Origin: Escherichia phage NHEP1
Direction: 5' to 3' (one strand)
DNA: 64,000 nucleotides
Sequence record: PQ511146.1
Shown here: positions 1 through 64,000 of the stretch, piece after piece
How positions within the stretch are numbered: the stretch's first letter is position 1
Layout: every line of letters starts with the position of its first letter
Notes under the pieces: model-generated
The model's input: the letters and a program-made list of their open reading frames with translations, nothing else
What the model was told of the DNA's origin: nothing
Databases searched by the model: none
Translations under genes and position numbers: made by a program

Positions 1-225
1 TAACAGTGCACCAGACAGAATCCCCTTCATCATCTTTAAAGGTAAGACACTGGGCCGAGTTTTCCAACTCATCAAGTTCTTCTTGTGATAAATAGGTCCC
101 TTCTTCCAGAAGGGCTTTTACCAGAGGGTTCTCACAAAACTCTGCTTCATAAATTGCACCGAGTGTGCAATCTTTAAAAGCTCGGTCATTTGCAACGCAT
201 TCTGGCTTCAAAGTAATTTTCATCT
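1..225 (-). CDS. hypothetical protein, partial (C-terminus beyond window edge)
   Basis: ATG at 225-223 on minus strand preceded by GGAG SD; frame open to position 1; absent from ORF track because truncated. Confidence 0.45.
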
Positions 226-298
226 TGGCGGTCTCCTTAATTATTTAAAATCAACGCTCTGTCTGTGTGGGGTATCTTACATCTACCCCAACTTGTTG

Positions 299-670
299 TC
301 AACGACTATTTTCAATCATCCACCAAGGATCGAGATAAGTTTGTTGACTTTTTGCCCACTGGCAAACTTCATTGTACATCTGGATCTCTTTGTCCGTCAG
401 TTCACGAATAGGCTCATCTATACCCTCATTTTTGTGGTAATCCCAGTCGGCATCGATTTCCCACAACCATGACTTACGATCTTCACGTTTACGCACACAG
501 AAGTCCCCAGGACGGCCTGCCAGTGCATTTAGGAACTCGTTCTCCGCTCGCTCCTGGAGAATACTAAGGAGCAAAACGTTGGAGCATGACCGTAAAATAT
601 GCTTCAGCTCACAATCATCGATCTCAACTTCAATACGTTGCTTGACTGTGTGGGTACCTTTTACTAACAT
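299..670 (-). CDS. hypothetical protein
   Basis: Track ORF 299..697 begins at TTG; internal ATG at 670 is preceded by AGGAGGT SD, so start moved. Confidence 0.55.
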   Translation of the reverse strand: MLVKGTHTVKQRIEVEIDDCELKHILRSCSNVLLLSILQERAENEFLNALAGRPGDFCVRKREDRKSWLWEIDADWDYHKNEGIDEPIRELTDKEIQMYNEVCQWAKSQQTYLDPWWMIENSR

Positions 671-680
671 TCTACCTCCT

Positions 681-875
681 CTAGACGAACTCTGCAAGGG
701 TTGTGTTGTTCACTGCACCGCAGTAGATGGAGTATCCCAACCCGTTAGGGTGTAGAAACCACGGCACACCTTGATCATCCTTCACGTATACATCTCCATT
801 TTCCGTAAAGGGCCAATACTCTTCTCCAAGGGTAAAATACCTACTCATACCTTCAGCCAGATACTTTACTTTCAT
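681..875 (-). CDS. small hypothetical protein, member 1 of a tandem paralog triplet
   Basis: 64 aa; shares motif DDxGxxWF/L...G...G...A.F with the next two ORFs. Confidence 0.5.
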   Translation of the reverse strand: MKVKYLAEGMSRYFTLGEEYWPFTENGDVYVKDDQGVPWFLHPNGLGYSIYCGAVNNTTLAEFV

Positions 876-1099
876 AGATCCTCTTCAACAGCTACAAACT
901 TGGCAAGTAGGGTGGTTCCATAGATATGATACTCACCGTTTGCCAGATGGGAGATAAACCAGGCAACACCGTCCTCGTCTTCGATCATATTGTTTCTGCG
1001 ATCCTCGTCGTAATAAACCTTGTAGACCTTACCTTCTTCAAAGAATGATAGGTCTGTCATCTTCTCTTCTACAAATGTCGCTTTAACCAAAGTTGTCAT
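872..1099 (-). CDS. small hypothetical protein, member 2 of tandem paralog triplet
   Basis: 75 aa; EDEDGVAWFISHLANGEYHIYGTTLLAKF matches paralog motif; overlapping stop/start with neighbours. Confidence 0.5.
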   Translation of the reverse strand: MTTLVKATFVEEKMTDLSFFEEGKVYKVYYDEDRRNNMIEDEDGVAWFISHLANGEYHIYGTTLLAKFVAVEEDL

Positions 1100-1380
1100 T
1101 GATCTGCCTCCTTCTTGTTGAGCCGGAACACTGCAATAATAGCATTTCCAAGATGCAGTGTCAAATCATTTCCCAGATACCATAACATTCCACGGTCATC
1201 TTTAATGAAAGGGTAACAATCCGGTGCCTTCCAGACATTATACACTTTGCCGACCTGAAAGAAATCAGGCCCTGTTGGAATTTTAGTACCGGGCCATACT
1301 TGGGACACCTGAACGCATTCTACCTGCATAATGACAGGGATAGTCATGGAGGTAAATGTTTTTGTTGGTTCTACTACCAT
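1096..1380 (-). CDS. small hypothetical protein, member 3 of tandem paralog triplet
   Basis: Track ORF 1096..1470 overlaps polymerase 3' end; ATG at 1380 preceded by GAGAGGAGA SD; KDDRGMLWYLGNDLTLHLGNAIIAVF matches paralog motif. Confidence 0.5.
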   Translation of the reverse strand: MVVEPTKTFTSMTIPVIMQVECVQVSQVWPGTKIPTGPDFFQVGKVYNVWKAPDCYPFIKDDRGMLWYLGNDLTLHLGNAIIAVFRLNKKEADQ

Positions 1381-1429
1381 AAAAGTCTCCTCTCTGTCTA
1401 ACAACACTTCCGTGTGTTGATAGTTTACA

Positions 1430-4400
1430 TTAGTGACAATCACCCCAGTTACGACCGCACAAGTATTCACCTGTGATCTGGAACGGAACGCCCATCATTT
1501 TAGAAGCCTGCCAGAAGCAATGCACCACCATTTCGCCCACAGGGCTCCAGATAAGCTCAAGCTTTCCGTCATCATTCAAGATAGGATCGTATACCGTATT
1601 TCCATCCTTGTCAACCACTTCGTTTCCGTCCTCATCTTTGCGTGCCTTTTTGTACTTATGACCGTCGAACACATGAAGTTTAGCCTCTTGTTGGGCTTTA
1701 AATGTTTCCAGCTCTTCAATTGTGTCGAAGGTGTATACGGTTTTATACTTAGGTGTGTCAGGCACTTGAAGCTGATATTCGTCATGGTAATAGATAATAC
1801 GACGAACACCCTCATCATACCATCCACGCTTCACCATCTGGTGGTGCATGAGGATTCCGACCAAGTCGCACAACGATGCACCGCCATTTTGCTGATATGC
1901 ATTAAGCAAAGAGTGTTTAGAGCGGGTCCAAATGGCATGCCCGTCAAAAGAGTAGATAAATTTCTTACCTGTTGCTTCCCAGAATTTCTCCAGATCCTCT
2001 TTACGCCCCTTAAGGCCCGGGTTGGCATCCCAGAGAGCATCAATTACTCTCTGTCCAAGTTCTGGAGAGATATCTAGCATATCTGCAACTTTATCTTTTT
2101 GTGCCCCGTACATAACCCCATATGTGACAGGCTTACCATCGTTACGGGAAATCTCCTTGCCTGCTACAGAAGAGTAAGCTTTGGCGTTATTACAGTTACC
2201 GCACACTGCCACTTTACCATTCCTTCTCACAATGATTGCTCCAGAAGGGACGGTAACGCAATAAACCAAAGAACCGCTCACCTCGACAGACTCTTTAGAT
2301 AGTGTCAGCAACCCTGCTCTCTGTTTGCTACCAATCGTGATTCTGTGCTGTACGGAACGACCTTTTTTGTGAATCGCCACCGTATTATTCCGTAAACCAC
2401 ACTGAGTAGCCAGCGCAGACACAACCTCTACAGATTTCTTCCTGCACCCGGCCTGAGAGTAGTAGGCAACTTTTCCACCTTCGGAAGATACCCACCCGTC
2501 CCAGTTAGATAAAGAAGCTATAAACAGGTTTTTAGATTCTTTATCAAGGTCCATCAGGTTGTAGGTGAAATCCTTATTGCTGTCCAAAAACTCAAATACC
2601 CAGGACGGAACGTGGAATTGGAACCTTCTCGCCAGTAAGCCCCCTTTTGTGGTTTTCCCGCTCTGCTCTACATAACTAAGGCTTAGAGCAGAAAAAGTAT
2701 CTAAAAGCGTTGCAACTTTTCTGCCCTTCCCGACCTGAATCCTGCACACGATGCTGCCGTCCTTATTTGTATGCAAGTGCCCATCATCGTGAATAGCAAT
2801 AAGCAAATTAACCTGGGCAGGAGATAAGGTTGTATTCCCATAAAACTCTGCCGCATGGATAAACCTTCTTCCTGAATTAGACCCTTTACCTGCTTTCAGG
2901 TCTTTTGCCAAATCTTCAAACAATTTATTGCTTCTGTGATCCACGGTCAGCATCCTGTGTTGATCTGTAACCATAAAATCCACACTGCTGTTGTGGAAAT
3001 GATACATATCCCCACAATAACTACGCTTAACGTAATTTAATGGAGTAACAAGGTTCATCGACGAGGTGTTGTGATCGTACTGGAACACCTGTGTTCCCGG
3101 ATCAAGATCTTCAAACCTCACCCACCCTTTCTCCGTGAGAATTTGTGTATCTCCTGAATAACAGTGTGCATCGCCGTTACTTACAACATCATAATACAGA
3201 CCGTTGTCAAACTCAAAGGCACCCCAGGCCCCGATGAGCTGCTCTAAGTTGGACCCGTCAATACCGATCTCAAAGTATCCTGGAGGAACACCCCACAGAC
3301 TACGCATCTCTTTACCCATAACCACTTTAGGAGATGGTTTAGGCATGTTTGCACAAATACTATGTTTCTGTCTGGAAGTGTTTGTTAATCCAGAACTTTT
3401 AGCAGGAAGCTTGTGGTCAATCTTCAAACGTGGATGATTAAGAAGACCAGTATCAACCTTATCTTCCTTGATTGGATCAAGGACCGATCTGCGGTTTCGC
3501 AATGATAACCACAAAACGATATCTTTAGCCATCTCTCCGTTCAATTTTTCAAGATTCGGGCACAGGTGTCCAAACGTATCTTTCAGTTGCGGAGAAGTAA
3601 TAAGCGCTCTGGCTTTTCTACGTATCTTCCCAAACACTTCCTTTTTAATCCTTTCTGAGTTAGGGAAGCTTCGGAACTTATGCACAGTTGTCTGGAACTT
3701 GGCATCAGTTTTGTTCCAGAAGTTGATAATTAGATCACAATACTCTGACTCCAAAAGCTCGTCCATATATGCATATACTCGTGCATCAACATCTGCATCA
3801 GGTAAAGCTTTCTTCTTGCTGTCTTTAGTTACATCTTTAGTTCTCCACATTGTTGGGAGCCAACCAGCACTGATCAGGTATCGCTTGATGTCGTCCTGAT
3901 TGCTGATTTTCATAGGTATCTTGCAGTCAGGCATTCGCTTCTGCTGTAGGTCACTTATCGCCTGATCCATCAGCTCTTTAGGTAAAGGGTGTGGTGTAGA
4001 AGTTCCTTTGATATACCCCCTCAAGAAATCAGCCATCTTATCGGGGTCTTTACAGCCCATCTCTTCACACCATTTTATCCCCATCTTACTTACATCCCCT
4101 GTGGAGGTAAATGCTCGCTTAGGAGGAGCTTTGAACTCTAAAGCACTCATGTCCACAGGGTAGCCAAGCTTGTCTTTTAACCATTTCCAACCATTATTGG
4201 AGATTGTCCCATCTTGGTTAAACGGCTTTTCAGGGAACTTAGGCCGCTGAGACATTGATAACTCTTTTAAAGGAAGTTGTGGTTCAACACGATCAGCGAT
4301 CTCTTTCATCCACGCATCGCAACGGTCACGTAAAGCAATAGCCCCATCTATGTCGAAATACACCCCCTGTCGAGCCTGCAGCTCCATCAGGAAGTGCTGT

Positions 4401-5176
4401 AACATGCCTCGGCGTAATGCGTTCTTCCAGGTGATCTTCTTGAAGCCTTTCGGCTTCTCTTTGGCAGGATCGTACATAAAGTTCTGCATGTCAGATTTGC
4501 CGTAGAATACACCTTTTGATTCCGCTACCAACTCCTTCCAGAGCAACTCCTGGATGATAACGTCCTCGAACACACGATCCACATACTTCCACAGTGGAAG
4601 CTCACGCCAGTCATCGATTTGAACTTTCTGGTTACCAAGGGCATAGCCCCATGCCATAAGGCCATGAGGCCCAACAGGCTGCATTTTCTTGGTAACTGGA
4701 TTGAATACTGCGTCCGGACAACCTTTTGGCAAAGGGCGGTCAGGCCACAAGATTCGGCTCATCGCTAACGTATCAAACAGATTAACCGGGTGGTCGTTGA
4801 TAGTCCCCATGCATTTAGGATCACGGAACATATCAAAATGAATACCGGATAATCTTTCCATCAGCATAAAGTCGTAACTGTAGCAGTTATGACAGTTCAA
4901 AGCCGTAGGTGACCAGTCTGAATTGCCTGTAAGCCAACCTTCCAACTCTGAAAAATCTGCTATGCGAGCCTCAAAATCTGTATAAAGGGTCTTCTTTGCC
5001 AGAATGAAGTTCTTAGCTTTCTCCACATCCTCTTCAGAGTAGTGTGTGCGGTCATTTAGAGGAAGGAACAGCATAAAACGGTTCTTATTCAGCTCTTTAA
5101 ACAAACCGCAGTGATAATAAAGATCTGGGTCTTCCAGCAGGCCAGAGGCCTCAAAATCGAACGACCACATGCTCAT
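1430..5176 (-). CDS. DNA polymerase, family A, with N-terminal 3'-5' exonuclease domain; intein-containing precursor
   Basis: 1248 aa; Exo I motif FDFEASGL; Pol A motif A-like IDGSNLEQL, motif B KxxxYGxMYG, motif C YYHDE; AAGGAG SD before ATG at 5176. Confidence 0.9.
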   Translation of the reverse strand: MSMWSFDFEASGLLEDPDLYYHCGLFKELNKNRFMLFLPLNDRTHYSEEDVEKAKNFILAKKTLYTDFEARIADFSELEGWLTGNSDWSPTALNCHNCYSYDFMLMERLSGIHFDMFRDPKCMGTINDHPVNLFDTLAMSRILWPDRPLPKGCPDAVFNPVTKKMQPVGPHGLMAWGYALGNQKVQIDDWRELPLWKYVDRVFEDVIIQELLWKELVAESKGVFYGKSDMQNFMYDPAKEKPKGFKKITWKNALRRGMLQHFLMELQARQGVYFDIDGAIALRDRCDAWMKEIADRVEPQLPLKELSMSQRPKFPEKPFNQDGTISNNGWKWLKDKLGYPVDMSALEFKAPPKRAFTSTGDVSKMGIKWCEEMGCKDPDKMADFLRGYIKGTSTPHPLPKELMDQAISDLQQKRMPDCKIPMKISNQDDIKRYLISAGWLPTMWRTKDVTKDSKKKALPDADVDARVYAYMDELLESEYCDLIINFWNKTDAKFQTTVHKFRSFPNSERIKKEVFGKIRRKARALITSPQLKDTFGHLCPNLEKLNGEMAKDIVLWLSLRNRRSVLDPIKEDKVDTGLLNHPRLKIDHKLPAKSSGLTNTSRQKHSICANMPKPSPKVVMGKEMRSLWGVPPGYFEIGIDGSNLEQLIGAWGAFEFDNGLYYDVVSNGDAHCYSGDTQILTEKGWVRFEDLDPGTQVFQYDHNTSSMNLVTPLNYVKRSYCGDMYHFHNSSVDFMVTDQHRMLTVDHRSNKLFEDLAKDLKAGKGSNSGRRFIHAAEFYGNTTLSPAQVNLLIAIHDDGHLHTNKDGSIVCRIQVGKGRKVATLLDTFSALSLSYVEQSGKTTKGGLLARRFQFHVPSWVFEFLDSNKDFTYNLMDLDKESKNLFIASLSNWDGWVSSEGGKVAYYSQAGCRKKSVEVVSALATQCGLRNNTVAIHKKGRSVQHRITIGSKQRAGLLTLSKESVEVSGSLVYCVTVPSGAIIVRRNGKVAVCGNCNNAKAYSSVAGKEISRNDGKPVTYGVMYGAQKDKVADMLDISPELGQRVIDALWDANPGLKGRKEDLEKFWEATGKKFIYSFDGHAIWTRSKHSLLNAYQQNGGASLCDLVGILMHHQMVKRGWYDEGVRRIIYYHDEYQLQVPDTPKYKTVYTFDTIEELETFKAQQEAKLHVFDGHKYKKARKDEDGNEVVDKDGNTVYDPILNDDGKLELIWSPVGEMVVHCFWQASKMMGVPFQITGEYLCGRNWGDCH
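2195..3163 (-). mobile_element. intein (about 323 aa) in DNA polymerase between motifs A and B, with putative LAGLIDADG-type homing endonuclease
   Basis: Begins CYSGDTQIL (block A, Cys1 codon at 3163-3161); TxxH block B (VTDQH); LLIAIHDDG and IASLSNWDG resemble LAGLIDADG; ends ...VAVCGN with +1 Cys; motif B resumes right after. Confidence 0.7.
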
Positions 5177-5234
5177 ATACAGTTCTCCTTAAAGGGGAGG
5201 CGGTTGTACTACCCCTCCCACTCTTGGTTAAACA

Positions 5235-7313
5235 TTAAAAAGGTGTTTCGTCGTCTTCAAAACCAGGAACGTGGTTAGAGGACGGATCATCATACTGAAG
5301 GTCTTCCTGTGTGTCAACAGGGTTAACAGCAGGGGTTATAACCTTATCAGCCACAACCTTGCCCACAGGTGTTTCTACAACTGCATGCTCCTGATCCTCA
5401 AACATAGCCTGAGGTCTCCAAACAACCTCCCCACCTTCCCCGTCTGTAAACATCTGCATTTCTTTGTCCCAGTACCAGTTGCTGGCATCATAGAACTTGC
5501 CTGTGTGGGGATCCATAACTAGAGTGTCCGCAATACCTAAGGTTTTTGCTGGGCGGTTTTTAAGACCTACCAGTCGGACACGTCCACGGGAACGATCCAC
5601 CATCTCCTCTGCCTCTACCCCGACAACCACCCAGCTAAGTTGCTCCAATCCGGCACTACCGCGAAGGTTCTCTTTTCGTACAGGGTACCAGAAAGGTAAC
5701 GGATTTCCATCCTTATCCTTCGGAGGTACAATCTCTGTGCGCTTCAGGTGAGCAATCACCAAGATAAACACATTAAACTGCTTACAGAACGCGGCTAGTT
5801 GAGTCATAGCCATGTCAAGCTCTTTACGCTCATCCTTAACATTAAGCCCTGAAATCACCATAGACAGGTGATCCAGCACAATGTAACGGCAGTGATACAG
5901 GCACACCATTTGTTTAAGCTTAGTGATCAGCTCATCTACAGGGATGGAGCCGAAATGCTTGAACACTTTGATTTTTCCGGCCTTGGCCCAAGATTGATGA
6001 ATCTCAGCGTGCTCCTGATCGGTCAGGAACTGACTGGGGTCTTCAACAAACTCTTTAACATCAAACCCCAGCTGGTTAGCGTACAGAGAGTTGATTGCTT
6101 CCTCAGGATCCTCTTCAAGGTGAATCAGGCACAGGCGATCATCCTCTTCATAATCATCAGCTTTAGGGCATGTTGGATCCATCAAGTATCTTGCAATGCA
6201 ATGTTCCAGCTTCTTGGCTACAGTTGTTTTACCACCGCCAGACGGGCCTGTCAGCATCATCAAGGTGCCTTTGTGGAGTCCTTTCAGCATCTTCTGCAGT
6301 TTAGGGAACTCTGCACTGATATCTACGCCATTGGAAGTCTTCTTACGAAGAGATTCAATGGAGAAGTCTTCTAAATCAGATACAGCATCAGGCACATATT
6401 TGACTGGGTGACGGAACATGTTGACAATATCTTCCAGCTTTTTAGCCTTCAGCATGTCACGAATATCTTTTACACCATCAGGGTCGTTTACCTCACCCGG
6501 GTATTCCACGTGGTAAACGTTATCAGCCATCAAAAATGCTGCGATATTATGTGTGGCTTCAACACCTTTAATAACGTGTTTTTGCTTCTCTACCTCGTTA
6601 GCTGCATCGTTGTCCATTGCAAGGACCACTGTTCCGTAGCTACGGATAAATTTCTCATTGTTCGCAAAAGTGTCTACGGCGTTTGCACACCCACAGTTAA
6701 TTCCAACAAAAGGCAGGCATGGTTTTCCTGCCAGATCCCCGCCGTTGATAACTGCATCAATCCCATCCTGGACTTCTTTAGCCCACTGCTTCACCTTCGC
6801 TGGGGCTTTAGCATTGGTGAGAATTCCTTTTACTTGTATCTGATATGCAGCCTGCCACGCTGCAATAACATCTCCTTCTCCCTCACAAACGTTAATCTGC
6901 TTACGGTTGTTGGAGGATGCACACAGCTTTTGACCAAACATCTGGGAGTTGGCCTTTACTATGCCAACAACCGAGAAATGGCCCCTTTGCTCTTTAGGGA
7001 TTGTCCAGTCACGCTTTTTAAAGCCAGATAGATTACCGTAGCGGTCATAATACGGAAAGTAGGTGGCAGTAACAGTTACACCATCCTCTTGGGATAGCGA
7101 TGATCGTACACCAAAATATTGTGCAGCCATCAGTCCAATATTTTGTTGTGGAACAGGGACAATTTTAGTGTTTTCTAAAACAGTCTCCACAGTTTCAACT
7201 TCTTTTTCATCACGATAGTCTCGTTTCACACTCCCCCCACTTTTATACTTAGTTGCTTTCGGGTTTGGCTCACCGAAACGGTTGTATGCAGATGCCATGA
7301 ATTTACTGCCCAT
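5235..7313 (-). CDS. DNA primase/helicase (TOPRIM-like N-terminal region plus DnaB-like ATPase)
   Basis: 692 aa; Walker A LTGPSGGGKTT, Walker B-like YIVLDHLS; acidic VLAMDNDAANE region N-terminal of the ATPase; AAGGAG SD. Confidence 0.7.
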   Translation of the reverse strand: MGSKFMASAYNRFGEPNPKATKYKSGGSVKRDYRDEKEVETVETVLENTKIVPVPQQNIGLMAAQYFGVRSSLSQEDGVTVTATYFPYYDRYGNLSGFKKRDWTIPKEQRGHFSVVGIVKANSQMFGQKLCASSNNRKQINVCEGEGDVIAAWQAAYQIQVKGILTNAKAPAKVKQWAKEVQDGIDAVINGGDLAGKPCLPFVGINCGCANAVDTFANNEKFIRSYGTVVLAMDNDAANEVEKQKHVIKGVEATHNIAAFLMADNVYHVEYPGEVNDPDGVKDIRDMLKAKKLEDIVNMFRHPVKYVPDAVSDLEDFSIESLRKKTSNGVDISAEFPKLQKMLKGLHKGTLMMLTGPSGGGKTTVAKKLEHCIARYLMDPTCPKADDYEEDDRLCLIHLEEDPEEAINSLYANQLGFDVKEFVEDPSQFLTDQEHAEIHQSWAKAGKIKVFKHFGSIPVDELITKLKQMVCLYHCRYIVLDHLSMVISGLNVKDERKELDMAMTQLAAFCKQFNVFILVIAHLKRTEIVPPKDKDGNPLPFWYPVRKENLRGSAGLEQLSWVVVGVEAEEMVDRSRGRVRLVGLKNRPAKTLGIADTLVMDPHTGKFYDASNWYWDKEMQMFTDGEGGEVVWRPQAMFEDQEHAVVETPVGKVVADKVITPAVNPVDTQEDLQYDDPSSNHVPGFEDDETPF

Positions 7314-8067
7314 TAATTCTTCTCCTTACTGCAGGCTCGTTTGCTAAGAATACAGCTCTTGCCCAGCCACGTGGTGTAAGGCTTCGAATCATCTTCGTCC
7401 TTGCACTCTTTCCACCTAGCTTAGCGTGTTGCATGGAATAACCACTAACCGCATCAACTATTTGCGGGACAGGTTTTGTGGCGGGGATTATAAATCCATT
7501 GCCTATCCAACCGCAAGTTATTTTTGGGTAGGCATCACGTGGAGCTATAAATTCAGGAAACCATGGGTTTACATCATCCTCTGGTAAATACCCACCATAA
7601 TCCGAAGGATGAAAACGGTAATCAGGTTTTCGCCACAGTGTTGACATAACTCCTACAGGGTTCTCTACATGCCACGGGCAATCGTAAATCTCTCCCAACT
7701 CTTCTGCAACCCGAGCATCTTTCACAGCATTAATTTGGATCAGAGGATCCTTAGCCAGCTTTTTCTTAAAGTGTGCAGCTCCGGATACTGCTAAATGCGT
7801 GCACGGAGGAAATGCAAGAATAAAGTCTGGAGCCGGATACATGCAAAAAGTTTCTTGAGGGAACCATGGATCAATCCAATAATCCACATAGTGAATGTTA
7901 GGATGATCGGTTATCACCTCTACATAACTACCGTGGTCAGCACCTTCTGCATTAAAGCACAGGCACAGGTACCCAGCTTTTGCCCAGTCAATAACTGCAC
8001 CACCGGACCCGTCAAATAGACTCCACACGACACCTTTGTGGTAGTGTTCTTTGTAGATAAATTTCAA
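7303..8067 (-). CDS. DNA (cytosine-5)-methyltransferase-like protein
   Basis: Motif I SLFDGSGG (FxGxGG), motif IV-like FPPCTHLAVSG (PPC), motif VI HVENPVG (ENV) in canonical order; track start GTG at 8097 lies in a terminator hairpin, TTG at 8067 follows AGGAGA SD (start uncertain). Confidence 0.5.
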   Translation of the reverse strand: MKFIYKEHYHKGVVWSLFDGSGGAVIDWAKAGYLCLCFNAEGADHGSYVEVITDHPNIHYVDYWIDPWFPQETFCMYPAPDFILAFPPCTHLAVSGAAHFKKKLAKDPLIQINAVKDARVAEELGEIYDCPWHVENPVGVMSTLWRKPDYRFHPSDYGGYLPEDDVNPWFPEFIAPRDAYPKITCGWIGNGFIIPATKPVPQIVDAVSGYSMQHAKLGGKSARTKMIRSLTPRGWARAVFLANEPAVRRRINGQ

Positions 8068-8083
8068 TTTGCTGTCTCCTAAT

Positions 8084-8112
8084 GCAAAAAGCCCCACCCT
8101 TTCGGGCAGGGC
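8084..8112 (-). terminator. rho-independent terminator after the 8119..8601 gene
   Basis: Minus-strand transcript GCCCUGCCC-GAAA-GGGUGGGGC followed by UUUUU. Confidence 0.55.
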
Positions 8113-8118
8113 ATAGTG

Positions 8119-8601
8119 TTAAACCCGGATACCTATTGTATACTCGGTGGATACCAATGTCAAATCTAAATTTAAAATTTCTTGCATCTCATAGTATGCG
8201 TCCAGGGTGAGATACATTTCACCATCCTTTTCTACATACTTGTCAAGGTGTTTTAGGCACTTTGGATAGCTATCAAGGGCAGCCTTTAGGCACTCAAACT
8301 CCGTGCTGTTGATGAATCCTTCCATCTTGGCTACCCGTTCCGGAGTAACGATAGCACTGTAGTGAGATTTAGCTTCCTGAATGCAATGGGTCCAAGCATC
8401 AACTTTCTCTTCGAAAAGTCCGAAGAACTTCTTCTTGGTGAGCTTCAGATTCTTTAAGTGCTTAAGAACTCGGTTGCCGATTACAGACACATCACGAAAC
8501 TTAAGGATCACTTTGTCAATATCCTCGCGGCCTATTTTCACAAAGCAGGCCTCACACATTTCAGGAGAGGCATAGCCTACTTTCCACATAAAATCTGACA
8601 T
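8119..8601 (-). CDS. hypothetical protein
   Basis: 160 aa ORF; AAGGAGGG SD 7 nt upstream of ATG. Confidence 0.6.
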   Translation of the reverse strand: MSDFMWKVGYASPEMCEACFVKIGREDIDKVILKFRDVSVIGNRVLKHLKNLKLTKKKFFGLFEEKVDAWTHCIQEAKSHYSAIVTPERVAKMEGFINSTEFECLKAALDSYPKCLKHLDKYVEKDGEMYLTLDAYYEMQEILNLDLTLVSTEYTIGIRV

Positions 8602-8613
8602 AGCACTCCCTCC

Positions 8614-9012
8614 TTATTCCTGAAAAGCAACGATATCGTATGAGCTTGCAGACGAGCCGGGGGAAGAGTGACTCCAGTCTAGATCATCAGAGAAGTCAGC
8701 ATACTGTGCACCACTCCGCAGTTTATATTTTACCCACTTACCTGGTGCAGGGTTTTCACCACCCTCCCATACTTCCCAACCTTCTGGCAAGCCGTTATCT
8801 TGGGAGTAACCATCAACTTCACTAGTGATCTCTGGGTTTGGCACCAAGATCCATGCAGGCTCTTCCTTCTTAGCAAGTGTCCACACAATGTATGTGTCTG
8901 AGCAGGAGCATGTCAGTAAAGTATACCCACTGTTCAGAACTTCTGCAAGCTCTTTTTCAGCATCTTCTAATTTGGTTAGGTGGTATTGGATAATCTTCAC
9001 ATCTGTAATCAT
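8614..9012 (-). CDS. hypothetical protein
   Basis: 132 aa ORF; AGGAGG SD upstream of ATG. Confidence 0.6.
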   Translation of the reverse strand: MITDVKIIQYHLTKLEDAEKELAEVLNSGYTLLTCSCSDTYIVWTLAKKEEPAWILVPNPEITSEVDGYSQDNGLPEGWEVWEGGENPAPGKWVKYKLRSGAQYADFSDDLDWSHSSPGSSASSYDIVAFQE

Positions 9013-9314
9013 TAGAAGCCTCCTACTTCTTCAGCAAATGCTGCCGCTGTCGTCGCTGCATCCAGATAGGACTCTAGTTCACGTGCTGCACGTTTGTAAA
9101 TCGAGTGGCGCAGATCGTTTGGTAACTGGTGAAAATCCACCTCTTCTCCGTTGTGGTAAACATGCACATCAGTAATCTGTCTAAATCCATAATAATCAAC
9201 ATCAGAATCACGGCACTCCAGATCTGGCAACTGGACAACTGCCTGAGCCTCTACAGTGAGCATATCGTCAAGTTCGAAATCGATTTCAAAAGTGTATGGT
9301 TTATAACGCTTCAT
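9012..9314 (-). CDS. hypothetical protein
   Basis: 100 aa ORF; AAGGAG SD upstream. Confidence 0.6.
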   Translation of the reverse strand: MKRYKPYTFEIDFELDDMLTVEAQAVVQLPDLECRDSDVDYYGFRQITDVHVYHNGEEVDFHQLPNDLRHSIYKRAARELESYLDAATTAAAFAEEVGGF

Positions 9315-9373
9315 TATTCGGTGTTCTCCTTATCTTGTGTGAAGAGTAGACCTCTCCTTCGATATTTTAAATA

Positions 9374-10717
9374 TTACTCTAAATCTTCTTCTGAGTCAAG
9401 CTTATCTTTCACAGCTAAATTAGGGGCAAGTTTGTAATAGCGAAAGCCCCCACCGCCTTGCCAGTTTACAGATTTAGAAATACCACTTTGATCTTCACCA
9501 TCGATCACTTTTTGCAAGCGTGGAATAATATGGGTATGACAATGATCTCCTAGCTCAACCGAGATCCAACGTCTTTTCATCTTGTGAGCTACAGCAGCAG
9601 TAGTTCCAGAACCACCAAATGAATCCAATACTAAATCTCCTTCTCGCGTACACATTTCTAAAATCCGCTTCAAAAGCGCTTCAGGTTTTTTTCCATTTTT
9701 GAAACTAACGCCCCCTTCATTTGCTATTCCATTCCAACTAATGTCAGTCCAAACATCAGTTATTAGTTCAGCAGGCTGCATCTCACCGTCAATTTCCAAA
9801 AGCCTGTTGGAATAAAAGACCATTTGCCTACCATTTGCGATATAAAAGCCTTCGACATCCTCATTTGGATGTACATAAACCTTATCCCTATCTTTCTTTG
9901 ACTTCTCGATAGTTTCTTTTCTCTTTATTTTGGCACCACCGCCAATTGCAACGGATTGAAATACACGTTCTGCATTATCAATTGCAAATTGTGCTAATTC
10001 ATCATCAAATGTATCAGGCAGTTTTTTCTTGGCTTCTTTTGTATCTTTATAGCCATTGGCCTTTGCAAACGCATCGGCAATACCGCACCACGTCCAACTT
10101 TTATAATGGTCATCTGGGTTTAATAGATATTTGTTATATCCCGTATCATACTCTTTAGGTATATAGATTTTGTTAAGTGGTTTCTTGGTACGATCTTTTG
10201 CATATACAAGCAAAAAGTTTGCTGTGGAGAAAACTGTAGTTCCTGTTGCCTTAAAGCCTGAAGGGCAATTTGTAGTCATCGATATGGTATTTAACTGATT
10301 TGCACGACCAAAAATCTCGTCCATCAAGACTTTTAAATAAGCCATTTCGCAGTCATCTAAGTGAACGAATATCACTCCATCATCGCTTAGCAGATTACGA
10401 ATTATTTCTAATCTGTCCCGCATTAAGCCCAGCCAAAGGGAGTGCTCCAGGCTATCATCGTAGTGCTCAAAATCCCTTCCGGTATTGAATGGCGGGTCTA
10501 TGTAAACACACTTCACTTTGCCTGCATACTCTTGCTCTAGTGCCTTCAATGCCAGTAAGTTATCTCCAAAAATCAGTTTATTATCAAAAATATCGTTTTC
10601 GGTCACCTTTTTACTGGCGTGATAAGACTTGCTCGAATCTTCTAACAAAATGTGAGGCTCTAGCTTTTTGCGCTCGTTCTTACCTATCCAGGTAAGTTCT
10701 AATTTGGTTTTACTCAT
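9374..10717 (-). CDS. DNA methyltransferase, N6-adenine/N4-cytosine beta class
   Basis: 447 aa; motif IV IDPPF precedes motif I DSFGGSGTT (beta-class order). Confidence 0.85.
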   Translation of the reverse strand: MSKTKLELTWIGKNERKKLEPHILLEDSSKSYHASKKVTENDIFDNKLIFGDNLLALKALEQEYAGKVKCVYIDPPFNTGRDFEHYDDSLEHSLWLGLMRDRLEIIRNLLSDDGVIFVHLDDCEMAYLKVLMDEIFGRANQLNTISMTTNCPSGFKATGTTVFSTANFLLVYAKDRTKKPLNKIYIPKEYDTGYNKYLLNPDDHYKSWTWCGIADAFAKANGYKDTKEAKKKLPDTFDDELAQFAIDNAERVFQSVAIGGGAKIKRKETIEKSKKDRDKVYVHPNEDVEGFYIANGRQMVFYSNRLLEIDGEMQPAELITDVWTDISWNGIANEGGVSFKNGKKPEALLKRILEMCTREGDLVLDSFGGSGTTAAVAHKMKRRWISVELGDHCHTHIIPRLQKVIDGEDQSGISKSVNWQGGGGFRYYKLAPNLAVKDKLDSEEDLE

Positions 10718-10743
10718 CGTTTGGTGCTCTCCTTAGTTTTTGT

Positions 10744-10761
10744 GGGGAGGAGTGCCTCCCC
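10744..10761. other. perfect intergenic hairpin GGGGAGG-AGTG-CCTCCCC
   Basis: 7-bp GC-rich inverted repeat between methyltransferase start and upstream gene stop; no U-tract on the coding (minus) strand. Confidence 0.4.
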
Positions 10762-10778
10762 TTTATACTCACATCTTA

Positions 10779-11120
10779 CTACTCAAGGTCTTCAGAGTCA
10801 AGCTCAAAAAGAATCAAACTGTGCATGCCTGCAGAGAGATCAACACACCCTGCAACAATAAGGGTTTGATAGTAAGGTTCAGCACCCTCAATATCTTCGT
10901 TAAAATCCACAACAAGGTAGTCACCTTTGTTAAAGGTGTATTTGTCCGATGTAAACGCAAAACCTGCCCAGTCCCCTACTGCAGGATCTTTATCAGTCAC
11001 CTTTGTTAGCAGTAGATCTTTTTCACGAGATCTTTTAGTAAAATCGTGAATCACAACATCCTTCTCTTCAGGAGTCGGATTGCCACACACGTAGTTAACG
11101 ATATTTCTCCACAAACTCAT
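10779..11120 (-). CDS. hypothetical protein
   Basis: 113 aa ORF; stop overlaps start region of next gene. Confidence 0.55.
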   Translation of the reverse strand: MSLWRNIVNYVCGNPTPEEKDVVIHDFTKRSREKDLLLTKVTDKDPAVGDWAGFAFTSDKYTFNKGDYLVVDFNEDIEGAEPYYQTLIVAGCVDLSAGMHSLILFELDSEDLE

Positions 11121-12487
11121 ACGTCCCCCTTTTCTGCTCTAGTTTCAAAATCTTTCCTGACTTTCTCGTCTAAGCCAGGGAAAGTTGTATTATAAAACTC
11201 TACGACTCTCGGGTCAACAATAATATCCACCTCTCTTAATGGACGCAACAAGTTTATTCCTTGTATCGTCTTAACCCGACTCAAGGCAACATACGTCATT
11301 CCGGGAGAGAAAGCTCCGTTCTTTCCGAGGTCTAGGTTGTAACAATCTAACGTAAGTCCTTGACTTTTATGCGATGTTACTGCGTACCCAGATTTCAAAG
11401 GAAGTTGCTCATAAGACCCGATCACAACCCTCTCTATGAACTTCTCCATCTTCCTTTCGGCAATATTGTACCTCTGGGAAGGTTTGTACTCGTTATTCTC
11501 CCACAATCTCGGCTCAATTTCAACCTGTGTCCCGTCTTCCAGCTCAACCACCACAGACTTGGTCTTGAATTTTACCACTGTGGCGCGTGTCCCGTTGACA
11601 TAGTACGGAACTTTATGTGTCGGGTCAACATCGTTTGAGGTTATCATAACCTTCATCCCTATCTTCAGCCTCATTTCCTGCTCCACAGGCAGTGTGGAGG
11701 GGAACTTACCTTTCATTTTACCAATGTAGGTCTTCTCTGGGGCCTTGATGGCATCATAGAAACGTCTGTTCACCTCCTCTGCTTGCTTATTGGTGGCACA
11801 GATGGTCAAGGCATCTGTTGGGACACCACCATGATAGCAACGAGTGTTAAGCTCTGCTACAACCTCTTTTATGCGACGACCTTCACGAACACAGTTCAAC
11901 ATTGTGGCGAAGCGAACAGATTCCTGACGGAACTGGTCTACTAATGCTATATTGTGAAGATTAAGATCCTCCCAAGATTTTGTATAGCAACACAGGTCTG
12001 TGTGGTAGAAGTTGAAGTAGGCTTCTTTCTCCATAGAAGAGACAACTGGGGGTGCTTGGTAGAAATCTCCAAACAATAGCACCTGAATGCCTCCGAAAGG
12101 TTTGTCATTTTTCCGAAGAAAGCGGAGTTTTCTATCCATCTCTATGAACTTGTCAGCACGGATCATAGAGATTTCATCGATAATTAGGATGGTAAATGCC
12201 TTGCTTTTCAGAGGCTTTGCTGTTTTTGCCCTTATTGCTGTCCAGTCTGACTCCATGCTCACACCTGCGGCAAGATCGAAAGTTCGGTGCGCTGTTGCTC
12301 CATTAACGTTTAAAGCGGCTACCCCTGTCGGGGCAACCGTTATGCAAGAGTCTCCATACATGGACTGGATCATGTTGATAAGATATGTCTTCCCGGTTCC
12401 ACCGGGTCCACTTACGAAGACATTCTCACCACTCATGATTGCAACAAGGGCAGCATCTGTGCCTACATCGTACTGCCCTTTTTCCAT
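11117..12487 (-). CDS. SF1 DNA helicase, Dda/RecD/Pif1-like
   Basis: 456 aa; Walker A GPGGTGKT, Walker B IIDEISM, C-terminal SHKSQGLT and YVALSRV motifs. Confidence 0.85.
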   Translation of the reverse strand: MEKGQYDVGTDAALVAIMSGENVFVSGPGGTGKTYLINMIQSMYGDSCITVAPTGVAALNVNGATAHRTFDLAAGVSMESDWTAIRAKTAKPLKSKAFTILIIDEISMIRADKFIEMDRKLRFLRKNDKPFGGIQVLLFGDFYQAPPVVSSMEKEAYFNFYHTDLCCYTKSWEDLNLHNIALVDQFRQESVRFATMLNCVREGRRIKEVVAELNTRCYHGGVPTDALTICATNKQAEEVNRRFYDAIKAPEKTYIGKMKGKFPSTLPVEQEMRLKIGMKVMITSNDVDPTHKVPYYVNGTRATVVKFKTKSVVVELEDGTQVEIEPRLWENNEYKPSQRYNIAERKMEKFIERVVIGSYEQLPLKSGYAVTSHKSQGLTLDCYNLDLGKNGAFSPGMTYVALSRVKTIQGINLLRPLREVDIIVDPRVVEFYNTTFPGLDEKVRKDFETRAEKGDV

Positions 12488-13692
12488 TACGCCTCCTCGT
12501 AGATAATGTCGATAGTATTACCGTCGCGGTCAACCACGTACTCAATTGGGTCGCCATCTTTGCGTGATTCTGGAGCTACTACGATTTCGTAGCGGCATGC
12601 ACGGCACTTGGCGCTGTTGTGTTGGTAAGGTACACTAACTACATCAGCAGGGTCAACCATGACCGTCATCACAGTTCCGTAGCTCTTTGCATACTCTTTG
12701 CTGGCACAGTGCAGGCCATAAGAGCATGCAGCTTCCGGATCATCCTCTACAAAGTTACGGGGCATGGATACAAAAGCTCCCTGGTATTGTGGGACTTTAC
12801 CACTGTGCCAATCCACCCACTTGTCGCCGTTAAACTGAACCCCTTTGTAGCAAATGATTCGACCATCTTCTGCAATCTGAATGTCGTTTGCCTGCATAAA
12901 ATCGTAGAGCATGTTTACAGATTTTGCAGAAGGATTGCGTAGCAGGCGAACGAGGAATTTCACATAGCGGTCATCCAGTGTTCCGTCTGCATAATCTTTC
13001 TCAATTTTCTTTGCAATGGTGGATCGCATCTCTACACCGTAGTAGTAGAGCTTACCATCTTTCATGATCAGGTTGTCTGCAAGTGTGGTGAACTCATTCT
13101 TGCGTTCCAGCCAGACAAGGATTTCACCAATTGCCTCGTCATATTCCTGAACAGAGATATGGTCGAAGACTTTCTGGTAAACTTCCTCACTTTCACTGCG
13201 GCGAATTTCAAAAATACCTTCGTTGCAGGTGATCTGGAGGAGTTCCCCGCAAATAACCACCAAAGGCTCGATGCTTCGGGTCTGTTGCTGAGACACACTG
13301 CTCACCACCTCCAGCACCGGGTCTTTTACTTCTACTAAAGGTTCTTCTGACTTGATTGCTACCCCAGTGAACCCTACACCGTGAACAACACACAGTGGAT
13401 ATACCACACCCCAACGTTTAACGGAACCTTCTCCTGAATCTAAGATCATGGCGTACTTACCGTTATCTTCCAGCCCATATCGAAATAAACGGGCCTCTTC
13501 ACGGGTTTCAAAATCCTCACGGGTGTAGCAGACGCTGTCACGGTCAGGATCGAACAACTCTGGGGCACCTACTGCCAGTGTCCAGGTTGTGTTACCTTTC
13601 TCAATAGCGCATGTGAAACCCTTCTTCTCAAGCTCTGCACGGCGGTCACGTGCTTCTTTACGAGTTTTGAAATGTTCGTAGATGAAAATCAT
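12487..13692 (-). CDS. rIIB-like protein (tentative)
   Basis: Directly downstream of GHKL-ATPase gene; C-terminal region (MLYDFMQANDIQIAEDG...DVVSVPYQHNSAKCRACRYEIV) resembles my recollection of T4 rIIB; start moved to ATG after AAGGAGA SD. Confidence 0.45.
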   Translation of the reverse strand: MIFIYEHFKTRKEARDRRAELEKKGFTCAIEKGNTTWTLAVGAPELFDPDRDSVCYTREDFETREEARLFRYGLEDNGKYAMILDSGEGSVKRWGVVYPLCVVHGVGFTGVAIKSEEPLVEVKDPVLEVVSSVSQQQTRSIEPLVVICGELLQITCNEGIFEIRRSESEEVYQKVFDHISVQEYDEAIGEILVWLERKNEFTTLADNLIMKDGKLYYYGVEMRSTIAKKIEKDYADGTLDDRYVKFLVRLLRNPSAKSVNMLYDFMQANDIQIAEDGRIICYKGVQFNGDKWVDWHSGKVPQYQGAFVSMPRNFVEDDPEAACSYGLHCASKEYAKSYGTVMTVMVDPADVVSVPYQHNSAKCRACRYEIVVAPESRKDGDPIEYVVDRDGNTIDIIYEEA

Positions 13693-13702
13693 CTTGGTCT
13701 CC

Positions 13703-15685
13703 TTATTTGATGTTATTCTTTGTATCAATCAGTTCACGGTATTCAATCATAGCAGGAGTGTCCCAATATTTCAAGCCTACATGCTTCAAAAGTGGATATT
13801 TCTTTTCCAATCTTGCAATATAGGCCTTCCCGCACTTAACCCGGTTGGCGATTAAGATTTTGGCACGATGATTTAGCTCACCGTACTTCCACGTGGTGCT
13901 ACCTTCCCACTTGTGGAAATGTGGCCGATAACTTCCAAAATCCTGCATGGGGATAATTTTACCTAACTGTCTGTACAGGCTGTCATATGAAGTTTCATTT
14001 GCTGCGCGAGTTAGTAAGAATTTCCAAGCATCCTCTTTCAACAAATGTTCCACATTCTTCTCTGTAACATATTGGCAATCAGGATCAGTCCAAAGCAGAC
14101 GAGATTCCGACACCAGGTACAGATCTTCCCCTTCAGGAATCTGGAGTGCCGCACGCACACGGTCATAATCTTGCTGGTAGATGTTGCTCATCTGCCCTAG
14201 CCAACAACTTCCGCGTTGGATATCCCCCTCATACGGTATGCAGTGCTTAATCTTCCTGAACTCTGCCTTAGTAATACGCTCACGCCGGAAGTAACCATCC
14301 TTCTCAAGTTTTTTAACCCAATAGCCTGGTTCGTAACGGGTTTTGGTTTCACCTTTCTTCGTAGGTCGGCGTGGAAGCTCCGATAACAATTTGACCGTAT
14401 CTGCAAAAAACGGATGGTGTGCCGCCTCTTTAAACTCTTTCACCAGATCCGTGTTACGGCAATAGAAAACGTTGCGTCCGGTAATCTCGCTTAAGTAGTT
14501 ACACTTATTCCGGTTATATTTGCCGTCTCCGTCGTTAAATACTAAATAAACTCCCCGTAAGAATTCTACCTTTCCGTAGCAGGCGTAACCTATGCGGCCT
14601 TTATTTAAGCCGCCAGCGAAGATCTCGCAGTCCCCCAAATTTCCTAGCCCTGTTTCTTCCCAGCGGTCATACATAAAATTCTTACCGAAGATGTGCCCGA
14701 ACACTCCACTGTTCTTCATCATCTCGCGTGCTTCTGAGGATGTTTTTGCTGTCTCCAGTTCTGCAACAACTTCTGCTCCACGAAGGCGAATGCCTTCTTT
14801 GACAAAAGCTTCCAAACGCTCTTGGAATCCACCATCGTCGTGACCTTCTATGGTCCATTCACGCCCTGGGTTAATATTGCAATCTCCGATAGGGATCTCT
14901 ACACAAATTGCAGGATAATCTATTAGTGTCTCCAGGAACTTAGAACGGTAAGGTTGGTGACCCATTACCACACGACTCTCGTCAGAGCTGGTATAACCCT
15001 TCAGGATGGTCATCTTCCAACCATCTTTTTCATAATAATACTGCGCCTCTACTTTGTCTCCCTCCAGCATCTTGCTCGTCATCGGGTCGGTGACAGTGAA
15101 CGGAAATTTTGCATAGCGCAGGCATGATGCAATAGCGGTGCGATATTTCAGAACATGCTCTTTCTTAACATGAAACTGAACTTTTACCCCGTTGTGCTCT
15201 TCAGTCTTCCGCTCACGGATCTTGGTGACATTTGGGATACCCTGGTCCAAGAACAATAGGTATGTGCTTTCCACACCGTTGTGCACACTGATTACATCGA
15301 AAGTGTCCACCATACTGAACGGGGCCTTTGAACCAACACCTTTATTGCCTACCAGAGCGTTGCTGTTGCGCTTGGTTGACTCTCCGAGGTTCATGAAGGT
15401 GTTGCGGACCATCTCTTCTGACATGCCTAATCCAACGTCCTGCACAAAGAAGTATGGTTCAAGGTCTGTAGGAGAGTGAATGATGATCGGAACATCACCC
15501 CGTCCAGACTCAACATGGGAGTCCACAGCATTGAAGATCGGTTCACGGCAGCTTGCCAGCACCTTATCTTCATAAATCCCTTTGATGATTAGCCCAAAAG
15601 TCTCTTTGTTCAGAGAAATTGATCCCCTGGTTACCTCCATATTCCCAGTTAGCACCGCTTTAGTTTCACTGCTGTTTACAATCAT
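13703..15685 (-). CDS. GHKL-family ATPase, rIIA-like (tentative)
   Basis: 660 aa; Bergerat-fold motifs FNAVDS (N box), DVGLGM (G1), GNKGVGSKA (G2) in N-terminal third; AAGGAG SD. Confidence 0.55.
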   Translation of the reverse strand: MIVNSSETKAVLTGNMEVTRGSISLNKETFGLIIKGIYEDKVLASCREPIFNAVDSHVESGRGDVPIIIHSPTDLEPYFFVQDVGLGMSEEMVRNTFMNLGESTKRNSNALVGNKGVGSKAPFSMVDTFDVISVHNGVESTYLLFLDQGIPNVTKIRERKTEEHNGVKVQFHVKKEHVLKYRTAIASCLRYAKFPFTVTDPMTSKMLEGDKVEAQYYYEKDGWKMTILKGYTSSDESRVVMGHQPYRSKFLETLIDYPAICVEIPIGDCNINPGREWTIEGHDDGGFQERLEAFVKEGIRLRGAEVVAELETAKTSSEAREMMKNSGVFGHIFGKNFMYDRWEETGLGNLGDCEIFAGGLNKGRIGYACYGKVEFLRGVYLVFNDGDGKYNRNKCNYLSEITGRNVFYCRNTDLVKEFKEAAHHPFFADTVKLLSELPRRPTKKGETKTRYEPGYWVKKLEKDGYFRRERITKAEFRKIKHCIPYEGDIQRGSCWLGQMSNIYQQDYDRVRAALQIPEGEDLYLVSESRLLWTDPDCQYVTEKNVEHLLKEDAWKFLLTRAANETSYDSLYRQLGKIIPMQDFGSYRPHFHKWEGSTTWKYGELNHRAKILIANRVKCGKAYIARLEKKYPLLKHVGLKYWDTPAMIEYRELIDTKNNIK

Positions 15686-16182
15686 TTATTGCGCTCCTTG
15701 TAGTAGATATGACTCCCGAATTGAGCTGTCCTCTGCATCTTTTTTGCCCATTTCGGTCGTACTTTTGTTGTATGGTAGTGTGTTGCTCCGCCTGTTATAT
15801 CCATAGCCATGTATGCAACATGGTTGTTATTATAGACCTTTAGAAGCATCTTTGCAAGACTTTTAGCGTGATCCCATGAATCTTTTTCTGTCACCTTAAA
15901 AGTTTTGCCGTGGTTTGTCCACGAAAACTGGTTAGGTTGGTAGACAATCTTTCTTATAGTGTCTGGGTATTTGGGGTGAGATTTCCTGTTTAGTGTGGCA
16001 AACCCAGATGCCAGCATACCCATCGTGCCATCCCCTCTAGCCTCCCTGTAGATATTGCATGCCAGAATGTTTTCCTTAGTATCCGACGGCTTGCAGGTGT
16101 GATATACTTTTTGTTTTGGTGCTGCAACAACAGGCAGCGATAAAAATGCGCTCAAAATAATAGCAAAGATCTTAGTTTTCAC
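15682..16182 (-). CDS. cell wall hydrolase, SleB/Hydrolase_2-like, with N-terminal signal peptide
   Basis: 166 aa; signal peptide MKTKIFAIILSAFLSLPVVAAP; NIYREARGDG, NQFS and GATHYH motifs; GTG start after GGAG SD; stop overlaps rIIA-like start. Confidence 0.65.
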   Translation of the reverse strand: MKTKIFAIILSAFLSLPVVAAPKQKVYHTCKPSDTKENILACNIYREARGDGTMGMLASGFATLNRKSHPKYPDTIRKIVYQPNQFSWTNHGKTFKVTEKDSWDHAKSLAKMLLKVYNNNHVAYMAMDITGGATHYHTTKVRPKWAKKMQRTAQFGSHIYYKERNK

Positions 16183-16187
16183 AATAG

Positions 16188-16218
16188 CTCCAAATAGAAA
16201 ATCCCCGCCGAAGCGGGG
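16188..16218 (-). terminator. rho-independent terminator (UUCG tetraloop)
   Basis: Minus transcript CCCCGC-UUCG-GCGGGG followed by AUUUUCUAUUU; downstream of 16232..16612. Confidence 0.65.
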
Positions 16219-16231
16219 TGTGTCTTAGAAA

Positions 16232-16612
16232 TTAATCGTAGTGTGCCAAAATCTCTCCATCGTTGCAAGTCCCCTCTACGAAGTTGTGAAGATTCATGCA
16301 TTCATCTTGATAGAAGAATTTACCGCTTTTCAGCCGTAGACCAAACAACTCCGCATCTCCACGATGGCAAGCCTCTACAAGTTCATAGATTTCATACGGT
16401 AACTCTCCATCGTCATGGAAGAACCCCGCTTTATCGTTGACATAGATGAAGAAATAGTCACTGCTGTCGCAAGCGTCCAGTATTTTAAACCAGATTTCAT
16501 CCACATCTTTTTCTCGGATATCGATCACACAAGTGGAGCTGCATTCGTACTCCTTCTCCGGCTCCTCGGTCAATACCACCAAGTAGTTTCCCCGCTTACC
16601 TACTTTAGCCAT
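16232..16612 (-). CDS. hypothetical protein
   Basis: 126 aa ORF. Confidence 0.55.
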   Translation of the reverse strand: MAKVGKRGNYLVVLTEEPEKEYECSSTCVIDIREKDVDEIWFKILDACDSSDYFFIYVNDKAGFFHDDGELPYEIYELVEACHRGDAELFGLRLKSGKFFYQDECMNLHNFVEGTCNDGEILAHYD

Positions 16613-16621
16613 ACAACCTCC

Positions 16622-17806
16622 TCAAGCTTTAGCTAAAATGGCGCTAAACTCTTCACCAAACTCTTTTACAATCTTCATCAGGTTTGGGTATGCTTTGATC
16701 AGCTGAGCGACGATCTTGTCCCTGCCTTTACCAATAAGTAAGGCATTTCCTAAGGCGTTAGGTTTCATCATCGCCATAAAGACTGAGAATACAAAGTCTC
16801 GGTTCTCATCCTTGAAATTTTCCCAAAGGAAATCAAGGAAGTTTGCCACACAGCTGACAAGATCTTCGTCGGAGATACTTGCATTTTCCATCATATTACG
16901 AATAGCGATACAACCTTCTGACCCCAGAATCCACAAGATGTCTGGCTGCTTAGGACCTACATATTCTTTGCAGCCTCCTGCCATAATCCGACCGATTTCT
17001 GGCAAGTTTCGTTTCTTGGTGTGGTAGGTCCAAATTTCTACCGCTGCAGTGTGACCAATTGCACCTTGTAGAAGGACACGGGCCATAGCGTCAGAAATAA
17101 TACCGCTGTCAAAATCGTGCAGGATGTCAGATGCAGCAACCCAAGATCGCGGTGTGGCAAAAGATGGACAATTAATCTCAGCCATGGCCTCATAATTATC
17201 AATGGCTGATGGGACTCTTTTCAGATATCCAATTACAGAGGAGTGCACCCCATTAAGGAATGCATAGTCCTCAATAAACACCTCTGCACTGCTTGTAACT
17301 TCTACAATGATAAAGCGGTTAGCTAGAGGAGCTTCGAGCGCCGAAAGAACAGCACCGTCTGTAGCACGGTTACCTGCAGCTACAAAAACAGAGCCCTTAG
17401 GAAATGCATAGGTGCCGCACTTGTGGTCGAGCATAATTTGCATTGCAACCTTCTGCAGGTAGTTATCTGCATGAGTAAGCTCGTCTAGAAAGATAATTCC
17501 GCTCCAGTCCGGATCTGCAGGCCAAAATTCTGGAATTGCAAACACTGTACGTGTAGTCCCATCCGACTCTACAGGGATAGGTAGCCCAGATAAGTCAGCA
17601 GGGTCTTTATCTGACAGTCGCACGTCAACAAGGTTGTCATCTCGCTCACCGAACATATTATCAGCGATCTGCTTCATCACCTGACTTTTACCCACACCCA
17701 TTGGTCCCAAAATTAGGACAGATCGGCTATGACGTTGGGCAAACTGAATAATGGCTGGCAACTCACGGACAGTGATTTGACCACTTTCGAATACGTTTCT
17801 TGACAT
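16622..17806 (-). CDS. AAA+ ATPase, MoxR/CobS-like (AAA_5-type)
   Basis: 394 aa; Walker A ILGPMGVGKSQV, Walker B IIFLDELTHA. Confidence 0.75.
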   Translation of the reverse strand: MSRNVFESGQITVRELPAIIQFAQRHSRSVLILGPMGVGKSQVMKQIADNMFGERDDNLVDVRLSDKDPADLSGLPIPVESDGTTRTVFAIPEFWPADPDWSGIIFLDELTHADNYLQKVAMQIMLDHKCGTYAFPKGSVFVAAGNRATDGAVLSALEAPLANRFIIVEVTSSAEVFIEDYAFLNGVHSSVIGYLKRVPSAIDNYEAMAEINCPSFATPRSWVAASDILHDFDSGIISDAMARVLLQGAIGHTAAVEIWTYHTKKRNLPEIGRIMAGGCKEYVGPKQPDILWILGSEGCIAIRNMMENASISDEDLVSCVANFLDFLWENFKDENRDFVFSVFMAMMKPNALGNALLIGKGRDKIVAQLIKAYPNLMKIVKEFGEEFSAILAKA

Positions 17807-18108
17807 TAGTAAAAGTCCTCTACTTGTGTGTAAGTGTTTTCAAAGTTTTCCAAAACAGATGTCACATCGGATCTGTCAATATCGTACACAACTTCCCAGT
17901 TGTATGCAACCCTTTCTGCTGTTGCTTCTTCGGGACTTAACCGCCTACTGGGGTGAAAGAATGTTGGAGTGCACTTTCTTAGCTGTTTCCCGATTTTCCC
18001 ATAACAATACCTGTGGATAATTTTGTCAAAATTTAACTCTTTTTCTGCACAAAGTTCATGTTTCTGGTATAGCATGTTTATTACTCTTTTAAGTGGCCTC
18101 CTTGCCAC
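17806..18108 (-). CDS. hypothetical protein
   Basis: 100 aa ORF in compact minus-strand operon. Confidence 0.5.
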   Translation of the reverse strand: MARRPLKRVINMLYQKHELCAEKELNFDKIIHRYCYGKIGKQLRKCTPTFFHPSRRLSPEEATAERVAYNWEVVYDIDRSDVTSVLENFENTYTQVEDFY

Positions 18109-18114
18109 TACCTG

Positions 18115-18495
18115 CTAGAATGCAGTTCGAATCCAAACAAGGTTTTTATCTGCCCAATCATAAAGGCAAGTCATTGCACTGTTGAATTGCTCGCATGGTG
18201 GATAATCCTCTTCCATTCGGCGCATACCAGAACCTTGAGGGAAAAGACTCATTGCTGCAAACCACGAATCGTAGTCATCCACAGTGTCGAAGTAGTATAC
18301 AACATCCTCCAATTCAGGGTCGAATTTTAAATTATCAGGATCCAGCAGCTCAGGAAACTTGGCACGTAACTTGCCAGCTACGATACTTGCCAGCTCGCTA
18401 ACATGCTTGTTGTCCCAATCTACCAGTTTCCCGTCTTCATCGATGCGTCCTAGCCACTGTTCATGGAGATCAACTGTTGTCTTCCACTGTGCCAT
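18115..18495 (-). CDS. hypothetical protein
   Basis: 126 aa ORF. Confidence 0.5.
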   Translation of the reverse strand: MAQWKTTVDLHEQWLGRIDEDGKLVDWDNKHVSELASIVAGKLRAKFPELLDPDNLKFDPELEDVVYYFDTVDDYDSWFAAMSLFPQGSGMRRMEEDYPPCEQFNSAMTCLYDWADKNLVWIRTAF

Positions 18496-18497
18496 TA

Positions 18498-18755
18498 TCA
18501 GTCTACCTCTTCTTCCCGTTGCAGCTCAAGATACCCATAGGTCTGGATATCTTCAAGGGTGTGAAACTCCCCGTCAGCAGCCAAGGCGCGAACAACTTGG
18601 CGCAAAACTTTATGAGGGACTTCATCCAGCCCTAGATTCAGTGCAGGAAACACCTTATCTAAGTCAACAAAATAAACGAACTGTAGTTCACCAGCTTCAA
18701 AAGGTGTATCTTCAATAAACATCTTCTCGGCATTGGTCAAGATCTGCACTTTCAT
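18498..18755 (-). CDS. hypothetical protein
   Basis: 85 aa ORF. Confidence 0.5.
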   Translation of the reverse strand: MKVQILTNAEKMFIEDTPFEAGELQFVYFVDLDKVFPALNLGLDEVPHKVLRQVVRALAADGEFHTLEDIQTYGYLELQREEEVD

Positions 18756-19111
18756 TATTCTACCCCCTCTTCTTTTTCTTCAGCATTAGTTTCAGTGCTA
18801 CCCCACTCTGGAGTTTCCACCTCGATAGTAAACTCACGCACTACACGGTAATTGCCCATGAAGCGCTCCACTTCTTCAAGGCTTATGGAGAGGCCATTGG
18901 CAACCAAGTCTGCAGCACCCTTCTCTACCAGGTAGTCCAGATTGGCTTCCAAGGCTTCAGGCTCAAACCCTGTCAATGCAATCATATAACCTTCCCCTTC
19001 ATCAGGGAGGGCAATACAGCCCAACTGATTTTCTTTAAAAAAGCAGTGACCATCATTATTGATTGGGTGCTCATTGCAGTAAATAGCTGCACGATAAGTA
19101 ACTTTAGACAT
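18755..19111 (-). CDS. hypothetical protein
   Basis: 118 aa ORF. Confidence 0.5.
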   Translation of the reverse strand: MSKVTYRAAIYCNEHPINNDGHCFFKENQLGCIALPDEGEGYMIALTGFEPEALEANLDYLVEKGAADLVANGLSISLEEVERFMGNYRVVREFTIEVETPEWGSTETNAEEKEEGVE

Positions 19112-19123
19112 TGATAGGCCTCC

Positions 19124-19402
19124 TTAGGCAACTGTCATTTTACATTCTTTGAATTTTAGCACAAGACGGTGATTGTGTCTAGTGTCTAAAAAGATTTTTT
19201 CAACCATCAGGCACACGGTGTAACCGTCCATCTTATTGACAACAAAATCTCCAGGGTAAGGGAGAATGTCACCTGGACTGGGGAAACATAGCCCACTCAA
19301 GAAGGCATCGTCGGTGGTGGATTTAATGGATTTCCACACACTGTCTGCCTGAATATTTTCACCCACATAATATACACTACCACATGCCTTCATCATAGTC
19401 AA
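19124..19402 (-). CDS. hypothetical protein
   Basis: 92 aa ORF. Confidence 0.5.
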   Translation of the reverse strand: MTMMKACGSVYYVGENIQADSVWKSIKSTTDDAFLSGLCFPSPGDILPYPGDFVVNKMDGYTVCLMVEKIFLDTRHNHRLVLKFKECKMTVA

Positions 19403-20298
19403 ATCTCCGCGTAAATTAAACTGGAATCAGTATACTTCTTTAGTGGGTAAATATCCTGTCCATAGATGCCGTCATTAAACACCTCATCTACCCAAAGGCT
19501 ACACTTATATCCCATCATCTCTAAAACACCCATCTCTTCTTCGGTAAACTTATCACCGCTCTTGCAAGATGTCAATACCTCATTCTGTACTCTTGCCACC
19601 TCGAAGCGGTTATTGGCAATATCGCTATTAGCGATCAAATACTCACCCAAAGGGTGTGCGGCATTAAAGATGCACAGTGGACGGTTGACGTAATAGTCTC
19701 CAGGTGTATAAAAATTATTGAGGTCTTTCACTAGAACATTCTTATCAGTCACTTCATTCATAACATCATGCATATCGCACATCTTTATATGTTTGAGGAT
19801 TCCATCCCCCATCACAAAATAAAAACTTGCTGAAACACTTTCGGCATAGATCTTACTAGATCCGTTGTAGTTGTATTTTACTCGGATGCTAACGGGGGTT
19901 TTTCCTGTCGCGTTAGCCATCATCCAAAGAAATGGCAGCTCATACTTCTCCTCTGAGGAAACAAAAGGTGAAGTTGCCAGAGATCGGAAACCTCCAGAGA
20001 AGTTGAAAGTTACAGAACCGCTCCGGCGGTATGATACTGCGTATTCCACTTTTATATCAACATATCCGTTGGAGTAAGTATGCCCTCCATTATCAAGGTA
20101 TGTCCACTTATCGGACCCAGATACCAACCTCCGCTCAATTACCTTCATCACTACAGGGATTAGCGGATTAGTACAAACCGATTTTGAAGTAGCTTTATCA
20201 TCCAAAGCCTCGTAAATTGCAGAAAGGATATCACCTGCTGAGAGATTGGTTGTGATATCTTGTTTCCACCTGGTGCTAAAACTGTTAAGATTTGCCAT
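19399..20298 (-). CDS. hypothetical protein
   Basis: 299 aa; TAGGAGCAC SD before ATG; first gene after divergent promoter. Confidence 0.6.
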   Translation of the reverse strand: MANLNSFSTRWKQDITTNLSAGDILSAIYEALDDKATSKSVCTNPLIPVVMKVIERRLVSGSDKWTYLDNGGHTYSNGYVDIKVEYAVSYRRSGSVTFNFSGGFRSLATSPFVSSEEKYELPFLWMMANATGKTPVSIRVKYNYNGSSKIYAESVSASFYFVMGDGILKHIKMCDMHDVMNEVTDKNVLVKDLNNFYTPGDYYVNRPLCIFNAAHPLGEYLIANSDIANNRFEVARVQNEVLTSCKSGDKFTEEEMGVLEMMGYKCSLWVDEVFNDGIYGQDIYPLKKYTDSSLIYAEI

Positions 20299-20338
20299 GA
20301 GTAAGTGCTCCTATGTTAGTTTTCTTTTGAATGGGTGC

Positions 20339-20367
20339 ACTATATCGTGGATTTAGAGTAAAGTCAA
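20339..20367 (-). promoter_or_regulatory. sigma70-like promoter (TTGACT-N17-TATAGT) for leftward operon
   Basis: Read on minus strand: -35 TTGACT, 17-nt spacer, -10 TATAGT. Confidence 0.6.
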
Positions 20368-20380
20368 CACGTTTTTCAGG

Positions 20381-20409
20381 TTGACATCTTCTCAGGCACT
20401 TGGTAAGAT
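20381..20409 (+). promoter_or_regulatory. sigma70-like promoter (TTGACA-N17-TAAGAT) for rightward accessory operon
   Basis: -35 TTGACA at 20381-20386, 17-nt spacer, -10 TAAGAT; 14 bp from the divergent minus-strand promoter. Confidence 0.55.
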
Positions 20410-20440
20410 TTCTCCACCCACAGAGAACAAGAGACAACTC

Positions 20441-21430
20441 ATGAATCTTGAAAAATATTATACACCAGAAGAGTTAGAGCGCTTGCTCAAAAAATACAGA
20501 CGCAAACAGAATAACGCACGGAAACGGGATATAGAGTTCAACCTGTCATGGGAAGAATATCTCCTATTTGGTAAAAAACTTTTAGGAGAGGGAGTATGCG
20601 ACTATACCCTTATACCTTTCGACATGCACACAGATGAAAACGGACTGGGAAATCCTTTCTACCCATCTCTGGAGCGGATAGATGATGAAGGTCCTTATGC
20701 GGTTGACAATTGTTGTGTGGTGGGATTGAGATGCAACTCCCTAAAGGACTGCCTGGTAGATAAAAAGACCGCAGTCTTGATTAAAGACAAAACTGATCGA
20801 AAAATTGTCCAGCAGATGATGCTCCACCTGAGCGAAGAGCGTATGGAGAAATTGAAAGGTGATTACACTTTTGAAGATTTCATCTTGCAATATGGAACGG
20901 AAGAGGATAAACTAGCACTCTTTGACGAAGAATGGGAGGAAGATATGTCACCGATGCAGGATTTTAAAAACTTCATGGCTAATCGTGGAGCCAACAAGCA
21001 CATTTCTGACATTGTAAACGAGCCTGTAGTAGAGGAGATTGGAGAGATGACGCAACAGGCTTACGAAGAGGAAAAAGAGCCTCAAGTGGTCGAAGAAGAG
21101 CTTACAGAAGAGGTTCCTGCACTGCCTGACGATGTTGAGATTGCCAAAGCTTACACTTTCTATTGCCAGACGTTCTACGATGCAGGTATGAAAGTTGATC
21201 TGTCATTCAGCCAGTTTAAGAGCACATACATTCGAAAATGTTGTGCTTTAACTGGTGAACGTCTCGGTGCCGGACTTAAACCCCTATTAGTTACCGACTG
21301 GAACAAAGGTTTCACCAAAGGTAACTTCATGGTAGTATCTCCAATCATGGAGAAGGCTATGACAGACCTTATGAAGACCACTCGCATGACAATGACCGAG
21401 TTGGCTGGTATTTTCAAGCACGTTAAATAA
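20441..21430 (+). CDS. hypothetical acidic protein with two related Cys-containing segments
   Basis: Track ORF starts at TTG inside the promoter -35; first ATG is 20441; acidic linker EEEKEPQVVEEELTEEVP. Confidence 0.55.
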   Translation: MNLEKYYTPEELERLLKKYRRKQNNARKRDIEFNLSWEEYLLFGKKLLGEGVCDYTLIPFDMHTDENGLGNPFYPSLERIDDEGPYAVDNCCVVGLRCNSLKDCLVDKKTAVLIKDKTDRKIVQQMMLHLSEERMEKLKGDYTFEDFILQYGTEEDKLALFDEEWEEDMSPMQDFKNFMANRGANKHISDIVNEPVVEEIGEMTQQAYEEEKEPQVVEEELTEEVPALPDDVEIAKAYTFYCQTFYDAGMKVDLSFSQFKSTYIRKCCALTGERLGAGLKPLLVTDWNKGFTKGNFMVVSPIMEKAMTDLMKTTRMTMTELAGIFKHVK

Positions 21431-21435
21431 TGACA

Positions 21436-21450
21436 GGGGCCATTGGCCCC
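21436..21450 (+). other. intergenic hairpin GGGGCC-ATT-GGCCCC (possible weak terminator/attenuator)
   Basis: Perfect 6-bp GC stem between stop at 21430 and next start; weak U-tract. Confidence 0.4.
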
Positions 21451-21463
21451 TTCTGGAGTTTTA

Positions 21464-22924
21464 ATGGATAGCAGAAGTTCAGAAATCATTACCGCACAAA
21501 AAGATGATGCCTTGCGAATGCTGCAGGCCGCTCGCATGTACCTTCTTGAAAAGCTGCCGTTTTATGGCACACTGTTGTCAGGGTTGCAGTTCGTAGAAAA
21601 CCACACATGGTGCTCCACTATGGCAACAGACCATAAACGCATCTACTACAGCCCTGAGTTCATTATGGGGTTGGCAGATGAGCGTAAAACCATTCTTAAA
21701 GCATCTCTGACTGACAAGCAGTTTGAGATGGCTGAAGTTTTCTATTCCCCAAAATCTGTGAAAGAGGTGGCCTTTCTTCTGTCACATGAGGTGGGGCATA
21801 TTATCTGTGATCATCTGGTCCGTGGTAAAAGCTTTGAGCCGGAACTGTTCAATATTGCTTGTGATCACGTTATCAACACAGGTCTTGTGGTTGACTTTAG
21901 CAAGCCTCCTTGTGTTTTCTTCCCGAAGGGGAAAAGCACTGAGTTCGTAAAAGGTAAGCCTTTTGGCTTCTTAGCTAATTGCTACTGCGACATGAAGTTT
22001 CATGGATGGATTGCGGAGAACGTCTATGCAGTTCTTGATAAACAAAGAGATCAGAATGGCGGTAAAAGTAAGAACGGTAAAGGTGAGAACTCCCAAGGAG
22101 ATAAACGACAAACCGATGATCACATGAGCGGGAACGGTGGCACTAGTGATGATCTTGGAAAGGCTATGGGGTATGATCAGCCGCAACCAGTAATCAGTCA
22201 ATCGGATAAAGATCAGGCCATGCAGGACTCTGGTGACATGTTGGAAGCAGCAATGCAAGCTTCAGGAGGTCGTTGCCCCGAGGCGGTGCGCGAGTTTGTC
22301 AAAAACAGAGGCAAGCCTGTAATCAATTATATAGATATTATTAAGCAACGTATGTTATCTAAAAGAAAGGCTGAGTTAACCTACAGAAAACCTGGTCGCC
22401 GATCTGGGTCTTTGACCACCACAATGCGAAAAGTTGGAGCTATAAACAAGAATCAACACGTTATTGTTCCTGGTCGTAATCCGGAAAACACTATAGATAT
22501 TGTAGTGGCTTTAGACGTTTCTGGGTCGATCTCACAAAGAACTTTAAAGAAAATGTTCAATGAGATCACCGGGTTGTGCAATTTGTATAAAGAGTTTAAG
22601 GTTACGATGTTCTGTTGGTCAACCGAGGTTGGAGAGGTTAAAGTATACACTCGCGGTAACATCGATGAGATGATCAACTATGAGGTCCACTCAACATGGG
22701 GCACAACAGCCGCCTGCGTGTTCGAGTATCTTGATGCTAACATACCGAATGCAAAAGATGTCATCGTCCTTACCGACCTCTACTTTGAGCATAACTTTGA
22801 ACAAAAGGCTGTTGACAACAAGTGGAAAAAGTACGATACTTTATGGGTTCTCACCGAAGGGTATAATAAAAATTATATCCCGAGCTTTGGGAAAACTGTG
22901 GAATTAATCGAGTACGCTAAGTAA
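21464..22924 (+). CDS. metallopeptidase-like (HExxH) + von Willebrand factor A domain protein
   Basis: 486 aa; LLSHEVGHIICDH motif; C-terminal MIDAS-like VALDVSGSIS; track TTG start replaced by ATG after GGAG SD. Confidence 0.7.
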   Translation: MDSRSSEIITAQKDDALRMLQAARMYLLEKLPFYGTLLSGLQFVENHTWCSTMATDHKRIYYSPEFIMGLADERKTILKASLTDKQFEMAEVFYSPKSVKEVAFLLSHEVGHIICDHLVRGKSFEPELFNIACDHVINTGLVVDFSKPPCVFFPKGKSTEFVKGKPFGFLANCYCDMKFHGWIAENVYAVLDKQRDQNGGKSKNGKGENSQGDKRQTDDHMSGNGGTSDDLGKAMGYDQPQPVISQSDKDQAMQDSGDMLEAAMQASGGRCPEAVREFVKNRGKPVINYIDIIKQRMLSKRKAELTYRKPGRRSGSLTTTMRKVGAINKNQHVIVPGRNPENTIDIVVALDVSGSISQRTLKKMFNEITGLCNLYKEFKVTMFCWSTEVGEVKVYTRGNIDEMINYEVHSTWGTTAACVFEYLDANIPNAKDVIVLTDLYFEHNFEQKAVDNKWKKYDTLWVLTEGYNKNYIPSFGKTVELIEYAK

Positions 22925-22939
22925 GAGAGGATGGTATTT

Positions 22940-23197
22940 ATGGCAACAGAGGTAGTAATTAAAGCTGAACGCCCAGTTAAAAAAGCTATCAACACGTTCC
23001 CTGTAGGAACCATTGTGAGCATGATTACAGAGTCAGGCCGTGTATCTACACTGCTAATCGTGAAATCTGCATGCTCATCTTGTGTGTGGGCATACGATCT
23101 TGACGAGAAAGAACTGAAAGATTTTGTCGGGGAGCTGAAAGCAACAGAGCTTGACGCTCGTATCGAAGTATTTGGTGAAACTATGAAGGAAGAGTAA
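22940..23197 (+). CDS. hypothetical protein
   Basis: 85 aa; second ATG chosen for SD spacing. Confidence 0.5.
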   Translation: MATEVVIKAERPVKKAINTFPVGTIVSMITESGRVSTLLIVKSACSSCVWAYDLDEKELKDFVGELKATELDARIEVFGETMKEE

Positions 23198-23460
23198 TGA
23201 CTACAAAAATCACTATTGCAGAACCGAAAGCTAACACGCAACCTATCGAAAAGTTTAAATGCGGCGAGGTGGTAACATTTACACCAGATAATGAAGATGC
23301 TAAGATTTTTGCCATGGTAACAGCCGAGTGGATGTGTGACAATACCACACAGGTGCTGCGTTTTGACACCTATCTTACAGATGAAATCAGGAACGACAAG
23401 ATCGTGACTGGTGTGGATACTGAGATCATTTTCTACAAGAGCTTTTTAGAGGGTTTCTGA
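23197..23460 (+). CDS. hypothetical protein
   Basis: 87 aa; start overlaps upstream stop. Confidence 0.5.
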   Translation: MTTKITIAEPKANTQPIEKFKCGEVVTFTPDNEDAKIFAMVTAEWMCDNTTQVLRFDTYLTDEIRNDKIVTGVDTEIIFYKSFLEGF

Positions 23461-23461
23461 T

Positions 23462-23695
23462 ATGGCAAAAATTCGTAAATTATCCAGCAATCAGGTTGTG
23501 AAAGACTTTGAATCTGGAGAGATTCTGTATGTTCGTGATGCAGATGATGAAGGTGAAGATCTTGTTATGCTGGTAGGGCACGCTGAAGACGGATGCATCC
23601 AGGCTGTTTTTCTTGAAACAGCTGTGGTACACTGGATAGAGCTGGACCTGAAAGCACGAAAACCTAAAGCAGAAATCATTATTTACGAAGATTGA
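23462..23695 (+). CDS. hypothetical protein
   Basis: 77 aa. Confidence 0.5.
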   Translation: MAKIRKLSSNQVVKDFESGEILYVRDADDEGEDLVMLVGHAEDGCIQAVFLETAVVHWIELDLKARKPKAEIIIYED

Positions 23696-23711
23696 CAAAA
23701 AGGAGAGAGCC

Positions 23712-24161
23712 GTGTTGAGCAAACGTGAATGCGACAGCATTAGTCTGAATTCCTATAAGAAACAATGGTTTGGGGTAGAAGTTTGCCGACTGCGGCTAGG
23801 CTCCTACTTGAACTTCGTCTATTATGAGAGTGACAGCCGTATCGTCTCTTATGAAGTGTTCTACACTAAGAATACATTCGAGCTGAGACGTAAGGTGGAT
23901 GGCGGGAGATCTACCGCCCAGAATAATTGGGAAACTATTCTACCTCCAGATGTTATAGGAAGCCCCCTGAATGTATCTGAAGATGAAAATCTTATGGTTC
24001 ATGCTATGATGGGACTTGACAGCTTAGAGCTGGCGATCTATGATATGTCTATCGAAGCAGTTAAGCTGGACTACATCGAAAACACTTTAGAGGAAGGTAT
24101 CAAGAAGTTTCTCGGTGAGAAATTGAAAGCCCACTTTCATAAGGAGCTATATCTGTTATGA
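23712..24161 (+). CDS. hypothetical protein
   Basis: 149 aa; GTG start after AAAGGAGAGAG SD. Confidence 0.5.
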   Translation: MLSKRECDSISLNSYKKQWFGVEVCRLRLGSYLNFVYYESDSRIVSYEVFYTKNTFELRRKVDGGRSTAQNNWETILPPDVIGSPLNVSEDENLMVHAMMGLDSLELAIYDMSIEAVKLDYIENTLEEGIKKFLGEKLKAHFHKELYLL

Positions 24162-24403
24162 AGACCCGTAAAGAACGTAACAAGATTTTACCTGGCGCTC
24201 TCGAACACATGATGAAGTGCAGATCTATCTGGCACTCTGCCAAGGAGGGGCAGCATGTGGTCGTGGTTAGTGATAATGCCAACCCATTCGGTGATTATGT
24301 CACCATGATGACTCCATACATCCGCGACGGTGTTGTGGAAGTGGTTCCTTATAACGGTCTGCATGAGAGGCATTTTGAGAGCACTTTGCTAGTGGAGCTA
24401 TAA
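24158..24403 (+). CDS. hypothetical protein
   Basis: 81 aa; ATGA stop/start overlap. Confidence 0.5.
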   Translation: MKTRKERNKILPGALEHMMKCRSIWHSAKEGQHVVVVSDNANPFGDYVTMMTPYIRDGVVEVVPYNGLHERHFESTLLVEL

Positions 24404-24405
24404 TC

Positions 24406-24972
24406 ATGGCGGTCAATGTGGCTTACAACACAGGAAAGCTTGACAGAGACATTGGGTGTCTTGTCCTTTCAGATACAGAGGAGTATTGGGGTTATGGGTT
24501 GCTGTCAGACCCACACCCGAGCAACCTTGTATCAACAGTGCTATATCGCTACGACCCTGTACCAACGGTACACGACAAAGACATTCACGACCTTCGGATC
24601 AAGTGTCTGGAAGATCTTCTGAACAATGGCTGCAACGATCTGCGGGTAGCCAAGGAGAAGCTTACAAACATTCACAAAGAGGAAGTGATGAGCACCCTCA
24701 GTAAGAGATCAGTGCACAAAAAGATGATGCTGAACTTTGCAATGGGTATCTACATGGATGGGTATAAGGGAGGGGATCCGATCCTCAAGCTTCGCTGCCC
24801 AACACTGTGGGAAAGAGTGGTTGACAGTAAGGACGGTACTGCCCTGCTAGAACTCCACACTGCAGGTTGGATTTGGCGGTATGTAGACGGATACCCTCTG
24901 TGGGCATGTGGGCCCGGTGAGTTTGTTGACAGACCTAGCGCGGTAGTGGATTTGCTATTGCAGTTTGAATAA
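24406..24972 (+). CDS. hypothetical protein
   Basis: 188 aa; GGAG SD upstream. Confidence 0.55.
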   Translation: MAVNVAYNTGKLDRDIGCLVLSDTEEYWGYGLLSDPHPSNLVSTVLYRYDPVPTVHDKDIHDLRIKCLEDLLNNGCNDLRVAKEKLTNIHKEEVMSTLSKRSVHKKMMLNFAMGIYMDGYKGGDPILKLRCPTLWERVVDSKDGTALLELHTAGWIWRYVDGYPLWACGPGEFVDRPSAVVDLLLQFE

Positions 24973-25028
24973 AAGGTGAGTTATAAAGCATTCATACACC
25001 TATCAACAATACAACAAGAGAGACTGAG

Positions 25029-25304
25029 ATGACGAAAGAAGAAGCTGACGTATTAGACTTTGCACTAGAGGCTACGCAAGAGGCTCTAGTGTTAGCTTGG
25101 AAAATGAACCAACGTGCTGCAGAATGCAACCGCCGAATCAATGAGATCCTGGGTATGTCTATGTATGATTTCACCATGCATGCTGGAGAGATTCCTGAAT
25201 TAACTGCTGAGATGAATGATCTTGACAATAAAATTAATATCATTCTGAAGACAGCAGAAACAACTCACCAAACCGCCCGTAAATTTATCAACGAGAAGGT
25301 GTGA
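25029..25304 (+). CDS. hypothetical protein (predicted helical)
   Basis: 91 aa. Confidence 0.5.
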   Translation: MTKEEADVLDFALEATQEALVLAWKMNQRAAECNRRINEILGMSMYDFTMHAGEIPELTAEMNDLDNKINIILKTAETTHQTARKFINEKV

Positions 25305-25306
25305 AT

Positions 25307-25780
25307 ATGGACTACAGCTACTGCGGAGAAGAAGTACCTTTTAACTACAGCAATCTCGCCACGAGTAATCCATATGAGACTCGTCACGGCACACACATCA
25401 TTGCTATTGACTTTGATGGAACGTTTAATGCGAGCCCTTTCATCTTCTCCCGCCTTATTAAGGACCTGAAGAAGGAAGGGTGGACAGTCTATCTTGTGAC
25501 TTTCCGATTCATCACTCAAGACAACGTGGACATCGAATACTGGCGCAAGGAGTTAGATGTTGGAGTGTTTTATACTGGAGGCGTTCAGAAGGCCGCTTAT
25601 CTGGCGCAGTTTGATATCTACCCAGACATCTGGGTTGATGATTCTCCAGCTTGCATTCCGGCTAAGAATCAGTTAGAGTTTGCAATGAAGGAGATTGAGT
25701 ATAAGTCTGACGCTAAGCGTAACGGATGGCCCTTTATTATTGAAGATTACCCAGATCCTGAACCGGAGAAAGAACCATGA
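25307..25780 (+). CDS. HAD-superfamily hydrolase-like protein (putative phosphatase/nucleotidase)
   Basis: Motif I IAIDFDGT (DxDGT) near N-terminus, acidic WVDDSP motif near C-terminus; ATG 25307 after GAAGGTG. Confidence 0.5.
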   Translation: MDYSYCGEEVPFNYSNLATSNPYETRHGTHIIAIDFDGTFNASPFIFSRLIKDLKKEGWTVYLVTFRFITQDNVDIEYWRKELDVGVFYTGGVQKAAYLAQFDIYPDIWVDDSPACIPAKNQLEFAMKEIEYKSDAKRNGWPFIIEDYPDPEPEKEP

Positions 25781-25947
25781 AACGAAGATACCATTACGTG
25801 ATGTGGAAGTTATATCATGGTGCTGCTAAGGCTTATCGAGCCGTGTTTGGTAATGACAATCACTGCATTATGTTACACCTTACATCCATTGAGCATCACA
25901 ATGAGTGGATTCGTGCAATCGTAATAGGTGACAAAGACTTTAAGTAA
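25777..25947 (+). CDS. small hypothetical protein (56 aa), not in ORF track
   Basis: ATGA overlap with preceding stop; translation MKRRYHYVMWKLYHGAAKAYRAVFG... ends TAA at 25945-25947. Confidence 0.4.
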   Translation: MKRRYHYVMWKLYHGAAKAYRAVFGNDNHCIMLHLTSIEHHNEWIRAIVIGDKDFK

Positions 25948-25977
25948 AGTATGGCTTTCGAGATGGAGACTGACTAA

Positions 25978-26361
25978 ATGTGCAAGTGTAAATCTTATAA
26001 TTGGAAAGTGAAAGGTGCCAAGCATCCAAATGTTATCGTTGATGTGCCTAAAAAGCTCCGTGACGGCAAAAAACGTGTGTGCCTTGATAAGTGCATGGCT
26101 AAACCTATCATGAGCCTATGGGCGGCAGGATTGAAGACCTTAAACTGCTGCTGTGGTCATAACAAACGCCCACCAAGCATTATCATACCGGAGAATGCAG
26201 ATCCTAAAGCATATGCCAAGATACTGACCCGCTACTACAGCACCTTCTTGATTGGAAAATGGTGCCACGATGAACTCCAGTGGTGGATAGCGTATGGCGG
26301 TCTTGGTGCTGCTTTAGGTTTCCCAGCTTTATCAGATAAATCTGTCAAGGTATCGTCGTAA
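25978..26361 (+). CDS. Cys-rich hypothetical protein (possible zinc-binding)
   Basis: 127 aa; CKCK...C...C...CCCGHNKRP cysteine clusters. Confidence 0.5.
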   Translation: MCKCKSYNWKVKGAKHPNVIVDVPKKLRDGKKRVCLDKCMAKPIMSLWAAGLKTLNCCCGHNKRPPSIIIPENADPKAYAKILTRYYSTFLIGKWCHDELQWWIAYGGLGAALGFPALSDKSVKVSS

Positions 26362-26370
26362 CCTATTTTA

Positions 26371-26388
26371 AGGCCTCAAACGAGGCCT
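26371..26388 (+). other. hairpin AGGCCUC-AAAC-GAGGCCU after 25978..26361 (possible terminator)
   Basis: Perfect 7-bp stem right after stop; no strong U-tract. Confidence 0.35.
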
Positions 26389-26465
26389 ATGCCTTCATAA
26401 ACTACCTGCCTCTGTGTGATTACCCTTCTAAATAAAATACCCTCTCAAATTGCTTAAAATTAAGC

Positions 26466-26494
26466 TTGACATCAACACCAGATTTATATATGAT
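26466..26494 (+). promoter_or_regulatory. sigma70-like promoter (TTGACA-N17-TATGAT)
   Basis: -35 TTGACA 26466-26471, 17-nt spacer, -10 TATGAT 26489-26494; about 30 nt upstream of SD/ATG at 26525. Confidence 0.55.
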
Positions 26495-26524
26495 TATCTC
26501 ATCAACCAAGCAGAGGAGATTGTC

Positions 26525-26932
26525 ATGGATAATCTTGCGAGTGTGAACGTCGAAATTGTTAAACTAAAGTTCTTGGGCTTTCGAGACCCTAATTCTCTAA
26601 CAGCTATACTGATGGATACCCACTTCACACCTGGGAAAGAGTACACTGCCTTCCGTTATATTTGTGGAGATCACGAATCGGCCTATAGTGTGAATACAAA
26701 CCTCGGCGAGGGATATTTCATCAAAGATATCACAGATCACTTGTGGGGTATGTGGGAATTGGTGGAAGAAGAGAATAAATCCCTTCCCAAAGAGATTTGG
26801 GTGCACACCTTCCACACAGGTAAGTTCGGAGGTACGGAACATAAGTCTATCCACTATGAAGAAGAAAGTGCCATCAAACAACAAGCTGTGCTTGGTGGAT
26901 CTGTAGAAAAATTTGTTAAATGCGAGGACTGA
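26525..26932 (+). CDS. hypothetical protein
   Basis: Track ORF 26450..26932 overlaps the promoter; ATG at 26525 preceded by AGAGGAGA SD. Confidence 0.55.
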   Translation: MDNLASVNVEIVKLKFLGFRDPNSLTAILMDTHFTPGKEYTAFRYICGDHESAYSVNTNLGEGYFIKDITDHLWGMWELVEEENKSLPKEIWVHTFHTGKFGGTEHKSIHYEEESAIKQQAVLGGSVEKFVKCED

Positions 26933-26935
26933 GAA

Positions 26936-27136
26936 ATGGCTGATTTTTGTAAAGATTGCTCTGAAGAGTTGTTTGGCTTTGACTGCAAAGATTTGGAAGG
27001 TCTGATCACTGAGGATCAGTGGAAGGAAGGCTATGCAGCACCTGTTATTTGTGAAGGTTGTGGCTATACCTATGTTGACCATAAAGGTAAGCGCGTCAAG
27101 CCGTCTGAAGATGGGGCATGTTGGGAGTATTACTAA
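26936..27136 (+). CDS. small zinc-ribbon-like protein
   Basis: 66 aa; CxxC...CxxC (FCKDC ... CEGCG). Confidence 0.5.
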   Translation: MADFCKDCSEELFGFDCKDLEGLITEDQWKEGYAAPVICEGCGYTYVDHKGKRVKPSEDGACWEYY

Positions 27137-27145
27137 CTATAAAAA

Positions 27146-27172
27146 GAAAGGGGCCATTTGGCCCCTTTTTTA
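27146..27172. terminator. bidirectional rho-independent terminator between convergent transcription units
   Basis: AAAAAGAAAGGGGCC-AUUU-GGCCCCUUUUUU: 6-bp GC stem flanked by A-run and U-run. Confidence 0.75.
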
Positions 27173-27183
27173 TCTACTACTTG

Positions 27184-30100
27184 TTAAAGAGAGAAAGTCG
27201 CGTAGGCTCCCAGACGATACTGCTGATCACCAGGGAACATAACACCTATAGAGGCTGTCCCTAGAATCCTGCCTTCCTTTCCAGACTCCATTCTGAACCC
27301 TACCCATCCGGAACTCCTTGCAGCCTCGATGTTGTCGCTATACCCAAAAGTGGCAAGCTCGTCAACACCAGCTCCAAACAGCAACTGAAGCTGACTTCTC
27401 GGAAGCCCTATAATTTCAGGAATATATGCACCAAAGTACACCATCTGCCCTACCTTAGGACCGCTGCCGTACTCCATCGGCTTGCTTGTAGAGAAAGTCT
27501 TCATACCAGAAGTCCCTGCCGGATTAGGGTATGCCCCGTTTGTTGCTGTGCCTATCCACATTCTCCACTGAGGTGCCATCTGTCTGACAGTGAAAGATGT
27601 TGAAGACGTTTTGCGGCCTGCATCATCCGTAACTACAAACTTTATAGTGACATTACCAGGGGCTTTAAATGTTACCAATCCTGTGGTAGCATCCACTGTT
27701 GCAATGTTAGTATTACTACTTTCCCAAGTCTTTCTAATCCCTGGCACATTGGAAGGGGTAATAGAAGGTTCCTGCATCTGCAGTTTACCGCCCACAATCC
27801 CTATGCCGTTACCTGGATTATACAACGCACCAACTTCATCTACAATGTTACCTGCCTTGAGGCTGTACTTTTTAGAGAAGTTGTAAGTGCCGTTATATGC
27901 GTGTGTCCCTGAGAAGGTTACATCTGCCTTGCCGTTGGAGATGCAAACCAAAGCATACTTCCTGTCAGGCAACTGTGCCCCAGTTTCTGGGTGAGTTTTA
28001 CCCACCTGGAACACGCTCGGGTCAGTAGAGTCGTGGCTATCACTAACAGAGCTTGGACCACCCATCAACTGTGACAAGCAATTCCTTACCCATGTCCAGT
28101 TATTGTCACTGGAGAAGTCTACAGTCAAATCAAACACAACCCACTCATTTGGCTTCCACACAGGTGTTGTGATCAACTTACCAACACCCCCACCCTGAAG
28201 AGTAGGAGATTGTTCAGTGATCAGGGCAGAGTATGCCAGAGTGCCCAACTGCATAGTCTGGCTTGCTGTCCTCACTACCTTAGAATCAGCATCTGTGAAG
28301 TTGTTGATGATCTGGAATGTGCCATAAGTGTTTTTACAGGTAATTCTGGCGTTCAGTGTGTCAATCTTCCTCACATCTGCCATAGCAGTGTTAGACACAG
28401 AGAAGTCAGAAGCTTTAGCTGAGTTTGCTGCAACAGCCGGATCAACGTTGAGGGTTGCGTTGAACTGGCAGGCAGGAGTAACCAGCAGCTTGTTATCACC
28501 TATTTGCTTCCATGAAACACTTTGAACAGGGAGATTCCATTTAATACCTGAGAAAACTTTAGCAACCCTTGGTCCCAGAGCTCCCGTCCTGTTGTCTTTA
28601 CAGCACATGGACATAGTGATCGTTGACGGGGTGGCCTGACCAAACAATTGTTGTGCTTTTGCAGAGGACATGGTGTAGAAATTGTCCTTAACAAACTCAT
28701 CAGCCGCTAACGATCCGTCAGATCTCCACCATTGCACCTGGTACCCAGTCTTATCCCAGCCACCGACCTGCTTTAAGTCCTCCCAAGAGATTTCCAAATC
28801 TCCGGTGGTAGGGTTAATTGCCGCAGTTCCTGGTGTTCCAGATGACCATATTGGGATATCGAACCACGCTGGTTTAACAGACTGCACTGCGTTAGGTCCT
28901 ATTGCAGCAGCAAGTTGTTGACCCATCAATACGCGAGCATCTTTCACCAGACCCCACTCAATCATAGACCCAGAGTAACCCTCTTTCTTATATGCGGATG
29001 ACCCATTCAAGTGAATAAGTCTACTTGTGCCGAAGTTATGTGCTCCACCGCCGTTGTCGTCTGCAAAATTGGTTATGATTCTATCCCTGATGTTTTTCCA
29101 TGCCCTGCCCCCAATCTCGTAGTCATGGTCATAACATCTTTGCAGCGTTGTCCAGCAAATGATCGCCATCCTTCTGCCGTTACTGAAGCCAAAAGCCTGA
29201 TCGTTAAGCTCTCTCCACAAATAGCAGTTAGTGGTCCACATAGCTCTGTGAATGTTGAACCAGTTTATAGACTTGGCTGAGTTATCCCACTGAGTCCCAG
29301 GTAATTCAGGCCACACTGCATTAACCAGCATGTCTTCTGTTCCTGCATCAACCAAGAACCCTCTTACCTTTTTACCCATGCCTACCCTGTCTTTTGCAAT
29401 CCAACTGCCAAACAATCTCAGTTTTGGACCGTAAACAACATCTTCCGGATGCTCAAAAGAGACATACTTCAGATATACTGTAGGGTCACCATAGGTGCCA
29501 TCACAAACAGCTTTGTGCATGTTCTCGCCAAGGTCTAGACGAAGTCCTGTTACAACTTTTGACGTGTCGGTGAATTTGTCTGTTAAATCAAATTCATACC
29601 ACCACCAACCTGCACCCAACAATACCTTCTTACAACGCTGCGCATCTGTATCAGATATTCTCTTATCTCCTGAAAAAGGTGAGTCAGCAAACTGATAGTG
29701 CAGAGCAATTTCAAAAGGATGTGTGGAGGTCCCGTTTTCTGCAAGGACTTGTTTACCTATTAAGTCACACTTAATAATCATCACAACACGTTTGTACCCA
29801 TTTGTTACTGGGATCTGCATAGACATAGATGTCCCGTCCATGTTTGATCTCAGCGCAGTCATGATGATATAAGGATCAACGGCATTACCAAGAGTTTCAG
29901 GCCCTGGAATTATCTTATACTTCTTAACCTGCCCCATGATGTAATCACTGGCGTAAGTTGCAGCCTCGAAGCAAGATCCCCCGTTAGGCAGTTCCCCTGG
30001 CCCCCAGAAAAATGCGCCATAACAGTTATAAAACCACTTGTTAGGGTCGTATTTGTTCTTGAAGGTCTGAACCTCGTTGGCCTGTTTTGTCAAGAAAACC

Positions 30101-32817
30101 TGCGTATCTGTAAAGATTGCAGGGTTTACTCTTGACTGTCGATTAGCATACCCGGTTTGGTTAAACCATTGATTGCAAGAGTAATCCCTCATATAATCGT
30201 AATCAGAGTATTTGTTTGCATCCTCGTTCCAACACATGTTGAGGTTGGTGCCGCCCATGCATACAATATATTCTTCAACGTATTTATCACTTCGAGTGGG
30301 AATTCCTATGAACCATCTGTTAACAGGCTCGTCCCAAGCGGTACGTTCATCTTTAACGCAGATTGCAATCCAGTCATGTGTCCCTGTTTTCTTGCACACA
30401 TCCCGTTTCATACCGTAGTAGAATTCTTTGGTATTTGGCTCAGGTGCGCTTATCAGGTAGCTCCACGCTTGGTCTGCATAGGTTCCGTCAGTGCGTGGGT
30501 CGTGATCAAAGGCGTACATGATGATCCTTTCCCCGCCAAGATGTTCACCAAGAGTAACTTTGATGTTCACATCTCCGTAACCGTTGCGAACAACATCCAT
30601 ATTGTCAATAGAGATGCCTCTAGGGGTGTAGGCAATTTTCAGTGAGTTATCCTCACTGGTGCCCCCAAGTGTAATCCCTATGTTGTTTGTTGTCCCGTCG
30701 GCATATCTTACTGTGGCTTCCCAGCGTATTCCGAAATATCCTGCATCATGGCTGACAATTTTCAGTGTACGAGCACCTGGGTGAGGTTTTCCAGGATCAG
30801 GCCAAGGGTCTGGGTGTTCGTGGACAGTCAACGACGTTCCGTTTTGCTCGTTAACCTGCAACATTTTACCACCTCTGCCGTTAGGGTTGAACTCCCATAC
30901 GGCCTGTGTCTGCACTAAGTTGTTGTAGGTATTTCGTCTCTGATCATAAATCTCTTGGGTAACATCATAAGTGACTGATCCAGCATCCATTCTGTGGAGT
31001 CGGACCATATACGATGTATCTCCTTCTACCGCAGGCTGAGTCCCATTCAGCCCGAAGTATACAGTGTCATTAACATGGAACTGTTTGTTTCTACCGACAG
31101 TATGCCACTTACCGTCAGAAGGATACGCAGGAACTATGGTGTTCCAGTTCAAGGTCCTTGTCGTGTGCGTTCTGCCTGTGCCATGCTTGTCATGATAGGT
31201 TATTTTTACAGAGTACAGGCCACGTCTGTTCACATTCCTGTTATACTGAGTAACAACAACTTCGTTGGCCCCGCCGTGGTTCCAGTTGGTGGAGAATTGG
31301 TAATTTGCATCTGTAACAACCGTACCTGCAGCATTTACCAGTTCAATCTTGTCAATAATGAACGTAGCTCCCTCTGGCTGAGGCTTCAATTTCATCTTGA
31401 CCGTGTCACCAATGTAGATATTGCTAACGCTGCTAACACCGTTAACGTCAAAAATATCATCAACACCCCAACTATCTACTGGGACATTTTTATACCAATT
31501 CTCAGGAACCTCTGTGAACCCTTGACTATTAAGTCTGCCACCAAACAGGTTATTAGAACCTGCAAAACTTCCCCTTGGGATGCCTGACCACCAAAGTTTA
31601 CCATTAACAACAGTAAAGGTCCCTAAGAAACCTTCTCTGTGAATGCCTTGGAAATAAACACTCTCTGTCCAGCTAACTGGGAGGCGTTGCTCAACGTATT
31701 TAGCCGTAGCAAGGGCCTGGTAATGAACAAAATCGGCACGGGGGTTATTGTTTGCAGATTGTGCGCCAATATCGTTGCACAGGTTTCGAGAGAAGCCACG
31801 ATACTGCTTAGTACCATTGTTGAAGAAAATGCCACTTGTGCCGTACCCACGAGCCATTATCACCTCATGGGTGTAGGTTATATTCAAAGCACGCCAGGCA
31901 TCATCCCCCCAAACGTTTTGACCATAAAATACGTTAACAAGTTGTTGGTCATCAGGTCTGTGCATTCTTTGTGTTGCAACCACTGCCCCGTTCGGACCAC
32001 ACATGAATCCTTTCCACTCCTCATCTGCAGGAATGCCTTTCAAATCGTTGCGAGTAATCTGAGCAGGGGGCCAAACAAGGTCGTTTCTACTGTTGTTTCT
32101 CAGAAAGTCGTATCCAGCAATCCAAAAACCTCTAGGCCCACCGAAAATAACAGAGTTGTCATGCACCTCGCAGTTGATACTTGGGTTTTTCCAAGGGCCT
32201 GTTTCAGGATTTTCTGATGTTTCACCAATCTTTACAGGAGTTGCATGCTGGTTCTTATCTACATGTAAAGATCCGTAGGTGTTGTTACCAGACCCGTACA
32301 GGTGTAAAATGCCGTCACCCTCAGCCTCTGCCATAACCCAAACAGTGTTGTTAATACCACCCATTACCTCGATAAGGCGCTCTGGGTGGGTGTCAAGGTG
32401 CAATCCTTGAACAATCTGTTCCGGAAGAGGTGTCCACTCGTTTACGCAAACATCGTTACCACCTGCCGCAGTGGATCCGATAAGACCTGCAGTGCAACCG
32501 ATGTAGAAAAACTGGTTATCAAAAGTCCGGATCACAAACGCACGGTCTGCTCTCCACACATGATCAACATTCCAGGCCGTCTCGCTCGGGTAGTTTATAG
32601 GGTTACGATCCCCAGTGCGACACTCCCCGAACTTGTTATAGCCAGTAATATTAAGCTGACCGTCGTCAAAAAGTATAGCTAAGCTATTTACATAAGCTAC
32701 TGTAGTGCTTGTACCGTCACTGTTGTCTATTGGGTATGACAGAACAGCAAGTTCCTTAACTCCACCCCTCTTATCGAGGAAATGACGACCAAGTTTTAGC
32801 AAAGGGATTGGAAGCAT
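27184..32817 (-). CDS. giant putative virion protein (1877 aa) with N-terminal RCC1-like beta-propeller repeats and C-terminal-region Big_2 Ig-like domain
   Basis: RCC1-like glycine-rich repeats (GYNKFGECRTGD, YGSGNNTYGSLHVD); Big_2-like TWESSNTNIATVDATTGLVTFKAPGNVTIKFVVTDDAG; terminators on both sides. Confidence 0.6.
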   Translation of the reverse strand: MLPIPLLKLGRHFLDKRGGVKELAVLSYPIDNSDGTSTTVAYVNSLAILFDDGQLNITGYNKFGECRTGDRNPINYPSETAWNVDHVWRADRAFVIRTFDNQFFYIGCTAGLIGSTAAGGNDVCVNEWTPLPEQIVQGLHLDTHPERLIEVMGGINNTVWVMAEAEGDGILHLYGSGNNTYGSLHVDKNQHATPVKIGETSENPETGPWKNPSINCEVHDNSVIFGGPRGFWIAGYDFLRNNSRNDLVWPPAQITRNDLKGIPADEEWKGFMCGPNGAVVATQRMHRPDDQQLVNVFYGQNVWGDDAWRALNITYTHEVIMARGYGTSGIFFNNGTKQYRGFSRNLCNDIGAQSANNNPRADFVHYQALATAKYVEQRLPVSWTESVYFQGIHREGFLGTFTVVNGKLWWSGIPRGSFAGSNNLFGGRLNSQGFTEVPENWYKNVPVDSWGVDDIFDVNGVSSVSNIYIGDTVKMKLKPQPEGATFIIDKIELVNAAGTVVTDANYQFSTNWNHGGANEVVVTQYNRNVNRRGLYSVKITYHDKHGTGRTHTTRTLNWNTIVPAYPSDGKWHTVGRNKQFHVNDTVYFGLNGTQPAVEGDTSYMVRLHRMDAGSVTYDVTQEIYDQRRNTYNNLVQTQAVWEFNPNGRGGKMLQVNEQNGTSLTVHEHPDPWPDPGKPHPGARTLKIVSHDAGYFGIRWEATVRYADGTTNNIGITLGGTSEDNSLKIAYTPRGISIDNMDVVRNGYGDVNIKVTLGEHLGGERIIMYAFDHDPRTDGTYADQAWSYLISAPEPNTKEFYYGMKRDVCKKTGTHDWIAICVKDERTAWDEPVNRWFIGIPTRSDKYVEEYIVCMGGTNLNMCWNEDANKYSDYDYMRDYSCNQWFNQTGYANRQSRVNPAIFTDTQVFLTKQANEVQTFKNKYDPNKWFYNCYGAFFWGPGELPNGGSCFEAATYASDYIMGQVKKYKIIPGPETLGNAVDPYIIMTALRSNMDGTSMSMQIPVTNGYKRVVMIIKCDLIGKQVLAENGTSTHPFEIALHYQFADSPFSGDKRISDTDAQRCKKVLLGAGWWWYEFDLTDKFTDTSKVVTGLRLDLGENMHKAVCDGTYGDPTVYLKYVSFEHPEDVVYGPKLRLFGSWIAKDRVGMGKKVRGFLVDAGTEDMLVNAVWPELPGTQWDNSAKSINWFNIHRAMWTTNCYLWRELNDQAFGFSNGRRMAIICWTTLQRCYDHDYEIGGRAWKNIRDRIITNFADDNGGGAHNFGTSRLIHLNGSSAYKKEGYSGSMIEWGLVKDARVLMGQQLAAAIGPNAVQSVKPAWFDIPIWSSGTPGTAAINPTTGDLEISWEDLKQVGGWDKTGYQVQWWRSDGSLAADEFVKDNFYTMSSAKAQQLFGQATPSTITMSMCCKDNRTGALGPRVAKVFSGIKWNLPVQSVSWKQIGDNKLLVTPACQFNATLNVDPAVAANSAKASDFSVSNTAMADVRKIDTLNARITCKNTYGTFQIINNFTDADSKVVRTASQTMQLGTLAYSALITEQSPTLQGGGVGKLITTPVWKPNEWVVFDLTVDFSSDNNWTWVRNCLSQLMGGPSSVSDSHDSTDPSVFQVGKTHPETGAQLPDRKYALVCISNGKADVTFSGTHAYNGTYNFSKKYSLKAGNIVDEVGALYNPGNGIGIVGGKLQMQEPSITPSNVPGIRKTWESSNTNIATVDATTGLVTFKAPGNVTIKFVVTDDAGRKTSSTSFTVRQMAPQWRMWIGTATNGAYPNPAGTSGMKTFSTSKPMEYGSGPKVGQMVYFGAYIPEIIGLPRSQLQLLFGAGVDELATFGYSDNIEAARSSGWVGFRMESGKEGRILGTASIGVMFPGDQQYRLGAYATFSL

Positions 32818-32825
32818 TGTGTTCT

Positions 32826-32858
32826 CCAGATAAGAAAACCGCCCCGTCAGGAGCGGTC
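32826..32858 (-). terminator. rho-independent terminator after the 581-aa fibre gene
   Basis: Minus transcript CCGCUCC-UGAC-GGGGCGG followed by UUUUCUUAUC. Confidence 0.55.
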
Positions 32859-32865
32859 AGATATA

Positions 32866-34611
32866 TTAACGTTGTGCAATAACCACATCCACAATATCAC
32901 CAACACCACAATATGTCAATTGTAGCAAGGTGACACTGTTGGCTTTGTTGTTAATAACAGGAGTAGCCGACAGTATGGCATATTTATCGTGTAAGGTCAC
33001 GTTGTGGCCTACAGCATCCTGAATGACATAGATGATTGCAGTGAACGGGTAAGGTTTATCTTCAGCCGATGTTCCAGGCCATTGCCCTATTGTAAAATCC
33101 CCTTTCGCGTGGACAACATACATATTGGCCTGCCCGTTAGGTGTCCATGTCCCACTAGATGCGTCAGCCTCCTCTAAGTCAAACTCCACCTTCCCTGCAT
33201 GGAAAGCAGGGGCAGTAATAGTTTTACCAGCTTCAATTTCTTGAGAGGTGGTTATCTTGCCACTGGAGTTAATGCCATTACAGACAAAGTTGACATTAGA
33301 GAAGTCTGGCAGCCACCCAGTCACTGTACCTGATATTTCAAGGTTGTGAAGGTAGGTGGTGCCCGTCCCTGCTGCGTTTAAACTAACATCTCCATTTACC
33401 TGCAAGTTTCTGGTAACGTTGCAGTTTTCAGAGTTTGCAGTTGTTGCAGTTAGAGTGGTGGTTGTCAGCTCGGTAATTGCACCTTTGTTGGCTGTAAGCC
33501 CTTCTCCTTCAAAAGTGGCACGCTCATTCACCCTCAGAGTATTTAAAGATATGTTCTGGACAGATGCTGTGCCACGAATGACTATAGATCCGCCAACCTC
33601 TAAATCTCCATTGATCAGTGCATCTCCCGTGCTTTCAATATAGCTAGGGTAGATCATGGTGCCATCTACAGAGTAGGTTATCCCTGTAACGGTGCCTGTC
33701 ACCTCAAGGTTCTTAACCCTGGTGGTCCCATCAACCTGCAATGTCGGTTCGGTGGCTGCCTTCATGGCATTACCGCGAATGTACACGTAGTCAAAAAAGT
33801 TATTACCTAGACCATCAAAATGCACATCGTTGTTATTAGCCACTGGTTTCCCAGAAGTTATAGTGTCAGCTATAGCTCTGTGAGTTGATACTTCATGAGG
33901 TTGCAGCTCTGTGCTTCTCCAGTCTGCATGCTTAGGATCGCTCCACGCAAAGGTTAGTGTAGAAGTATTTGCAGTAAGGATTAGGTTCCTGAAGCGTGCA
34001 GTAGAATCTGCTCCATTAACAGGCCCGTGTAAGGTAAGGGTGCCCCCAACTATGGTGTTGGCAAGTTCTGTAAGACCTTTTACCACCAAAGATCCTACAG
34101 TAACTTTCATCCCCTCCATGGCTTTAAATATGCTATCCACATAGTCAACAACAAACTCTGTGTTTGCTATAGATTCGGACTTATCGTCCATTGGAGGTGT
34201 AGGTACTCTCGGGTCACCTTCGAACCTTGGACTGTTAAGTTTTGCGTAGTATTTTGCCATTACTGCAGAATCGGTATATAATCTCCAGTTCGGAGATCGT
34301 GAAGGATCTGCTGGCATCCTAACCGGGTTAGATTTTGATGCTGCTGGGGCGTACCACCACTGAGTGCCTGTATCCCCTTTAAACTCATACAACTGGTTAA
34401 AAACTGTTGTGGATGCACCATACGCCCAAGGGATTGGTGGCGTTTTAAAATAAAGGGTGTCAAGCATGGCTTTTCGTACCGTAGGGATGGTGGTCCCATC
34501 CTCTACGACAACTTCATCCACAGCGTTACCGTTGACAATCAAGTGCAAACGTTCAGAATCAACAATTACTTGATCTACCGCCTGCTCAAAGCTTGTCATG
34601 TCTTGCGCCAT
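32866..34611 (-). CDS. tail fibre / tailspike-like protein
   Basis: 581 aa; repetitive beta-rich segments (NLEVTGTVTGITYSVDG, NLEISGTVTGW) in fibre gene cluster. Confidence 0.55.
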   Translation of the reverse strand: MAQDMTSFEQAVDQVIVDSERLHLIVNGNAVDEVVVEDGTTIPTVRKAMLDTLYFKTPPIPWAYGASTTVFNQLYEFKGDTGTQWWYAPAASKSNPVRMPADPSRSPNWRLYTDSAVMAKYYAKLNSPRFEGDPRVPTPPMDDKSESIANTEFVVDYVDSIFKAMEGMKVTVGSLVVKGLTELANTIVGGTLTLHGPVNGADSTARFRNLILTANTSTLTFAWSDPKHADWRSTELQPHEVSTHRAIADTITSGKPVANNNDVHFDGLGNNFFDYVYIRGNAMKAATEPTLQVDGTTRVKNLEVTGTVTGITYSVDGTMIYPSYIESTGDALINGDLEVGGSIVIRGTASVQNISLNTLRVNERATFEGEGLTANKGAITELTTTTLTATTANSENCNVTRNLQVNGDVSLNAAGTGTTYLHNLEISGTVTGWLPDFSNVNFVCNGINSSGKITTSQEIEAGKTITAPAFHAGKVEFDLEEADASSGTWTPNGQANMYVVHAKGDFTIGQWPGTSAEDKPYPFTAIIYVIQDAVGHNVTLHDKYAILSATPVINNKANSVTLLQLTYCGVGDIVDVVIAQR

Positions 34612-34620
34612 GATTTCTCC

Positions 34621-34887
34621 TTAAGCTTTTTGCTCTTCGTTTTTAACGTGGTCAGGGTGCTGGCAACCCCACCGGAGCGAGATGAATTTGCTAATAAGCT
34701 GGGGGCAAGCTACCGAAGGTGCGTATATCCACGCATACCATTCAGGAAGCGTATCATTGTACCCCATATGAATAAACACCCCAGTCATCACTGCCATGCC
34801 TATGTTTGACCATAGCTTAGATTGGGACACTTTCGTAGGGTCATCAGATGCCGCAACCAACCCCCATAAAAACTGAGTTAATTTCAT
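34621..34887 (-). CDS. small membrane protein (holin candidate, speculative)
   Basis: 88 aa; hydrophobic segment LWSNIGMAVMTGVFIHMG. Confidence 0.3.
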   Translation of the reverse strand: MKLTQFLWGLVAASDDPTKVSQSKLWSNIGMAVMTGVFIHMGYNDTLPEWYAWIYAPSVACPQLISKFISLRWGCQHPDHVKNEEQKA

Positions 34888-34896
34888 TTACCCTCT

Positions 34897-35940
34897 TTAA
34901 GCATAAGATATGGTGATCCATTGACCGTTTACAAATTTTTGAATAGCACCAGTCCAATAGTCACCTTGATACGGGTGTTTATAGGCGTAATTGCCGGAGC
35001 ACATTACATGCCCAGGGTATACTCTTGATTCTCTGTAGGTGGTTCTGAAACGGTTTGCTATCCTTACATCTTCAACACCCCTACTAGGCATAGGGATAGT
35101 AAGGTTACCACTGCTATCTGCGCTACTACCATTTACCCTGCGGACCACGTTTCTCCCACCAACTGTTGCATATTGACCCCTGGCGGTTTTATCGTTACAA
35201 TCTACTCTTCCACCTATTTGAGCGCTGCCGCAGGATTGTTGTCCATTAACAGTGGCTCTTGGTATCGTTACCGCATTGGCATTTGCAGAGGAGCTTTTTG
35301 CATCATTGCATTCAAGATTTCCTTGGATAGCCAGTCTTGCACGGTTGGCAGTTATAGCATTGAGCTTCATAGCCGAAAACACAGGCTGCCCACCAGAAGG
35401 TTGAAATCTCCAACGGAAACCGTCTATTTGGTGAGAAGGATCATCAAGGTCTGTGCCGTCAGCGCCACCGATGTTGTCCATAATCCAGAAATCCATCATC
35501 GTCTTGTCTGGAGTTATGGTGGTGTATATCGCCGCATTGTCTGTTGACGCAGATGCAAACTCAATTCTTTGAAGACCTAAAGTTTGAGTCTGGATCATTG
35601 TGTCTCCAGTCTTGTCAACATAAAGGTCATCCATTTCTTCAGGCGAGTATACATTGAGAACTTGACGTGCAGCAGCTTTGTCTGGAACGTCTGCCAGATT
35701 ATTAGTGACCCTTAAGAATCTATTATCCCATCCAGGGACAACATCTTCTGTTAAATGCTTTAGCCACGCAGAGAGCATGTGGAGTTCAAAGTTAACAACT
35801 TCACATGCTATCCTTTGTGTCACATCCCAACCTTTCAATCTCTCTTCTTTGTTCGGTTGAGATTTGTTCAACTCTCCTGTATTTTCAAGCACAACATCCT
35901 GATTGGCCCAAATATCGAGAGGGATAACTGGTTTAGTCAT
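34897..35940 (-). CDS. tail fibre protein, paralog A (P2 gpH-like C-terminal tip)
   Basis: 347 aa; N-terminus and C-terminal tip (QKFVNGQWITISYA) clearly similar to 36956..37996; ATG after AGGAGAAC SD. Confidence 0.6.
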   Translation of the reverse strand: MTKPVIPLDIWANQDVVLENTGELNKSQPNKEERLKGWDVTQRIACEVVNFELHMLSAWLKHLTEDVVPGWDNRFLRVTNNLADVPDKAAARQVLNVYSPEEMDDLYVDKTGDTMIQTQTLGLQRIEFASASTDNAAIYTTITPDKTMMDFWIMDNIGGADGTDLDDPSHQIDGFRWRFQPSGGQPVFSAMKLNAITANRARLAIQGNLECNDAKSSSANANAVTIPRATVNGQQSCGSAQIGGRVDCNDKTARGQYATVGGRNVVRRVNGSSADSSGNLTIPMPSRGVEDVRIANRFRTTYRESRVYPGHVMCSGNYAYKHPYQGDYWTGAIQKFVNGQWITISYA

Positions 35941-35974
35941 CACGTTCTCCTGAGAAAATTCCTTAAGGACTATT

Positions 35975-36012
35975 TTAACACTTTAGAGAACAAAATGCAA
36001 GAACGGCATCCT
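35975..36012 (-). terminator. rho-independent terminator between the two fibre cassettes
   Basis: Perfect 8-bp stem GAACGGCA-(4 nt)-UGCCGUUC followed on minus strand by UUGCAUUUUGUUCUCU. Confidence 0.6.
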
Positions 36013-36030
36013 TGCCGTTCTGACCTTTGT

Positions 36031-36345
36031 TTACCTTTTACTATGCTCTACAAGCATGTGTAAAATCTTTTGTACATCAGCTCTGATACCGGAGACATCT
36101 GTCCTGACATCTTGCTTAAGGTCGTTAATATCGGCCTCTAGCTTACTTAGCCGGGTCTCAATAATGGAATCAAGTCTATCTTTTGTAACCATGCTATTTT
36201 TCACTAAAATGAGGTCTTTCTCCAGCTCATCCAGCCTCTTGGAAATGCCTTTCCATTTGGTGTGCCACTGGTTGAAAGCCCATACACAGATCGGGACAAC
36301 GGTACCCATGCAGATACCGTACAGTGCCGCCAAATCCAACTCCAC
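36031..36345 (-). CDS. membrane-anchored coiled-coil protein (spanin- or chaperone-like, speculative)
   Basis: 104 aa; N-terminal TM LAALYGICMGTVVPICVWAF then charged heptad-like region. Confidence 0.35.
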   Translation of the reverse strand: MELDLAALYGICMGTVVPICVWAFNQWHTKWKGISKRLDELEKDLILVKNSMVTKDRLDSIIETRLSKLEADINDLKQDVRTDVSGIRADVQKILHMLVEHSKR

Positions 36346-36356
36346 AACACCTCCTC

Positions 36357-36941
36357 TTAGAGGGTAGGTCGTTCCGGGAAGAAAATGTCAGGGGCTTTAG
36401 ATGTATCTATTTCAAGAAGTTTTACCCTGTACATTTTCAAATCTCTGATGTTGCGTTTTTGGTCATCAGTGAGATCGTATTCAAGGTCAATCATGTCTTG
36501 ATAGGCACCAATTCTAGCAGTAGCCCAAGCAAGTTCTGTCTCTATGACACCCTCTGCCTGTTGAACAAAGAATTCATTGTCTGTGACAAATTCATCACCA
36601 ACTAAACGCAAAGCGTCGTGGTGGAGCATAATGTTTTCTGGTACCTCTTCTTTTTTGGCGATAACCACACGAAGACCTGGAGCAGGCCACAAGGCATCGG
36701 GTTCTTCTGTAGATGTCTTAAGAATACCCTTCTCGTCAACAAGTAGGAAGATACAACCCGGATTTTCTTGTCGTAATGCTCGTGATTGCACATACCAATC
36801 GCCATCATCATTACGTAAAAAATATCCAGTGTATGCCGTGTAATCCTCAACCTCCTGAGGAGTCAACTCCTTGGTCTCCTTGTTGGTGTAGTATTCGCCA
36901 GATCCCGGCTGGTAAAGCTTAAACTCTTGAAGTATTTTCAT
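36357..36941 (-). CDS. tail fibre assembly protein (Tfa family)
   Basis: 194 aa; C-terminal signature RNIRDLKMYRVKLLEIDTSKAPDIFFPERP matches the conserved Tfa motif (...VD.S.APDI.WP..P); directly downstream of fibre paralog B. Confidence 0.65.
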   Translation of the reverse strand: MKILQEFKLYQPGSGEYYTNKETKELTPQEVEDYTAYTGYFLRNDDGDWYVQSRALRQENPGCIFLLVDEKGILKTSTEEPDALWPAPGLRVVIAKKEEVPENIMLHHDALRLVGDEFVTDNEFFVQQAEGVIETELAWATARIGAYQDMIDLEYDLTDDQKRNIRDLKMYRVKLLEIDTSKAPDIFFPERPTL

Positions 36942-36955
36942 GCTAGTCCTCCGAT

Positions 36956-37996
36956 CTACGCATAATTAACAGTGATCCATTGACCATTTACAAGTTTTTG
37001 TAAAGGACCTGCCCAGTAGGTTGAACCACGCATCTCTTTTTTATCACCAAAATGCCAACCTGTGACAACGTAGCCGTTGCGAACTGGAGATTCAGAAACA
37101 CCATCAACAAGTCTTGCACCGATTCTGATATCCTGTACCCCTGTCTGCGGGATGGTGATCGTTACATCGCCGTTACCGTTAGCCGTCACTCCATTCACAG
37201 AGCGCACCACATTTCTGTTACCGACAACACAGTGCTGGCTTCTTACAACCATACTGTCACAACTTGCGCCGCCATTAACATATACTGACCCAGCCGTCAA
37301 CTGACTAGCTACATTGCAGTTGGTGAATGTTGCTGTGCTGCTAATGGTGAGGTTATTACATCGCATGTTATCAACAACTTCAACATTGCCCACCACTTTC
37401 AACAACGCACGATTAGCCGTGATCGCGTTCAGGTACATCAGAGTGAACTCTGGGTTAATGTCCGGCTGAGTTGGCTGGAATCTCCAACGGAACGCATCTA
37501 CTGTAGATGTACCACCATCATCGAACGCCCCAATATTATCACTTAACCCAAAGTCAAGAGTTGTCTTATCTGGGCCAATAGTTGTCTCTATCCAAGCCTT
37601 ATCTGTCTCGGCAGCTTTAAAGTTGATACGTTGCAAACCCAATGGGCCTGTCATTGTATCACCTGTAACTTTTACATACCTGGCGTCTGCCTCTTCCTTA
37701 GTAATAATCCCAAGGTTTCTACGGGCAACAGGGATGTTTAAAAGATCACTCAAGTTATTATCACGTACCAGATAACGCCCTTCTTGAGCGGGGATCTGCT
37801 CGTCAGCAATGTATTTTGCCCAAGTTCCGAGCATATTGAAAATATAGTTAAGTTCTTCACAGGATGGCTTTTGACCAAGATCCCAACCTTTTCTCCACAA
37901 ATCATCAATCGGGCGTAGCCTGTTCTGTCTGTGGGTGTTAGGCAGAACCTGATCCTCCTCTGCCCAAATCTCTAATGGAAAACTAGGTTTTGACAT
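36956..37996 (-). CDS. tail fibre protein, paralog B (P2 gpH-like C-terminal tip)
   Basis: 346 aa; C-terminal QKLVNGQWITVNYA; paralog of 34897..35940. Confidence 0.6.
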   Translation of the reverse strand: MSKPSFPLEIWAEEDQVLPNTHRQNRLRPIDDLWRKGWDLGQKPSCEELNYIFNMLGTWAKYIADEQIPAQEGRYLVRDNNLSDLLNIPVARRNLGIITKEEADARYVKVTGDTMTGPLGLQRINFKAAETDKAWIETTIGPDKTTLDFGLSDNIGAFDDGGTSTVDAFRWRFQPTQPDINPEFTLMYLNAITANRALLKVVGNVEVVDNMRCNNLTISSTATFTNCNVASQLTAGSVYVNGGASCDSMVVRSQHCVVGNRNVVRSVNGVTANGNGDVTITIPQTGVQDIRIGARLVDGVSESPVRNGYVVTGWHFGDKKEMRGSTYWAGPLQKLVNGQWITVNYA

Positions 37997-38008
37997 TTTA
38001 TCTCCTGA

Positions 38009-40081
38009 TTATGAGAAGTCTGGCGGAACAACATCTTCTACATACCCTTTCAGAGCAACCTGTCCCATATGCAGAACAGTAGAATCTCTGGCGGTAACAG
38101 TGATGCTGTCAGACATTACTTGCGGGTATGCCCACACATACTGTTTTACCTCAGGGTATCTATACTCTATGGTTGCCATGTTTCCGCAGATACATCTCCA
38201 TAAAAATTCTTGGTAATTCCTGGTTGGGTCGTAGCCATATACCGGAGCAAGCTCTTTGCTAGGAACGAACCCTGCAAGGTATTGTATTTCAGACGGTTGC
38301 CAACCTAACTTAACGATAGGTATGTTTACAGACTCTTTTGCCTTTTCAATACCGCCCTGCATCACCCAATCGTAGCACTCGGTGCAGAAGAAATCAAGAG
38401 CGCCTGCTTCCTTTTTATATTGGTCGGCAAGGTTCAGTTTTTGCGTAAGCTCGGTTTCCATAATGGTCGGGAAAAACAGCAAAGCTGTCATCTGAGCCGA
38501 TGCAGCATGTGCTTTTATTGCCTTTGAAATAGCTGCAATACGAGCTCCAAGCTTACCACGACAAAATGCTACATACTTGTCATAAACACCGCCAGTTTTA
38601 GGATCGTCAATAGTCCCAATGTCTAGTGCATATTCACCAGTCTCATCATAAAACGCCTGCTTTGTAGGGTAGTCATAAATACAAGGCTTACGAGTATCGG
38701 TATTGAACCACCACCACGGTTCACCAATCTGCATAATCACTGGCAGGTTGTTTCTCATAGCGGCTGATGCAAAATTCTTAAATACTGCAGTAAGGAAATT
38801 CATACCCTCTTCAATGGTTGGAGACAGGAGGTAACTACAAGGCGTATAGCCTGTTTTAGCATAGTTATCGTTCCAGTCTCTCTGGGTCCATTCCAACGGA
38901 CAGGCATCGCTATAAAGCTCAAAGCTTACAGACTGCATAACGTCGAAGTCATGTCGTTTGGCATTGTACATAAAATCATCATGCCATTTATAAGCTGCAG
39001 CGTTTAGAGCTCCTGTTTTGTTTATAGACCATTGGGTTCCTGACCATGTGTAGTCATAATAATGGCTCATACCAACATAATGGTTTATGGTTCCTGTATA
39101 GCCCAGACGCTTGATATTACTCAACACCCTTAAAGGGGATACGTTCCACATATCGTCATATGCTGTGCAGATCCCAACATCGTGTTCTTTCACCTGAATA
39201 TTGTTAAGTTGCATCATTTTCCAGCCTGTGTCCGGCTGAAGAAGATCTAGACGCAACTCACACTCTACATTTTCCGTTCTCGGGTCTGTGCTATTACCTA
39301 CCCAATCTTTAGGCATAAGTGGTATTAGAATCCTTCTCACCTGCCGGGGATCAACACCCATCATGTTGTTGTTCTGGTCCATCCCGACGCAGTCCTCGAA
39401 ATCAATATGAATTTCTGCAACATTCTTATCCTCTGAGATGCTGACAGCATATTGAGCTAAAGGAACATAGATGATTGTACCATCAACAAGGTCTACAGTC
39501 ATAATCATCTTTTCAGGGGTGGAGAAGTTGCTGGCATTGGTTATTGACATTCTGAACCAAAGCTTGGTGTTTCTCATCTCGTAGTGATCATCAAATCCAA
39601 TGCCGAAATGGTCATACTTGTCAACTGTTTCCCAAATGCACCCAGCCATGCCCCCATATGTTCTTGACACTAAACGATTAATACAGCAGTTATTATCCGC
39701 AACAATACAGGTGCTTTCAGTCTGCTGTGTGGTTGTAACCCAGTATCTTGGGTGAAACATTCTCTCCTCAACGGTATCCCAAGATATTCTGTCAAGATTT
39801 TCATCTGAAACTATTGTACATTTCGCTCTTTGTGTTCCAATCATAACCCCTTGGGAGTTTGATGAAAACTCCATAAAGAAGCTCCTTGGCAACCTGTTTG
39901 GCAATTTGTCAACAATTTCTACAGGGATCTCGATACTGGTTGCCCCAACCGGGATAGTTACATCGCCCTCAACATGATCATAATCCCTACCCGGAACTGC
40001 AGTATCCTGAACTGTGCGGTAATGAAACCGTGCAGCCATTGTAGAGTAATCACGGTAAGGTTTAAAAACAGCTGTTGCCAT
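38009..40081 (-). CDS. baseplate/fibre-associated structural protein with N-terminal Calx-beta-like segment
   Basis: 690 aa; DYDHVEGDVTIPVGATSIEIPVEIVDK; positioned after baseplate J/I-like genes. Confidence 0.45.
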   Translation of the reverse strand: MATAVFKPYRDYSTMAARFHYRTVQDTAVPGRDYDHVEGDVTIPVGATSIEIPVEIVDKLPNRLPRSFFMEFSSNSQGVMIGTQRAKCTIVSDENLDRISWDTVEERMFHPRYWVTTTQQTESTCIVADNNCCINRLVSRTYGGMAGCIWETVDKYDHFGIGFDDHYEMRNTKLWFRMSITNASNFSTPEKMIMTVDLVDGTIIYVPLAQYAVSISEDKNVAEIHIDFEDCVGMDQNNNMMGVDPRQVRRILIPLMPKDWVGNSTDPRTENVECELRLDLLQPDTGWKMMQLNNIQVKEHDVGICTAYDDMWNVSPLRVLSNIKRLGYTGTINHYVGMSHYYDYTWSGTQWSINKTGALNAAAYKWHDDFMYNAKRHDFDVMQSVSFELYSDACPLEWTQRDWNDNYAKTGYTPCSYLLSPTIEEGMNFLTAVFKNFASAAMRNNLPVIMQIGEPWWWFNTDTRKPCIYDYPTKQAFYDETGEYALDIGTIDDPKTGGVYDKYVAFCRGKLGARIAAISKAIKAHAASAQMTALLFFPTIMETELTQKLNLADQYKKEAGALDFFCTECYDWVMQGGIEKAKESVNIPIVKLGWQPSEIQYLAGFVPSKELAPVYGYDPTRNYQEFLWRCICGNMATIEYRYPEVKQYVWAYPQVMSDSITVTARDSTVLHMGQVALKGYVEDVVPPDFS

Positions 40082-40767
40082 TAACCCTCCTGTCTAGTTG
40101 CGTTTACTGTAATACTTTCACAATAAATGGTTGTAGTGTCCCAATCAGGTCTTACGTCAGGAACATATAACAAAGTAGCCAGCCCACCAACCCCGAACTG
40201 ATTTTCTTCCCACACTGATCCAAAGCCGAGAGCTGTAGAGTCCCCTTCAAAACCAAAAGCTTGCCCTTGCGACTCCGTAAGACGCAAATGACAAGGCAAT
40301 GGCAGCATATCCAAGATCTGGTCGATAGACTGCAATATGTCAAAGCAAGTTTTTCTAATGTTTATGTCAAACCTGAAATTGTCACCTTTCCACGTATCGA
40401 AATTATCTCTTCCGAACAACTGTCGTAAGGTGGAGATGACATCTTCGCGAGTACCACCTCTTGATGATGCTGCCTGCTGAATAATCAGTGTAGCACGAAA
40501 ATCCGCATCTGAAAGCCCATTCCGAAGAATACCAAGTTGATTACCAACTTCGTCAAGGTATCTTCCGCTGGCATTGTTAAGCAGTCTTCCTTCAGCCAAA
40601 CCTACCAGCATCTTATCAACATTCTCCAACCTTTTAAGGTACACGGTTAAGAATGTGACTAAATTAACCTTCTCAGCCAGAAAATCTCCAGGTAGGTAGT
40701 CAAGACCCCCCTGAACAAAATCTGGCAGAGTGTGGATGTGGTTGACATCCGACTTAATCTCTGCCAT
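40081..40767 (-). CDS. baseplate protein, gpI-like position
   Basis: 228 aa; immediately downstream of Baseplate_J-like gene with overlapping stop/start; assignment positional. Confidence 0.35.
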   Translation of the reverse strand: MAEIKSDVNHIHTLPDFVQGGLDYLPGDFLAEKVNLVTFLTVYLKRLENVDKMLVGLAEGRLLNNASGRYLDEVGNQLGILRNGLSDADFRATLIIQQAASSRGGTREDVISTLRQLFGRDNFDTWKGDNFRFDINIRKTCFDILQSIDQILDMLPLPCHLRLTESQGQAFGFEGDSTALGFGSVWEENQFGVGGLATLLYVPDVRPDWDTTTIYCESITVNATRQEG

Positions 40768-40778
40768 ATCTCGCCGCC

Positions 40779-42269
40779 TTAAATAGTTTGTTGGAAAGTT
40801 ATATTACTTTCGTCGAGGTCAAACACCTCGGTCATGTTTGCAACAATATCGTTTGTAGTGTAAGCTTCGTCAGAGGCTCCTACAGGTTTAACTTGAATTA
40901 CCAATCTGTTAAATCTGCCTATCGACACAGCAGCGGATGCAGCACCTACCAATTGGATATTGTACAACGTATCGGCGACATCCAAGCCGTTAACAACCTG
41001 TAAAAGAGCCTCTACAATGGCATCTTTTTCGGTTGTGGAAAGCGCAGCACCTGAGTAGGTAATTCTTACATCTAGGCGGTAGGTATTTGCCTTGGAGTAA
41101 TAAATCCTTTCAGTCTGACCGTCTGATGTGGTAATATCGTAGAAGATATTCCCATAAGTTCTGTTTGTGCAAGCTATGGTTTGATACAGTGCCTGACAGA
41201 TATCCTCTGTTGCACCACCAAACACCACCACTTGAAACTTATAAGGTGGTATACCTTTCGCATCCGTTTTATCGGTGTTGTTGGAGAACACTCTTACTTT
41301 CTCAACACCTTTCACCTCGCTTACAGCGCTAAGGATTGCAGGACGGGTAGCTTTAGATGTCAGCTGTTTAGTGCTGGAAGCTCTTAAGCGATACTCAGAG
41401 TCTTTCTCAACATCCCTACCCTCATTGAATCTTTCTCGGTTGGTAAGCTTGATAAATCCACTGGGAGTAGGTGACATTGTTGTCACGGTTTCTGCCTCTC
41501 TTGACAGCTCACCAGCCTCGTTAGCGATAACATCTAGGGTGATAGTTCTTTCCCCTACAATCGGGGATACTCTGAAATCTACCCTGCTATTAAGTCCAAC
41601 TTGATCAAGATTCGAATTGTACCCTATCCACAACGTCCCTGTCAACATATCTATCTGAATTAGATCATCATTCAGCAGGGTTGTATTATCGACAATGAAT
41701 TGCTTAATCTCGCCGTAAAAGCTTGGCAAATCAGAAGAGTCCAGAGCCTTATCTGTTAAAACCAGACTTTTTGTTTTGATACTTCCGTCTGTCTGGTTGG
41801 TAATTTGAAAGTTGTATTTCCCAATTCTTAGGTCTGGAGCGTTTATTCTGTGAGCAATAAGATTTCCCGCCACCTGCACATCGTTGCTAAGAACAAAGTT
41901 GCCACTGTCCAGCGTATAAGTTTTGGAATCATAAATCATATTGTACGGCACAGTTGTGTTGATTGTCAACTGGCAGGTACCTGATGATTTAGAACGGCCT
42001 CTTCGGTAAATACCCTGTCTTCCAAGAAGCTCATCCAGGTAAATACCTTCTGCCCCATATAGCGTCTGTGATGCGTATACAGATGCTGCCATAAGAATAA
42101 GTTGATATTCTCGCTCGTTGAAAATAGTGGTCAGCTTATCTGCAACTGAGTTACTTTGTACGTTGAAGTTTTCGCCAAAAGCACGGATCAGGCTTTGCTT
42201 AGTTTCAACGATTAGGTCATTTAGGGTTGGTATAACGAAACCAGCCTCTGTCAATCCATACTTAGCCAC
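40779..42269 (-). CDS. baseplate wedge protein, Baseplate_J (gp6/gp47/XkdT-like)
   Basis: 496 aa; N-terminal GLTEAGFVIPTLNDLIVETKQSLIRAFG, central YRLRASSTKQLTSKATRPAILSAVSEVKGVEKVRVF and C-terminal region fit Baseplate_J pattern; GTG start after GGAGGAG SD. Confidence 0.65.
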   Translation of the reverse strand: MAKYGLTEAGFVIPTLNDLIVETKQSLIRAFGENFNVQSNSVADKLTTIFNEREYQLILMAASVYASQTLYGAEGIYLDELLGRQGIYRRGRSKSSGTCQLTINTTVPYNMIYDSKTYTLDSGNFVLSNDVQVAGNLIAHRINAPDLRIGKYNFQITNQTDGSIKTKSLVLTDKALDSSDLPSFYGEIKQFIVDNTTLLNDDLIQIDMLTGTLWIGYNSNLDQVGLNSRVDFRVSPIVGERTITLDVIANEAGELSREAETVTTMSPTPSGFIKLTNRERFNEGRDVEKDSEYRLRASSTKQLTSKATRPAILSAVSEVKGVEKVRVFSNNTDKTDAKGIPPYKFQVVVFGGATEDICQALYQTIACTNRTYGNIFYDITTSDGQTERIYYSKANTYRLDVRITYSGAALSTTEKDAIVEALLQVVNGLDVADTLYNIQLVGAASAAVSIGRFNRLVIQVKPVGASDEAYTTNDIVANMTEVFDLDESNITFQQTI

Positions 42270-42302
42270 GTCACTCCTCCGGTATGAAAATCTCTACAAG
42301 GT

Positions 42303-42331
42303 ATTTTACCAAATTTTGTAACAATAGTCAA
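42303..42331 (-). promoter_or_regulatory. sigma70-like promoter (TTGACT-N17-TAAAAT) upstream of Baseplate_J-like gene
   Basis: Read on minus strand right after the terminator: -35 TTGACT, 17-nt spacer, -10 TAAAAT. Confidence 0.55.
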
Positions 42332-42336
42332 TCTGA

Positions 42337-42366
42337 GCATAAAAATAAACCCCGCCGAAGCGGGGC
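42337..42366 (-). terminator. rho-independent terminator (UUCG tetraloop) after the 1381-aa gene
   Basis: Minus transcript CCCCGC-UUCG-GCGGGG then UUUAUUUUUAU; same hairpin as at 16203-16218. Confidence 0.7.
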
Positions 42367-42374
42367 TTTAAAGG

Positions 42375-45300
42375 TTAGTCGTGAGACTCGTTCCAAGGTC
42401 CCTGGAAGCTTGAGTTAGAACGACTAACGATCACAGTGGGACAGGAGATTGTGACACCTGTCACGCTAGACGTTGACCACGGTGTGTAAATCTCGATAAC
42501 AATGTCTATAGTTTGTTCACCCAGACCTGTTATCCCTACCGCACACATGCCGTTGTTGTCGTTAAAATACTTCTTGCCAGCAAGGATCTGATGACCAGCT
42601 ATCCATGCATTCAGCTGGGAGCTGGCAAGAGTACCATTCAGTTTAAAGAAGAATGTTACGTTCTTACCCTGACCTGAAACGTTATCTACGTATCTCCACC
42701 TCCAACGGCAAACCCTTTGCCGGGAGTTGTATACTGGAGCACAATCTCCGTAAGTCCTGTGTGCAACAATCGCACCTTCGAACTGGTTAGCACGGATAAC
42801 GGAAGCTTCTACACGTCCACGGAATGTACCTCCTGTTGCATCTATGGTTCCTCTAAAGCTACCGTTGTTGGCATAAACATCCCCACGGAAGGTGCCACTG
42901 GTAGCGTTAACTGCCCCTGTGAAGTTACCTGCACTAGCGTTGATGTTACCTTTCACCCACACATCCATAAACTGGGCGTGCCCGTTCTTGTTAATATACC
43001 AACCGTATTTGTGGTACCCGTTGCCATCGTAGTTGTTTGACGAAATTTCTTGCGCGATCTTGGCAGAAGAGATCGTGCCGTTCTCTATAAAAGCGTCTTT
43101 CAAGAACGCTTGGTTGTTCTTGATTGCGAAAGCAAGGGTTGCTGTTCCATTGCCTGGGTTGTATACCGCAAAGTTGTTTGCGCTAACCATGAAATATGAC
43201 TGAACTTGGCCTCCAGAGCCTTCCATGCCTAACTGGATACCTGCCACATACTTATTCCCTGCGGAGTCTACCTGTATTTTTGTGCCCCATTGAGCATTTA
43301 CTTTGCCCTCTAAGTCGGTCACAGCCTTAGATGTTGTAGCCACTGCAGCTCTGAGTTCGGTCACATCTCCAACATCATCAATAATCTCCTGCTTAGCAAC
43401 AGCAAGTTCTTGACGAATAGCTGACGCTGTGCCATTAATAAGGTCAACAGTAGACTTATTAGTTTCAGAAATATTCGCAGACAATTCTTTCTTAGTCTGA
43501 GTCAGCTTATTATCCAACCCGTTAATGTTATTGGTGTTGGTTGTAATCTGCCCTTTAGCAGTGGTTAACTGCTCAGTCAAAGCTGCCGTTTTCTGATTCA
43601 ATAGGTCAGTTGTGGCCTTGTTGGTGGTAGAAATCAACGTATTAAGATCAGACTTGGCGGTGTTTATCTTACCATCAAGCGTGGTGTAGTTTTTGGACAC
43701 TGTGGCGTTGGTCTGGCTAATCTTCTGGTCAAGAGTCTCAGAAGTTCTGTTCAGCAAGTCCACAGTGGCCTGGTTAGTGCTCAGAATGCTCGCATCCAAC
43801 TCAGATCTTTGAGTATTCAACTTGCCCTCTAGGCTCTTATCACCAGCCAGATAGCCTTTTTCAACATCTCCGATCTGCTCAGTCAACTCTCCCTGTGCAG
43901 CAACCAGTTTTTCATCCAACGCCTCTGTTTTCTTATTAAGAAGATCAGTGGTGGATTTGTTGGTTGACTCAATCAAGGATGATAGTTTAGCACTCTCATT
44001 TTGCAGGTTGTTGGTCAACTCACCTTTCGTTGCTGTCAGCTTGTTATCTAAAGCCTCAGTTTTCCGATTAAGGAGATCTGTAGTCGTTTTATTGGTTGAA
44101 ACAATTAGAGAGTTCAGCTCAGAGCTTTCCTGTGCCAAAGCATCTTCCAATTCACCCCTTGTTGAAACAATCTTCTCGTCCAAAGCTTCAGTTTTCTGAT
44201 TTAACAGATCGGTTGTAGCTTTGTTAGTGGTCTGTATTAGAGAAGTCAGCTTACCACTTTCTTTAGAAAGATCATCTGCAAACTTGTTCTGAGTGGCTAC
44301 CAGTTTCTGGTCTAGAGTGGTAAGCGTTCCATTAACGTCCTGGAAGTTGTCGTGGGTTTCTTGGATGAATATTCCAACCCTATTCCCCAACTGAGCATAC
44401 AGCTTGTCTACTCTAGAGAACTCACCTTCCATGTGGTCAAAAGCCTCGTCAACTCTACCATCCATGTACCTGTTAAGTTCTGTGACACGATTTTCAACCT
44501 CTTCAATAGAGGAATCTAAAGTGCTCATCAACTCTTTATAAGTTTCTGTCTTTTTAAATTCAGCATCTATCTGAGGCATCAAATCTTCAATAGAGGTGTA
44601 GCAGCGTGCAGCGCATTCTATAAACTGAGAACTACCAAAAGCGTTTGTGGTTCGAATATACCAATAATAGATCTTATCGTTCTGCAGACCTTCAGATGTC
44701 CAAGTTGAACCAACACCCATACGAGTGGCTTTTGAAGTAACGGTTGCATCACTTGTGTCTGGCAACCTTGTCATACCAGATGTCCAAAAGTCATACTGGG
44801 TGCTTACACTTGCTAAGTCCCTGCTGTGCGGAATCAAGGTGATAGCAAAGTATCCCTGCTTAACTTCTACAGAAACCGGAGCTTCAGGTGCCTGAATGTT
44901 AAACTCGCAGTACGCTTCTGGAGATACACCACCTTTATAAGATGTTGCAACCACGGTTGCTGTGTATGACCCTTTGGTCAATCCTTCTACACGGACAAAC
45001 TGCTCTACTGTTTGTGCTGTCCAAATAATTTCTCCGTTCTTTCTTACCTGCACAATATTTTGAGCATAAGTTCCAACGTTGTCCCAAGCCAAAACACCAT
45101 GAGTTACTTCCCCAGCTTGAAGAACAGAGTATCTGAAGTTTTGCGGTTGAGCTACGCCGGACGGGGATATCGGAATATCCACATCGCCAGAATCCGGAAG
45201 TTGCCCTGTGGCATCATTCCACTCTTTAGCATCTTGACGGAGTTTTACCTTGACACCGCCCTTTTTGGTGAACTCCCACTCAAGAACCCTCATTTCTTGG

Positions 45301-46520
45301 CCCACTATACCAATACTTGGAAGGTCCATCGTAACGTAACGCCCAGGCTTAAATTTAAAACCCCGCATATTGCAGGTTACTTCAATAATCCTACCAGCTC
45401 TGGCACGTCTTAAGAAGATTGCAGAAACACGCTGAGCTTGATAAGGACTGGTAACAAAGCGATAATCTATATCGATTATCTTTCTTTCTCCATCCTTCTC
45501 TATCCACTCTGGGACAAACACTGATGGAAAATCTGTTTCAGAATATCCTTTAGCCGGACTAGTGAATCTGCCAGTTATTGTGTTGGATCTTTTGTCGAAG
45601 GAGGCTTCAGGATAGATCTTAACCTCACCGCAAACACAGTCCTCACTCAGTGTCATTGTTGCCGGGCCATAGTATGCACCTACCAGCAGACCATATTTGC
45701 CAGCTACATAGCTAAGGTCTGCACCACAAGCTTTCAGCATCTCTGCCATAATGCTTGCTGGTGCTTCATCCATGTCGAACTCGCCATTAATGGTGTAACG
45801 GCGCTCACTGGTTCCGTCCGCGTTTTTTACAGCCTCGTCGCATATGTTGGCAGCTTCCTTGAAGGACTCCCAGTTGATGGTTTCGTCAGGACATTTAAGG
45901 TACGTTCTTAGATAGTCCAGAATCACCAAGGCAGCGTTGTTGGTATACACCTCTTTACTGATACGAGGATCATAACATTTTTTACCAACCTTGACGAGTG
46001 TAACGTTTGGCAACCCAAAAGGAAACTTGTTAGGGTCAAACTTAAAGCTGGCACGTAGCCAACTGATCCCTCTACCTATCATGTCTGGTGACCACGAAGG
46101 GCAGTGTGTGCCCATGAAAGGATCAGAGGTTTTCCTGTCGTTATGCAACTCCCACGATACCAAATCCCCATACGAGGAAATAGGATTACCGTCGATAAGT
46201 ATATCTTCTATACCTTCCAAGGGATGATTGGCAAGAACAATAGCACAATGAAGGGTTCTGTCCCTGTCCTGCTCTAAAAACGCAAGCAATCCAGATGTGC
46301 GTGTCTTCCCATATACTACAGAGCAAGGTGCAGCAGAAGATCTGAGAAGTTTTTGTCTATCTTGTTGACTTCTGTAAGATTTGTTGCCTTCGAAAATCTT
46401 ATCAAGGGTTCTGGTGGTAACAGTGTTCAGGCTGTCAGCCAGAGCTGCCTTGGATGCGTTCCAGTCATAGCTCGAAGATCTTGCAGAAGCAACGATGTTA
46501 TCAATCATTGCAATTGGCAT
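42375..46520 (-). CDS. lambda gpJ-like host specificity / central tail fibre protein with expanded coiled-coil repeat insert
   Basis: 1381 aa; FN3-like segment (APEAPVSVEVKQGYFAITLIPHS ... YYWYIRTTNAFGSSQFIE) and YVAGIQLGMEG... segment resemble recalled lambda J; six 44-57 aa repeats (L[TNS]SLI.[ST]TNK.TTDLLN) between them. Confidence 0.55.
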   Translation of the reverse strand: MPIAMIDNIVASARSSSYDWNASKAALADSLNTVTTRTLDKIFEGNKSYRSQQDRQKLLRSSAAPCSVVYGKTRTSGLLAFLEQDRDRTLHCAIVLANHPLEGIEDILIDGNPISSYGDLVSWELHNDRKTSDPFMGTHCPSWSPDMIGRGISWLRASFKFDPNKFPFGLPNVTLVKVGKKCYDPRISKEVYTNNAALVILDYLRTYLKCPDETINWESFKEAANICDEAVKNADGTSERRYTINGEFDMDEAPASIMAEMLKACGADLSYVAGKYGLLVGAYYGPATMTLSEDCVCGEVKIYPEASFDKRSNTITGRFTSPAKGYSETDFPSVFVPEWIEKDGERKIIDIDYRFVTSPYQAQRVSAIFLRRARAGRIIEVTCNMRGFKFKPGRYVTMDLPSIGIVGQEMRVLEWEFTKKGGVKVKLRQDAKEWNDATGQLPDSGDVDIPISPSGVAQPQNFRYSVLQAGEVTHGVLAWDNVGTYAQNIVQVRKNGEIIWTAQTVEQFVRVEGLTKGSYTATVVATSYKGGVSPEAYCEFNIQAPEAPVSVEVKQGYFAITLIPHSRDLASVSTQYDFWTSGMTRLPDTSDATVTSKATRMGVGSTWTSEGLQNDKIYYWYIRTTNAFGSSQFIECAARCYTSIEDLMPQIDAEFKKTETYKELMSTLDSSIEEVENRVTELNRYMDGRVDEAFDHMEGEFSRVDKLYAQLGNRVGIFIQETHDNFQDVNGTLTTLDQKLVATQNKFADDLSKESGKLTSLIQTTNKATTDLLNQKTEALDEKIVSTRGELEDALAQESSELNSLIVSTNKTTTDLLNRKTEALDNKLTATKGELTNNLQNESAKLSSLIESTNKSTTDLLNKKTEALDEKLVAAQGELTEQIGDVEKGYLAGDKSLEGKLNTQRSELDASILSTNQATVDLLNRTSETLDQKISQTNATVSKNYTTLDGKINTAKSDLNTLISTTNKATTDLLNQKTAALTEQLTTAKGQITTNTNNINGLDNKLTQTKKELSANISETNKSTVDLINGTASAIRQELAVAKQEIIDDVGDVTELRAAVATTSKAVTDLEGKVNAQWGTKIQVDSAGNKYVAGIQLGMEGSGGQVQSYFMVSANNFAVYNPGNGTATLAFAIKNNQAFLKDAFIENGTISSAKIAQEISSNNYDGNGYHKYGWYINKNGHAQFMDVWVKGNINASAGNFTGAVNATSGTFRGDVYANNGSFRGTIDATGGTFRGRVEASVIRANQFEGAIVAHRTYGDCAPVYNSRQRVCRWRWRYVDNVSGQGKNVTFFFKLNGTLASSQLNAWIAGHQILAGKKYFNDNNGMCAVGITGLGEQTIDIVIEIYTPWSTSSVTGVTISCPTVIVSRSNSSFQGPWNESHD
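43390..44290 (-). repeat. diverged tandem repeat array (about 132-bp units) encoding coiled-coil repeats inside the J-like gene
   Basis: Recurring DNA blocks with ...gttggt...gaaa... cores near 43440, 43600, 43940, 44070, 44200; protein repeats LTSLIQTTNKATTDLLNQ / LNSLIVSTNKTTTDLLNR / LSSLIESTNKSTTDLLNK etc. Confidence 0.6.
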
Positions 46521-46957
46521 TAATACCTCCAGACATCAACAACGATAGAATCTTTCATGTCGAACATAAAGATCCCTTTATCACCTTTCGCCCAAATCTG
46601 GTTGTTCCAGAACACACCAGCGGTGAGCCCGTTCAGACCTTCGAAAATAACAATATCACCACGCTGAACCTGTTTAGGAGTATCCAGTCGAGTCAAAAAG
46701 AGATCAAAAATAGTAGGCAGATGTGTGGTTTTGAAACGAAGCATGCACCATCTCTTGCTTTCCAACTCTGTTTTATACGTTCCTTCAAAGTTAGAAAGAA
46801 AATCTGTTCCGTATTGGGCATCAACACACTTAGCCGCAAAAGTGCAGCAATCGTGGAATCCCCATTCAAACGGGATGGTGGCTTCTTCGTCAAACACTTT
46901 CCACAATCTTTCTTGCCAGTCCACTAAACGAGGGTGTGTGCTCATTAAACCTCCCAA
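46520..46957 (-). CDS. tail-associated NlpC/P60-like peptidase (tentative)
   Basis: 145 aa; FEWGFHDCCTFAAKCVDAQYG with candidate catalytic Cys; immediately upstream of J-like gene. Confidence 0.35.
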   Translation of the reverse strand: MGGLMSTHPRLVDWQERLWKVFDEEATIPFEWGFHDCCTFAAKCVDAQYGTDFLSNFEGTYKTELESKRWCMLRFKTTHLPTIFDLFLTRLDTPKQVQRGDIVIFEGLNGLTAGVFWNNQIWAKGDKGIFMFDMKDSIVVDVWRY

Positions 46958-47511
46958 ATGATCGGGCGGCTTGCCACCTGATCCACATATTTAAAAAATC
47001 TGTCATTATCGTTTCTTGAGCTATGGCTCTCCTCTGTGTACCGATAAGGAAAACCTCTTAACCAGCTGTTGAAGATGGAAGATATGGATATGGACAAAGC
47101 ACTATTCTCCCCTGTCTGAATAGCCATGTCTGTTATAAGGCCGTCAAACAAGCCATTGGTTGTAACAGGTAAACCATTCTCCATAGCTGTGATATACAAC
47201 GTGGCACGACAACCCGAATACTCCGTCTTCAGCAGATCACCTACATACTTGGGATCAAACCCGTTCAATGTTGCTACCACAGATCCGAAGTTGGTGGCAT
47301 CTTTCTCAGACACAGCAGTCAATGTTGCTGATCCACCTATCCCTATAAAATGTTGCCCCTCAATCACCACAACACCAGTTCCTGAGCACACCCTGACAGT
47401 CCCTGTTGGTAGCTCTAGCTTTGCAGCAATTAAGATCTCAACACTATCAAGCTCCAGCTTTTCAAGAAATAAATTATCTAATGGCGCTCTAATCATCTTA
47501 GAAATCCTCAA
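46945..47511 (-). CDS. tail tip assembly protein (hypothetical)
   Basis: 188 aa; overlapping stop/start with neighbours. Confidence 0.4.
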   Translation of the reverse strand: MRISKMIRAPLDNLFLEKLELDSVEILIAAKLELPTGTVRVCSGTGVVVIEGQHFIGIGGSATLTAVSEKDATNFGSVVATLNGFDPKYVGDLLKTEYSGCRATLYITAMENGLPVTTNGLFDGLITDMAIQTGENSALSISISSIFNSWLRGFPYRYTEESHSSRNDNDRFFKYVDQVASRPIIWEV

Positions 47512-48088
47512 AGAAGTTGATAACTATATTATCACCTTTTTGCATAGCATCGACTTTTTGCTTAATTTTATAAATATCTCTGATATGAAACCTACCCTTT
47601 GGGGATTGAGTTATTATCTTCATAGTGTCCCCTGCGGCAATAGGTTTTCTAAGTCTTGGAGATATGCTTATAACAGCAGACCCAACACCATCGCTGCGCA
47701 CTGGAGCTGTTACCACTTTCAATTCATCGTTAACAGATATTTTATCCCCAGCTCTGGCTATGTCTCTGTTTGGCTCCCATCCGACCGTCTTCAAAAAATC
47801 GTCGTTACCAGTAGGCCCAAGGGCGATTGGCTCATTAGCTGTTACTGAGTGACCGTACGTTTTAATAAGAAAAATGTTCCCATCTTTATACACCTGATCA
47901 ACAAAGCTCTTAAGCTCTAGCAGTTGTGACTCGCTGATATTGGAAACCGTCAAAGTGCCTTTCCAGTTAGGTGTGGCATAGGTCACTTTTTGCGTTTTAC
48001 CTGTAAACGGACTTTTAAACGTAACAATATCTGCCAGCAGCTCCAATCTGATGTCTGGAAGGTATCTAGGCCTTTCCCATAAAAACAT
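47498..48088 (-). CDS. tail tip protein (hypothetical, distal-tail-like position)
   Basis: 196 aa; first gene after terminator 48148-48180. Confidence 0.4.
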   Translation of the reverse strand: MFLWERPRYLPDIRLELLADIVTFKSPFTGKTQKVTYATPNWKGTLTVSNISESQLLELKSFVDQVYKDGNIFLIKTYGHSVTANEPIALGPTGNDDFLKTVGWEPNRDIARAGDKISVNDELKVVTAPVRSDGVGSAVISISPRLRKPIAAGDTMKIITQSPKGRFHIRDIYKIKQKVDAMQKGDNIVINFFEDF

Positions 48089-48147
48089 TGTGCCTCCAGG
48101 TTAAACAATCATGATAGTTATTTTACCAGATTTTGAGTTAATACGCA

Positions 48148-48180
48148 ATACAAACAAAAAGCCCCCGCCGAAGCGAGGGC
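48148..48180 (-). terminator. rho-independent terminator (UUCG tetraloop) after the 1272-aa fibre gene
   Basis: Minus transcript GCCCUCGC-UUCG-GCGGGGGC then CUUUUUGUUUG. Confidence 0.65.
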
Positions 48181-48187
48181 AAAACAG

Positions 48188-51100
48188 TTACTTCAGTTTC
48201 TCTTGCAGCCCAGTAACAACCTCTGTCAATTTTTTAACCTGTTCCTCAAGGGCGGTTATTTTATCATCCTGTTCCCTACAAACTTGGACAAGCAAGCCTG
48301 TCACAGCTGCGTAATCCACGCTGTAGAATCTTTCCTCTGTTATCAAAGGAGTTCCATCTTGCGTGGGATCAGGAGCCTCTTTCCTTTGCACGAAAGATCC
48401 AACCGCTTCAGGTAATGCTTCCATAACCTCTTGAGCAATTACCCCTGCGTAAGGCATACCATTCTCTTTTAAAGTGTAGGTATAGCCATTCATCTTCCGG
48501 ATAGCTTCTAACGCGTTAGGAATAACTTCTATGTTATCCTTCAGGTCGCGGTCAGAGTTTTGGTTCACGGATACACAGTTTACTGCACCGTTTACAGAAA
48601 GATATCTTGATTTATCCGGCAAGGTACCACAATGCCATACCCAATTTGCTTGAGAATCGTCAAGAACCTTAAACTCCAACACGTTTGGACGATTTCCTGT
48701 GCTGCCGTTGCCCCAATAGTGCATATGAGCGCTATTCGCAGGCATGTTGCCACCGTTATTAGTGACATGGCTTCCAGAAATATATACCTTTAACTCTGGG
48801 GTCGGTATTTCCCCTTCTGGGGTTGTTCCTCCATACCTGAAGCTAACACCGTTACCGCCTGTTTGGGTCCACGGTCCCCAAGTAAAGACCTGCTTCACCA
48901 TATTCCCATAACGTATAAATCTATCGCCGTGATAGGTAATATACTCTTGAACACACCCATTACCGTTATTGGCGTTATTTTGTAACACAATGAGTGTCCC
49001 GGCCTCATTTACGGGATAATGACGATCATTTGTTGCATCATTATTTGCAGGCTGATGGTAAATACCCTCCCACAATCCGTGATAGGTATTAAGGTCTGAA
49101 GTACCAAGGCCTTGACCCCTGTGCTGCATGGCCTTATTCCAGGGGTGATGATTACCACCTTCTATAGACCTGGTGTATAAGTTACTTTGTCTGCCAGCAA
49201 TCTGGAAAGCGTAGTTTCCTGAGAATCCTACAGATAAGCCACCTACAACCATGGTGTCTTGTGGACCGTTAACATTACCAGCTATTATTTTTGACGGGTT
49301 GTTAGGCCCGAACTGGTTGTTCCAGTCTGCACCAGTATGACATACAAAACCACCAGGAGCTGAGAAAGTACCGTCCTTGTTGAAGTTGTAGAATCTATGA
49401 GCTGTGCCTACCACATCACGAACAATAACTTGACCAGCCTCTGGGGTGGATCTGAACTCTGCCTGTCCTTGCAGTCTTGCACCATTACCACATTTAGAGG
49501 TAAAGGTGTTGTTGATCAGATCCTCTGTTCCTTCCGATGCAGCTTGGAACCCTGCGTTAGAGAACAGTGCTTTCCTGGTGGTTTGGCTACCTGGACAAAT
49601 GTAGTTAAGACCATTATACCACATCTCTACAGGAGGCATCTCTGTCTTACTCATCAGAACCATTCTGTCAGGTGTGCCTATATAGTGCCAGCCTGCGCCA
49701 CCCCCAGTATAGAACCCTGATGTTCCCTTGAACTCAGCAAGAGGTCTGGTGTTTGTTACATCATCACCTTTAATTGCAAGACTTAAATTATCTGATGCAA
49801 GAGGGGCGCAAAACTTGACACCATCTTGGTTGTTAGTTACATTCCCTACCTGCCAGTCATTTTCTCTGGTAAATACCTCAAGAACGTTTCTGCTTGCGTA
49901 GATACTAACAGGGAAAGCACGCGCCTCAACATAGAATGCAACATACTCCTGCTTTCCTCTGGTTGGAGCTATGCACCCAAGAATTGCTTTCTCGTTTTGG
50001 TAGAAATTAATAACACCTTGGAAAGAATCCCCCCTATCCGTCCAGCCACCAGTTCTGTAGTGACACTGCAAGGTAGCACAGTTCATAGGGTCATTTCCAG
50101 ATGAAGATCTGGTGACTATAGTAATATCCGTACCTGTCGAAGGGGCGTAATACGGATCTGTTCTAACGATGATTGGGTAGTATTTCCCATCTTCCATCCC
50201 TGCGGTTCTTGGCAGTGTTAAGAAATCTTTTACACCTGCTGCTACAGGAACTCTAAACATATTCTGAGCTTCTGCCAGAGTTGTAACCCCAGTACCACCT
50301 GCTGCCTGAGGTAAAGGTTCCCACTTGGCCTTCCGGTTGTTATAAACACCCCATTCCAGAGTACCATTACCGGATTCATCCATCCCTCCATCCCAGATTA
50401 CCATTTTTGCGGCTTTCTTGGATCCCCAGAACCCTCTTTCTGCTCCTGAACTACGGATCCATTCTCCGAGTCCCCAGTTTGTCAGCTGACCAGTAAGATC
50501 CCCAACCTGCATGTATTTAGGACAGTCTAATACGCCGTCTTCGCGGAAACCTAAATATCTATGGGTTTCAGATCCTTTTGCACCTTTGTGTAGGTGGATT
50601 GTTAACCACGCCTTATTGTCGTTTCTTACCTCGGAATAGATCCTATACCCATGCTCAAGGACACCGTCAGCACTGTATTTGTCCCCGTGAACAATGCCAG
50701 ATGCCGACTTGACATCAGCAGAGCTTTGAGACAGGTAAAGGTGCCCGAAGGTAGGAGAATTCCTAGACCCAAGACCTATGTGCGATCTAAAGGTCTCATC
50801 GTTACGAGGTCTGACCATCGGCTGCCATGCAGTCCACTGGTTTGTGTTGGCCTGATAAGTTCTCAAATACCAAACATCTACGTTAGAGAATGGGTAGTAT
50901 TCCTGACGACAGCCTGTGCCGCCGTTAGCATTGTTCTGCCAAACAATTAGGTGACCCGCACCAGAACCTGCAGGGTAACCATTTGCCTCAGTTGCATTAG
51001 CAGTCATCGGCTGGTAGTATACACCATCCTGATTACCAGTCAAGTTATTGATATTGAAATTTGCCTCAAGGGCTGCACGTTGCTTATAGAAAGCCCCTAA

Positions 51101-52006
51101 GTTAATGCGTGCACCTGCGGCATCTTTGGCCCCTGTACCACCCTGCTCTATAGCAAGAGGTTGCCACGAAGCTGTTTGTTGGTTCCACATACCCCAACGG
51201 CCTGTTGCATCAAGCTGCAAGTACCCTGCCGTGTTTAAATCATCTCCGGCACGGATAACTGTTCTTGTTGGGTTGTTTGCCTCCAGGCGTTTAAATTCGT
51301 CACGAAGTGCTATTCTTTTTGTTGTTGCTACACCGTTGGTTACTGCAATGGTATACATGGCTCCAGAGGTAGCGCCACGGAAAATGCCATCAACAGTTGT
51401 AGTATCACGACGAGATACCACACCGTTCAGAAATTTTTCACCAGCTGCTTCAGAAGGGTAGTTAGTAGTTCTTCCCTCTTCAATAACTGCAGGACCAACA
51501 AAGTTGACAAGGTGAATAACATCACCTACAGTATGCACTGTACCAAAATCTACCCGCTGTGCAAGTGCTTTAGCATCGTTGGCTGTCTGAACAGTAACAT
51601 CCATTACATCCTGGACAGACTGCCCTTCGGCTGTCATGATCATAGATGCGCCAATGGTAGATTCTAGCTCCTCCCTTAGGGACGGGTCAGTATATACCAT
51701 CCACGCAGCGTCAGTAATCCCACCGTCAGAATATGGTGAAGACAGTGCAGGGACAGTGTGTGGAAATTCGCCTTTCCAACGCAGGTATAGATCTTCCTCT
51801 TCGAAGTAGGCAAAATCCATTGGGCCGTTTAACTTACCACCTTCCTTAAAGGAGATTACATGAGAAACAGTCCCATCCACATGGACAACATCGCCAATTT
51901 TTACACGACGGGTCAGGTCTGGTTGTTGAACAACCAGGTAATCATCCTCTGTCACTGCGGTAGTGGCAGGAAGAGATTCAATTCTGACAACTTTAATATC
52001 AGCCAT
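48188..52006 (-). CDS. long tail fibre / tailspike with C-terminal intramolecular chaperone (Peptidase_S74-like) domain
   Basis: 1272 aa; C-terminus SDRDLKDNIEVIPNALEAIRKMNGYTYTLKENGMPYAGVIAQEV then coiled coil; N-terminal 120 aa homologous to 54641..55309. Confidence 0.7.
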   Translation of the reverse strand: MADIKVVRIESLPATTAVTEDDYLVVQQPDLTRRVKIGDVVHVDGTVSHVISFKEGGKLNGPMDFAYFEEEDLYLRWKGEFPHTVPALSSPYSDGGITDAAWMVYTDPSLREELESTIGASMIMTAEGQSVQDVMDVTVQTANDAKALAQRVDFGTVHTVGDVIHLVNFVGPAVIEEGRTTNYPSEAAGEKFLNGVVSRRDTTTVDGIFRGATSGAMYTIAVTNGVATTKRIALRDEFKRLEANNPTRTVIRAGDDLNTAGYLQLDATGRWGMWNQQTASWQPLAIEQGGTGAKDAAGARINLGAFYKQRAALEANFNINNLTGNQDGVYYQPMTANATEANGYPAGSGAGHLIVWQNNANGGTGCRQEYYPFSNVDVWYLRTYQANTNQWTAWQPMVRPRNDETFRSHIGLGSRNSPTFGHLYLSQSSADVKSASGIVHGDKYSADGVLEHGYRIYSEVRNDNKAWLTIHLHKGAKGSETHRYLGFREDGVLDCPKYMQVGDLTGQLTNWGLGEWIRSSGAERGFWGSKKAAKMVIWDGGMDESGNGTLEWGVYNNRKAKWEPLPQAAGGTGVTTLAEAQNMFRVPVAAGVKDFLTLPRTAGMEDGKYYPIIVRTDPYYAPSTGTDITIVTRSSSGNDPMNCATLQCHYRTGGWTDRGDSFQGVINFYQNEKAILGCIAPTRGKQEYVAFYVEARAFPVSIYASRNVLEVFTRENDWQVGNVTNNQDGVKFCAPLASDNLSLAIKGDDVTNTRPLAEFKGTSGFYTGGGAGWHYIGTPDRMVLMSKTEMPPVEMWYNGLNYICPGSQTTRKALFSNAGFQAASEGTEDLINNTFTSKCGNGARLQGQAEFRSTPEAGQVIVRDVVGTAHRFYNFNKDGTFSAPGGFVCHTGADWNNQFGPNNPSKIIAGNVNGPQDTMVVGGLSVGFSGNYAFQIAGRQSNLYTRSIEGGNHHPWNKAMQHRGQGLGTSDLNTYHGLWEGIYHQPANNDATNDRHYPVNEAGTLIVLQNNANNGNGCVQEYITYHGDRFIRYGNMVKQVFTWGPWTQTGGNGVSFRYGGTTPEGEIPTPELKVYISGSHVTNNGGNMPANSAHMHYWGNGSTGNRPNVLEFKVLDDSQANWVWHCGTLPDKSRYLSVNGAVNCVSVNQNSDRDLKDNIEVIPNALEAIRKMNGYTYTLKENGMPYAGVIAQEVMEALPEAVGSFVQRKEAPDPTQDGTPLITEERFYSVDYAAVTGLLVQVCREQDDKITALEEQVKKLTEVVTGLQEKLK

Positions 52007-52011
52007 TCTTT

Positions 52012-52036
52012 CTCCTGAAAGGGGGCAAACAGCCCC
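52012..52036 (-). other. intergenic hairpin GGGGGC-UGUUU-GCCCCC immediately upstream of fibre gene SD (weak terminator/attenuator)
   Basis: 6-bp GC stem between stop of 52042..54639 and AGGAGAAAGA SD of 48188..52006; short UUUC tail. Confidence 0.4.
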
Positions 52037-52041
52037 CTATG

Positions 52042-54639
52042 TTAAAGGTACAATCCACGGTATTGAGCATAAAGTCCCAGACCGCGAAGGATTTCGCCAG
52101 AGTGATAGCCTACCGGATCAGAAACTGCCCAGCAGCCGTTTAAAACATTATCCCCGTTAATGAAGTGGTGCTTTTGCAGTAACTTCATACAGGCTTCTAC
52201 AACAATATCTATTTGAGGTATTGTCTCTGAATACCCGCAAAGACCTAGCCAGCAGCAACCTGCAAGCCATTCACCTACCACCCACATCCTGTCTCCTCTG
52301 TCCTGATAAGAGTATCCTCCAGAGGTGTTAAAGTCTGTAGGTAGATTTCCTGAATGAGATGACTGGAATCTGTTGAGGAACCATGCCCATTTCTGGCAGA
52401 ACAGGAACAGTCTTTCATCAACAGGTTCTTTATGTTTCTTGAGCTCATATATTGTGCGGCACGCAGCAACAAAAGATCTTGACTGGAGCTTAGAGTTATC
52501 TACCATCTCCCACCAACCAGTCAACCCTTCATTACCTCTTTGCCATACATAACGTGAGGCAACTGGACCCTCTGTCTTAAATGTATTATTATACCAGACT
52601 TGAGAGTCGTACAGAAAGCCTATTGTATTTGACAATCTATGGCGATCTATGTTTTCTGCACCCATGCAGTAGACTGCTGGGTATTGCATGCCAGGGTAGG
52701 GCCAATTTGGCTTTTCCTCTAAGAGATAGTTTTCCTTATCTATCACCTTCCCAGCAGGGAACACACCAGGAGTGTGTCTGTATGCTCCTTGCTTGTAGTT
52801 TCTGACATAGCAATCACCAACCTTGGCGGTTGATTCTGTCTTGCTTGCCATCCATACACTAAACCAGATCAGATAAGCATCCCTATCTGCAACATAAAAT
52901 TGCGGCAGCGTGTTGACGCAATACAGATCGAACAAGCCATTGCCTATCTGCCTGTCGCTCAGACTGAAATCTACAGAGGTAATTCCTTTAGGGTTAGCAA
53001 AGAAAGGTTTAATCTCATCTTCTGTGTGATGAGGTTGTGTTGGGTCTAGTTTAAAATCGCCCAGGGTAAGAGTTTCTGTTATCCATTGCCCGTTAGTAGC
53101 ATATAGATCAGCATACCATAACCAACGGTCTTTGTCAAGAAATTTGACCCTTACCATCTCATCATCTGACCGATAAGTCACTGAGTTTAAAGAAATCTCT
53201 CTTCCAAAATTGAAAGTTACCTTGCCTCTTACTATGTTGCAACGGGTGAAGTTGTCAGAGTGGTTGTAAATGTCGGTATCATACTGCATACTGACACTCG
53301 CGCCACCGCTTACGGTAATGTTTTCCTCTTTTGGCAAGAGATACGGGTTACCGTCTTTACCAACCACCTCCACGAAATCGGTGACCTTGGCAACTGTCTC
53401 TGTTACCTCTGACCCTCCAAAAGGGACCCCTATCCTATACTGTTTTTTGTTATTGTTGCCATCATTAAGGATGAAATGTGGCTGAAACAGAACCCCTTCT
53501 CCTCCGAAATTCATAACAATTTCAGCATCTCTGCCTATTTTGTATGTAATCCCTTTTTGGATTATTTCGCAAGGCTGGCGTGCGTTCATTCTAAAATTGA
53601 TATATCCGTCACTATCCCTACTCATGACAGGTACTGTTCCTGCAACTAGACAGGTGCCATCTGTGAACGGAGCCTTAATCAACGTGGTCTTTCTAAACAG
53701 TTTGTCGTAGGCATTTATATCACTGAAATTAAGCAGCTTGTTGTAAGATTGCTTAAACGCTGTGTAATACTTTTCCTCACCTGTCAAGGTATAGAGTTGA
53801 TAACAAGCGTCACACCACATTTCTTCCCCGTCCAACTCTGGGGCTTGATTGTCTGCAACCACGTTTATAGGATTTACAATTACAGGGGATCCAGCAGGTA
53901 TCACCGATCCACCCTGCTCTTGTGGCAATCTCACACAGTAGGTTACCTTGTGGCTGCCTGTAACACCCTTATCCTGCAGTTGGATTGTGCCGAACTCTGC
54001 AGACGTATGACCACTATCGGCTATGCTACCATTGGCCCAATAGCGGTTACCATCCCATGCTATATACCACTCAACCCACCAACTTAATCCAGATGTTGTC
54101 CAATTTGGGTTAGCATCTGTGCCGCCGTAAACATCAGAGTCTACAGTGTTTCTTCCTAGCACACCGTTATACGCTTGGAATGCCTTGTCTAAGTATTCTC
54201 CCCATGTCGGGGATCCAGCTGGGATTTTTCCTCTACCATTGGTGAAAGACACCACTACATCTTTAAACCCACCATGTGATGGAACCCCATCTGTGGATAA
54301 CGGGTAGTGGGACAATCTTTGCATTTTACTTTCTACTGCATATACGCCCAGAAGATGACTGTTGTAGGCTTCCCAAGCCTCTTTGGCCCTATCTAGATAA
54401 AAATCGCTTTTTGATGCCCTGTATGCCTCAATGTACCCCAGAATCAACACAGCCTGAGCTTCATGCATTGCCCAATCATTATTTATCTTACTCCCTGACC
54501 AACCTGACGCTATAAGTCCATCCTGGTTTACCAGTTTGTTCTGCGTGGGGAGATTGGTAATGCCTGTGTTGTTATCGAGGCACTTCCTGTGCCCCTCAAT
54601 CATCTGAAATACGTTATCAATGTTGTGTTGAATACGCAT
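52042..54639 (-). CDS. putative tail-associated polysaccharide-degrading enzyme (alpha/alpha-toroid-like, speculative)
   Basis: 865 aa; aromatic/Trp-rich helical segments at both ends with beta-rich middle; own AGGAG SD inside the end of the upstream gene; start 1 nt after upstream stop. Confidence 0.35.
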   Translation of the reverse strand: MRIQHNIDNVFQMIEGHRKCLDNNTGITNLPTQNKLVNQDGLIASGWSGSKINNDWAMHEAQAVLILGYIEAYRASKSDFYLDRAKEAWEAYNSHLLGVYAVESKMQRLSHYPLSTDGVPSHGGFKDVVVSFTNGRGKIPAGSPTWGEYLDKAFQAYNGVLGRNTVDSDVYGGTDANPNWTTSGLSWWVEWYIAWDGNRYWANGSIADSGHTSAEFGTIQLQDKGVTGSHKVTYCVRLPQEQGGSVIPAGSPVIVNPINVVADNQAPELDGEEMWCDACYQLYTLTGEEKYYTAFKQSYNKLLNFSDINAYDKLFRKTTLIKAPFTDGTCLVAGTVPVMSRDSDGYINFRMNARQPCEIIQKGITYKIGRDAEIVMNFGGEGVLFQPHFILNDGNNNKKQYRIGVPFGGSEVTETVAKVTDFVEVVGKDGNPYLLPKEENITVSGGASVSMQYDTDIYNHSDNFTRCNIVRGKVTFNFGREISLNSVTYRSDDEMVRVKFLDKDRWLWYADLYATNGQWITETLTLGDFKLDPTQPHHTEDEIKPFFANPKGITSVDFSLSDRQIGNGLFDLYCVNTLPQFYVADRDAYLIWFSVWMASKTESTAKVGDCYVRNYKQGAYRHTPGVFPAGKVIDKENYLLEEKPNWPYPGMQYPAVYCMGAENIDRHRLSNTIGFLYDSQVWYNNTFKTEGPVASRYVWQRGNEGLTGWWEMVDNSKLQSRSFVAACRTIYELKKHKEPVDERLFLFCQKWAWFLNRFQSSHSGNLPTDFNTSGGYSYQDRGDRMWVVGEWLAGCCWLGLCGYSETIPQIDIVVEACMKLLQKHHFINGDNVLNGCWAVSDPVGYHSGEILRGLGLYAQYRGLYL

Positions 54640-54640
54640 C

Positions 54641-55309
54641 TTAGATAGCTCCTGCTATAATCAGTGCCCCGTACCAAGTTAGCCCGTTGTCGTAGGTTTC
54701 TAACTTGAAAATATCTGTTGCACCAGCTGTAAATGTTAGGATAGGATCTCTTCCGTATGCCCATTTAACATTATCAGGCCAATAGACTTTGTTACCGCCA
54801 GAGGTCTGAGTAATGCATACGGTTATAGTTCTCGCTACCCCTTCAAGACCTTCTGTCTGATTTTCAAAAGAGATTGTGGTATTTGAAGTTAGTCGAACTT
54901 TAAAAGTGTCCGCAACTTCAAGATCCATATCAAGCTGACCACCAATAGATCCGTAATCAACTATTCTGCCAGAAGAAGTTGCAGCAAGCTCCCCAAAAAC
55001 AGACCAGGCTTTTGCAGACACACCCCCAGCACCCTCTACAGTAGAGTCTGGGAGGATTATTTTAGGGTAATCCCCGTTCCACGTGTAGTATCGCTTGGTC
55101 TCTGGGTCATAAGCAAAGTCCTTCTTGCTCTTAAGATAACCGCCCTCTGTGAAATAAACTATTTTAGTAATGCTAAGATCATTGACAACATCATCAATCT
55201 TAGCCTTTCTTGTCCCGTCAGTCTGGTTGACAACCAAGAAGTCATCACTCAAGACTGTTTCTGCATCTTCAAGATCTGGGATTGGTATTGTAGGATAAGC
55301 TACAGCCAT
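54641..55309 (-). CDS. tail fibre N-terminal anchor-domain protein (adapter)
   Basis: 222 aa; DDFLVVNQTDGTRKAKIDDVV...FTEGGYLKSKKDFAY aligns with N-terminus of 48188..52006 (DDYLVVQQPDLTRRVKIGDVV...FKEGGKLNGPMDFAY). Confidence 0.55.
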   Translation of the reverse strand: MAVAYPTIPIPDLEDAETVLSDDFLVVNQTDGTRKAKIDDVVNDLSITKIVYFTEGGYLKSKKDFAYDPETKRYYTWNGDYPKIILPDSTVEGAGGVSAKAWSVFGELAATSSGRIVDYGSIGGQLDMDLEVADTFKVRLTSNTTISFENQTEGLEGVARTITVCITQTSGGNKVYWPDNVKWAYGRDPILTFTAGATDIFKLETYDNGLTWYGALIIAGAI

Positions 55310-55318
55310 GATTTCTCC

Positions 55319-56035
55319 TTAGTTAACATCAATAGCACGACCAGACTGGTTGGCAATAGCCTCATCATTAGAGGTAGCAATAACACCCGAATATTCGCGC
55401 TCATCTGGAGCAAGCGTCCAGGTATTGCGGTTAATGGTTTGTTCTGCATCAGTCATCAGCAGATCTTTATCCTGAGTCAACAGAGAACCTACAGGGATCG
55501 GGTTTTCCATCTCAGGACCAGCATACTGGTTCCACCACGTAGCATCCCCGGTTCTAGGCAACCTGAAGTTGATCAGGTAGTACAGTTTATTAGCCCACTT
55601 AATCCAACCTTCATCATCACACAGAGAGGTTGTCCCAGCATCAGGCTGTGGATAGGTAAACTGGTCAAGACCTACGAAAGCAAGTCTTACAATCTCGTTC
55701 TCTTTGGTAACAACCTCAAAGAACGCTTGGTATGTTCTCGATCTTCGATCCATGGTGGATTGGAAGTTTATGATGTTTAGTACATCCGGCTCTTGTCTTG
55801 CCACTTCCATAATCTTGTTATCAAGAACAGTCTTCATGACCTTCTTACTGAGAAAGTCCATATAAGGGAAGCCAAACAACTCGTCAAAGTACCAGCTCCC
55901 TTTCCAGGTATTAAACCTCATCCACAGGCGCTGGCGCAGACTTACCTGGTTTGAGTCTATCAACTCAAGACCTTTATCTATCGCCAAATCACCTGTCTGT
56001 GGGTCCATCAATATATCACTATAAAGCGTAGCCAT
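55319..56035 (-). CDS. baseplate wedge protein, gp25/GPW-like
   Basis: 238 aa; TWKGSWYFDELFGFPY resembles the GPW/gp25 core motif (...KGSRPFDPEFG...). Confidence 0.5.
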   Translation of the reverse strand: MATLYSDILMDPQTGDLAIDKGLELIDSNQVSLRQRLWMRFNTWKGSWYFDELFGFPYMDFLSKKVMKTVLDNKIMEVARQEPDVLNIINFQSTMDRRSRTYQAFFEVVTKENEIVRLAFVGLDQFTYPQPDAGTTSLCDDEGWIKWANKLYYLINFRLPRTGDATWWNQYAGPEMENPIPVGSLLTQDKDLLMTDAEQTINRNTWTLAPDEREYSGVIATSNDEAIANQSGRAIDVN

Positions 56036-56047
56036 GCAAGCCCTCTA

Positions 56048-56725
56048 TTAGTGCGGTCCACTTGTCTCGCCATCAGGGCAAGAGTGGGTATGACCTTTAT
56101 ATTCTGCATAGAATGAGTCCAAATCCACACCAGCAGCCGTTATAATTCTACCAGACGGGTCTACTGTTGCACCATTCATTCTAATATTCCCATCCACAGC
56201 AGCTCGTAAGTTGGCAGCTCCGTTAGTGAAAGAAAACTCCCCACTACTGTCGCACCGTAATGTCCCGCCAGGTGTTTGAAGCTCAAAATCACCAGAAGGT
56301 GTCAGCTTAAAATAAACCCTATCATTCCATAACTCCACATTATCAGGATCGATCTGCAAAGCGTTCGAGTCTGAATGAACAGAGGTTATTGCCCACCCTG
56401 GAAACAGACCGTGAGTTTGTTGATCGTCGTTATTGTTTTCATTTCTCTCTGAAAACTGCAACCCTACAACATCGCCAGCCTTAATAGGGAGTGTTAACCT
56501 TGCCTTCCCACTGTTTGCAGACATCACCTGGATCGGAACGTCATAAATAAGAGGGTATCTCTCAACATCCCCGTCATCAAACGTGGTTTCAGCTATTGGC
56601 TGTACTGCTGCGGAGGGGATACTGTAATCTACACTGACAACTCTGGCCCTGATACTGGTGTGGTAGTCCCTCATTATTTTTTCTATAAAGGATCTTACAG
56701 CAGCATCTTTCCTATTTATTGCCAT
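56048..56725 (-). CDS. baseplate central spike, gpV/gp5-like
   Basis: 225 aa; C-terminal KGHTHSCPDGETSGPH with HxH metal-binding-type apex motif; adjacent to gp25-like gene. Confidence 0.55.
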   Translation of the reverse strand: MAINRKDAAVRSFIEKIMRDYHTSIRARVVSVDYSIPSAAVQPIAETTFDDGDVERYPLIYDVPIQVMSANSGKARLTLPIKAGDVVGLQFSERNENNNDDQQTHGLFPGWAITSVHSDSNALQIDPDNVELWNDRVYFKLTPSGDFELQTPGGTLRCDSSGEFSFTNGAANLRAAVDGNIRMNGATVDPSGRIITAAGVDLDSFYAEYKGHTHSCPDGETSGPH

Positions 56726-57723
56726 TATACCTCCTCAGTTTTGTCAACAACTCCACCCACTGTTTCCCCAAGGCCAAGCTCTGTAGTGTAATCACCACCT
56801 TCTATGGTGCCCTTATGATGGACTGTGATCACCTTATAGAAGCCTGTGTATTGCCTGCTTTTAAGATAAATGGTGGACTCTGGGAGGATCGCCCCGTTAA
56901 GACATGTGGTTACAGTAAGACCAACATCCTCTCTCGGGTTTTTCTTTTTCTTACTTGTGCCACCTTTCGCAGCAGCTTTAGCTTTTCGTTTTTTAGCAGG
57001 TTCTGGGTTTTTAGGTGTGGGTGATCCGTGCATCCCAGACTCTGCACTTATTTCAAATACAGAGTCCTTGAACCTTTTTCCAACCTTGGTCCAATATAGA
57101 GCACCGTCCTGAACGCTGAATGTTGAGTTTGTCAGCCTTGCAAACCTGCGGAGGTTCTCTGCAGTGTTCCCAGAGAAAGCCATAGAGTATTGTAAAGTCT
57201 GGTTTCCAAAACCAACAACCCTACCTTTTGGCAAGTTCATATCCTTCAGCAGGTCATTAAGCACAGAGTTCAGAGGTGTGCCCTTCTGATAAGACCTTGT
57301 GCTTTGGCACTTAATGATGTTCTCAGTGCCATCCCCAAAGATGAACTTAGTTTTTCTGGTCGGACCTTCCCATCTGTCCTCAACAAACTCTACAGTTCCG
57401 GAGAATATCAACTGGTTCTCATTATCATAGCCAGCCTCAAACATAACTGCAAGAGCATCAGCTTGATGCATATCCAGATAGTTAACTGTATCGTCAGACA
57501 GGTTGTAAACTGTCACATAGCCTTTGTTTGGCTCTTTGGTATTGTCCTTTTGTATGTCAAACTCGATATTGGCAGCACCAGTGTCCGAGCTAATCTCATA
57601 AACTCCGGAATCACTCTCTCCTTTCTTTTCAACAGATTTTGGGATATTGGTTTTTGATTTACCGCCATGCTCTACAGGACGACCAAATAATAATCGCCAT
57701 GTTCTACGTCTGTACTCTGCCAT
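56725..57723 (-). CDS. tail/baseplate protein (hub-like position), hypothetical
   Basis: 332 aa; Lys-rich segment PEPAKKRKAKAAAKGGTSKKKKNPR; between tape measure and spike. Confidence 0.35.
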   Translation of the reverse strand: MAEYRRRTWRLLFGRPVEHGGKSKTNIPKSVEKKGESDSGVYEISSDTGAANIEFDIQKDNTKEPNKGYVTVYNLSDDTVNYLDMHQADALAVMFEAGYDNENQLIFSGTVEFVEDRWEGPTRKTKFIFGDGTENIIKCQSTRSYQKGTPLNSVLNDLLKDMNLPKGRVVGFGNQTLQYSMAFSGNTAENLRRFARLTNSTFSVQDGALYWTKVGKRFKDSVFEISAESGMHGSPTPKNPEPAKKRKAKAAAKGGTSKKKKNPREDVGLTVTTCLNGAILPESTIYLKSRQYTGFYKVITVHHKGTIEGGDYTTELGLGETVGGVVDKTEEV

Positions 57724-58103
57724 TATTCTAACCCTTGCTGTTCCTTGTAAAGATCAACTGGGGTGCCGTATACAAGCTGTAGCTCGGATCTTGCTCCAAG
57801 GTTGTATCTTCCAACCCTGCCCCAATATTGATCATCTTTAAACGACAGCGCCATCAACCTACCTTTCGGTAAATCGTCTCTGTAATGCAGTCCGTCTAAG
57901 ATATCTTGACAAGCTGTTACTTTTCTGGTTACTAAAGGGCTGTCACCTACCGGACCAAGGGATAACCACCAAGACTCATCCCTCTCATTCCATTGCATAC
58001 GCATTTCATACGTTTCATTGTCTAAAACAACACGCATGGTTTGATCGGGAAAGCCGTCAATGTCCCACACAAAGGTGATTATGCACCAATCTTTAAGCTC
58101 CAT
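57723..58103 (-). CDS. tail protein, hypothetical
   Basis: 126 aa; stop/start overlap with neighbours. Confidence 0.4.
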   Translation of the reverse strand: MELKDWCIITFVWDIDGFPDQTMRVVLDNETYEMRMQWNERDESWWLSLGPVGDSPLVTRKVTACQDILDGLHYRDDLPKGRLMALSFKDDQYWGRVGRYNLGARSELQLVYGTPVDLYKEQQGLE

Positions 58104-58114
58104 TGCACGCCCCC

Positions 58115-58999
58115 TTATTTTCCGTTAACTTTGTTGTAGTTTCCCTGCTCAGATGGGACTATGGTAGAAGGTCTTCCATATTCCTGATAATACCAATCCG
58201 CAGCAGATTGAGTAACACCGTTTTCATCCGTCCACATCATAGATTTGTATGGCTGCCACTCTTCTGCGGCATTTGTGGATGCAGTGTCTGCAAATGCCCC
58301 TGTATCCCTCTTGTTACCTACGTTACTGCCATTCTTACAGTCGTTGACAGCACCTTTTTGCTGGGTCTTGCCTACTTTCTTAGGGTTGCTGTATACAGTT
58401 GCATTAACAACCTTGTTCAAGTAGAATGTGCGGAACTCTGTAAGTTCTACATCAAACACCATCGCAGCACCTTCACCAACAGACTTGTTGGCAGAAAGGC
58501 TGGTTATGATGTAGTTCTCAAGGAGTCTTTCCTCGGTAACCAAAGAAACCAACTGGCGCTTATTAATGATCTCAGTCAAAGCCTCCAGTGCAGCGCCTGG
58601 TCGCATAGATGCTGCAGGATTTTTAGAGTCAGTGTTCCTGTCAATGTAGTTTTGCTCATAGATTATATGTGGTGATGTATTTACCCTACCAGTAAAAGAA
58701 AATACACCATCTTTAATTACAGCGTGGTCTGACAGGGTAGATTTATCTTCCACCGCAAACCCAGTTTTATCAACAGAATGTTTGAAAGAGTAGTTCTCAA
58801 CCTGATCGAAGATAATGGCAAGATCGTTAGTAAAGTTTTTACCCTTCATCTCCGTATTGCGACCACCATAGTTAAGACCGCTGACAAACATAGTGTACTT
58901 TACATCGCTTTCAGTTTGCTGCTCTGCCTTTTCAGCCTTTGGAGATTTAACCTCTTGAGGCTTGTACAGGTCTTTTTCATCAACTATATTGCTTGGCAT
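58115..58999 (-). CDS. tail protein, hypothetical (first gene after tape measure)
   Basis: Track start 59026 abuts the promoter -10; second ATG at 58999 follows GGAGAGG SD. Confidence 0.4.
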   Translation of the reverse strand: MPSNIVDEKDLYKPQEVKSPKAEKAEQQTESDVKYTMFVSGLNYGGRNTEMKGKNFTNDLAIIFDQVENYSFKHSVDKTGFAVEDKSTLSDHAVIKDGVFSFTGRVNTSPHIIYEQNYIDRNTDSKNPAASMRPGAALEALTEIINKRQLVSLVTEERLLENYIITSLSANKSVGEGAAMVFDVELTEFRTFYLNKVVNATVYSNPKKVGKTQQKGAVNDCKNGSNVGNKRDTGAFADTASTNAAEEWQPYKSMMWTDENGVTQSAADWYYQEYGRPSTIVPSEQGNYNKVNGK

Positions 59000-59032
59000 A
59001 ACCTCTCCAGGACACTCCGATACCATCTAGAT

Positions 59033-59061
59033 ATTGTATCATAAAATAGCCGTTTTTACAA
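59033..59061 (-). promoter_or_regulatory. sigma70-like promoter (TTGTAA-N17-TACAAT)
   Basis: Read on minus strand after terminator 59065-59092: -35 TTGTAA, 17-nt spacer, -10 TACAAT. Confidence 0.45.
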
Positions 59062-59064
59062 CAC

Positions 59065-59092
59065 CGATAAAATAAAGGGGGCCGGAGCCCCC
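59065..59092 (-). terminator. rho-independent terminator after tape measure gene
   Basis: Minus transcript GGGGGC-UCCG-GCCCCC followed by UUUAUUUUAU. Confidence 0.65.
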
Positions 59093-59105
59093 TATGTGCC
59101 GTTTA

Positions 59106-61442
59106 TTACCAAAGATCTGTTGACATAAAGTTAATATCTTTGTTGTTCTCCCACTCAAGTTTTGCATCAATTATTTTGTTAAACTCGCCCTCATTTATTG
59201 AAATAGTGATTTTCCCATCACTGATCTCTAAAGGCAGCATTTCCATAGTTCTTAATTGAGAAGCAAAACCAGGGCCACCTGGCAACGGAAGAGTACCGCC
59301 AGGTAAGGTGTCCAAAGGATCAACAAACCCGTTACCTCCGGATATAATATCTTTGCGAATCATATCGCTGATAGTATCCAGTTGCTGATTTCTTTCACTC
59401 AGCGGGTTGAAACGGTCATTAAATAACTCTCCGGCACTTAATATTGTGCCGATAATGCCCAGCTTGCCAAGTATGCCAACTTTACCACCAGGTGTCTTGA
59501 GGCCACCTCCACCTTTTCCTGCTGCGCCGCCACCACCAGATCCTTCTGCAGTGGCTGCACCTGCTGCTCCAGCTGCACCTCTTAGAGAACTAAGGAATTT
59601 AAAGGTTTTTACAAGCATGGATGCCATGACAAAACCTTTTGTCAGGGCGTTGACGACCAGCATGATGGCAGCAGCAAACCCTGCCCATTTAGCATAGCTA
59701 AAGGTGTCATGAAGCTCTTCAGAATATTCCTTCGTCTTAGCTGTTATGAATCCCCATTTAATCCCCCATTCAAGGAAAAACATGCGGATCTTGACTATAG
59801 TGTTGTTCAGTTCACCAACTACCCAGTTAAGACCTCTCACAAACCCGCTAACAAAATCACCAGAGGCATCCCACACAAATTGCAAAGTCTCACCAGTGCG
59901 GATCAGTGTATAATAGAACTCTGTTAGTTCGTCAGCCCAACGGGTGAACAGTTTCTGACGGGACAGTTCGATGAAGGTTTTCAGTCTGTTTTCTGCCAGC
60001 ACGTTAGACTTCTGCATTCTCTCATAACCAGCTGCAGATGCCTCGTTCATGTACTTAGCCACATACTTCATGATCTTGGCTGTTTTAACCTCACCTTTCT
60101 TCATCATGTCCATGAACTGATCCATGGAGAGTTCAGAAAGACCAAAAGCCTCTTTGGTGGCCTTGATGAAAGGTTCATATGCCCCAGGTAACGCTTCAGC
60201 AAGTTGTTGCTTAAGTTCTTCGGACATTACCTGTCCTTTACCAAGCATTTGCTGGATTGCCATAATACCGCGCTGGTATTTTACCTCATCCGCACCATAA
60301 GCAGCAGCATACTGTGAGTATGCAGAGAATAGCTCATGGACCTCTTGGTTCGTCATCTGATTTTTGGCGTTCACCGCCATCTGAGAATAACCCTGAAGAC
60401 CAGATTTGAGATCAAAACCAAGACGCATGGCCTCTTGCTGGACAAACGCAACTTCACTGTTGGCTTTGTTTGGATCTCCAGTAACAGCAGTAAGAGCAGC
60501 ACTTGCCCCCTCCATCATGTGACCGGATCTGTTCACCGCAGCAAATCCAGAAAAAGCTGTATACGCAGCTGTTGCATTAATAACAGATCTACGTAAGTCT
60601 CTCAGGGCATCGCCTAGTGTAAGCGTTTGGCTGGTGGCGCTTTTAAACCCAGACTGCAGAGCTGACAGGTGGGCGTTAAAGGTTGACTTTTTCATCTCTC
60701 CGCGAGCAAACCTGGACTCTAACTCAGAGTATCCTGGCAAGCTTCCACGGAATCCGGCTCCATACTTGGCAGAAAGTCTTATCGCAGAGTTGTATAGGTG
60801 GGTTCTCCTTGCCTCACGATCCGACATAAGCCTATTATCCATACCAGCTTTACTGTCCCTTCTTAGCTGCCTATGGTAACGGTTCATAGCCGCTGTCTGA
60901 GCTTTCACAAGATTAGGGTCGGAAGCCACACCACCCATGTTAGGGTTACCGGGGATATATTTGAAAGATTTGGCATTAGCCAAAACTCTTGCCTTAGGTG
61001 CCTTATAACCACCGTAAGACACTGGTGCAGATTTGGCAGCCTTTTTGGCCTCTTTAGCTTGCTGCTGGTAGAACTTACGCATCCTAGCCATTTCTGGATT
61101 TTTAGCGGTAAGATTACCCACAGCTTGTTTACGTCTCGCGTTCTCCCTACGTTCTATTGCAGCCCTTACTGCAGCCTCTTTCTTGGCTTGTGTTACGCTC
61201 TCCCTGTGCAGTTTAGCATTTGCCTGAGATTGCTGTCTGGCAACCCGCTGCATTGTTTGCTGGGTTTTAACAGCCACTGCCTGCCATCTACTCATTGGGT
61301 TGGCTGAGTTAAAATCCTCGCCCAGTTTCCTGAACTCCCTCCCAATACTGCGAATTTTCTCTACAGCTTTTTTGTAGGAGGAGTTCTCTATCTCAAAGCC
61401 AATCTTGTTGACTGTTGTGGCAACTATTTTGTTTGTAGCCAT
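59106..61442 (-). CDS. tail tape measure protein
   Basis: 778 aa; helix-rich, Ala/Gln/Lys-rich, Gly-rich segment (GAAGAAGAATAEGSGGGGAAGKGGGG) with hydrophobic stretches; directly downstream of G/GT chaperone pair. Confidence 0.8.
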   Translation of the reverse strand: MATNKIVATTVNKIGFEIENSSYKKAVEKIRSIGREFRKLGEDFNSANPMSRWQAVAVKTQQTMQRVARQQSQANAKLHRESVTQAKKEAAVRAAIERRENARRKQAVGNLTAKNPEMARMRKFYQQQAKEAKKAAKSAPVSYGGYKAPKARVLANAKSFKYIPGNPNMGGVASDPNLVKAQTAAMNRYHRQLRRDSKAGMDNRLMSDREARRTHLYNSAIRLSAKYGAGFRGSLPGYSELESRFARGEMKKSTFNAHLSALQSGFKSATSQTLTLGDALRDLRRSVINATAAYTAFSGFAAVNRSGHMMEGASAALTAVTGDPNKANSEVAFVQQEAMRLGFDLKSGLQGYSQMAVNAKNQMTNQEVHELFSAYSQYAAAYGADEVKYQRGIMAIQQMLGKGQVMSEELKQQLAEALPGAYEPFIKATKEAFGLSELSMDQFMDMMKKGEVKTAKIMKYVAKYMNEASAAGYERMQKSNVLAENRLKTFIELSRQKLFTRWADELTEFYYTLIRTGETLQFVWDASGDFVSGFVRGLNWVVGELNNTIVKIRMFFLEWGIKWGFITAKTKEYSEELHDTFSYAKWAGFAAAIMLVVNALTKGFVMASMLVKTFKFLSSLRGAAGAAGAATAEGSGGGGAAGKGGGGLKTPGGKVGILGKLGIIGTILSAGELFNDRFNPLSERNQQLDTISDMIRKDIISGGNGFVDPLDTLPGGTLPLPGGPGFASQLRTMEMLPLEISDGKITISINEGEFNKIIDAKLEWENNKDINFMSTDLW

Positions 61443-61454
61443 GCTTTCCTCATA

Positions 61455-61491
61455 ATAAAAAGGGCCAGATCCCAGAAAAGGAATCCGGCCC
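61455..61491 (-). terminator. stem-loop with U-tract between chaperone genes and tape measure gene (attenuator-like)
   Basis: Minus transcript GGGCCGGAUUCC-(loop)-GGGAUCUGGCCC followed by UUUUU, then GAGGAAA SD of tape measure. Confidence 0.45.
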
Positions 61492-61496
61492 TTAGA

Positions 61497-61745
61497 TTAT
61501 CCTCTCCTGCGTTTAGCTTTCGCAGCAGCTGCGGCAGCCCTCTGCTCCCGCTCCATTTCCCTATTTTGGACGGTATCTAGGAATTCTTCGATATCAAGAT
61601 ACTCACAGAGTTTCAGGAAATACGCCATATCTGCAAGATTTAGCGATTCAAAATTTTCCCCTTTGAAATTCTTGAGCACCCTGCACCAAAGAAAGTCGAA
61701 CCAGTTAAGTGAACTGTTCTTGGCTGCCCACTCACTGGCCCTCAC
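61497..61745 (-). CDS. tail assembly chaperone T segment (expressed as G-T fusion by -1 frameshift)
   Basis: 82 aa with GTG start; its frame is open about 38 codons upstream, overlapping the end of 61757..62230 in the -1 frame. Confidence 0.55.
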   Translation of the reverse strand: MRASEWAAKNSSLNWFDFLWCRVLKNFKGENFESLNLADMAYFLKLCEYLDIEEFLDTVQNREMEREQRAAAAAAKAKRRRG

Positions 61746-61756
61746 AACAACCTTGC

Positions 61757-62230
61757 TTATTCCTGCTCTTCCGGAGCCTGATCCAGATTGTTCACCTGCT
61801 GGATCATACCCATCTGCTGTAACATCTCCAGAAGGCTTCCTAAACCGTCTTGTGTGAAAAAACAGCCGTAGTTAACCTCCAGAACCTTACCTGCCAGCTT
61901 AATCATCTCCAGCAGATGCCCTGCAAACACAACATCAGGGTTAAGCTTATCCACACCATCCACGGTAATATCTTCGAACAAGATTTTAAATAACTCTTCA
62001 ATAGAGTTATCATCAAGTTCTTGAAACAGGTAAGCCAGGGCTGTAGGAAGGACCTCTGCCATATTCTGACCACCTGAGAGAATAGATCCGCCGACAGCTC
62101 CTAGCGGGACAGCTACAATCTTACCGATTTTAGGCATGTTTTTCATTGCTTTCATCGGTCCCCAGTGGGTGATCACAAAGTTGTGCCCTGCTAAATCAAT
62201 CTCTGTTGTAGGTCTAAAGTTTATAGCCAT
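61757..62230 (-). CDS. tail assembly chaperone (gpG-like)
   Basis: 157 aa acidic protein immediately upstream of tape measure; contains slippery heptamer. Confidence 0.65.
   Translation of the reverse strand: MAINFRPTTEIDLAGHNFVITHWGPMKAMKNMPKIGKIVAVPLGAVGGSILSGGQNMAEVLPTALAYLFQELDDNSIEELFKILFEDITVDGVDKLNPDVVFAGHLLEMIKLAGKVLEVNYGCFFTQDGLGSLLEMLQQMGMIQQVNNLDQAPEEQE
61856..61862 (-). other. programmed -1 ribosomal frameshift site (slippery heptamer U UUU UUC)
   Basis: In-frame T_TTT_TTC at codons Cys123-Phe124-Phe125 of chaperone gene; -1 frame open from here into 61497..61745. Confidence 0.55.
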
Positions 62231-62273
62231 TTTATAGCATCCTTATTAGTCATGTTGTGCACCATATTTGTGT

Positions 62274-62302
62274 ATTTTACCATGATTATGGTGCATTGTC
62301 AA
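62274..62302 (-). promoter_or_regulatory. sigma70-like promoter (TTGACA-N17-TAAAAT) upstream of chaperone/tape-measure genes
   Basis: Read on minus strand: consensus -35 TTGACA, 17-nt spacer, -10 TAAAAT. Confidence 0.6.
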
Positions 62303-62341
62303 TTTAACCTTTCAAGCAATCCAAAAGAGTTTGTCAAAACC

Positions 62342-62374
62342 ATAAAAGCAAAAAGCCCCACCCGAAGGTGAGGC
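62342..62374 (-). terminator. rho-independent terminator (UUCG tetraloop) after tube gene
   Basis: Minus transcript GCCUCACC-UUCG-GGUGGGGC followed by UUUUUGCUUUU. Confidence 0.65.
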
Positions 62375-62392
62375 TTATACTAAAGTGTGCCC

Positions 62393-62866
62393 TTAGATAA
62401 TACCTGCAAGACCTGCGAGGCCAGTGAGAGCACCAGTGATGTTGTCACGGTTGAGCCATGCATCCAGAATACCGATATCCCAGTCCAGCTGACCTACTTC
62501 GGTTCCGTAAGTGAGGTCAGGCTGTTTTTGGATCCAACCGATTGTGGCAATACCAGGACCCTGGCTACCTTCCAGTAGAACCGGGAAGAATACCAGACCA
62601 GTAATAGATGCCTGTTTCTGCCAGTCAGAAAGGTAAGCGTTCCATACAGAAGTGTTCTGCAAAGACACAGTCATAACACCAGATTGGTTACGAGACAGGG
62701 CTGCAGACATTTCGCCATCCACACCAACATGAGGGTAGATGTTGTCTTCGTTTCTTGAAACAACAATCTTGGTGTCAGCAGCGAAGCCAGTGACACGCTG
62801 CTGCATCAGATACAGTTTGACCTTTTTAGGGTCATAAGCATAAGGAGTTAAAATTTGAGTTTCCAT
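62393..62866 (-). CDS. tail tube protein (putative)
   Basis: 157 aa; positioned between putative sheath and chaperones. Confidence 0.45.
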   Translation of the reverse strand: METQILTPYAYDPKKVKLYLMQQRVTGFAADTKIVVSRNEDNIYPHVGVDGEMSAALSRNQSGVMTVSLQNTSVWNAYLSDWQKQASITGLVFFPVLLEGSQGPGIATIGWIQKQPDLTYGTEVGQLDWDIGILDAWLNRDNITGALTGLAGLAGII

Positions 62867-62876
62867 CTAGTCTTCC

Positions 62877-64000
62877 TTATTCAGTCATTGCAACAGCATT
62901 GGTGGATTTAGAACCAACCTTGTCCAGAAGGACGTTGATCCGGATACGAACGAAGTGCAGGGCGTTGTTATACACCAGTTCTACTTTCACACCTTCCAGA
63001 ACACGAGCAGCCAACTGATTGGTTGGGATCTCTGCACGTTTAGGAACTGTGATGATCGGGTCGTAGAACACATTGTTGTCTTCGTCAAAACCTGTCAGGA
63101 TCGCGCCATTCTTAATGCCGGTATTGATCGGGTTGTTCATCAGAACAGACTTGATAACCGGAAGATCATCATCAGACATCTTCATGCTTAAACCCATATT
63201 GGAGCGACGATGCATGTACCCAAACATGGATTCTTCAGATCTGAACTTGATCCAGTGTGCAAAACGAATAGCGTCTGCATACTGACCTGAAGCACACTTA
63301 CCTTCCCAGAAAGCGCCAACACCGTTAATCATTCTGTAGAAGTTAACGTGGTTTTCCCAAATCGCCATACGTTGAGTTAAAGTCAGAGATGGTGCAATCA
63401 CACCTGGCATCTGTTTTAAGTGCAAGCTGTCACCGTAGGACGGATCGTTGGATGCCATAGCACCTATGATACCACCCTCCGGGAAGTCCTTATCTGCACG
63501 AGGATCGTACATGCCAACACTGTCATATTGTGCAGCTTTCAGTTTGGTAGCGATGTTGCTATCTTTGCCAGTCACATCTTCTGCAGTAGAGTAGACGTGC
63601 AGCTTGTAGTTGGCCTGAGCCCACTTAGCACATGCTTCAATGTCGGTGTGGTCTTCATGGCACAGGAAGTACCAATTGTCCCGCTCAGCATTGATCTTAT
63701 CAACTACTGTAGAAGGTTTTTCAGAATTGGCGATATTCTTGATTGTATAGTTACCAGTATGATAACCAACAGTGCAGTCACCAGTGATGGTGATAACACC
63801 TTCAGAAGCCTCTACAGTGATATCGTTCAAGTTATCATCTGCTTCGATTTTAGTCTTCATTGATTCTGCAATCTGAGTTGCAGCTGTCCCACCAGAGATA
63901 GGAACTATCAAAGAGGTATTGTAGCCACCTTTTGCAATGGTCATTACGACATCGGTATCAGCTGCGGCAGCAATACCTTTAAAATCTACAGTGGTTTTTT
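62877..64000 (-). CDS. tail sheath protein (putative), N-terminus beyond window edge
   Basis: Frame stays open upstream of track ATG (63944) to window end; position before a 157-aa tube-like protein; C-terminal region loosely sheath-like. Confidence 0.45.
   Translation of the reverse strand, partial: KTTVDFKGIAAAADTDVVMTIAKGGYNTSLIVPISGGTAATQIAESMKTKIEADDNLNDITVEASEGVITITGDCTVGYHTGNYTIKNIANSEKPSTVVDKINAERDNWYFLCHEDHTDIEACAKWAQANYKLHVYSTAEDVTGKDSNIATKLKAAQYDSVGMYDPRADKDFPEGGIIGAMASNDPSYGDSLHLKQMPGVIAPSLTLTQRMAIWENHVNFYRMINGVGAFWEGKCASGQYADAIRFAHWIKFRSEESMFGYMHRRSNMGLSMKMSDDDLPVIKSVLMNNPINTGIKNGAILTGFDEDNNVFYDPIITVPKRAEIPTNQLAARVLEGVKVELVYNNALHFVRIRINVLLDKVGSKSTNAVAMTE

Follow-up and report, generated by a model that had tools for sequence, protein, structure and literature searches.

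The J-like fibre protein encoded in a 64,000-nt stretch of the Escherichia phage NHEP1 genome (PQ511146.1; this whole stretch is called the window) contains six diverged tandem repeats, and the array is judged, with fair confidence, to be the shaft of a trimeric fibre whose length is set by the number of units. A stalk of variable length of this kind is real, though fairly ordinary for this J-like protein family.

The J-like gene and its domains

The gene is located at 42375..46520 on the minus strand, as are all features given below, encodes 1381 aa, and is the orthologue of rV5 gp37. Its source is an rV5-like Vequintavirus myophage, and its nucleotide identity is 97.6% to the gene of phage ECP32 and 95% to that of ECML-10. 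The initial annotation had called the product J-like, and assignment by sequence to the tip attachment protein J/central tail fibre family is borne out by Pfam, PHROG, and PDB matches to lambda gpJ that agree with one another. The PHROG family phrog_31 ‘central tail fiber J’ covers aa 143-1237 (E=9e-161), the PDB match to lambda gpJ has E=8.6e-28, and the Pfam succession of Ig_J/FN3 followed by Phage_Tail_Tip scores 104.6 bits (cut-off 27) and 133.2 bits (cut-off 22).

The N-terminal hub-like region (aa 48-490; 45051..46379) was recognized from Queuovirinae siphovirus J proteins, to which it is 46-58% identical, and from the T5 hub protein pb3, residues 526-752 of which resemble aa 243-472 (E=9.5e-5). 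Two Ig/FN3-like domains (aa 493-652; 44565..45044), comprising Ig_J (aa 493-545, E=4.7e-5) and Ig_J_second (aa 547-652, E=3.4e-30), align to lambda gpJ residues 666-846. Beyond the stalk, the Phage_Tail_Tip domain (PF09327, E=6.9e-39; aa 1059-1199; 42924..43346), which includes the YVAGIQLGMEG segment, has counterparts in residues 846-990 of lambda gpJ and in the F2-pyocin fibre. The distal C-terminal domain (aa 1200-1381; 42378..42923), presumed to be the receptor-binding end, gave no match in Pfam and PDB searches and is almost unchanged across Vequintavirus alleles; taken with the tail-tip domain, it shares 45% identity with the lambda-type J protein P0134.

Repeat units of the stalk

Six diverged repeats had been noted between the FN3-like and YVAGIQLGMEG segments, with unit sizes of 44-57 aa at 43390..44290. 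Six tandem units anchored on the motif [ST]TNKxT[TV]DL[LI]N were identified there, at aa 755-1051 (43368..44258); the earlier extent was close, and unit sizes were revised to 42-62 aa. Units 1 (aa 755-798; 44127..44258) and 2 (aa 799-842; 43995..44126) have 44 aa each, unit 3 (aa 843-904; 43809..43994) has 62 aa and carries a GYLAG helix break, and units 4 (aa 905-955; 43656..43808) and 5 (aa 956-1009; 43494..43655) have 51 and 54 aa, respectively. Unit 6 (aa 1010-1051; 43368..43493), with 42 aa, is kept in all alleles. A partial copy lies upstream of unit 1 at about aa 730-759, and a degenerate unit 7 (aa 1052-1095; 43236..43367), a homologue of the final coiled-coil segment in the F2-pyocin fibre, leads into the tail-tip domain. 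Pairwise Smith-Waterman scores among units 1-6 were 61-141, far above those of shuffled segments (mean 22.4, sd 4.8, maximum 57 in 2000 trials), and the scores of unit 7 were marginal (35-45).

At the DNA level, the repeat family consists of four 92-nt copies with 62-73% identity and spacings of 132, 132, and 339, and the tandem DNA period of about 132 bp proposed earlier therefore holds for units 1-3 only. Tandem Repeats Finder (minimum score 30) reported no repeat in the array, which is no argument against repeats because the units are below its identity limit of ~70%. Within each unit, the motif TNKxTTDLLN is far more conserved than the remainder. No further match to the repeat motif was present elsewhere in the window, and none was detected outside Vequintavirus in a search of 50,697 phage records.

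Helical structure and periodicity

The helical stalk (aa 646-1074, ~429 aa; 43299..44585) is located between the FN3/Ig_J domains and the Phage_Tail_Tip domain and was recognized by its low proline content (1 in 429 aa), its periodicity, and an AF2 helix. Hydrophobic residues recur with a period of 3.64 over the whole stalk (power 254 versus a 99th-percentile null of 102) and 3.68 over units 1-3 (power 130 versus 82), and they occupy hendecad positions a, d, and e. The heptad period of 3.50 was not supported, with a power of 0.3 in units 1-3 and 4.3 in the whole stalk. Judged by sequence periodicity, the stalk is indicated to be a hendecad (11/3; 44 = 4×11) and not a canonical heptad coiled coil. 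The coiled coil of the initial annotation is upheld by the single proline, the strong amphipathic periodicity, the low-confidence AF2 helix, and Pfam matches of the stalk to amphipathic-helix families; its type is refined to a hendecad, not a heptad, with a period of 3.64-3.68. The proposal that unit and indel lengths are sums of 7 and 11 that preserve register was dropped, since most integers in that range can be so decomposed.

In the AF2 monomer model of aa 640-1381, from which secondary structure alone was used owing to a pLDDT of 46, a helix extends over aa 648-1073 with breaks at aa 807-812, 891-895, and 1050-1053. Three predicted breaks would suit helices that fold back into an antiparallel bundle of the spectrin or apolipoprotein type, in which added repeats would thicken or stiffen a short rod, as would weak Pfam matches to Apolipoprotein (E=2.9e-7, below the gathering cut-off) and Spectrin_7 and the 11- and 22-residue periodicities typical of apolipoproteins. 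Such a bundle is nevertheless very unlikely: the Pfam matches are sub-threshold and are accounted for by an amphipathic 11-residue period common to these families and the stalk, the lambda and pyocin homologues form parallel trimers, and published AF2-multimer models for this fibre class are elongated. In an extended shaft, the same predicted breaks could be hinges or allow the shaft to fold back, and length may therefore not scale linearly with residue number.

Copy-number alleles among relatives

Comparison of 116 Vequintavirus records yielded alleles of 1381, 1279, 1199, and 1174 aa with 6, 4, 3, and 2 units, respectively. These alleles differ in the stalk only, the N- and C-terminal parts being 97-100% identical at the nucleotide level, and the copy-number variation anticipated among related phages is accordingly seen between near-identical flanks. 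Typing phage 14 has a clean, in-register deletion of 105 aa within the stalk, with the crossover in the conserved repeat core ACCAAC.AAGC.AC.GTGGA.CTT. The other differences are, by their substitution pattern, attributed to old stalk alleles, synonymous-saturated and swapped by recombination: synonymous divergence (pS) is 0.78 in the stalk versus 0.05-0.12 in the flanks, and dN/dS is low. Positive selection as the source of stalk divergence was rejected, given saturated synonymous sites and low dN/dS. The first ECP26 unit had appeared, from MAFFT gap placement, to be a chimera of window units 1 and 3, and this was rejected by DNA comparison. That unit is 73.5% identical in nucleotides to window unit 3 over its full length, and diverged alleles therefore replace a recent deletion of two units as the explanation.

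The array had been described as possibly prone to expansion or contraction. The series of 6, 4, 3, and 2 units and the one in-register deletion agree with this, but frequent recent slippage does not fit: the array is not a hypermutable, fast-slipping VNTR or contingency locus, because units are only 62-73% identical in nucleotides, Tandem Repeats Finder was negative, and the alleles are synonymous-saturated. In the record of phage V18, the whole stalk is apparently missing and a frameshift is present; the distal half of the fibre may be dispensable, at least in the laboratory, or the V18 record may be faulty.

The alleles also bear on whether the stalk is a branching trunk, in which the polar motif or the non-helical insertions of units 3-5 would dock other fibres and copy number would set the side-fibre count. 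The central-fibre coiled coil of the F7 pyocin has a short gap to which three side-fibre trimers bind; Vequintaviruses encode about nine fibre proteins (PMC8594841, PMC12143355); and the superior conservation of TNKxTTDLLN over the rest of the unit would suit a docking site. This reading is considered quite unlikely, as relatives with 2-6 units share the same set of neighbouring fibre genes, no docking partner was identified, the stalk has no acidic patch like that of the F7 site, and conservation of the motif could as well stem from core packing or from homogenization by recombination. A pure spacer role, for its part, does not explain the strongly conserved polar motif.

A siphovirus-type tail-tip module in a myovirus

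Three genes immediately upstream (46520..48088) encode a Dit-like protein of 196 aa, a tail protein of 188 aa, and a DUF6950 protein of 145 aa, and match phrog_1302, phrog_2048, and phrog_2134/PF22262. Skure and FritzHoffmann have post-tape-measure genes in the same order, with 31-44% identity to these three. The tape measure gene is ~12 kb from this module, with hub and fibre genes between. More unusual than the repeats is their setting: a myovirus that carries a siphovirus-type tail-tip module in full. [quoted passage not shown]

The closest relatives outside Vequintavirus are J proteins of Queuovirinae (Seuratvirus Skure, Nonagvirus 9g, and FritzHoffmann), sharing 46-58% identity in aa 48-686 and 50-54% in the tail-tip domain. 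They belong to the same four-gene module but differ in the distal C-terminal domain and, in Skure and FritzHoffmann, have a helical linker of ~76-111 aa without the TNKxTTDLLN array. The N-terminal 45 aa are hydrophobic in the nearest siphovirus J, in contrast to a hydrophilic segment in the window protein. Lambda gpJ and T5 pb3 share with the window protein, in the same order, a hub-like N-terminus, FN3/Ig_J domains, a short helix, Phage_Tail_Tip, and a receptor-binding end, and their genes likewise follow three tail-tip genes in siphovirus style. In the alignment to lambda J, aa 497-680 are followed directly by aa 1061-1217; the ~380 aa without lambda counterpart, set beside the short linkers of Skure and FritzHoffmann, justify the earlier description of the array as expanded. 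Unlike lambda gpJ, the window protein is encoded by a myovirus having its own hub, and the initial ~300-400 residues of gpJ are missing from it (alignment to phrog_31 begins at profile position 466). Linker length in the J-like family runs from 44 to 2483 aa, and internal repetition was seen in 12 of 16 long linkers; long stalks with internal repeats are a common feature of J-like proteins.

In F-type pyocins (F7/F2), as in the window protein, a homologous beta-prism/tail-tip domain is immediately preceded by a long trimeric coiled coil, and the final segment is homologous (TTSKAVTDLEG against TTSQAVTSLDG). These likenesses raise the question of a metastable spring, in which the coiled coil would convert to a beta-prism upon cell contact as in the F7 pyocin, and extra repeats would mean a longer prism or more stored energy, not mere reach. 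Homology to the central fibres covers the last coiled-coil segment and the tail-tip domain (aa 975-1180 against F2, 25vf, residues 987-1184, E=1e-18), and the F7 study predicts such a switch in 21 of 24 siphophage central fibres (bioRxiv 10.64898/2026.01.28.702463). The strand motif SxSxxMxxLxS alternates in orientation at aa 1023, 1031, 1051, and 1062, in a stretch kept in all alleles, but these four alternating matches are confined to aa 1023-1072; the motif is not enriched over the whole stalk (7 matches versus 4.9±2.1 in shuffles) and is nearly absent from units 2, 4, and 5. The ‘small’ positions are T or N, unlike the reported Ala-rich pattern, and the stalk as a whole is T/N/K-rich as opposed to the Ala-rich F-type coiled coil. 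The fold-switching coiled coil of F7/F2 has 163 aa, compared with a stalk ~2.6 times longer and built of tandem units. Moreover, this myovirus already possesses a hub and a contractile sheath of its own and hence has no obvious need of a power stroke by the fibre. A spring is judged unlikely, and a switch-like look is limited at most to the last ~55 aa. There is likewise only a slight chance that the siphovirus tail-tip module was captured by a Vequintavirus ancestor and became a fibre with the stalk as a fold-switching spring or docking trunk; if so, unit number would tune stored energy or valency.

A probable length-setting shaft

The preferred reading remains a shaft in which the repeats probably set fibre length, as the initial annotation had proposed; alleles with differing unit number and near-identical flanks favour this. 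We infer the trimeric state from the homology of the flanking domains to the central fibres of lambda (gpJ) and the F2 pyocin, both trimeric, and we likewise infer the extended geometry, the physical effect on length, and the selective reason. The shaft core would follow the 11-residue hendecad a/d/e pattern, and most of the shaft would consist of six diverged 44-residue units (4 × 11), some with short insertions, spacing the distal tail-tip and receptor-binding domains from the N-terminal anchoring domains, with both ends conserved. At ~6.5 nm for each 44-aa unit, predicted shaft lengths for the four natural alleles are about 64, 49, 37, and 33 nm. Copy number may change by unequal homologous recombination between the conserved DNA cores of units, or by exchange of whole diverged stalk cassettes between co-infecting relatives, and the selective reason could be reach through O-antigen or capsule layers.

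Trimeric helical shafts of repeated segments, in which segment number sets the reach of the terminal domain and non-heptad periodicities are common, include the segmented coiled coil of T4 fibritin and the stalks of YadA and BadA. These belong to other families and contexts with no sequence relationship expected. An elongated model with a large coiled-coil domain has already been published for the Vequintavirinae fibre, and the same paper notes coiled coils ‘of varying lengths’ in J-type fibres (PMC12143355). In rV5, gp37 is among the proteins of the virion, and thin ~70-nm fibres have been observed on the particles (PMC3606486); cryo-EM maps of Bas49 and Bas54 did not reveal where the fibre lies (PMC12143355).

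Where a J protein of siphovirus type sits in a myovirus, and what it does there, is a wider structural question. If the stalk sets reach, the four alleles would be a natural series from a predicted ~33 to ~64 nm, in otherwise near-identical proteins, in which fibre length could be related to adsorption through O-antigen, capsule, or the NGR glycan. The unit boundaries would then be safe places to cut when fibre length is engineered in rV5-like phages, which are used in biocontrol of E. coli O157.

Gene identity and domain organization

The stretch belongs to an rV5-like E. coli myophage of the genus Vequintavirus, and its 4146-nt J-like gene, 42375..46520 (-), is 97.6% identical to the counterpart in phage vB_EcoM-ECP32. 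Within the phage collection the gene has matches in 116 records, each either a Vequintavirus or labelled 'Campylobacter phage'; 18 GenBank MG0656xx records of the latter label (host Campylobacter jejuni) carry it at 91-94% nucleotide identity and probably represent rV5-like phages that were mislabelled or present as contaminants. The 1381-aa product was assigned by PHROGs to phrog_31 'central tail fiber J' (E=9e-161), and Pfam places Ig_J at aa 493-545, Ig_J_second at aa 547-652, and Phage_Tail_Tip at aa 1059-1199. Lambda gpJ was the top sequence match in the PDB, with aa 497-680 aligned to gpJ residues 666-846 and aa 1061-1217 to residues 846-990. Because these blocks adjoin in gpJ, approximately 380 residues of the window protein have no lambda J counterpart. 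The tail-tip and distal C-terminal domains (aa 1059-1381; window 42378..43346) are 45% identical over their full length, down to the terminal ...WxESHD, to the same domains of P0134, a lambda-type full-length J protein of 1484 aa with its own helical linker of about 400 aa. The rV5 orthologue, gp37 (1279 aa), has been found in virions by mass spectrometry (PMC3606486).

Repeat array and stalk structure

Six units sharing the anchor motif [ST]TNKxT[TV]DL[LI]N were delimited at aa 755-798 (44 aa), 799-842 (44 aa), 843-904 (62 aa), 905-955 (51 aa), 956-1009 (54 aa), and 1010-1051 (42 aa), spanning window 44258..43368. Their pairwise local alignment scores were 61-141, against 22.4±4.8 (maximum 57) for 2000 composition-matched shuffles, so internal repetition is present, and the initial annotation, which had described six diverged coiled-coil repeats mirrored in the DNA, was accurate, being off by no more than a few residues and about 30 nt. 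A seventh unit (aa 1052-1095) gave marginal scores of 35-45 and continues into the tail-tip domain. Searching with a profile built from the units revealed a partial further copy at about aa 730-759 and nothing more in the window translated in all six frames. At the DNA level, a four-copy family of 62-73% identity was found at spacings of 132, 132, and 339 nt; Tandem Repeats Finder reported no repeat in the array, as expected for identity below 70%. An 83-aa antisense ORF, window 43948..44199 (+), lies wholly inside the array; it has no support as a gene and most likely results from the repetition of the codon pattern.

The helical stalk (aa 646-1074) contains one proline in 429 residues, and its hydrophobicity peaks at a period of 3.64 residues with a power of 254 (99th percentile of shuffles, 102). 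In the three 44-aa units the peak lies at 3.68, with almost no power at 3.50. Hydrophobic residues occupy positions a, d, and e of a hendecad register in all four 11-residue blocks of the unit, so the 44-aa unit corresponds to four hendecads, a refinement of the coiled-coil reading. Apolipoproteins are built of 11/22-residue repeats, and the sub-threshold Pfam match of the stalk to them is attributable to the hendecad make-up of the units. A low-confidence AF2 monomer model (shallow alignment, pLDDT 46) predicted helix at aa 648-1073 with breaks at 807-812, 891-895, and 1050-1053, the second being GYLAG within the unit 3 insertion. Because the flanking domains are homologous to the central fibres of lambda and F-pyocin, which are trimers, we infer that the stalk is probably trimeric. 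A fold-back helical bundle is unlikely, since these homologues are parallel trimers.

Copy number and origin of length variation

Units were counted in an alignment of the window protein with four relatives: six in the window phage (1381 aa), four in ECP26 (rV5 type; 1279 aa), three in FFH2 (1199 aa), and two in O157 typing phage 14 (1174 aa), the N-terminal 660 aa and C-terminal 320 aa being nearly constant. Sixty of the 116 records were sampled at even spacing, and in these the gene spanned 3840 nt (n=30), 3600 nt (n=21), 4146 nt (n=6), and 3525 nt (n=1). The long allele is therefore a minority, about 10% of records, and is still well represented, with 129 sequences in its 90% cluster. Phage V18 (KY683736; 2504..5244) keeps aa 1-645 and aa 1090-1381 in different frames, with the entire stalk deleted and the gene split; this means either that the phage can do without the distal half of the fibre or that the record was wrongly assembled. 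The annotated orthologue of phage Pr121LW (MH752840; 2989..6420) is truncated towards its C-terminal end, at 1139 aa in the reading frame used; the tblastn match continues for about another 300 nt as three fragments, which points to a frameshift or an error in sequencing.

Nucleotide identity between the window phage and ECP26 is 97-100% at aa 1-660 and aa 1050-1381 and 54-82% in the stalk, where pS is 0.78 (saturated) versus 0.05-0.12 in the flanks, with low dN/dS. Since only the stalk is diverged and its synonymous sites are saturated, it consists of old allelic cassettes moved by recombination between otherwise close genomes. A fast-evolving or positively selected segment was ruled out by the saturated pS and low dN/dS. 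Units within one gene are as diverged from one another as the alleles are, which places the duplications far back and excludes a slippage-prone VNTR. The stalk of typing phage 14 is of ECP26 type, with synonymous divergence equal to that of the flanks, and lacks exactly 105 aa in one recent, clean change. Its crossover lies inside the conserved core ACCAAC.AAGC.AC.GTGGA.CTT common to two units, the sequence signature of unequal homologous recombination between repeats. Thus the suggestion that the array is prone to expansion or contraction holds for occasional in-register crossovers, as in typing phage 14; most of the variation is among old recombining alleles. The observation of the array was confirmed and its interpretation supported with two refinements, the hendecad basis and these alleles.

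Function of the stalk

The stalk is most likely a length-setting shaft. At approximately 0.148 nm per residue, each 44-aa unit would add about 6.5 nm, and the four alleles would have shafts of roughly 64, 49, 37, and 33 nm. For rV5, shaft plus beta domains are predicted to measure about 65-70 nm, a value close to the reported 'thin tail fibers of 70 nm' (PMC3606486), although this agreement is suggestive only.

The most interesting alternative, itself quite improbable, is a spring in which the coiled coil switches to a beta-prism on cell contact, as does the coiled coil beside the homologous tail-tip domain of F7 pyocin (bioRxiv 10.64898/2026.01.28.702463). The window protein is homologous to the pyocin fibres through the last coiled-coil segment, and a strand motif in alternating orientation occurs at aa 1023-1072 in all alleles; however, this motif is not enriched in the array, which has T or N where Ala would be expected. 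Side fibres dock on the central coiled coil of the same pyocin (bioRxiv 10.64898/2026.01.28.702463), and by analogy the polar motif or the insertions might dock other fibres here; conservation of that motif was the sole supporting point found, and such a docking trunk is very improbable.

Comparison with the J-like family

Linkers were surveyed in 65 representatives of 50%-identity clusters having FN3 and tail-tip domains in the expected order. The FN3-to-tail-tip linker ranged from 44 to about 2480 aa (lambda type, 47 aa), the 429 aa of the window protein falling in the upper third; long stalks are common among J-like proteins. Among 16 linkers of 286-616 aa, 12 had internal similarity above shuffles. 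The window array is among the most regular of them (13 of 36 segment pairs scoring ≥50), being exceeded only by that of one J-like protein, P0190 (18/45), and its periodicity of 3.64 exceeds the 3.53-3.58 seen in most. Its repeat family was not found outside Vequintavirus in the phage collection. In giant J-like proteins (2300-4800 aa; P0123, P0124, P0129, P0132, P0239, and others), linkers reach about 2480 aa, and in them coiled-coil segments, with repeats of ALxxRVTxAEGxITSQGxxIT type, alternate with repeated globular modules.

Coiled coils 'of varying lengths' have already been noted in J-type fibres. The Vequintavirinae member has been described as elongated, combining a large coiled-coil domain with an N-terminal region of the kind usual in central tail fibres, and its position in the Bas49 and Bas54 cryo-EM maps could not be assigned (PMC12143355). 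For these phages, the BASEL paper reported three large fibre genes that vary between alleles (PMC8594841).

A siphovirus-type module in a myovirus

The J-like gene closes a module of four genes, window 42375..48088 (-), encoding a Dit-like protein (196 aa), a tail protein (188 aa), a DUF6950 protein (145 aa), and the J-like protein. All four have homologues among the post-tape-measure genes of Queuovirinae siphoviruses, with matching order and size (31-34%, 40%, 44%, and 46-58% identity). The same phage has its own myovirus hub (window 56725..57723), wedge (window 40779..42269), and sheath-related genes. Downstream of the wedge genes, a 690-aa protein, window 38009..40081 (-), matches the Pfam 'non-contractile tail sheath protein' TIM barrel (E=8e-80) and the N-terminal domain of that protein, together with a Calx-beta domain, a surprising annotation in a phage whose tail is contractile.

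A search with the N-terminal 480 aa gave ≥95% identity in Vequintavirus, the next value being 58% in siphoviruses; neither this region nor the module matched other myovirus genera in the phage collection. The siphovirus homologues open with a strongly hydrophobic, Ala/Gly/Ile-rich segment of 45 residues (GRAVY 1.4-1.66). The corresponding aa 1-45 of the window protein (window 46386..46520) keep 'MPxA.I' and are hydrophilic (GRAVY 0.01), which suggests that a membrane or tube-plug function may have been lost on co-option. Judged from sequence, a siphovirus tail tip appears to have been captured and turned into a putative fibre. The array is a well-defined new instance of an already known type of feature; more unusual at this locus than the repeat stalk is the apparently captured module.

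Follow-up and report, generated by a model that had tools for sequence, protein, structure and literature searches.

A predicted split (alpha/alpha)6-barrel tail protein and its probable adapter in a Vequintavirus genome

Phages of the rV5 type, which bear a multi-fibre tail, are among the commonest isolates of broad-host-range coliphages. In one of them, Escherichia phage NHEP1 (PQ511146.1), we analysed a window of 64,000 nucleotides, which is of Vequintavirus (rV5/FV3-like) origin and encodes an 865-aa tail protein. This raises the question of what kind of protein this is, and by which route it is mounted on the tail. The gene itself is conserved and already catalogued. By sequence, its product is rV5 gp42, a member of the phi92 gp141 / rV5 gp42 family (PHROG 2871), for which earlier authors predicted a glycosidase or hydrolase; phi92 gp141, for example, appears as "glycosidase" in a review table (PMC5380687). 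In the literature we found no sign that this family, the split barrel or the adapter had been studied by biochemical or structural means.

Judged by its sequence, the 865-aa reading frame is genuine and not due to chance. The interval given in a preliminary description agrees with the list of open reading frames, which places the gene on the minus strand with an ATG start, and the opposite (plus-strand) frame is stop-rich. The gene shares 94-97% DNA identity with more than 100 rV5-like phage genomes, and dN/dS values of 0.026-0.035 (against three orthologues) indicate strong purifying selection. Support for the ATG start comes from phi92 gp141, with which the protein aligns from residue 2 onwards. 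The distance of 1 nt from the upstream stop codon, as previously reported, is exact, and an AGGAG motif is located 9 nt upstream of the ATG (Table 1). Such a junction is compatible with coupled translation of the upstream gene and the 865-aa gene, which may hence be suspected from its layout. A consensus scan revealed neither a convincing sigma-70 promoter nor a canonical terminator around this gene pair; the hairpin preceding the next fibre gene was not called by the terminator scan, as its T-run is too short.

Table 1. Positions of the genes, domains and sequence elements discussed in the text (numbering of the window).
Feature	Position	Strand	Remarks
690-aa protein	38009-40081		NCTSP_N and TIM-barrel_NCTSP domains
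1272-aa tail fibre (rV5 gp41-like)	48188..52006	minus	N-terminal anchor type as in adapter; C-terminal Peptidase_S74 chaperone domain
Hairpin GGGGGC-tgttt-GCCCCC, then TTT	52018..52037	minus	between stop of 865-aa gene and AGGAGA/ATG of next fibre gene; read from sequence
865-aa tail protein gene (rV5 gp42 / FV3 ORF042 / phi92 gp141 family, phrog_2871)	52042..54639	minus	ATG start
Residues 646-865, predicted C-terminal barrel segment	52045..52704	minus	helices 663-687, 717-735, 742-761, 782-800, 809-824, 844-864; conserved Q652, Q680, W699, R721, E849; clade changes W702G, D703N, W715N, H786W
Residues 321-645, predicted central beta-sandwich region (insertion 2)	52705..53679	minus	conserved R341, D502
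Residues 266-320, predicted second barrel segment	53680..53844	minus	helices 269-286, 289-305; D270 at helix N-terminus
Residues 101-265, predicted beta-rich insertion 1	53845..54339	minus	between outer and inner barrel helix; DSSP of model
Residues 1-100, predicted first barrel segment	54340..54639	minus	helices 2-23, 59-76, 79-96; conserved E60 and Q62 at helix N-terminus
Junction of adapter and 865-aa gene	54637..54653	minus	AGGAG 54653-54649, TAA 54643-54641, G 54640, ATG 54639-54637; read from sequence
222-aa adapter fibre gene (rV5 gp43 / phi92 gp140 family, phrog_7760)	54641..55309	minus	
Adapter residues 128-219	54653..54928	minus	conserved ~90-aa C-terminal connector domain
Adapter residues ~1-110	54980..55309	minus	virion anchor (Pfam Tail_spike_N, residues 51-104)

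The 865-aa protein matches phrog_2871 over residues 1-863 (E=0), is 97.8% identical to its homologue in phage V5 and aligns over its full length with phi92 gp141 (35% identity, 927 columns, E=1e-176). It does not differ essentially from the other members of this "tail protein" family (phi92 gp141, rV5 gp42, PVP-SE1 gp050 and S144 ORF17), with which its locus shares the gene order hub, spike, small protein, adapter, 865-aa gene; the Vequintavirus branch is ~60-100 aa shorter than the rest of PHROG 2871. An exhaustive HMMER search of a 50%-identity cluster library yielded 326 relatives, while a word-indexed homologue search gave only 5 clusters, profile query included. Matches in the BFVD fold library were exclusively unannotated relatives.

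The fold was taken from an AF2 model based on a 51-sequence alignment (pLDDT 88.4, pTM 0.84); a model from a 6-sequence alignment was discarded (pLDDT 52.6). Helices were predicted at residues 2-23, 59-96, 269-305 and 656-864, and strands at 101-254 and 329-613, so that the helical termini and beta-rich centre of the preliminary description are borne out with confidence. The termini had also been called rich in Trp and other aromatics, which holds for the C-terminal helical part (W 5.0%, aromatics 15.5%) but not for the first 100 residues (W 3.0%, aromatics 10%; whole protein, W 3.1%). According to the model, the core of the protein almost certainly adopts the six-hairpin (alpha/alpha)6 barrel fold. 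Three sequence segments (~1-100, ~266-320 and ~646-865) would build this barrel, and the two beta-rich insertions between outer and inner helices would lie on the active-site face, by analogy with six-hairpin enzymes. For the central insertion (residues 321-645), Foldseek returned jelly-roll and galactose-binding-like domains, and phrog_23426 matches at residues 482-580.

The predicted fold is thus one related to carbohydrate-active enzymes, as had been anticipated. From the original proposal of an (alpha/alpha)-toroid glycoside hydrolase or lyase, the toroid is retained, whereas "lyase" has no specific support. Identity to known (alpha/alpha)6 enzymes, that is GH8 (CelA, CPF_2247), GH105/GH88 (YteR, UGL), GH76 alpha-1,6-mannanases and AGE/cellobiose 2-epimerases, amounts to only 8-13%. 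In contrast to these enzymes, the barrel is split by beta insertions of ~165 and ~325 aa and is carried on a virus tail, and there is no single family to whose catalytic residues its putative ones could be matched. Enzymes that are not hydrolases, among them AGE-type epimerases and terpene cyclases, share the (alpha/alpha)6 fold. Phage depolymerases with an alpha/alpha-toroid are recognised and rare, making up <1% of depolymerase domains in a survey of Klebsiella prophages (PMC12491483).

At the sequence level, a search for CAZy families by their Pfam models, of the kind suggested earlier as a check, came out negative. The 865-aa protein had no match in Pfam (E<=0.1), NCBIfam or, by phmmer, the PDB, and no CAZy-family Pfam model (GH8/GH76/GH105/GH88) scored above its curated threshold. 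Among 51 relatives, Glyco_hydro_76 was weakly matched in two (best E=0.0034) and GH127 in one. PDB profile matches were weak (E of at least 1e-3) and confined to a single hairpin, and all of them were six-hairpin proteins; the hairpin motif in residues 1-100 is a weak match to GH76 and to cellobiose 2-epimerase. The barrel might also be catalytic without being a glycoside hydrolase, for instance an epimerase/isomerase or an unsaturated-uronate-hydrolase/lyase-associated enzyme that modifies a host glycan without depolymerising it. We consider this improbable: the sequence matches span one generic helix hairpin, which fits two different hairpins of one and the same enzyme, and the conserved His pair typical of AGE is not evident, the family's H786 being a Trp here. 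Furthermore, the substrates of GH105 and GH88 are products of lyases, and the window yielded no lyase partner.

The pattern of residue conservation resembles that of an active site. E60/Q62, D270, R721 and E849, all at helix N-termini, are conserved in the family and kept here, as are Q652, Q680, W699, R341 and D502, with 83-98% conservation among 114 non-Vequintavirus members (90-95% for D502). Within the Vequintavirus clade, E60, D270, D502, E849, R341, R721, Q652 and Q680 are invariant. Going solely by their secondary-structure positions in the model, the conserved residues may come together in one pocket. On the other hand, about 12 residues are replaced in Vequintaviruses only (W100Y, N103E, W163R, W274M, Y622H, F629A, W643K, Y651M, W702G, D703N, W715N and H786W), at positions that are 77-96% conserved across the remaining family and include six Trp. 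An Asp-to-Asn exchange and the loss of six Trp are the changes to be expected of a sugar site that has been inactivated or re-targeted. In phi92 gp141, by comparison, D703, H786 and all six Trp are kept.

These replacements, D703N, H786W and the six Trp in particular, point to the possibility that the Vequintavirus barrel is a former enzyme turned into a non-catalytic, lectin-like receptor-binding head, with fold and adapter unchanged. The absence of a CAZy-family signature would be in line with this, and strong purifying selection suits binding as well as catalysis. Against it speak the eight residues that are invariant in the clade, and some of the aromatic changes resemble swaps between neighbours (e.g. 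W274M beside F275W). Moreover, fusions found in relatives, to deacetylase-like and esterase domains, suggest an enzymatic setting. We regard the lectin-like head as a possible, though clearly not the preferred, reading, and rate the chance of true glycosidase activity in the Vequintavirus clade as about even.

How the protein is held on the virion can be stated with more confidence. It had been described as lacking an N-terminal anchor, and indeed neither Pfam nor NCBIfam gave an anchor match, and the family profile begins at residue ~4; the module stands at the very start of 83 of 120 full-length family members. The upstream gene, previously regarded as anchor-only, does encode a Tail_spike_N anchor (residues 51-104), but its product also has a C-terminal domain of ~90 aa (residues 128-219). 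The N-terminus of this adapter resembles that of the 1272-aa fibre, in which phrog_7760 matches residues 6-143 as well, and its C-terminal domain is 41% identical to phi92 gp140. The latter has only 157 aa and, unlike the adapter of NHEP1, no Tail_spike_N; the phi92 gp140/gp141 pair nevertheless has the same connector-then-barrel arrangement. For the connector domain we found no Pfam match and no credible sequence relative in the PDB, the sole match there, Rpb4 (E=0.026), being taken as chance.

The pairing of connector domain and barrel is strict. Of 77 loci examined, 73 were testable, and ECO319P1 and L080 bring this number to 75; in all 75 of them, the barrel gene directly follows a gene that ends in the ~90-aa domain. 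The products of these preceding genes are 107 to 563 aa long, and their N-terminal parts vary between Tail_spike_N, prophage tail-fibre N, SPRY and a tail-tube-like domain. In GenBank phage records, the connector domain was found 525 times and the barrel module 526 times, with near-identical taxonomy and essentially one-to-one. Two relatives have an N-terminal anchor of their own, one as a gpM-like fusion that takes the place of gpM in a lambda-like tail operon and the other as a 276-aa N-terminal extension, and these are without an adapter. Rosetta-stone fusions of connector and barrel were absent from 154 proteins, apart from an odd 293-aa fragment (P0066). The notion of recruitment through a separate adapter is thus well founded on loci, GenBank distribution and self-anchored members, and display of the barrel protein by the adapter is very probable. 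That barrel and adapter dock physically we infer from these genomic patterns; the stoichiometry of such a complex is likewise inferred.

Tail-fibre chaperones such as Mu gpU and T4 gp38 are classically encoded just downstream of a fibre gene. As the 865-aa gene and its relatives always directly follow a gene for a fibre-like protein whose C-terminal domain is conserved, the protein could mainly be an assembly factor or structural brace of the upstream fibre, without a direct glycan role. Its position would match that of the chaperones, whereas its size and fold do not: family members have 865-1000 aa and comprise a complete enzyme-type barrel with beta-sandwich domains, and no match of the 865-aa protein to the Tfa family was obtained in Pfam, PHROGs or NCBIfam. 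Other phages fuse the barrel straight to structural tail proteins, with no upstream fibre; among the fusion partners in the family are Collar, Phage-tail_3, Prophage_tail and collagen domains. In addition, the protein is abundant in virions according to published work. Virion proteomics of rV5 lists both gp42 and gp43 (PMC3606486), and both members of the homologous pair in S144, ORF16 and ORF17, were seen by ESI-MS/MS, ORF17 with 25 peptides (PMC7432712). An assembly role of this kind thus appears very unlikely.

The arrangement of adapter and barrel follows a logic shared with the gp37-type adapters of K1-5/K1E/SP6, with TSP1-4 of CBA120 and with gp66/gp63.1 of G7C, where an anchorless, enzyme-like receptor-binding protein is combined with a separate anchoring protein. 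The Tail_spike_N (TSP1/Gp66) domain of Pfam is the anchor in NHEP1. The cargo of the K1-5/SP6, CBA120 and G7C systems consists of trimeric beta-helix or beta-propeller spikes, which dock via N-terminal peptides or T4 gp10-like domains. By contrast, the adapter of NHEP1 would carry a predicted (alpha/alpha)6 barrel as cargo, with a distinct ~90-aa domain at the adapter's own C-terminus as the putative docking element.

We propose that the 865-aa protein is made together with the 222-aa adapter and most likely docks onto it. The adapter would be a short fibre whose Tail_spike_N domain plugs into the baseplate/fibre network, like the N-terminus of the 1272-aa fibre, and whose C-terminal domain would act as the docking knob. 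Displayed on the tail, the barrel would act with its beta domains on a conserved polysaccharide of the host surface, binding and probably cleaving it, which may help the phage get to its LPS-core receptor. Taken as a whole, this reading of an adapter-docked barrel protein that binds and probably cleaves host polysaccharide is the one we favour by a small degree over its being wrong.

As to the polysaccharide, one candidate is NGR, the N4 glycan receptor, a ManNAc-containing exopolysaccharide and primary receptor of these phages. It speaks against the proposed reading that, for infection of K-12, NGR and the LPS core are the only host glycans known to be required by them (PMC8594841, PMC8669472). 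That NGR is the substrate of the barrel is unlikely in our estimation. Equally speculative is a wider proposal, according to which adapter knob and barrel form a portable two-gene cassette that has passed between myo-, sipho- and podophages with nothing but the adapter's N-terminal anchor exchanged, and which in rV5/phi92-like phages would supply an NGR glycanase working with the gp65-like, deacetylase-type spike. If this held true, the protein would be the first known NGR-acting enzyme and a handle on the structure of the polymer. If the barrel is instead catalytically dead in the Vequintavirus clade, it would be a clear case of an enzyme turned lectin on a phage tail.

The strict pairing of connector and barrel (~525 phage genomes, with interchangeable anchors) suggests that a ready plug exists for use when receptor-binding modules are engineered for different types of phage. 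Gp43 and gp42 are assigned here as one adapter-and-enzyme-like unit, distinct from the NGR-binding gp34-like spike. The model offers structural biologists something concrete to fit into unassigned baseplate density, and biochemists gain a defined protein pair with candidate catalytic residues (E60, D270, E849 and D502).

The non-contractile tail sheath / deacetylase-like receptor-binding proteins of the N4 gp65 type (phi92 gp142, rV5 gp34) are functional neighbours of this unit. In phi92, the gp65-like gene gp142 directly follows gp141, and the barrel module is fused to an N4 gp65-like tail-sheath TIM barrel in two independent cases and to a GDSL esterase in one. The window contains such a neighbour as well, a 690-aa protein with 36% identity to N4 gp65 over a 59-aa stretch. 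The 865-aa protein shares no homology with this type (BLASTP E=0.19; hhalign probability 0.08%). We also asked if the 865-aa gene encodes the fibre component which the BASEL paper terms a "sugar deacetylase", and rejected the idea for want of similarity to N4 gp65, the domain residing in the 690-aa protein. By coordinate arithmetic, the position given in the BASEL figure legend (~8,000) lands within gp42.

The window derives from a Vequintavirus and its 865-aa gene corresponds to rV5 gp42. At the DNA level this gene is 94-97% identical to its counterparts in over 100 rV5/FV3-like genomes, which label it 'tail protein', 'tail fiber protein' or 'hypothetical protein'. As a catalogued and highly conserved tail gene of the rV5 family, it offers little that is new in itself; what goes beyond the catalogue is the split-barrel architecture of its product, clade-specific remodelling and an almost invariable association with a portable adapter domain. 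The plus strand across the gene contains many stop codons. Strong purifying selection acts on the protein, as shown by dN/dS values of 0.026-0.035 in comparisons with three orthologues. Directly upstream lies the gene of a 222-aa protein, here termed the adapter, whose TAA stop (54643-54641) is separated by a single base from the ATG at 54639, with AGGAG 9 nt 5' of this start codon. Such a layout makes coupled translation of the two genes plausible. Both the coordinates and the 1-nt spacing are exactly as in the preliminary description. The order central spike/hub, adapter, 865-aa gene matches phi92 gp137-gp141; synteny is thus conserved between two subfamilies.

Coordinates of the 865-aa gene and of other features of the window
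Feature	Coordinates	Strand	Remarks
865-aa protein	52042..54639	-	ATG start (ORF list)
Adapter, 222 aa	54641..55309	-	Tail_spike_N at residues 51-104 (Pfam); phrog_7760 member
Central spike and baseplate hub	56048-56725 and 56725-57723	-	just upstream of adapter gene; Pfam PF18352 (phage-protein N-terminal domain) noted for central spike
Hairpin	52018-52037	-	GGGGGC-tgttt-GCCCCC, then three T only
Fibre, 1272 aa	48188-52006	-	downstream of 865-aa gene; Peptidase_S74 C-terminal chaperone domain
gp65-like protein, 690 aa	38009-40081	-	Calx-beta, NCTSP_N and TIM-barrel_NCTSP domains, E=7.7e-80

Searches of Pfam, NCBIfam and PDB sequences gave no match for the 865-aa protein; its PHROGs assignment is phrog_2871 ('tail protein', E=0). 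A word-indexed homologue search returned only five clusters; exhaustive HMMER over 1.84 billion cluster representatives yielded 326 relatives, including 124 with E<=1e-30. By tblastn, 526 GenBank phage records carry the protein, from Vequintavirus, Phapecoctavirus (35% identity), 121Q-like and SPN3US-like jumbo phages, Rosemountvirus, Loughboroughvirus, Ea21-4-like Erwinia phages, SU10-like and GAP227-like podophages, and Vibrio phages. Host labels seem doubtful for about 20 'Campylobacter phage' records (e.g. MG065652, MG065666, MG065672) whose gene pair is ~97% identical to that of E. coli Vequintaviruses, and for others in which the identity is Phapecoctavirus-like. Phi92 gp141 (958 aa), 35% identical over the full length, is listed as 'glycosidase' in a review table citing the 2012 phi92 paper (PMC5380687), and an HHpred hydrolase prediction was mentioned for ORF17 by the authors of phage S144. 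In the literature we found no solved structure, activity assay or account of the pairing described below for this family.

A first AF2 model, built on a six-sequence alignment, was poor (pLDDT 52.6); the model from 51 sequences is confident (pLDDT 88.4, pTM 0.84), with helices at 2-23, 59-96, 269-305 and 656-864 and beta structure at 101-254 and 329-613. Structural comparison retrieved GH8-like CPF_2247 (score 29.1), GH105 (28.5), YteR (27.7), GH76 mannanases (26-27), cellobiose 2-epimerase (26.4), GH8 CelA (26.0) and GH88 (25.5). Alignment to these six-hairpin enzymes stems from the ~306 helical residues, so the barrel is built from three separated segments, and the two beta-rich insertions lie in the long connections from an outer to an inner helix. 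In six-hairpin enzymes this is the catalytic side, and by that analogy the insertions would be on the catalytic face, as placed by topology rather than by coordinates. Foldseek performed poorly on the split barrel and matched the beta parts to jelly-roll and galactose-binding-like domains. The family profile matched PDB sequences weakly, always six-hairpin proteins and always on one generic hairpin, and sub-threshold GH76 Pfam matches occurred in two of 51 relatives. On these grounds the (alpha/alpha)6 fold, suggested from sequence in the preliminary description as a toroid, is solid, whereas placing the protein in any one GH family is not. Among depolymerase folds the alpha/alpha toroid is rare but recognised (PMC12491483).

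Ten residues (E60, Q62, D270, R341, D502, Q652, Q680, W699, R721 and E849), each 83-98% conserved across 114 non-Vequintavirus members, are kept in the 865-aa protein; E60/Q62, D270, R721 and E849 lie at helix N-termini in the AF2 model. In the Vequintavirus clade (four sequences) twelve further positions, 77-96% conserved in the rest of the family, have changed: W100Y, N103E, W163R, W274M, Y622H, F629A, W643K, Y651M, W702G, D703N, W715N and H786W. It is mainly these substitutions that raise doubt as to whether the clade retains the ancestral activity or specificity. Given the tight constraint on the protein, they look less like decay than like re-targeting or a switch to binding; that the barrel protein of this clade is a non-catalytic binder is a real, though less likely, possibility. 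Catalysis and substrate are inferences.

As had been proposed, the 865-aa protein carries no recognisable N-terminal anchor, and a separate adapter is well supported. The final ~90 residues of the adapter (128-219) form a connector domain (Q-G-T-G-x-N-x-V-x-W-P...G-R-x-P-V-L...D-x-G-x-T-W-x-G); the product of whichever gene precedes the barrel gene ends in this domain. It was found directly upstream in 73 of 77 loci, the remaining four having no upstream sequence to test, and at two further loci (ECO319P1 and a metagenomic SU10-like contig). Among GenBank phages 525 records have the connector and 526 the barrel, with almost identical genus counts. The upstream proteins are 107 to 563 aa long, and their N-terminal parts are mutually unrelated (Tail_spike_N, prophage tail-fibre N, SPRY and others, among them that of a Yersinia podophage protein annotated 'tail fiber protein'). 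An N-terminal extension of their own is present in 37 of 120 full-length barrel-family members, and the two whose genomic context was examined both lack an adapter. In one, a gpM-like fusion, the gene takes the place of gpM behind the tape-measure gene of a lambda-like tail operon; the N-terminal extension of the other is 276 aa long. Such a distribution is what one would expect were the adapter to provide the anchor to the virion and, through its C-terminal domain, to hold the barrel protein. The adapter homologue in phi92 is gp140 (157 aa), and a 2026 cryo-EM study of phi92 reports that gp140 as predicted is similar to the trimeric Pa223 capsid spike, which ends in a ~90-aa C-terminal knob with TNF-like fold (PMC13450770; bioRxiv 10.1101/2025.06.11.659172); this analogy hints that the connector could be a trimeric knob.

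In siphophage-like elements of ~30 kb (IMG/VR contigs L011-L064, ~20-40 kb), the 563-aa adapter (e.g. L012 2313-4004) has a tail-tube-protein-like N-terminal domain, its first ~140 residues resembling a major tail (tube) protein, and its gene has the head genes on one side and the true tail-tube gene on the other; in these elements the tail tube or neck, not a baseplate, may hence be where the barrel is displayed. A 293-aa metagenomic protein, P0066, joins the first ~180 barrel-family residues to a connector domain at 201-281. This inverts the order in which the genes normally occur; either a faulty assembly or a rearrangement may account for it.

Both proteins are found in virions: rV5 proteomics include gp42 and gp43 (PMC3606486), and mass spectrometry of S144 detected ORF16 (206 aa, connector domain at 99.8% hhalign probability) and ORF17 (980 aa, annotated as phi92 gp141 homologue). 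Elsewhere, barrel-family members are fused to Collar, Phage-tail_3, Prophage_tail or collagen repeats, one to a GDSL esterase, and two independent ones to a C-terminal N4 gp65-like tail-sheath module. The gp65-like gene of phi92, gp142, lies directly 3' of gp141. Its homologue in the window, the 690-aa protein, has the published 59-aa stretch in common with N4 gp65 (36% identity), and deacetylase-like spikes of this type have been tied to the N4 glycan receptor NGR, an exopolysaccharide (PMC8669472; bioRxiv 10.64898/2026.04.02.716166). Comparison of the 865-aa protein with N4 gp65 gave no similarity; the 865-aa protein is thus not the NGR-recognising spike. That barrel and gp65-like spike share a substrate is a reasonable but unproven idea, given how they recur as fusions and neighbours. 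The BASEL paper (PMC8594841, S5C Fig legend) places a 'sugar deacetylase' fibre component 'around position 8,000' of a gp49-to-gp27 alignment, which by coordinate arithmetic falls inside gp42; the deacetylase-like domain is instead in the gp34-like gene at ~21,400-23,400, and the legend is probably imprecise.

The hairpin lies in the 35 nt that separate the 865-aa gene from the next fibre gene. It might act as a weak terminator or stabilise the mRNA; a consensus terminator scan did not call it. The 1272-aa fibre has an N-terminal anchor of the same type as the adapter (Tail_spike_N; phrog_7760 matches residues 6-143), and from this likeness the two may compete for, or occupy, equivalent baseplate docking sites.

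Follow-up and report, generated by a model that had tools for sequence, protein, structure and literature searches.

Terminator-promoter cassettes of a sigma-70 extended -10 class probably subdivide the late transcription unit of an rV5-like Vequintavirus

The 64,000-nucleotide stretch of DNA analysed here (the window) belongs to an rV5-like Vequintavirus, showing 99% identity to phage ECP32 and 96-99% identity to the genomes of the rV5 group. Its tail genes are encoded on the minus strand, on which all the features described in this and the next paragraph lie. The tail tube protein gene (62393..62866), whose product shows 100% identity to the annotated tail tube protein of phage Bas59, is the last gene before an intrinsic terminator (62353..62376) that reads AAGCCTCACCTTCGGGTGGGGCTT then TTTGCTTTTA and features a 10-pair stem with six G-C pairs; it is the equivalent of rV5 t052, for which Table S4 of the rV5 paper gives -18.3 kcal/mol (PMC3606486), and the annotations of phages Murica and Alma mark it as a terminator. 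The equivalent of rV5 promoter P051 (62274..62302; TTGACA, a 17-nt spacer and TGG-TAAAAT-A) follows in the gap between the tail tube and tail assembly chaperone genes, the latter (61757..62230; Pfam PF21822 Phage_TAC_15, E = 1.2e-23) being the first gene downstream of it. The chaperone-extension ORF is separated from the tail tape measure protein gene (59106..61442, assigned from the annotation of close relatives) by a strong intrinsic terminator with a 14-pair stem (61460..61493), the equivalent of rV5 t050 (-24.2 kcal/mol in rV5; PMC3606486), which is directly followed by a ribosome-binding site with no promoter. The tape measure gene is followed by the t049 equivalent (59076..59093; GGGGGCTCCGGCCCCC then TTTATTTTAT) and by the P048 equivalent (59033..59061; TTGTAA, 17 nt, TGA-TACAAT-A), which stands upstream of the tail tube initiator gene, the true start of which is probably 58999.

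The same arrangement recurs in the direction of the baseplate and fibre genes. A lateral tail fibre gene is followed by the t041 equivalent (48161..48180; an 8-pair stem with seven G-C pairs) and the P040 equivalent (48120..48148; TTGCGT, 17 nt, TGG-TAAAAT-A), the latter listed as a late promoter of rV5 in Table S4 part C. A terminator after the gene for a 1381-aa tail fibre (42347..42368; AAGCCCCGCTTCGGCGGGGTTT then ATTTTTAT, a 9-pair stem with six G-C pairs) precedes the P036 equivalent (42303..42331; TTGACT, 17 nt, TGG-TAAAAT-A), which is located upstream of a baseplate gene (40779..42269), and a hairpin or terminator (36000..36021; AGAACGGCAAGGATGCCGTTCT) adjoins the -35 hexamer of the P030 equivalent (35972..36000; TTGCAT, 17 nt, TGT-TAAAAT-A). 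The t028 equivalent (32837..32858) resembles that of t050 in having a ribosome-binding site directly after it and no promoter. Intrinsic terminators were predicted wherever the transcribed strand has a G+C-rich hairpin and then a run rich in T, as it does at 62376..62353, 61493..61460, 59093..59076, 48180..48161, 42368..42347 and 32858..32837.

A sequence-only reading of this DNA had reported host-type consensus promoters after terminators in the structural operon at 62.3, 59.0 and 42.3 kb. All three sites are where it placed them, although they read on the minus strand, which also encodes the tail genes; their position 3' of terminators likewise holds, as each is preceded by a G+C-rich hairpin with its T tract, and a start codon with a ribosome-binding site follows 29-44 nt downstream. 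They agree with the sigma-70 consensus at 11 (62302..62274), 9 (59061..59033) and 10 (42331..42303) of 12 hexamer positions, and each carries TG at -15/-14. Two further sites of the same type and in the same setting between hairpin and start codon, 48148..48120 and 36000..35972 on the minus strand, had not been listed. A 17-nt spacer is common to all five sites in the window, with TAAAAT as the -10 hexamer at four and TACAAT at one, and the TG at -15/-14 is found in all five, in all eight late sites of Bas59 and in the orthologues from Seunavirus and Certrevirus. The description of both hexamers as near consensus is borne out for the -10 throughout, but a consensus-like -35 (TTGACA and TTGACT in the window) occurs in only two of eight late sites and is the exception rather than the rule.

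The promoter and terminator set of coliphage rV5 was published by Kropinski et al. (2013, Virol J 10:76; PMC3606486, Additional file 4), and strings in the window are identical to its P051, P048, P040, P036 and P030 at 62.3, 59.0, 48.1, 42.3 and 36.0 kb, respectively; the window terminators match t052, t050, t049, t041 and t028. For P036, P048 and P051 the equivalence lies in both sequence identity and the same gene context. The two additional sites at 48.1 and 36.0 kb are both already in the rV5 table, in contrast to the terminators at 42.35 and 36.0 kb, which are absent from it. The rV5 paper keeps a sigma-70 promoter list and a late motif found with MEME (TggTAaAAtA, eight copies) as two sets. 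Here they are treated as one extended -10 sigma-70 class, because each late-motif site carries TTG at the 17-nt spacing as well as TGn. The two analyses also differ in the register of P048, which the rV5 paper sets on TGTTGTAAAAAC; comparison across genera favours the register of the sequence-only reading, with TGATACAAT as the -10.

A generic sigma-70 scan does not distinguish these sites from chance in A+T-rich DNA, and we discarded it as evidence. It gives 39 matches in 44001-64000 (33.2±6.1 expected from shuffles) and 41 in 27000-46999 (33.2±6.0 expected); 9/12 matches such as the one at 59 kb are common within genes, and even two 11/12 matches (41969..41940 and 41645..41616) fall inside the baseplate gene. 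These counts agree with the view that the sites are chance products of A+T-rich intergenic DNA beside terminator T tracts and that the late operon is read solely by read-through from far upstream, as do three late gaps that work with a terminator but lack a promoter. The full architecture argues against it. The pattern TTG-N17-TGnTAnAAT, which was composed after the sites had been seen, has five matches in 128 kb of strand where 0.29 are expected, a number reached by none of 100 shuffles, and all five lie on the coding strand within the intergenic gaps of the late module, which amount to ~670 nt of coding strand. Matches at 10/12 or better that also have the TG number nine, as against 1.5±1.1 expected. 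In the complete genome of the close relative Bas59, the late coding strand has eight matches to the pattern, where 0.07 are expected, and the opposite strand has none. The excess, ~17-fold in the window and ~110-fold on the Bas59 late strand, is strictly strand-specific.

Comparison with relatives points in the same direction. At 62.3 kb, 10 Vequintavirus sequences share an invariant P051 core but differ in the linker upstream of it (8 of 28 columns, versus 2 of 84 in the promoter and 5' UTR; Fisher p = 2e-4), and P048 is identical in six Vequintavirus sequences save for one spacer position. The P048 cassette, a terminator and then an extended -10 promoter, has counterparts at the equivalent place, behind the tape measure gene, in Seunavirus, Certrevirus and Phapecoctavirus as well. 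TGnTAAAAT occurs at orthologous positions in Seunavirus and Certrevirus although the spacers between the hexamers have diverged, and the P036 orthologues of these two genera keep TGATAAAATA with a weak -35 (TTTATA, TTTTAA). Some -35 hexamers are also conserved: that of the prohead-protease gene promoter is TTGCAA in all three genera, and that of the tail-completion gene promoter is TTGCTT in Bas59 and the Certrevirus and TTGATT in the Seunavirus. TAAAAT plus a following A is present at nearly all late sites of the three genera, and any of the four bases (G, A, T, C) can stand at position -13, next to a fixed TG. P051 itself is absent from the orthologous gap of other genera, which is 75 nt long and holds different conserved hairpins; the 62.3 kb promoter is therefore not conserved outside its genus, and from the sequence comparison the best-scoring and most consensus-like site is a Vequintavirus-specific insertion. 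Other genera thus manage without it, which would fit a chance origin, but conserved hexamers amid diverged spacers and linkers would not, and we regard that origin as highly improbable.

It is proposed, with good though not complete confidence, that terminator-promoter cassettes of the sigma-70 extended -10 class divide up the long transcription unit from which this phage expresses its late (tail and baseplate) genes. Behind some of the genes, namely those for the tail tube, the tape measure and several fibres, an intrinsic terminator would halt most of the incoming transcription, and a promoter 10-70 nt beyond it would restart transcription, so that each segment could have its own expression level. 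Region 2.4 of sigma would read TAAAAT or TACAAT, region 3.0 the TG at -15/-14 and region 4.2 the TTG 17 nt upstream. Given this architecture, the host RNA polymerase holoenzyme could in principle initiate at these sites without a phage sigma factor. The start of transcription at the sites, the sigma factor used and the timing are what we infer from the DNA; our literature search found no transcription-start or time-course data for Vequintavirus, and the sole RNA-seq paper found that mentions the genus has a T5-like phage as its subject. The sequence-only reading had suggested that the late genes may be read by unmodified host polymerase, and the rV5 authors likewise considered that modification of the host polymerase "might not occur" (PMC3606486). 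The sigma-70-like character is upheld by the -35 TTG, the 17-nt spacer, the TGn and the near-perfect -10, but "unmodified" goes beyond what sequence can tell. The other suggestion of that reading, attenuation by partial read-through, is also plausible, because in three late gaps a terminator or hairpin is followed by a ribosome-binding site with no promoter.

The predicted phage promoters resemble the extended -10 (TGn) promoters of E. coli in having TG at -15/-14, a near-consensus -10, a tolerated weak -35 and a 17-nt spacer. They differ in that the -10 is unusually uniform (TAAAAT then A) across sites and genera. Several other promoter types were considered and rejected. A SigmaS-type promoter has C at -13 as its hallmark, where the window sites have G, G, G, A and T. 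The MotA box of T4 middle promoters, (a/t)(a/t)(a/t)TGCTT(t/c)A, is centred near -30, ~12 nt from the -10; TGCTT occurs at one of the eight late sites, at the wrong spacing, and there are no AsiA or MotA Pfam matches among 115 Bas59 proteins, which speaks against a middle (MotA/AsiA) promoter. T4 late promoters (TATAAATA; gp55, gp33, gp45) likewise have a short A+T-rich -10 box upstream of structural genes and a partial sequence resemblance, but their box requires neither a -35 nor the TG, whereas the core here, TGnTAAAATA, has a fixed TG and a positioned -35 TTG.

The uniformity of the -10 region, which exceeds what sigma-70 demands, raises the question of whether TGGTAAAATA is the site of an unrecognised phage late factor, an analogue of T4 gp55, with the -35 TTG being incidental. 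The rV5 authors themselves remarked on the resemblance to the T4 late consensus (PMC3606486), and most non-structural genes have no assigned function. However, a free -13 beside a fixed TG is the signature of sigma-70 region 3.0 and not of an 8-mer box, TTG stands at a constant 17 nt in eight of eight Bas59 sites, and -35 hexamers are conserved across genera. The rV5 genome has no homologues of gp33, gp45 or gp55 (PMC3606486). Among 115 uncharacterised non-structural proteins of Bas59, no sigma-, AsiA- or MotA-like domain was detected with Pfam, a search that a novel fold would escape, and no phage RNA polymerase is annotated. Taken with the architecture, this makes a gp55-like factor very unlikely, and sigma-70 recognition of an extended -10 class remains the preferred explanation.

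A different possibility is that sigma-70 polymerase does read the late promoters, but in a modified form and under a switch imposed by the phage, in which -35 recognition is disabled or the TTGACA early promoters are handicapped while the extended -10 late ones keep firing. In T4, AsiA binds region 4 of sigma and disables -35 recognition, and extended -10 promoters resist this inhibition. The promoters of the present phage would fall into two contrasting classes. Early and middle regions contain 54 matches to TTGACW-N16-18-TAnnnT, in which the -10 hexamer is variable, against ~3.6 expected per strand. At the late sites the extended -10, TGnTAAAATA, is invariant and the -35 is weak (mostly TTGC..) in six of eight cases; the late sites share two extra positions, the A third in the hexamer and the A right after it. 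The late-module promoters look unlike the TTGACA promoters that crowd the early and middle regions, a contrast that is partly built in because TTGACW was a condition for membership of the early class. Such a difference is as expected if a class-specific switch exists, and the invariant extra positions and sub-consensus -35 could point to a modified polymerase or an unrecognised factor as the reader.

The sole candidate polymerase modifier encoded in the window is an Srd-like protein (20381..21430, plus strand), termed "anti-sigma factor" in the annotation of the BASEL phage collection. It shows similarity, albeit weak, to the PHROG families "decoy of host sigma70" (E = 7.8e-13) and "Srd anti-sigma factor" (1.2e-9). 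Its top PHROG match, however, is a family labelled HNH endonuclease, it has no Pfam match, and a link to RNase E has been described for T4 Srd as well. Further evidence against a phage-imposed switch comes from the missing AsiA and MotA domains in the Bas59 set and from the late promoters themselves: TTG stands at exactly 17 nt in all eight, and the sub-consensus -35 is conserved across genera, which suggests that region 4 contacts still matter. We consider such a switch unlikely. A specific form of it, which we hold with similar doubt, is that the late promoters of Vequintavirinae, and seemingly of Stephanstirmvirinae, are a conserved and distinct sigma-70 subclass in which an invariant TGnTAAAATA is combined with a deliberately sub-consensus, conserved -35 (TTGCAA, TTGCTT), allowing them to keep working when a phage factor other than AsiA blocks the early promoters, which depend on their -35. 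Candidate agents of such a block would be the Srd-like protein and any of the many early proteins with no assigned function. If true, this would be a T4-like early-to-late switch with neither a late sigma factor nor an activator.

Since the promoters were published for rV5 in 2013, the finding is correct but ordinary. The sequence comparison adds modestly to it a unified TTG-17-TGnTAAAATA architecture, the conservation of the class across genera and the genus-specific nature of the most consensus-like site. A full-text literature search for the motif string returned unrelated papers only. In Certrevirus, from the same subfamily and likewise reliant on host polymerase, Buttimer et al. (2020; PMC7344957) described putative sigma-70-like promoters by motif search; these are of the early/middle class only, AAAA(N3)TGTTGAC(N19)TATAAT, and the late-module TGnTAAAAT sites seen here in that genus were not described. 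The rV5-like coliphages are a widespread group with therapeutic and biocontrol use. If host sigma-70 polymerase reads their late genes, they would time their structural genes unlike T4, with no dedicated late sigma, and the short cassettes would offer landmarks for engineering as well as strong, portable parts.

No known RNA family was found in the window at the Rfam gathering score. The -10 of P051 and its expected start site are bracketed by a perfect 9-bp inverted repeat (62258..62295), with arms TGCACCATA and TATGGTGCA 20 nt apart. Its function is doubtful, because the left arm is polymorphic in two relatives and the right arm carries no compensating change; with arm centres ~29 bp apart, we rejected the repeat as an operator or RNA hairpin.

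Megablast with positions 56000-64000 places the window in Vequintavirus, as an rV5-like myovirus: 116 phage records cover at least 80% of the query, the closest being Escherichia phage vB_EcoM-ECP32 (99.0% identity), with FV3, slur16 and the BASEL collection phages at about 96-98%. The close and well-annotated Bas59 (EduardKellenberger) served as guide to the genes; by its annotation the window comprises a replication block (1-20298, minus strand), an early block starting with an Srd-like 'anti-sigma factor' (20381-26932, plus) and the tail, baseplate and fibre part of the late module (27184-64000, minus). No Rfam family reaches threshold anywhere in the window.

The sequence-only reading had flagged three sigma-70-like promoters following terminators in the late module. 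All three are present, with the correction that they lie on the minus, i.e. coding, strand: putative promoters at 62302..62274 (TTGACA, 17 nt, TAAAAT; 11/12 consensus), 42331..42303 (TTGACT, 17 nt, TAAAAT; 10/12) and 59061..59033 (TTGTAA, 17 nt, TACAAT; 9/12), each with a TG one base 5' of the -10 hexamer and a start codon with ribosome-binding site 34-44 nt downstream. Just upstream of each is indeed a G+C-rich hairpin with a T tract (62376..62353, 42368..42347 and 59093..59076, respectively; minus). Two further putative promoters on this strand, not listed by that reading, match the shared pattern: TTGCGT ... TGGTAAAAT at 48148..48120 and TTGCAT ... TGTTAAAAT at 36000..35972. The longest ORF at 58115..59026 (minus) would start at 59026, coinciding with the expected transcription start of the 59 kb site; the ATG at 58999 that relatives annotate, 27 nt further 3' and with GGAGAGG as ribosome-binding site, fits the promoter and is probably the true start of this tail tube initiator gene. 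At the 62.3 kb site, the arms of a perfect 9-bp inverted repeat (TGCACCATA / TATGGTGCA, 62258-62266 and 62287-62295, 20 nt apart) flank the -10 hexamer and the expected start; two metagenomic relatives have a different left arm without a compensating change, so the repeat is probably not functional.

The observation is thus confirmed after a correction of strand, gains two sites, and is already known. Kropinski et al. 2013 (PMC3606486, Additional file 4) list the same sequences in rV5 as promoters P051 (62.3 kb), P036 (42.3 kb), P048 (59 kb), P040 (48148..48120) and P030 (36000..35972), and the same terminator sequences as t052, t050, t049, t041 and t028. From the genome-wide distribution they suggest that T4-like modification of the host polymerase 'might not occur in rV5' (PMC3606486), so that both the observation and its interpretation stand in the literature. 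In the MEME alignment of their table (PMC3606486) the late motif of P048 falls on TGTTGTAAAAAC, in fact the -35 region; comparison with Seunavirus, Certrevirus and Phapecoctavirus places the -10 at TGATACAAT, 20 nt downstream of TGTTGTAAAAAC, and favours the register of the sequence-only reading.

A generic sigma-70 consensus scan gives no more matches than chance: 39 in 44001-64000 (33.2±6.1 expected) and 41 in 27000-46999 (33.2±6.0 expected). Two 11/12 matches inside the baseplate gene 40779..42269 (41969..41940 and 41645..41616, minus, co-oriented with the gene; both TTGACA, 18 nt, TACAAT), 324 nt apart and spanned by no DNA repeat, could be chance matches or internal promoters. The pattern TTG-N17-TGnTAnAAT occurs exactly five times in the window against 0.29 expected, a count reached in none of 100 shuffles. 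The minus strand carries all five, each in a different one of the late module's eight intergenic gaps. At a score of 10/12 or better and with the TG, the window has nine matches (1.5±1.1 expected). Since this pattern was written after the sites had been seen, the test was repeated on the complete Bas59 genome, where all ten matches have the orientation of the genes downstream of them; the 46.8-kb late block holds eight of the ten, every one on its coding strand, for which 0.07 are expected, and none on the opposite strand. That the late sites are products of chance is hardly credible.

In the late block, each member of the published late motif has the TGn as well as a TTG placed exactly 17 nt 5' of the -10 hexamer; they form one class, not two. 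Outside the late block, TTGACW-N16-18-TAnnnT is found 54 times (about 3.6 expected per strand); 50 matches are co-oriented with local genes, with varied -10 hexamers and TG in 18 of the 50. Only two intergenic sites of the late block have a TTGAC-type -35, the two best of those first flagged, so a near-consensus -35 is the exception in this module; its constant feature is the extended -10. TTG, the 17-nt spacer, TGn and TAnAAT, with -13 varying freely beside the fixed TG in the cross-genus sites, point to sigma-70 recognition, as does the lack of alternatives: neither a phage RNA polymerase nor a sigma factor is annotated, and a Pfam screen of 115 uncharacterised non-structural Bas59 proteins returned no sigma, AsiA or MotA domain and only one weak HTH_36 match. 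The rV5 paper compares its 8-copy late motif, TggTAaAAtA, with the T4 late box, and reports gp33, gp45 and gp55 homologues to be absent (PMC3606486). An unrecognised late factor reading TGGTAAAATA is very unlikely. Less improbable, though still unlikely, is a class-specific switch by which the phage handicaps -35-driven early promoters, e.g. via sigma region 4. Such a switch would exploit just the contrast seen between -35-driven early and -10-driven late promoters, and extended -10 promoters resist T4 AsiA; a purely -35-independent model, however, fits poorly with the TTG kept at all late sites and with sub-consensus -35 hexamers conserved across genera. The protein of 20381..21430 (plus), labelled 'anti-sigma factor' in BASEL, has weak PHROG similarity to Srd and 'decoy of sigma-70' families (1e-9 to 8e-13), its best PHROG family is labelled HNH endonuclease (E = 4e-111) and it has no Pfam match; its functional label is uncertain.

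These features are read most economically as a series of terminator-promoter cassettes, in which incoming transcription would be cut by intrinsic terminators (after the tube, chaperone, tape-measure and several fibre genes) and restarted by extended -10 sigma-70 promoters, with levels set per segment. Three late gaps (61443-61496, 52007-52041 and 32818-32865) lack a promoter: a ribosome-binding site comes directly after the terminator or hairpin, and the genes that follow must therefore be reached by read-through. The earlier proposal, that unmodified host polymerase may read the late genes or that attenuation may modulate them, is reasonable, only partly supported and not new: the sites have the sigma-70 elements, and the three promoterless gaps speak for attenuation. 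A literature search found no Vequintavirus transcriptome or start-site study. Replication-block gaps at 5177-5234, 10718-10778 and 16183-16231 (minus) have a G+C-rich hairpin, then directly a ribosome-binding site, and lack any promoter-like element; in this block, punctuation by hairpins that no restart follows seems to be usual.

Among ten Vequintavirus sequences, the linker of the tube-to-chaperone gap (terminator tail to about -47) varies in 8 of 28 columns, and the promoter core and 5' UTR in 2 of 84 (Fisher p = 2e-4); in the 59 kb promoter one spacer position varies and the rest is invariant (six sequences). TGnTAAAAT lies at orthologous positions in late-module gaps of Seunavirus SSE121 and Certrevirus F5M2A. 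TTGCAA-17-TGnTAAAATAA is found in each of the three genera at the prohead-protease gene, with spacers agreeing at only a minority of positions, and TTGCTT at the tail-completion gene is common to Bas59 and Certrevirus. A terminator then an extended -10 promoter follows the tape-measure gene in Vequintavirus, Seunavirus, Certrevirus and the more distant Phapecoctavirus ESCO5, which makes the 59 kb site, the lowest-scoring of those flagged, the most deeply conserved in position. The 62.3 kb promoter is specific to Vequintavirus: none is found in the orthologous gap of Henuna-, Seuna-, Mydo- and Certrevirus, which is only about 75 nt long, with a different conserved hairpin. TTGACT at 42.3 kb, against TTTATA or TTTTAA at corresponding sites of other genera, is a Vequintavirus upgrade too.

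Outside Vequintavirus, the tube-to-chaperone gap (related sequences L002-L008 and L020-L029; e.g. L003:1975-2048) holds the conserved hairpin GCCACATGGACGTGGC and a second, small one (ACGC-AGGA-GCGT), whose loop presents the ribosome-binding site AGGAG; in 5 of 11 sequences a G-C pair of the second hairpin has become A-U through changes on both sides. This may serve the tail assembly chaperone gene as a translational or RNA-stability element. In ESCO5 (L016; another subfamily, Stephanstirmvirinae), late-module gaps at 206-412, 710-849, 3784-3884, 5451-5543 and 15888-16013 contain sigma-70-like promoter sequences with -35 TTGACA or TTGCAA, some with a TG-extended -10 (script-checked only at 206-412, 710-849 and 15888-16013), which suggests a late-promoter strategy shared beyond Vequintavirinae. 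Finally, the tail region of this E. coli Vequintavirus is matched by 18 records labelled 'Campylobacter phage' with Campylobacter jejuni as host, among them MG065635, MG065672, MG065647, MG065682 and MG065644 at about 95.7-95.9% identity over all 3.6 kb of the region; the records look like contaminants, or like rV5-like coliphages whose host label is wrong.
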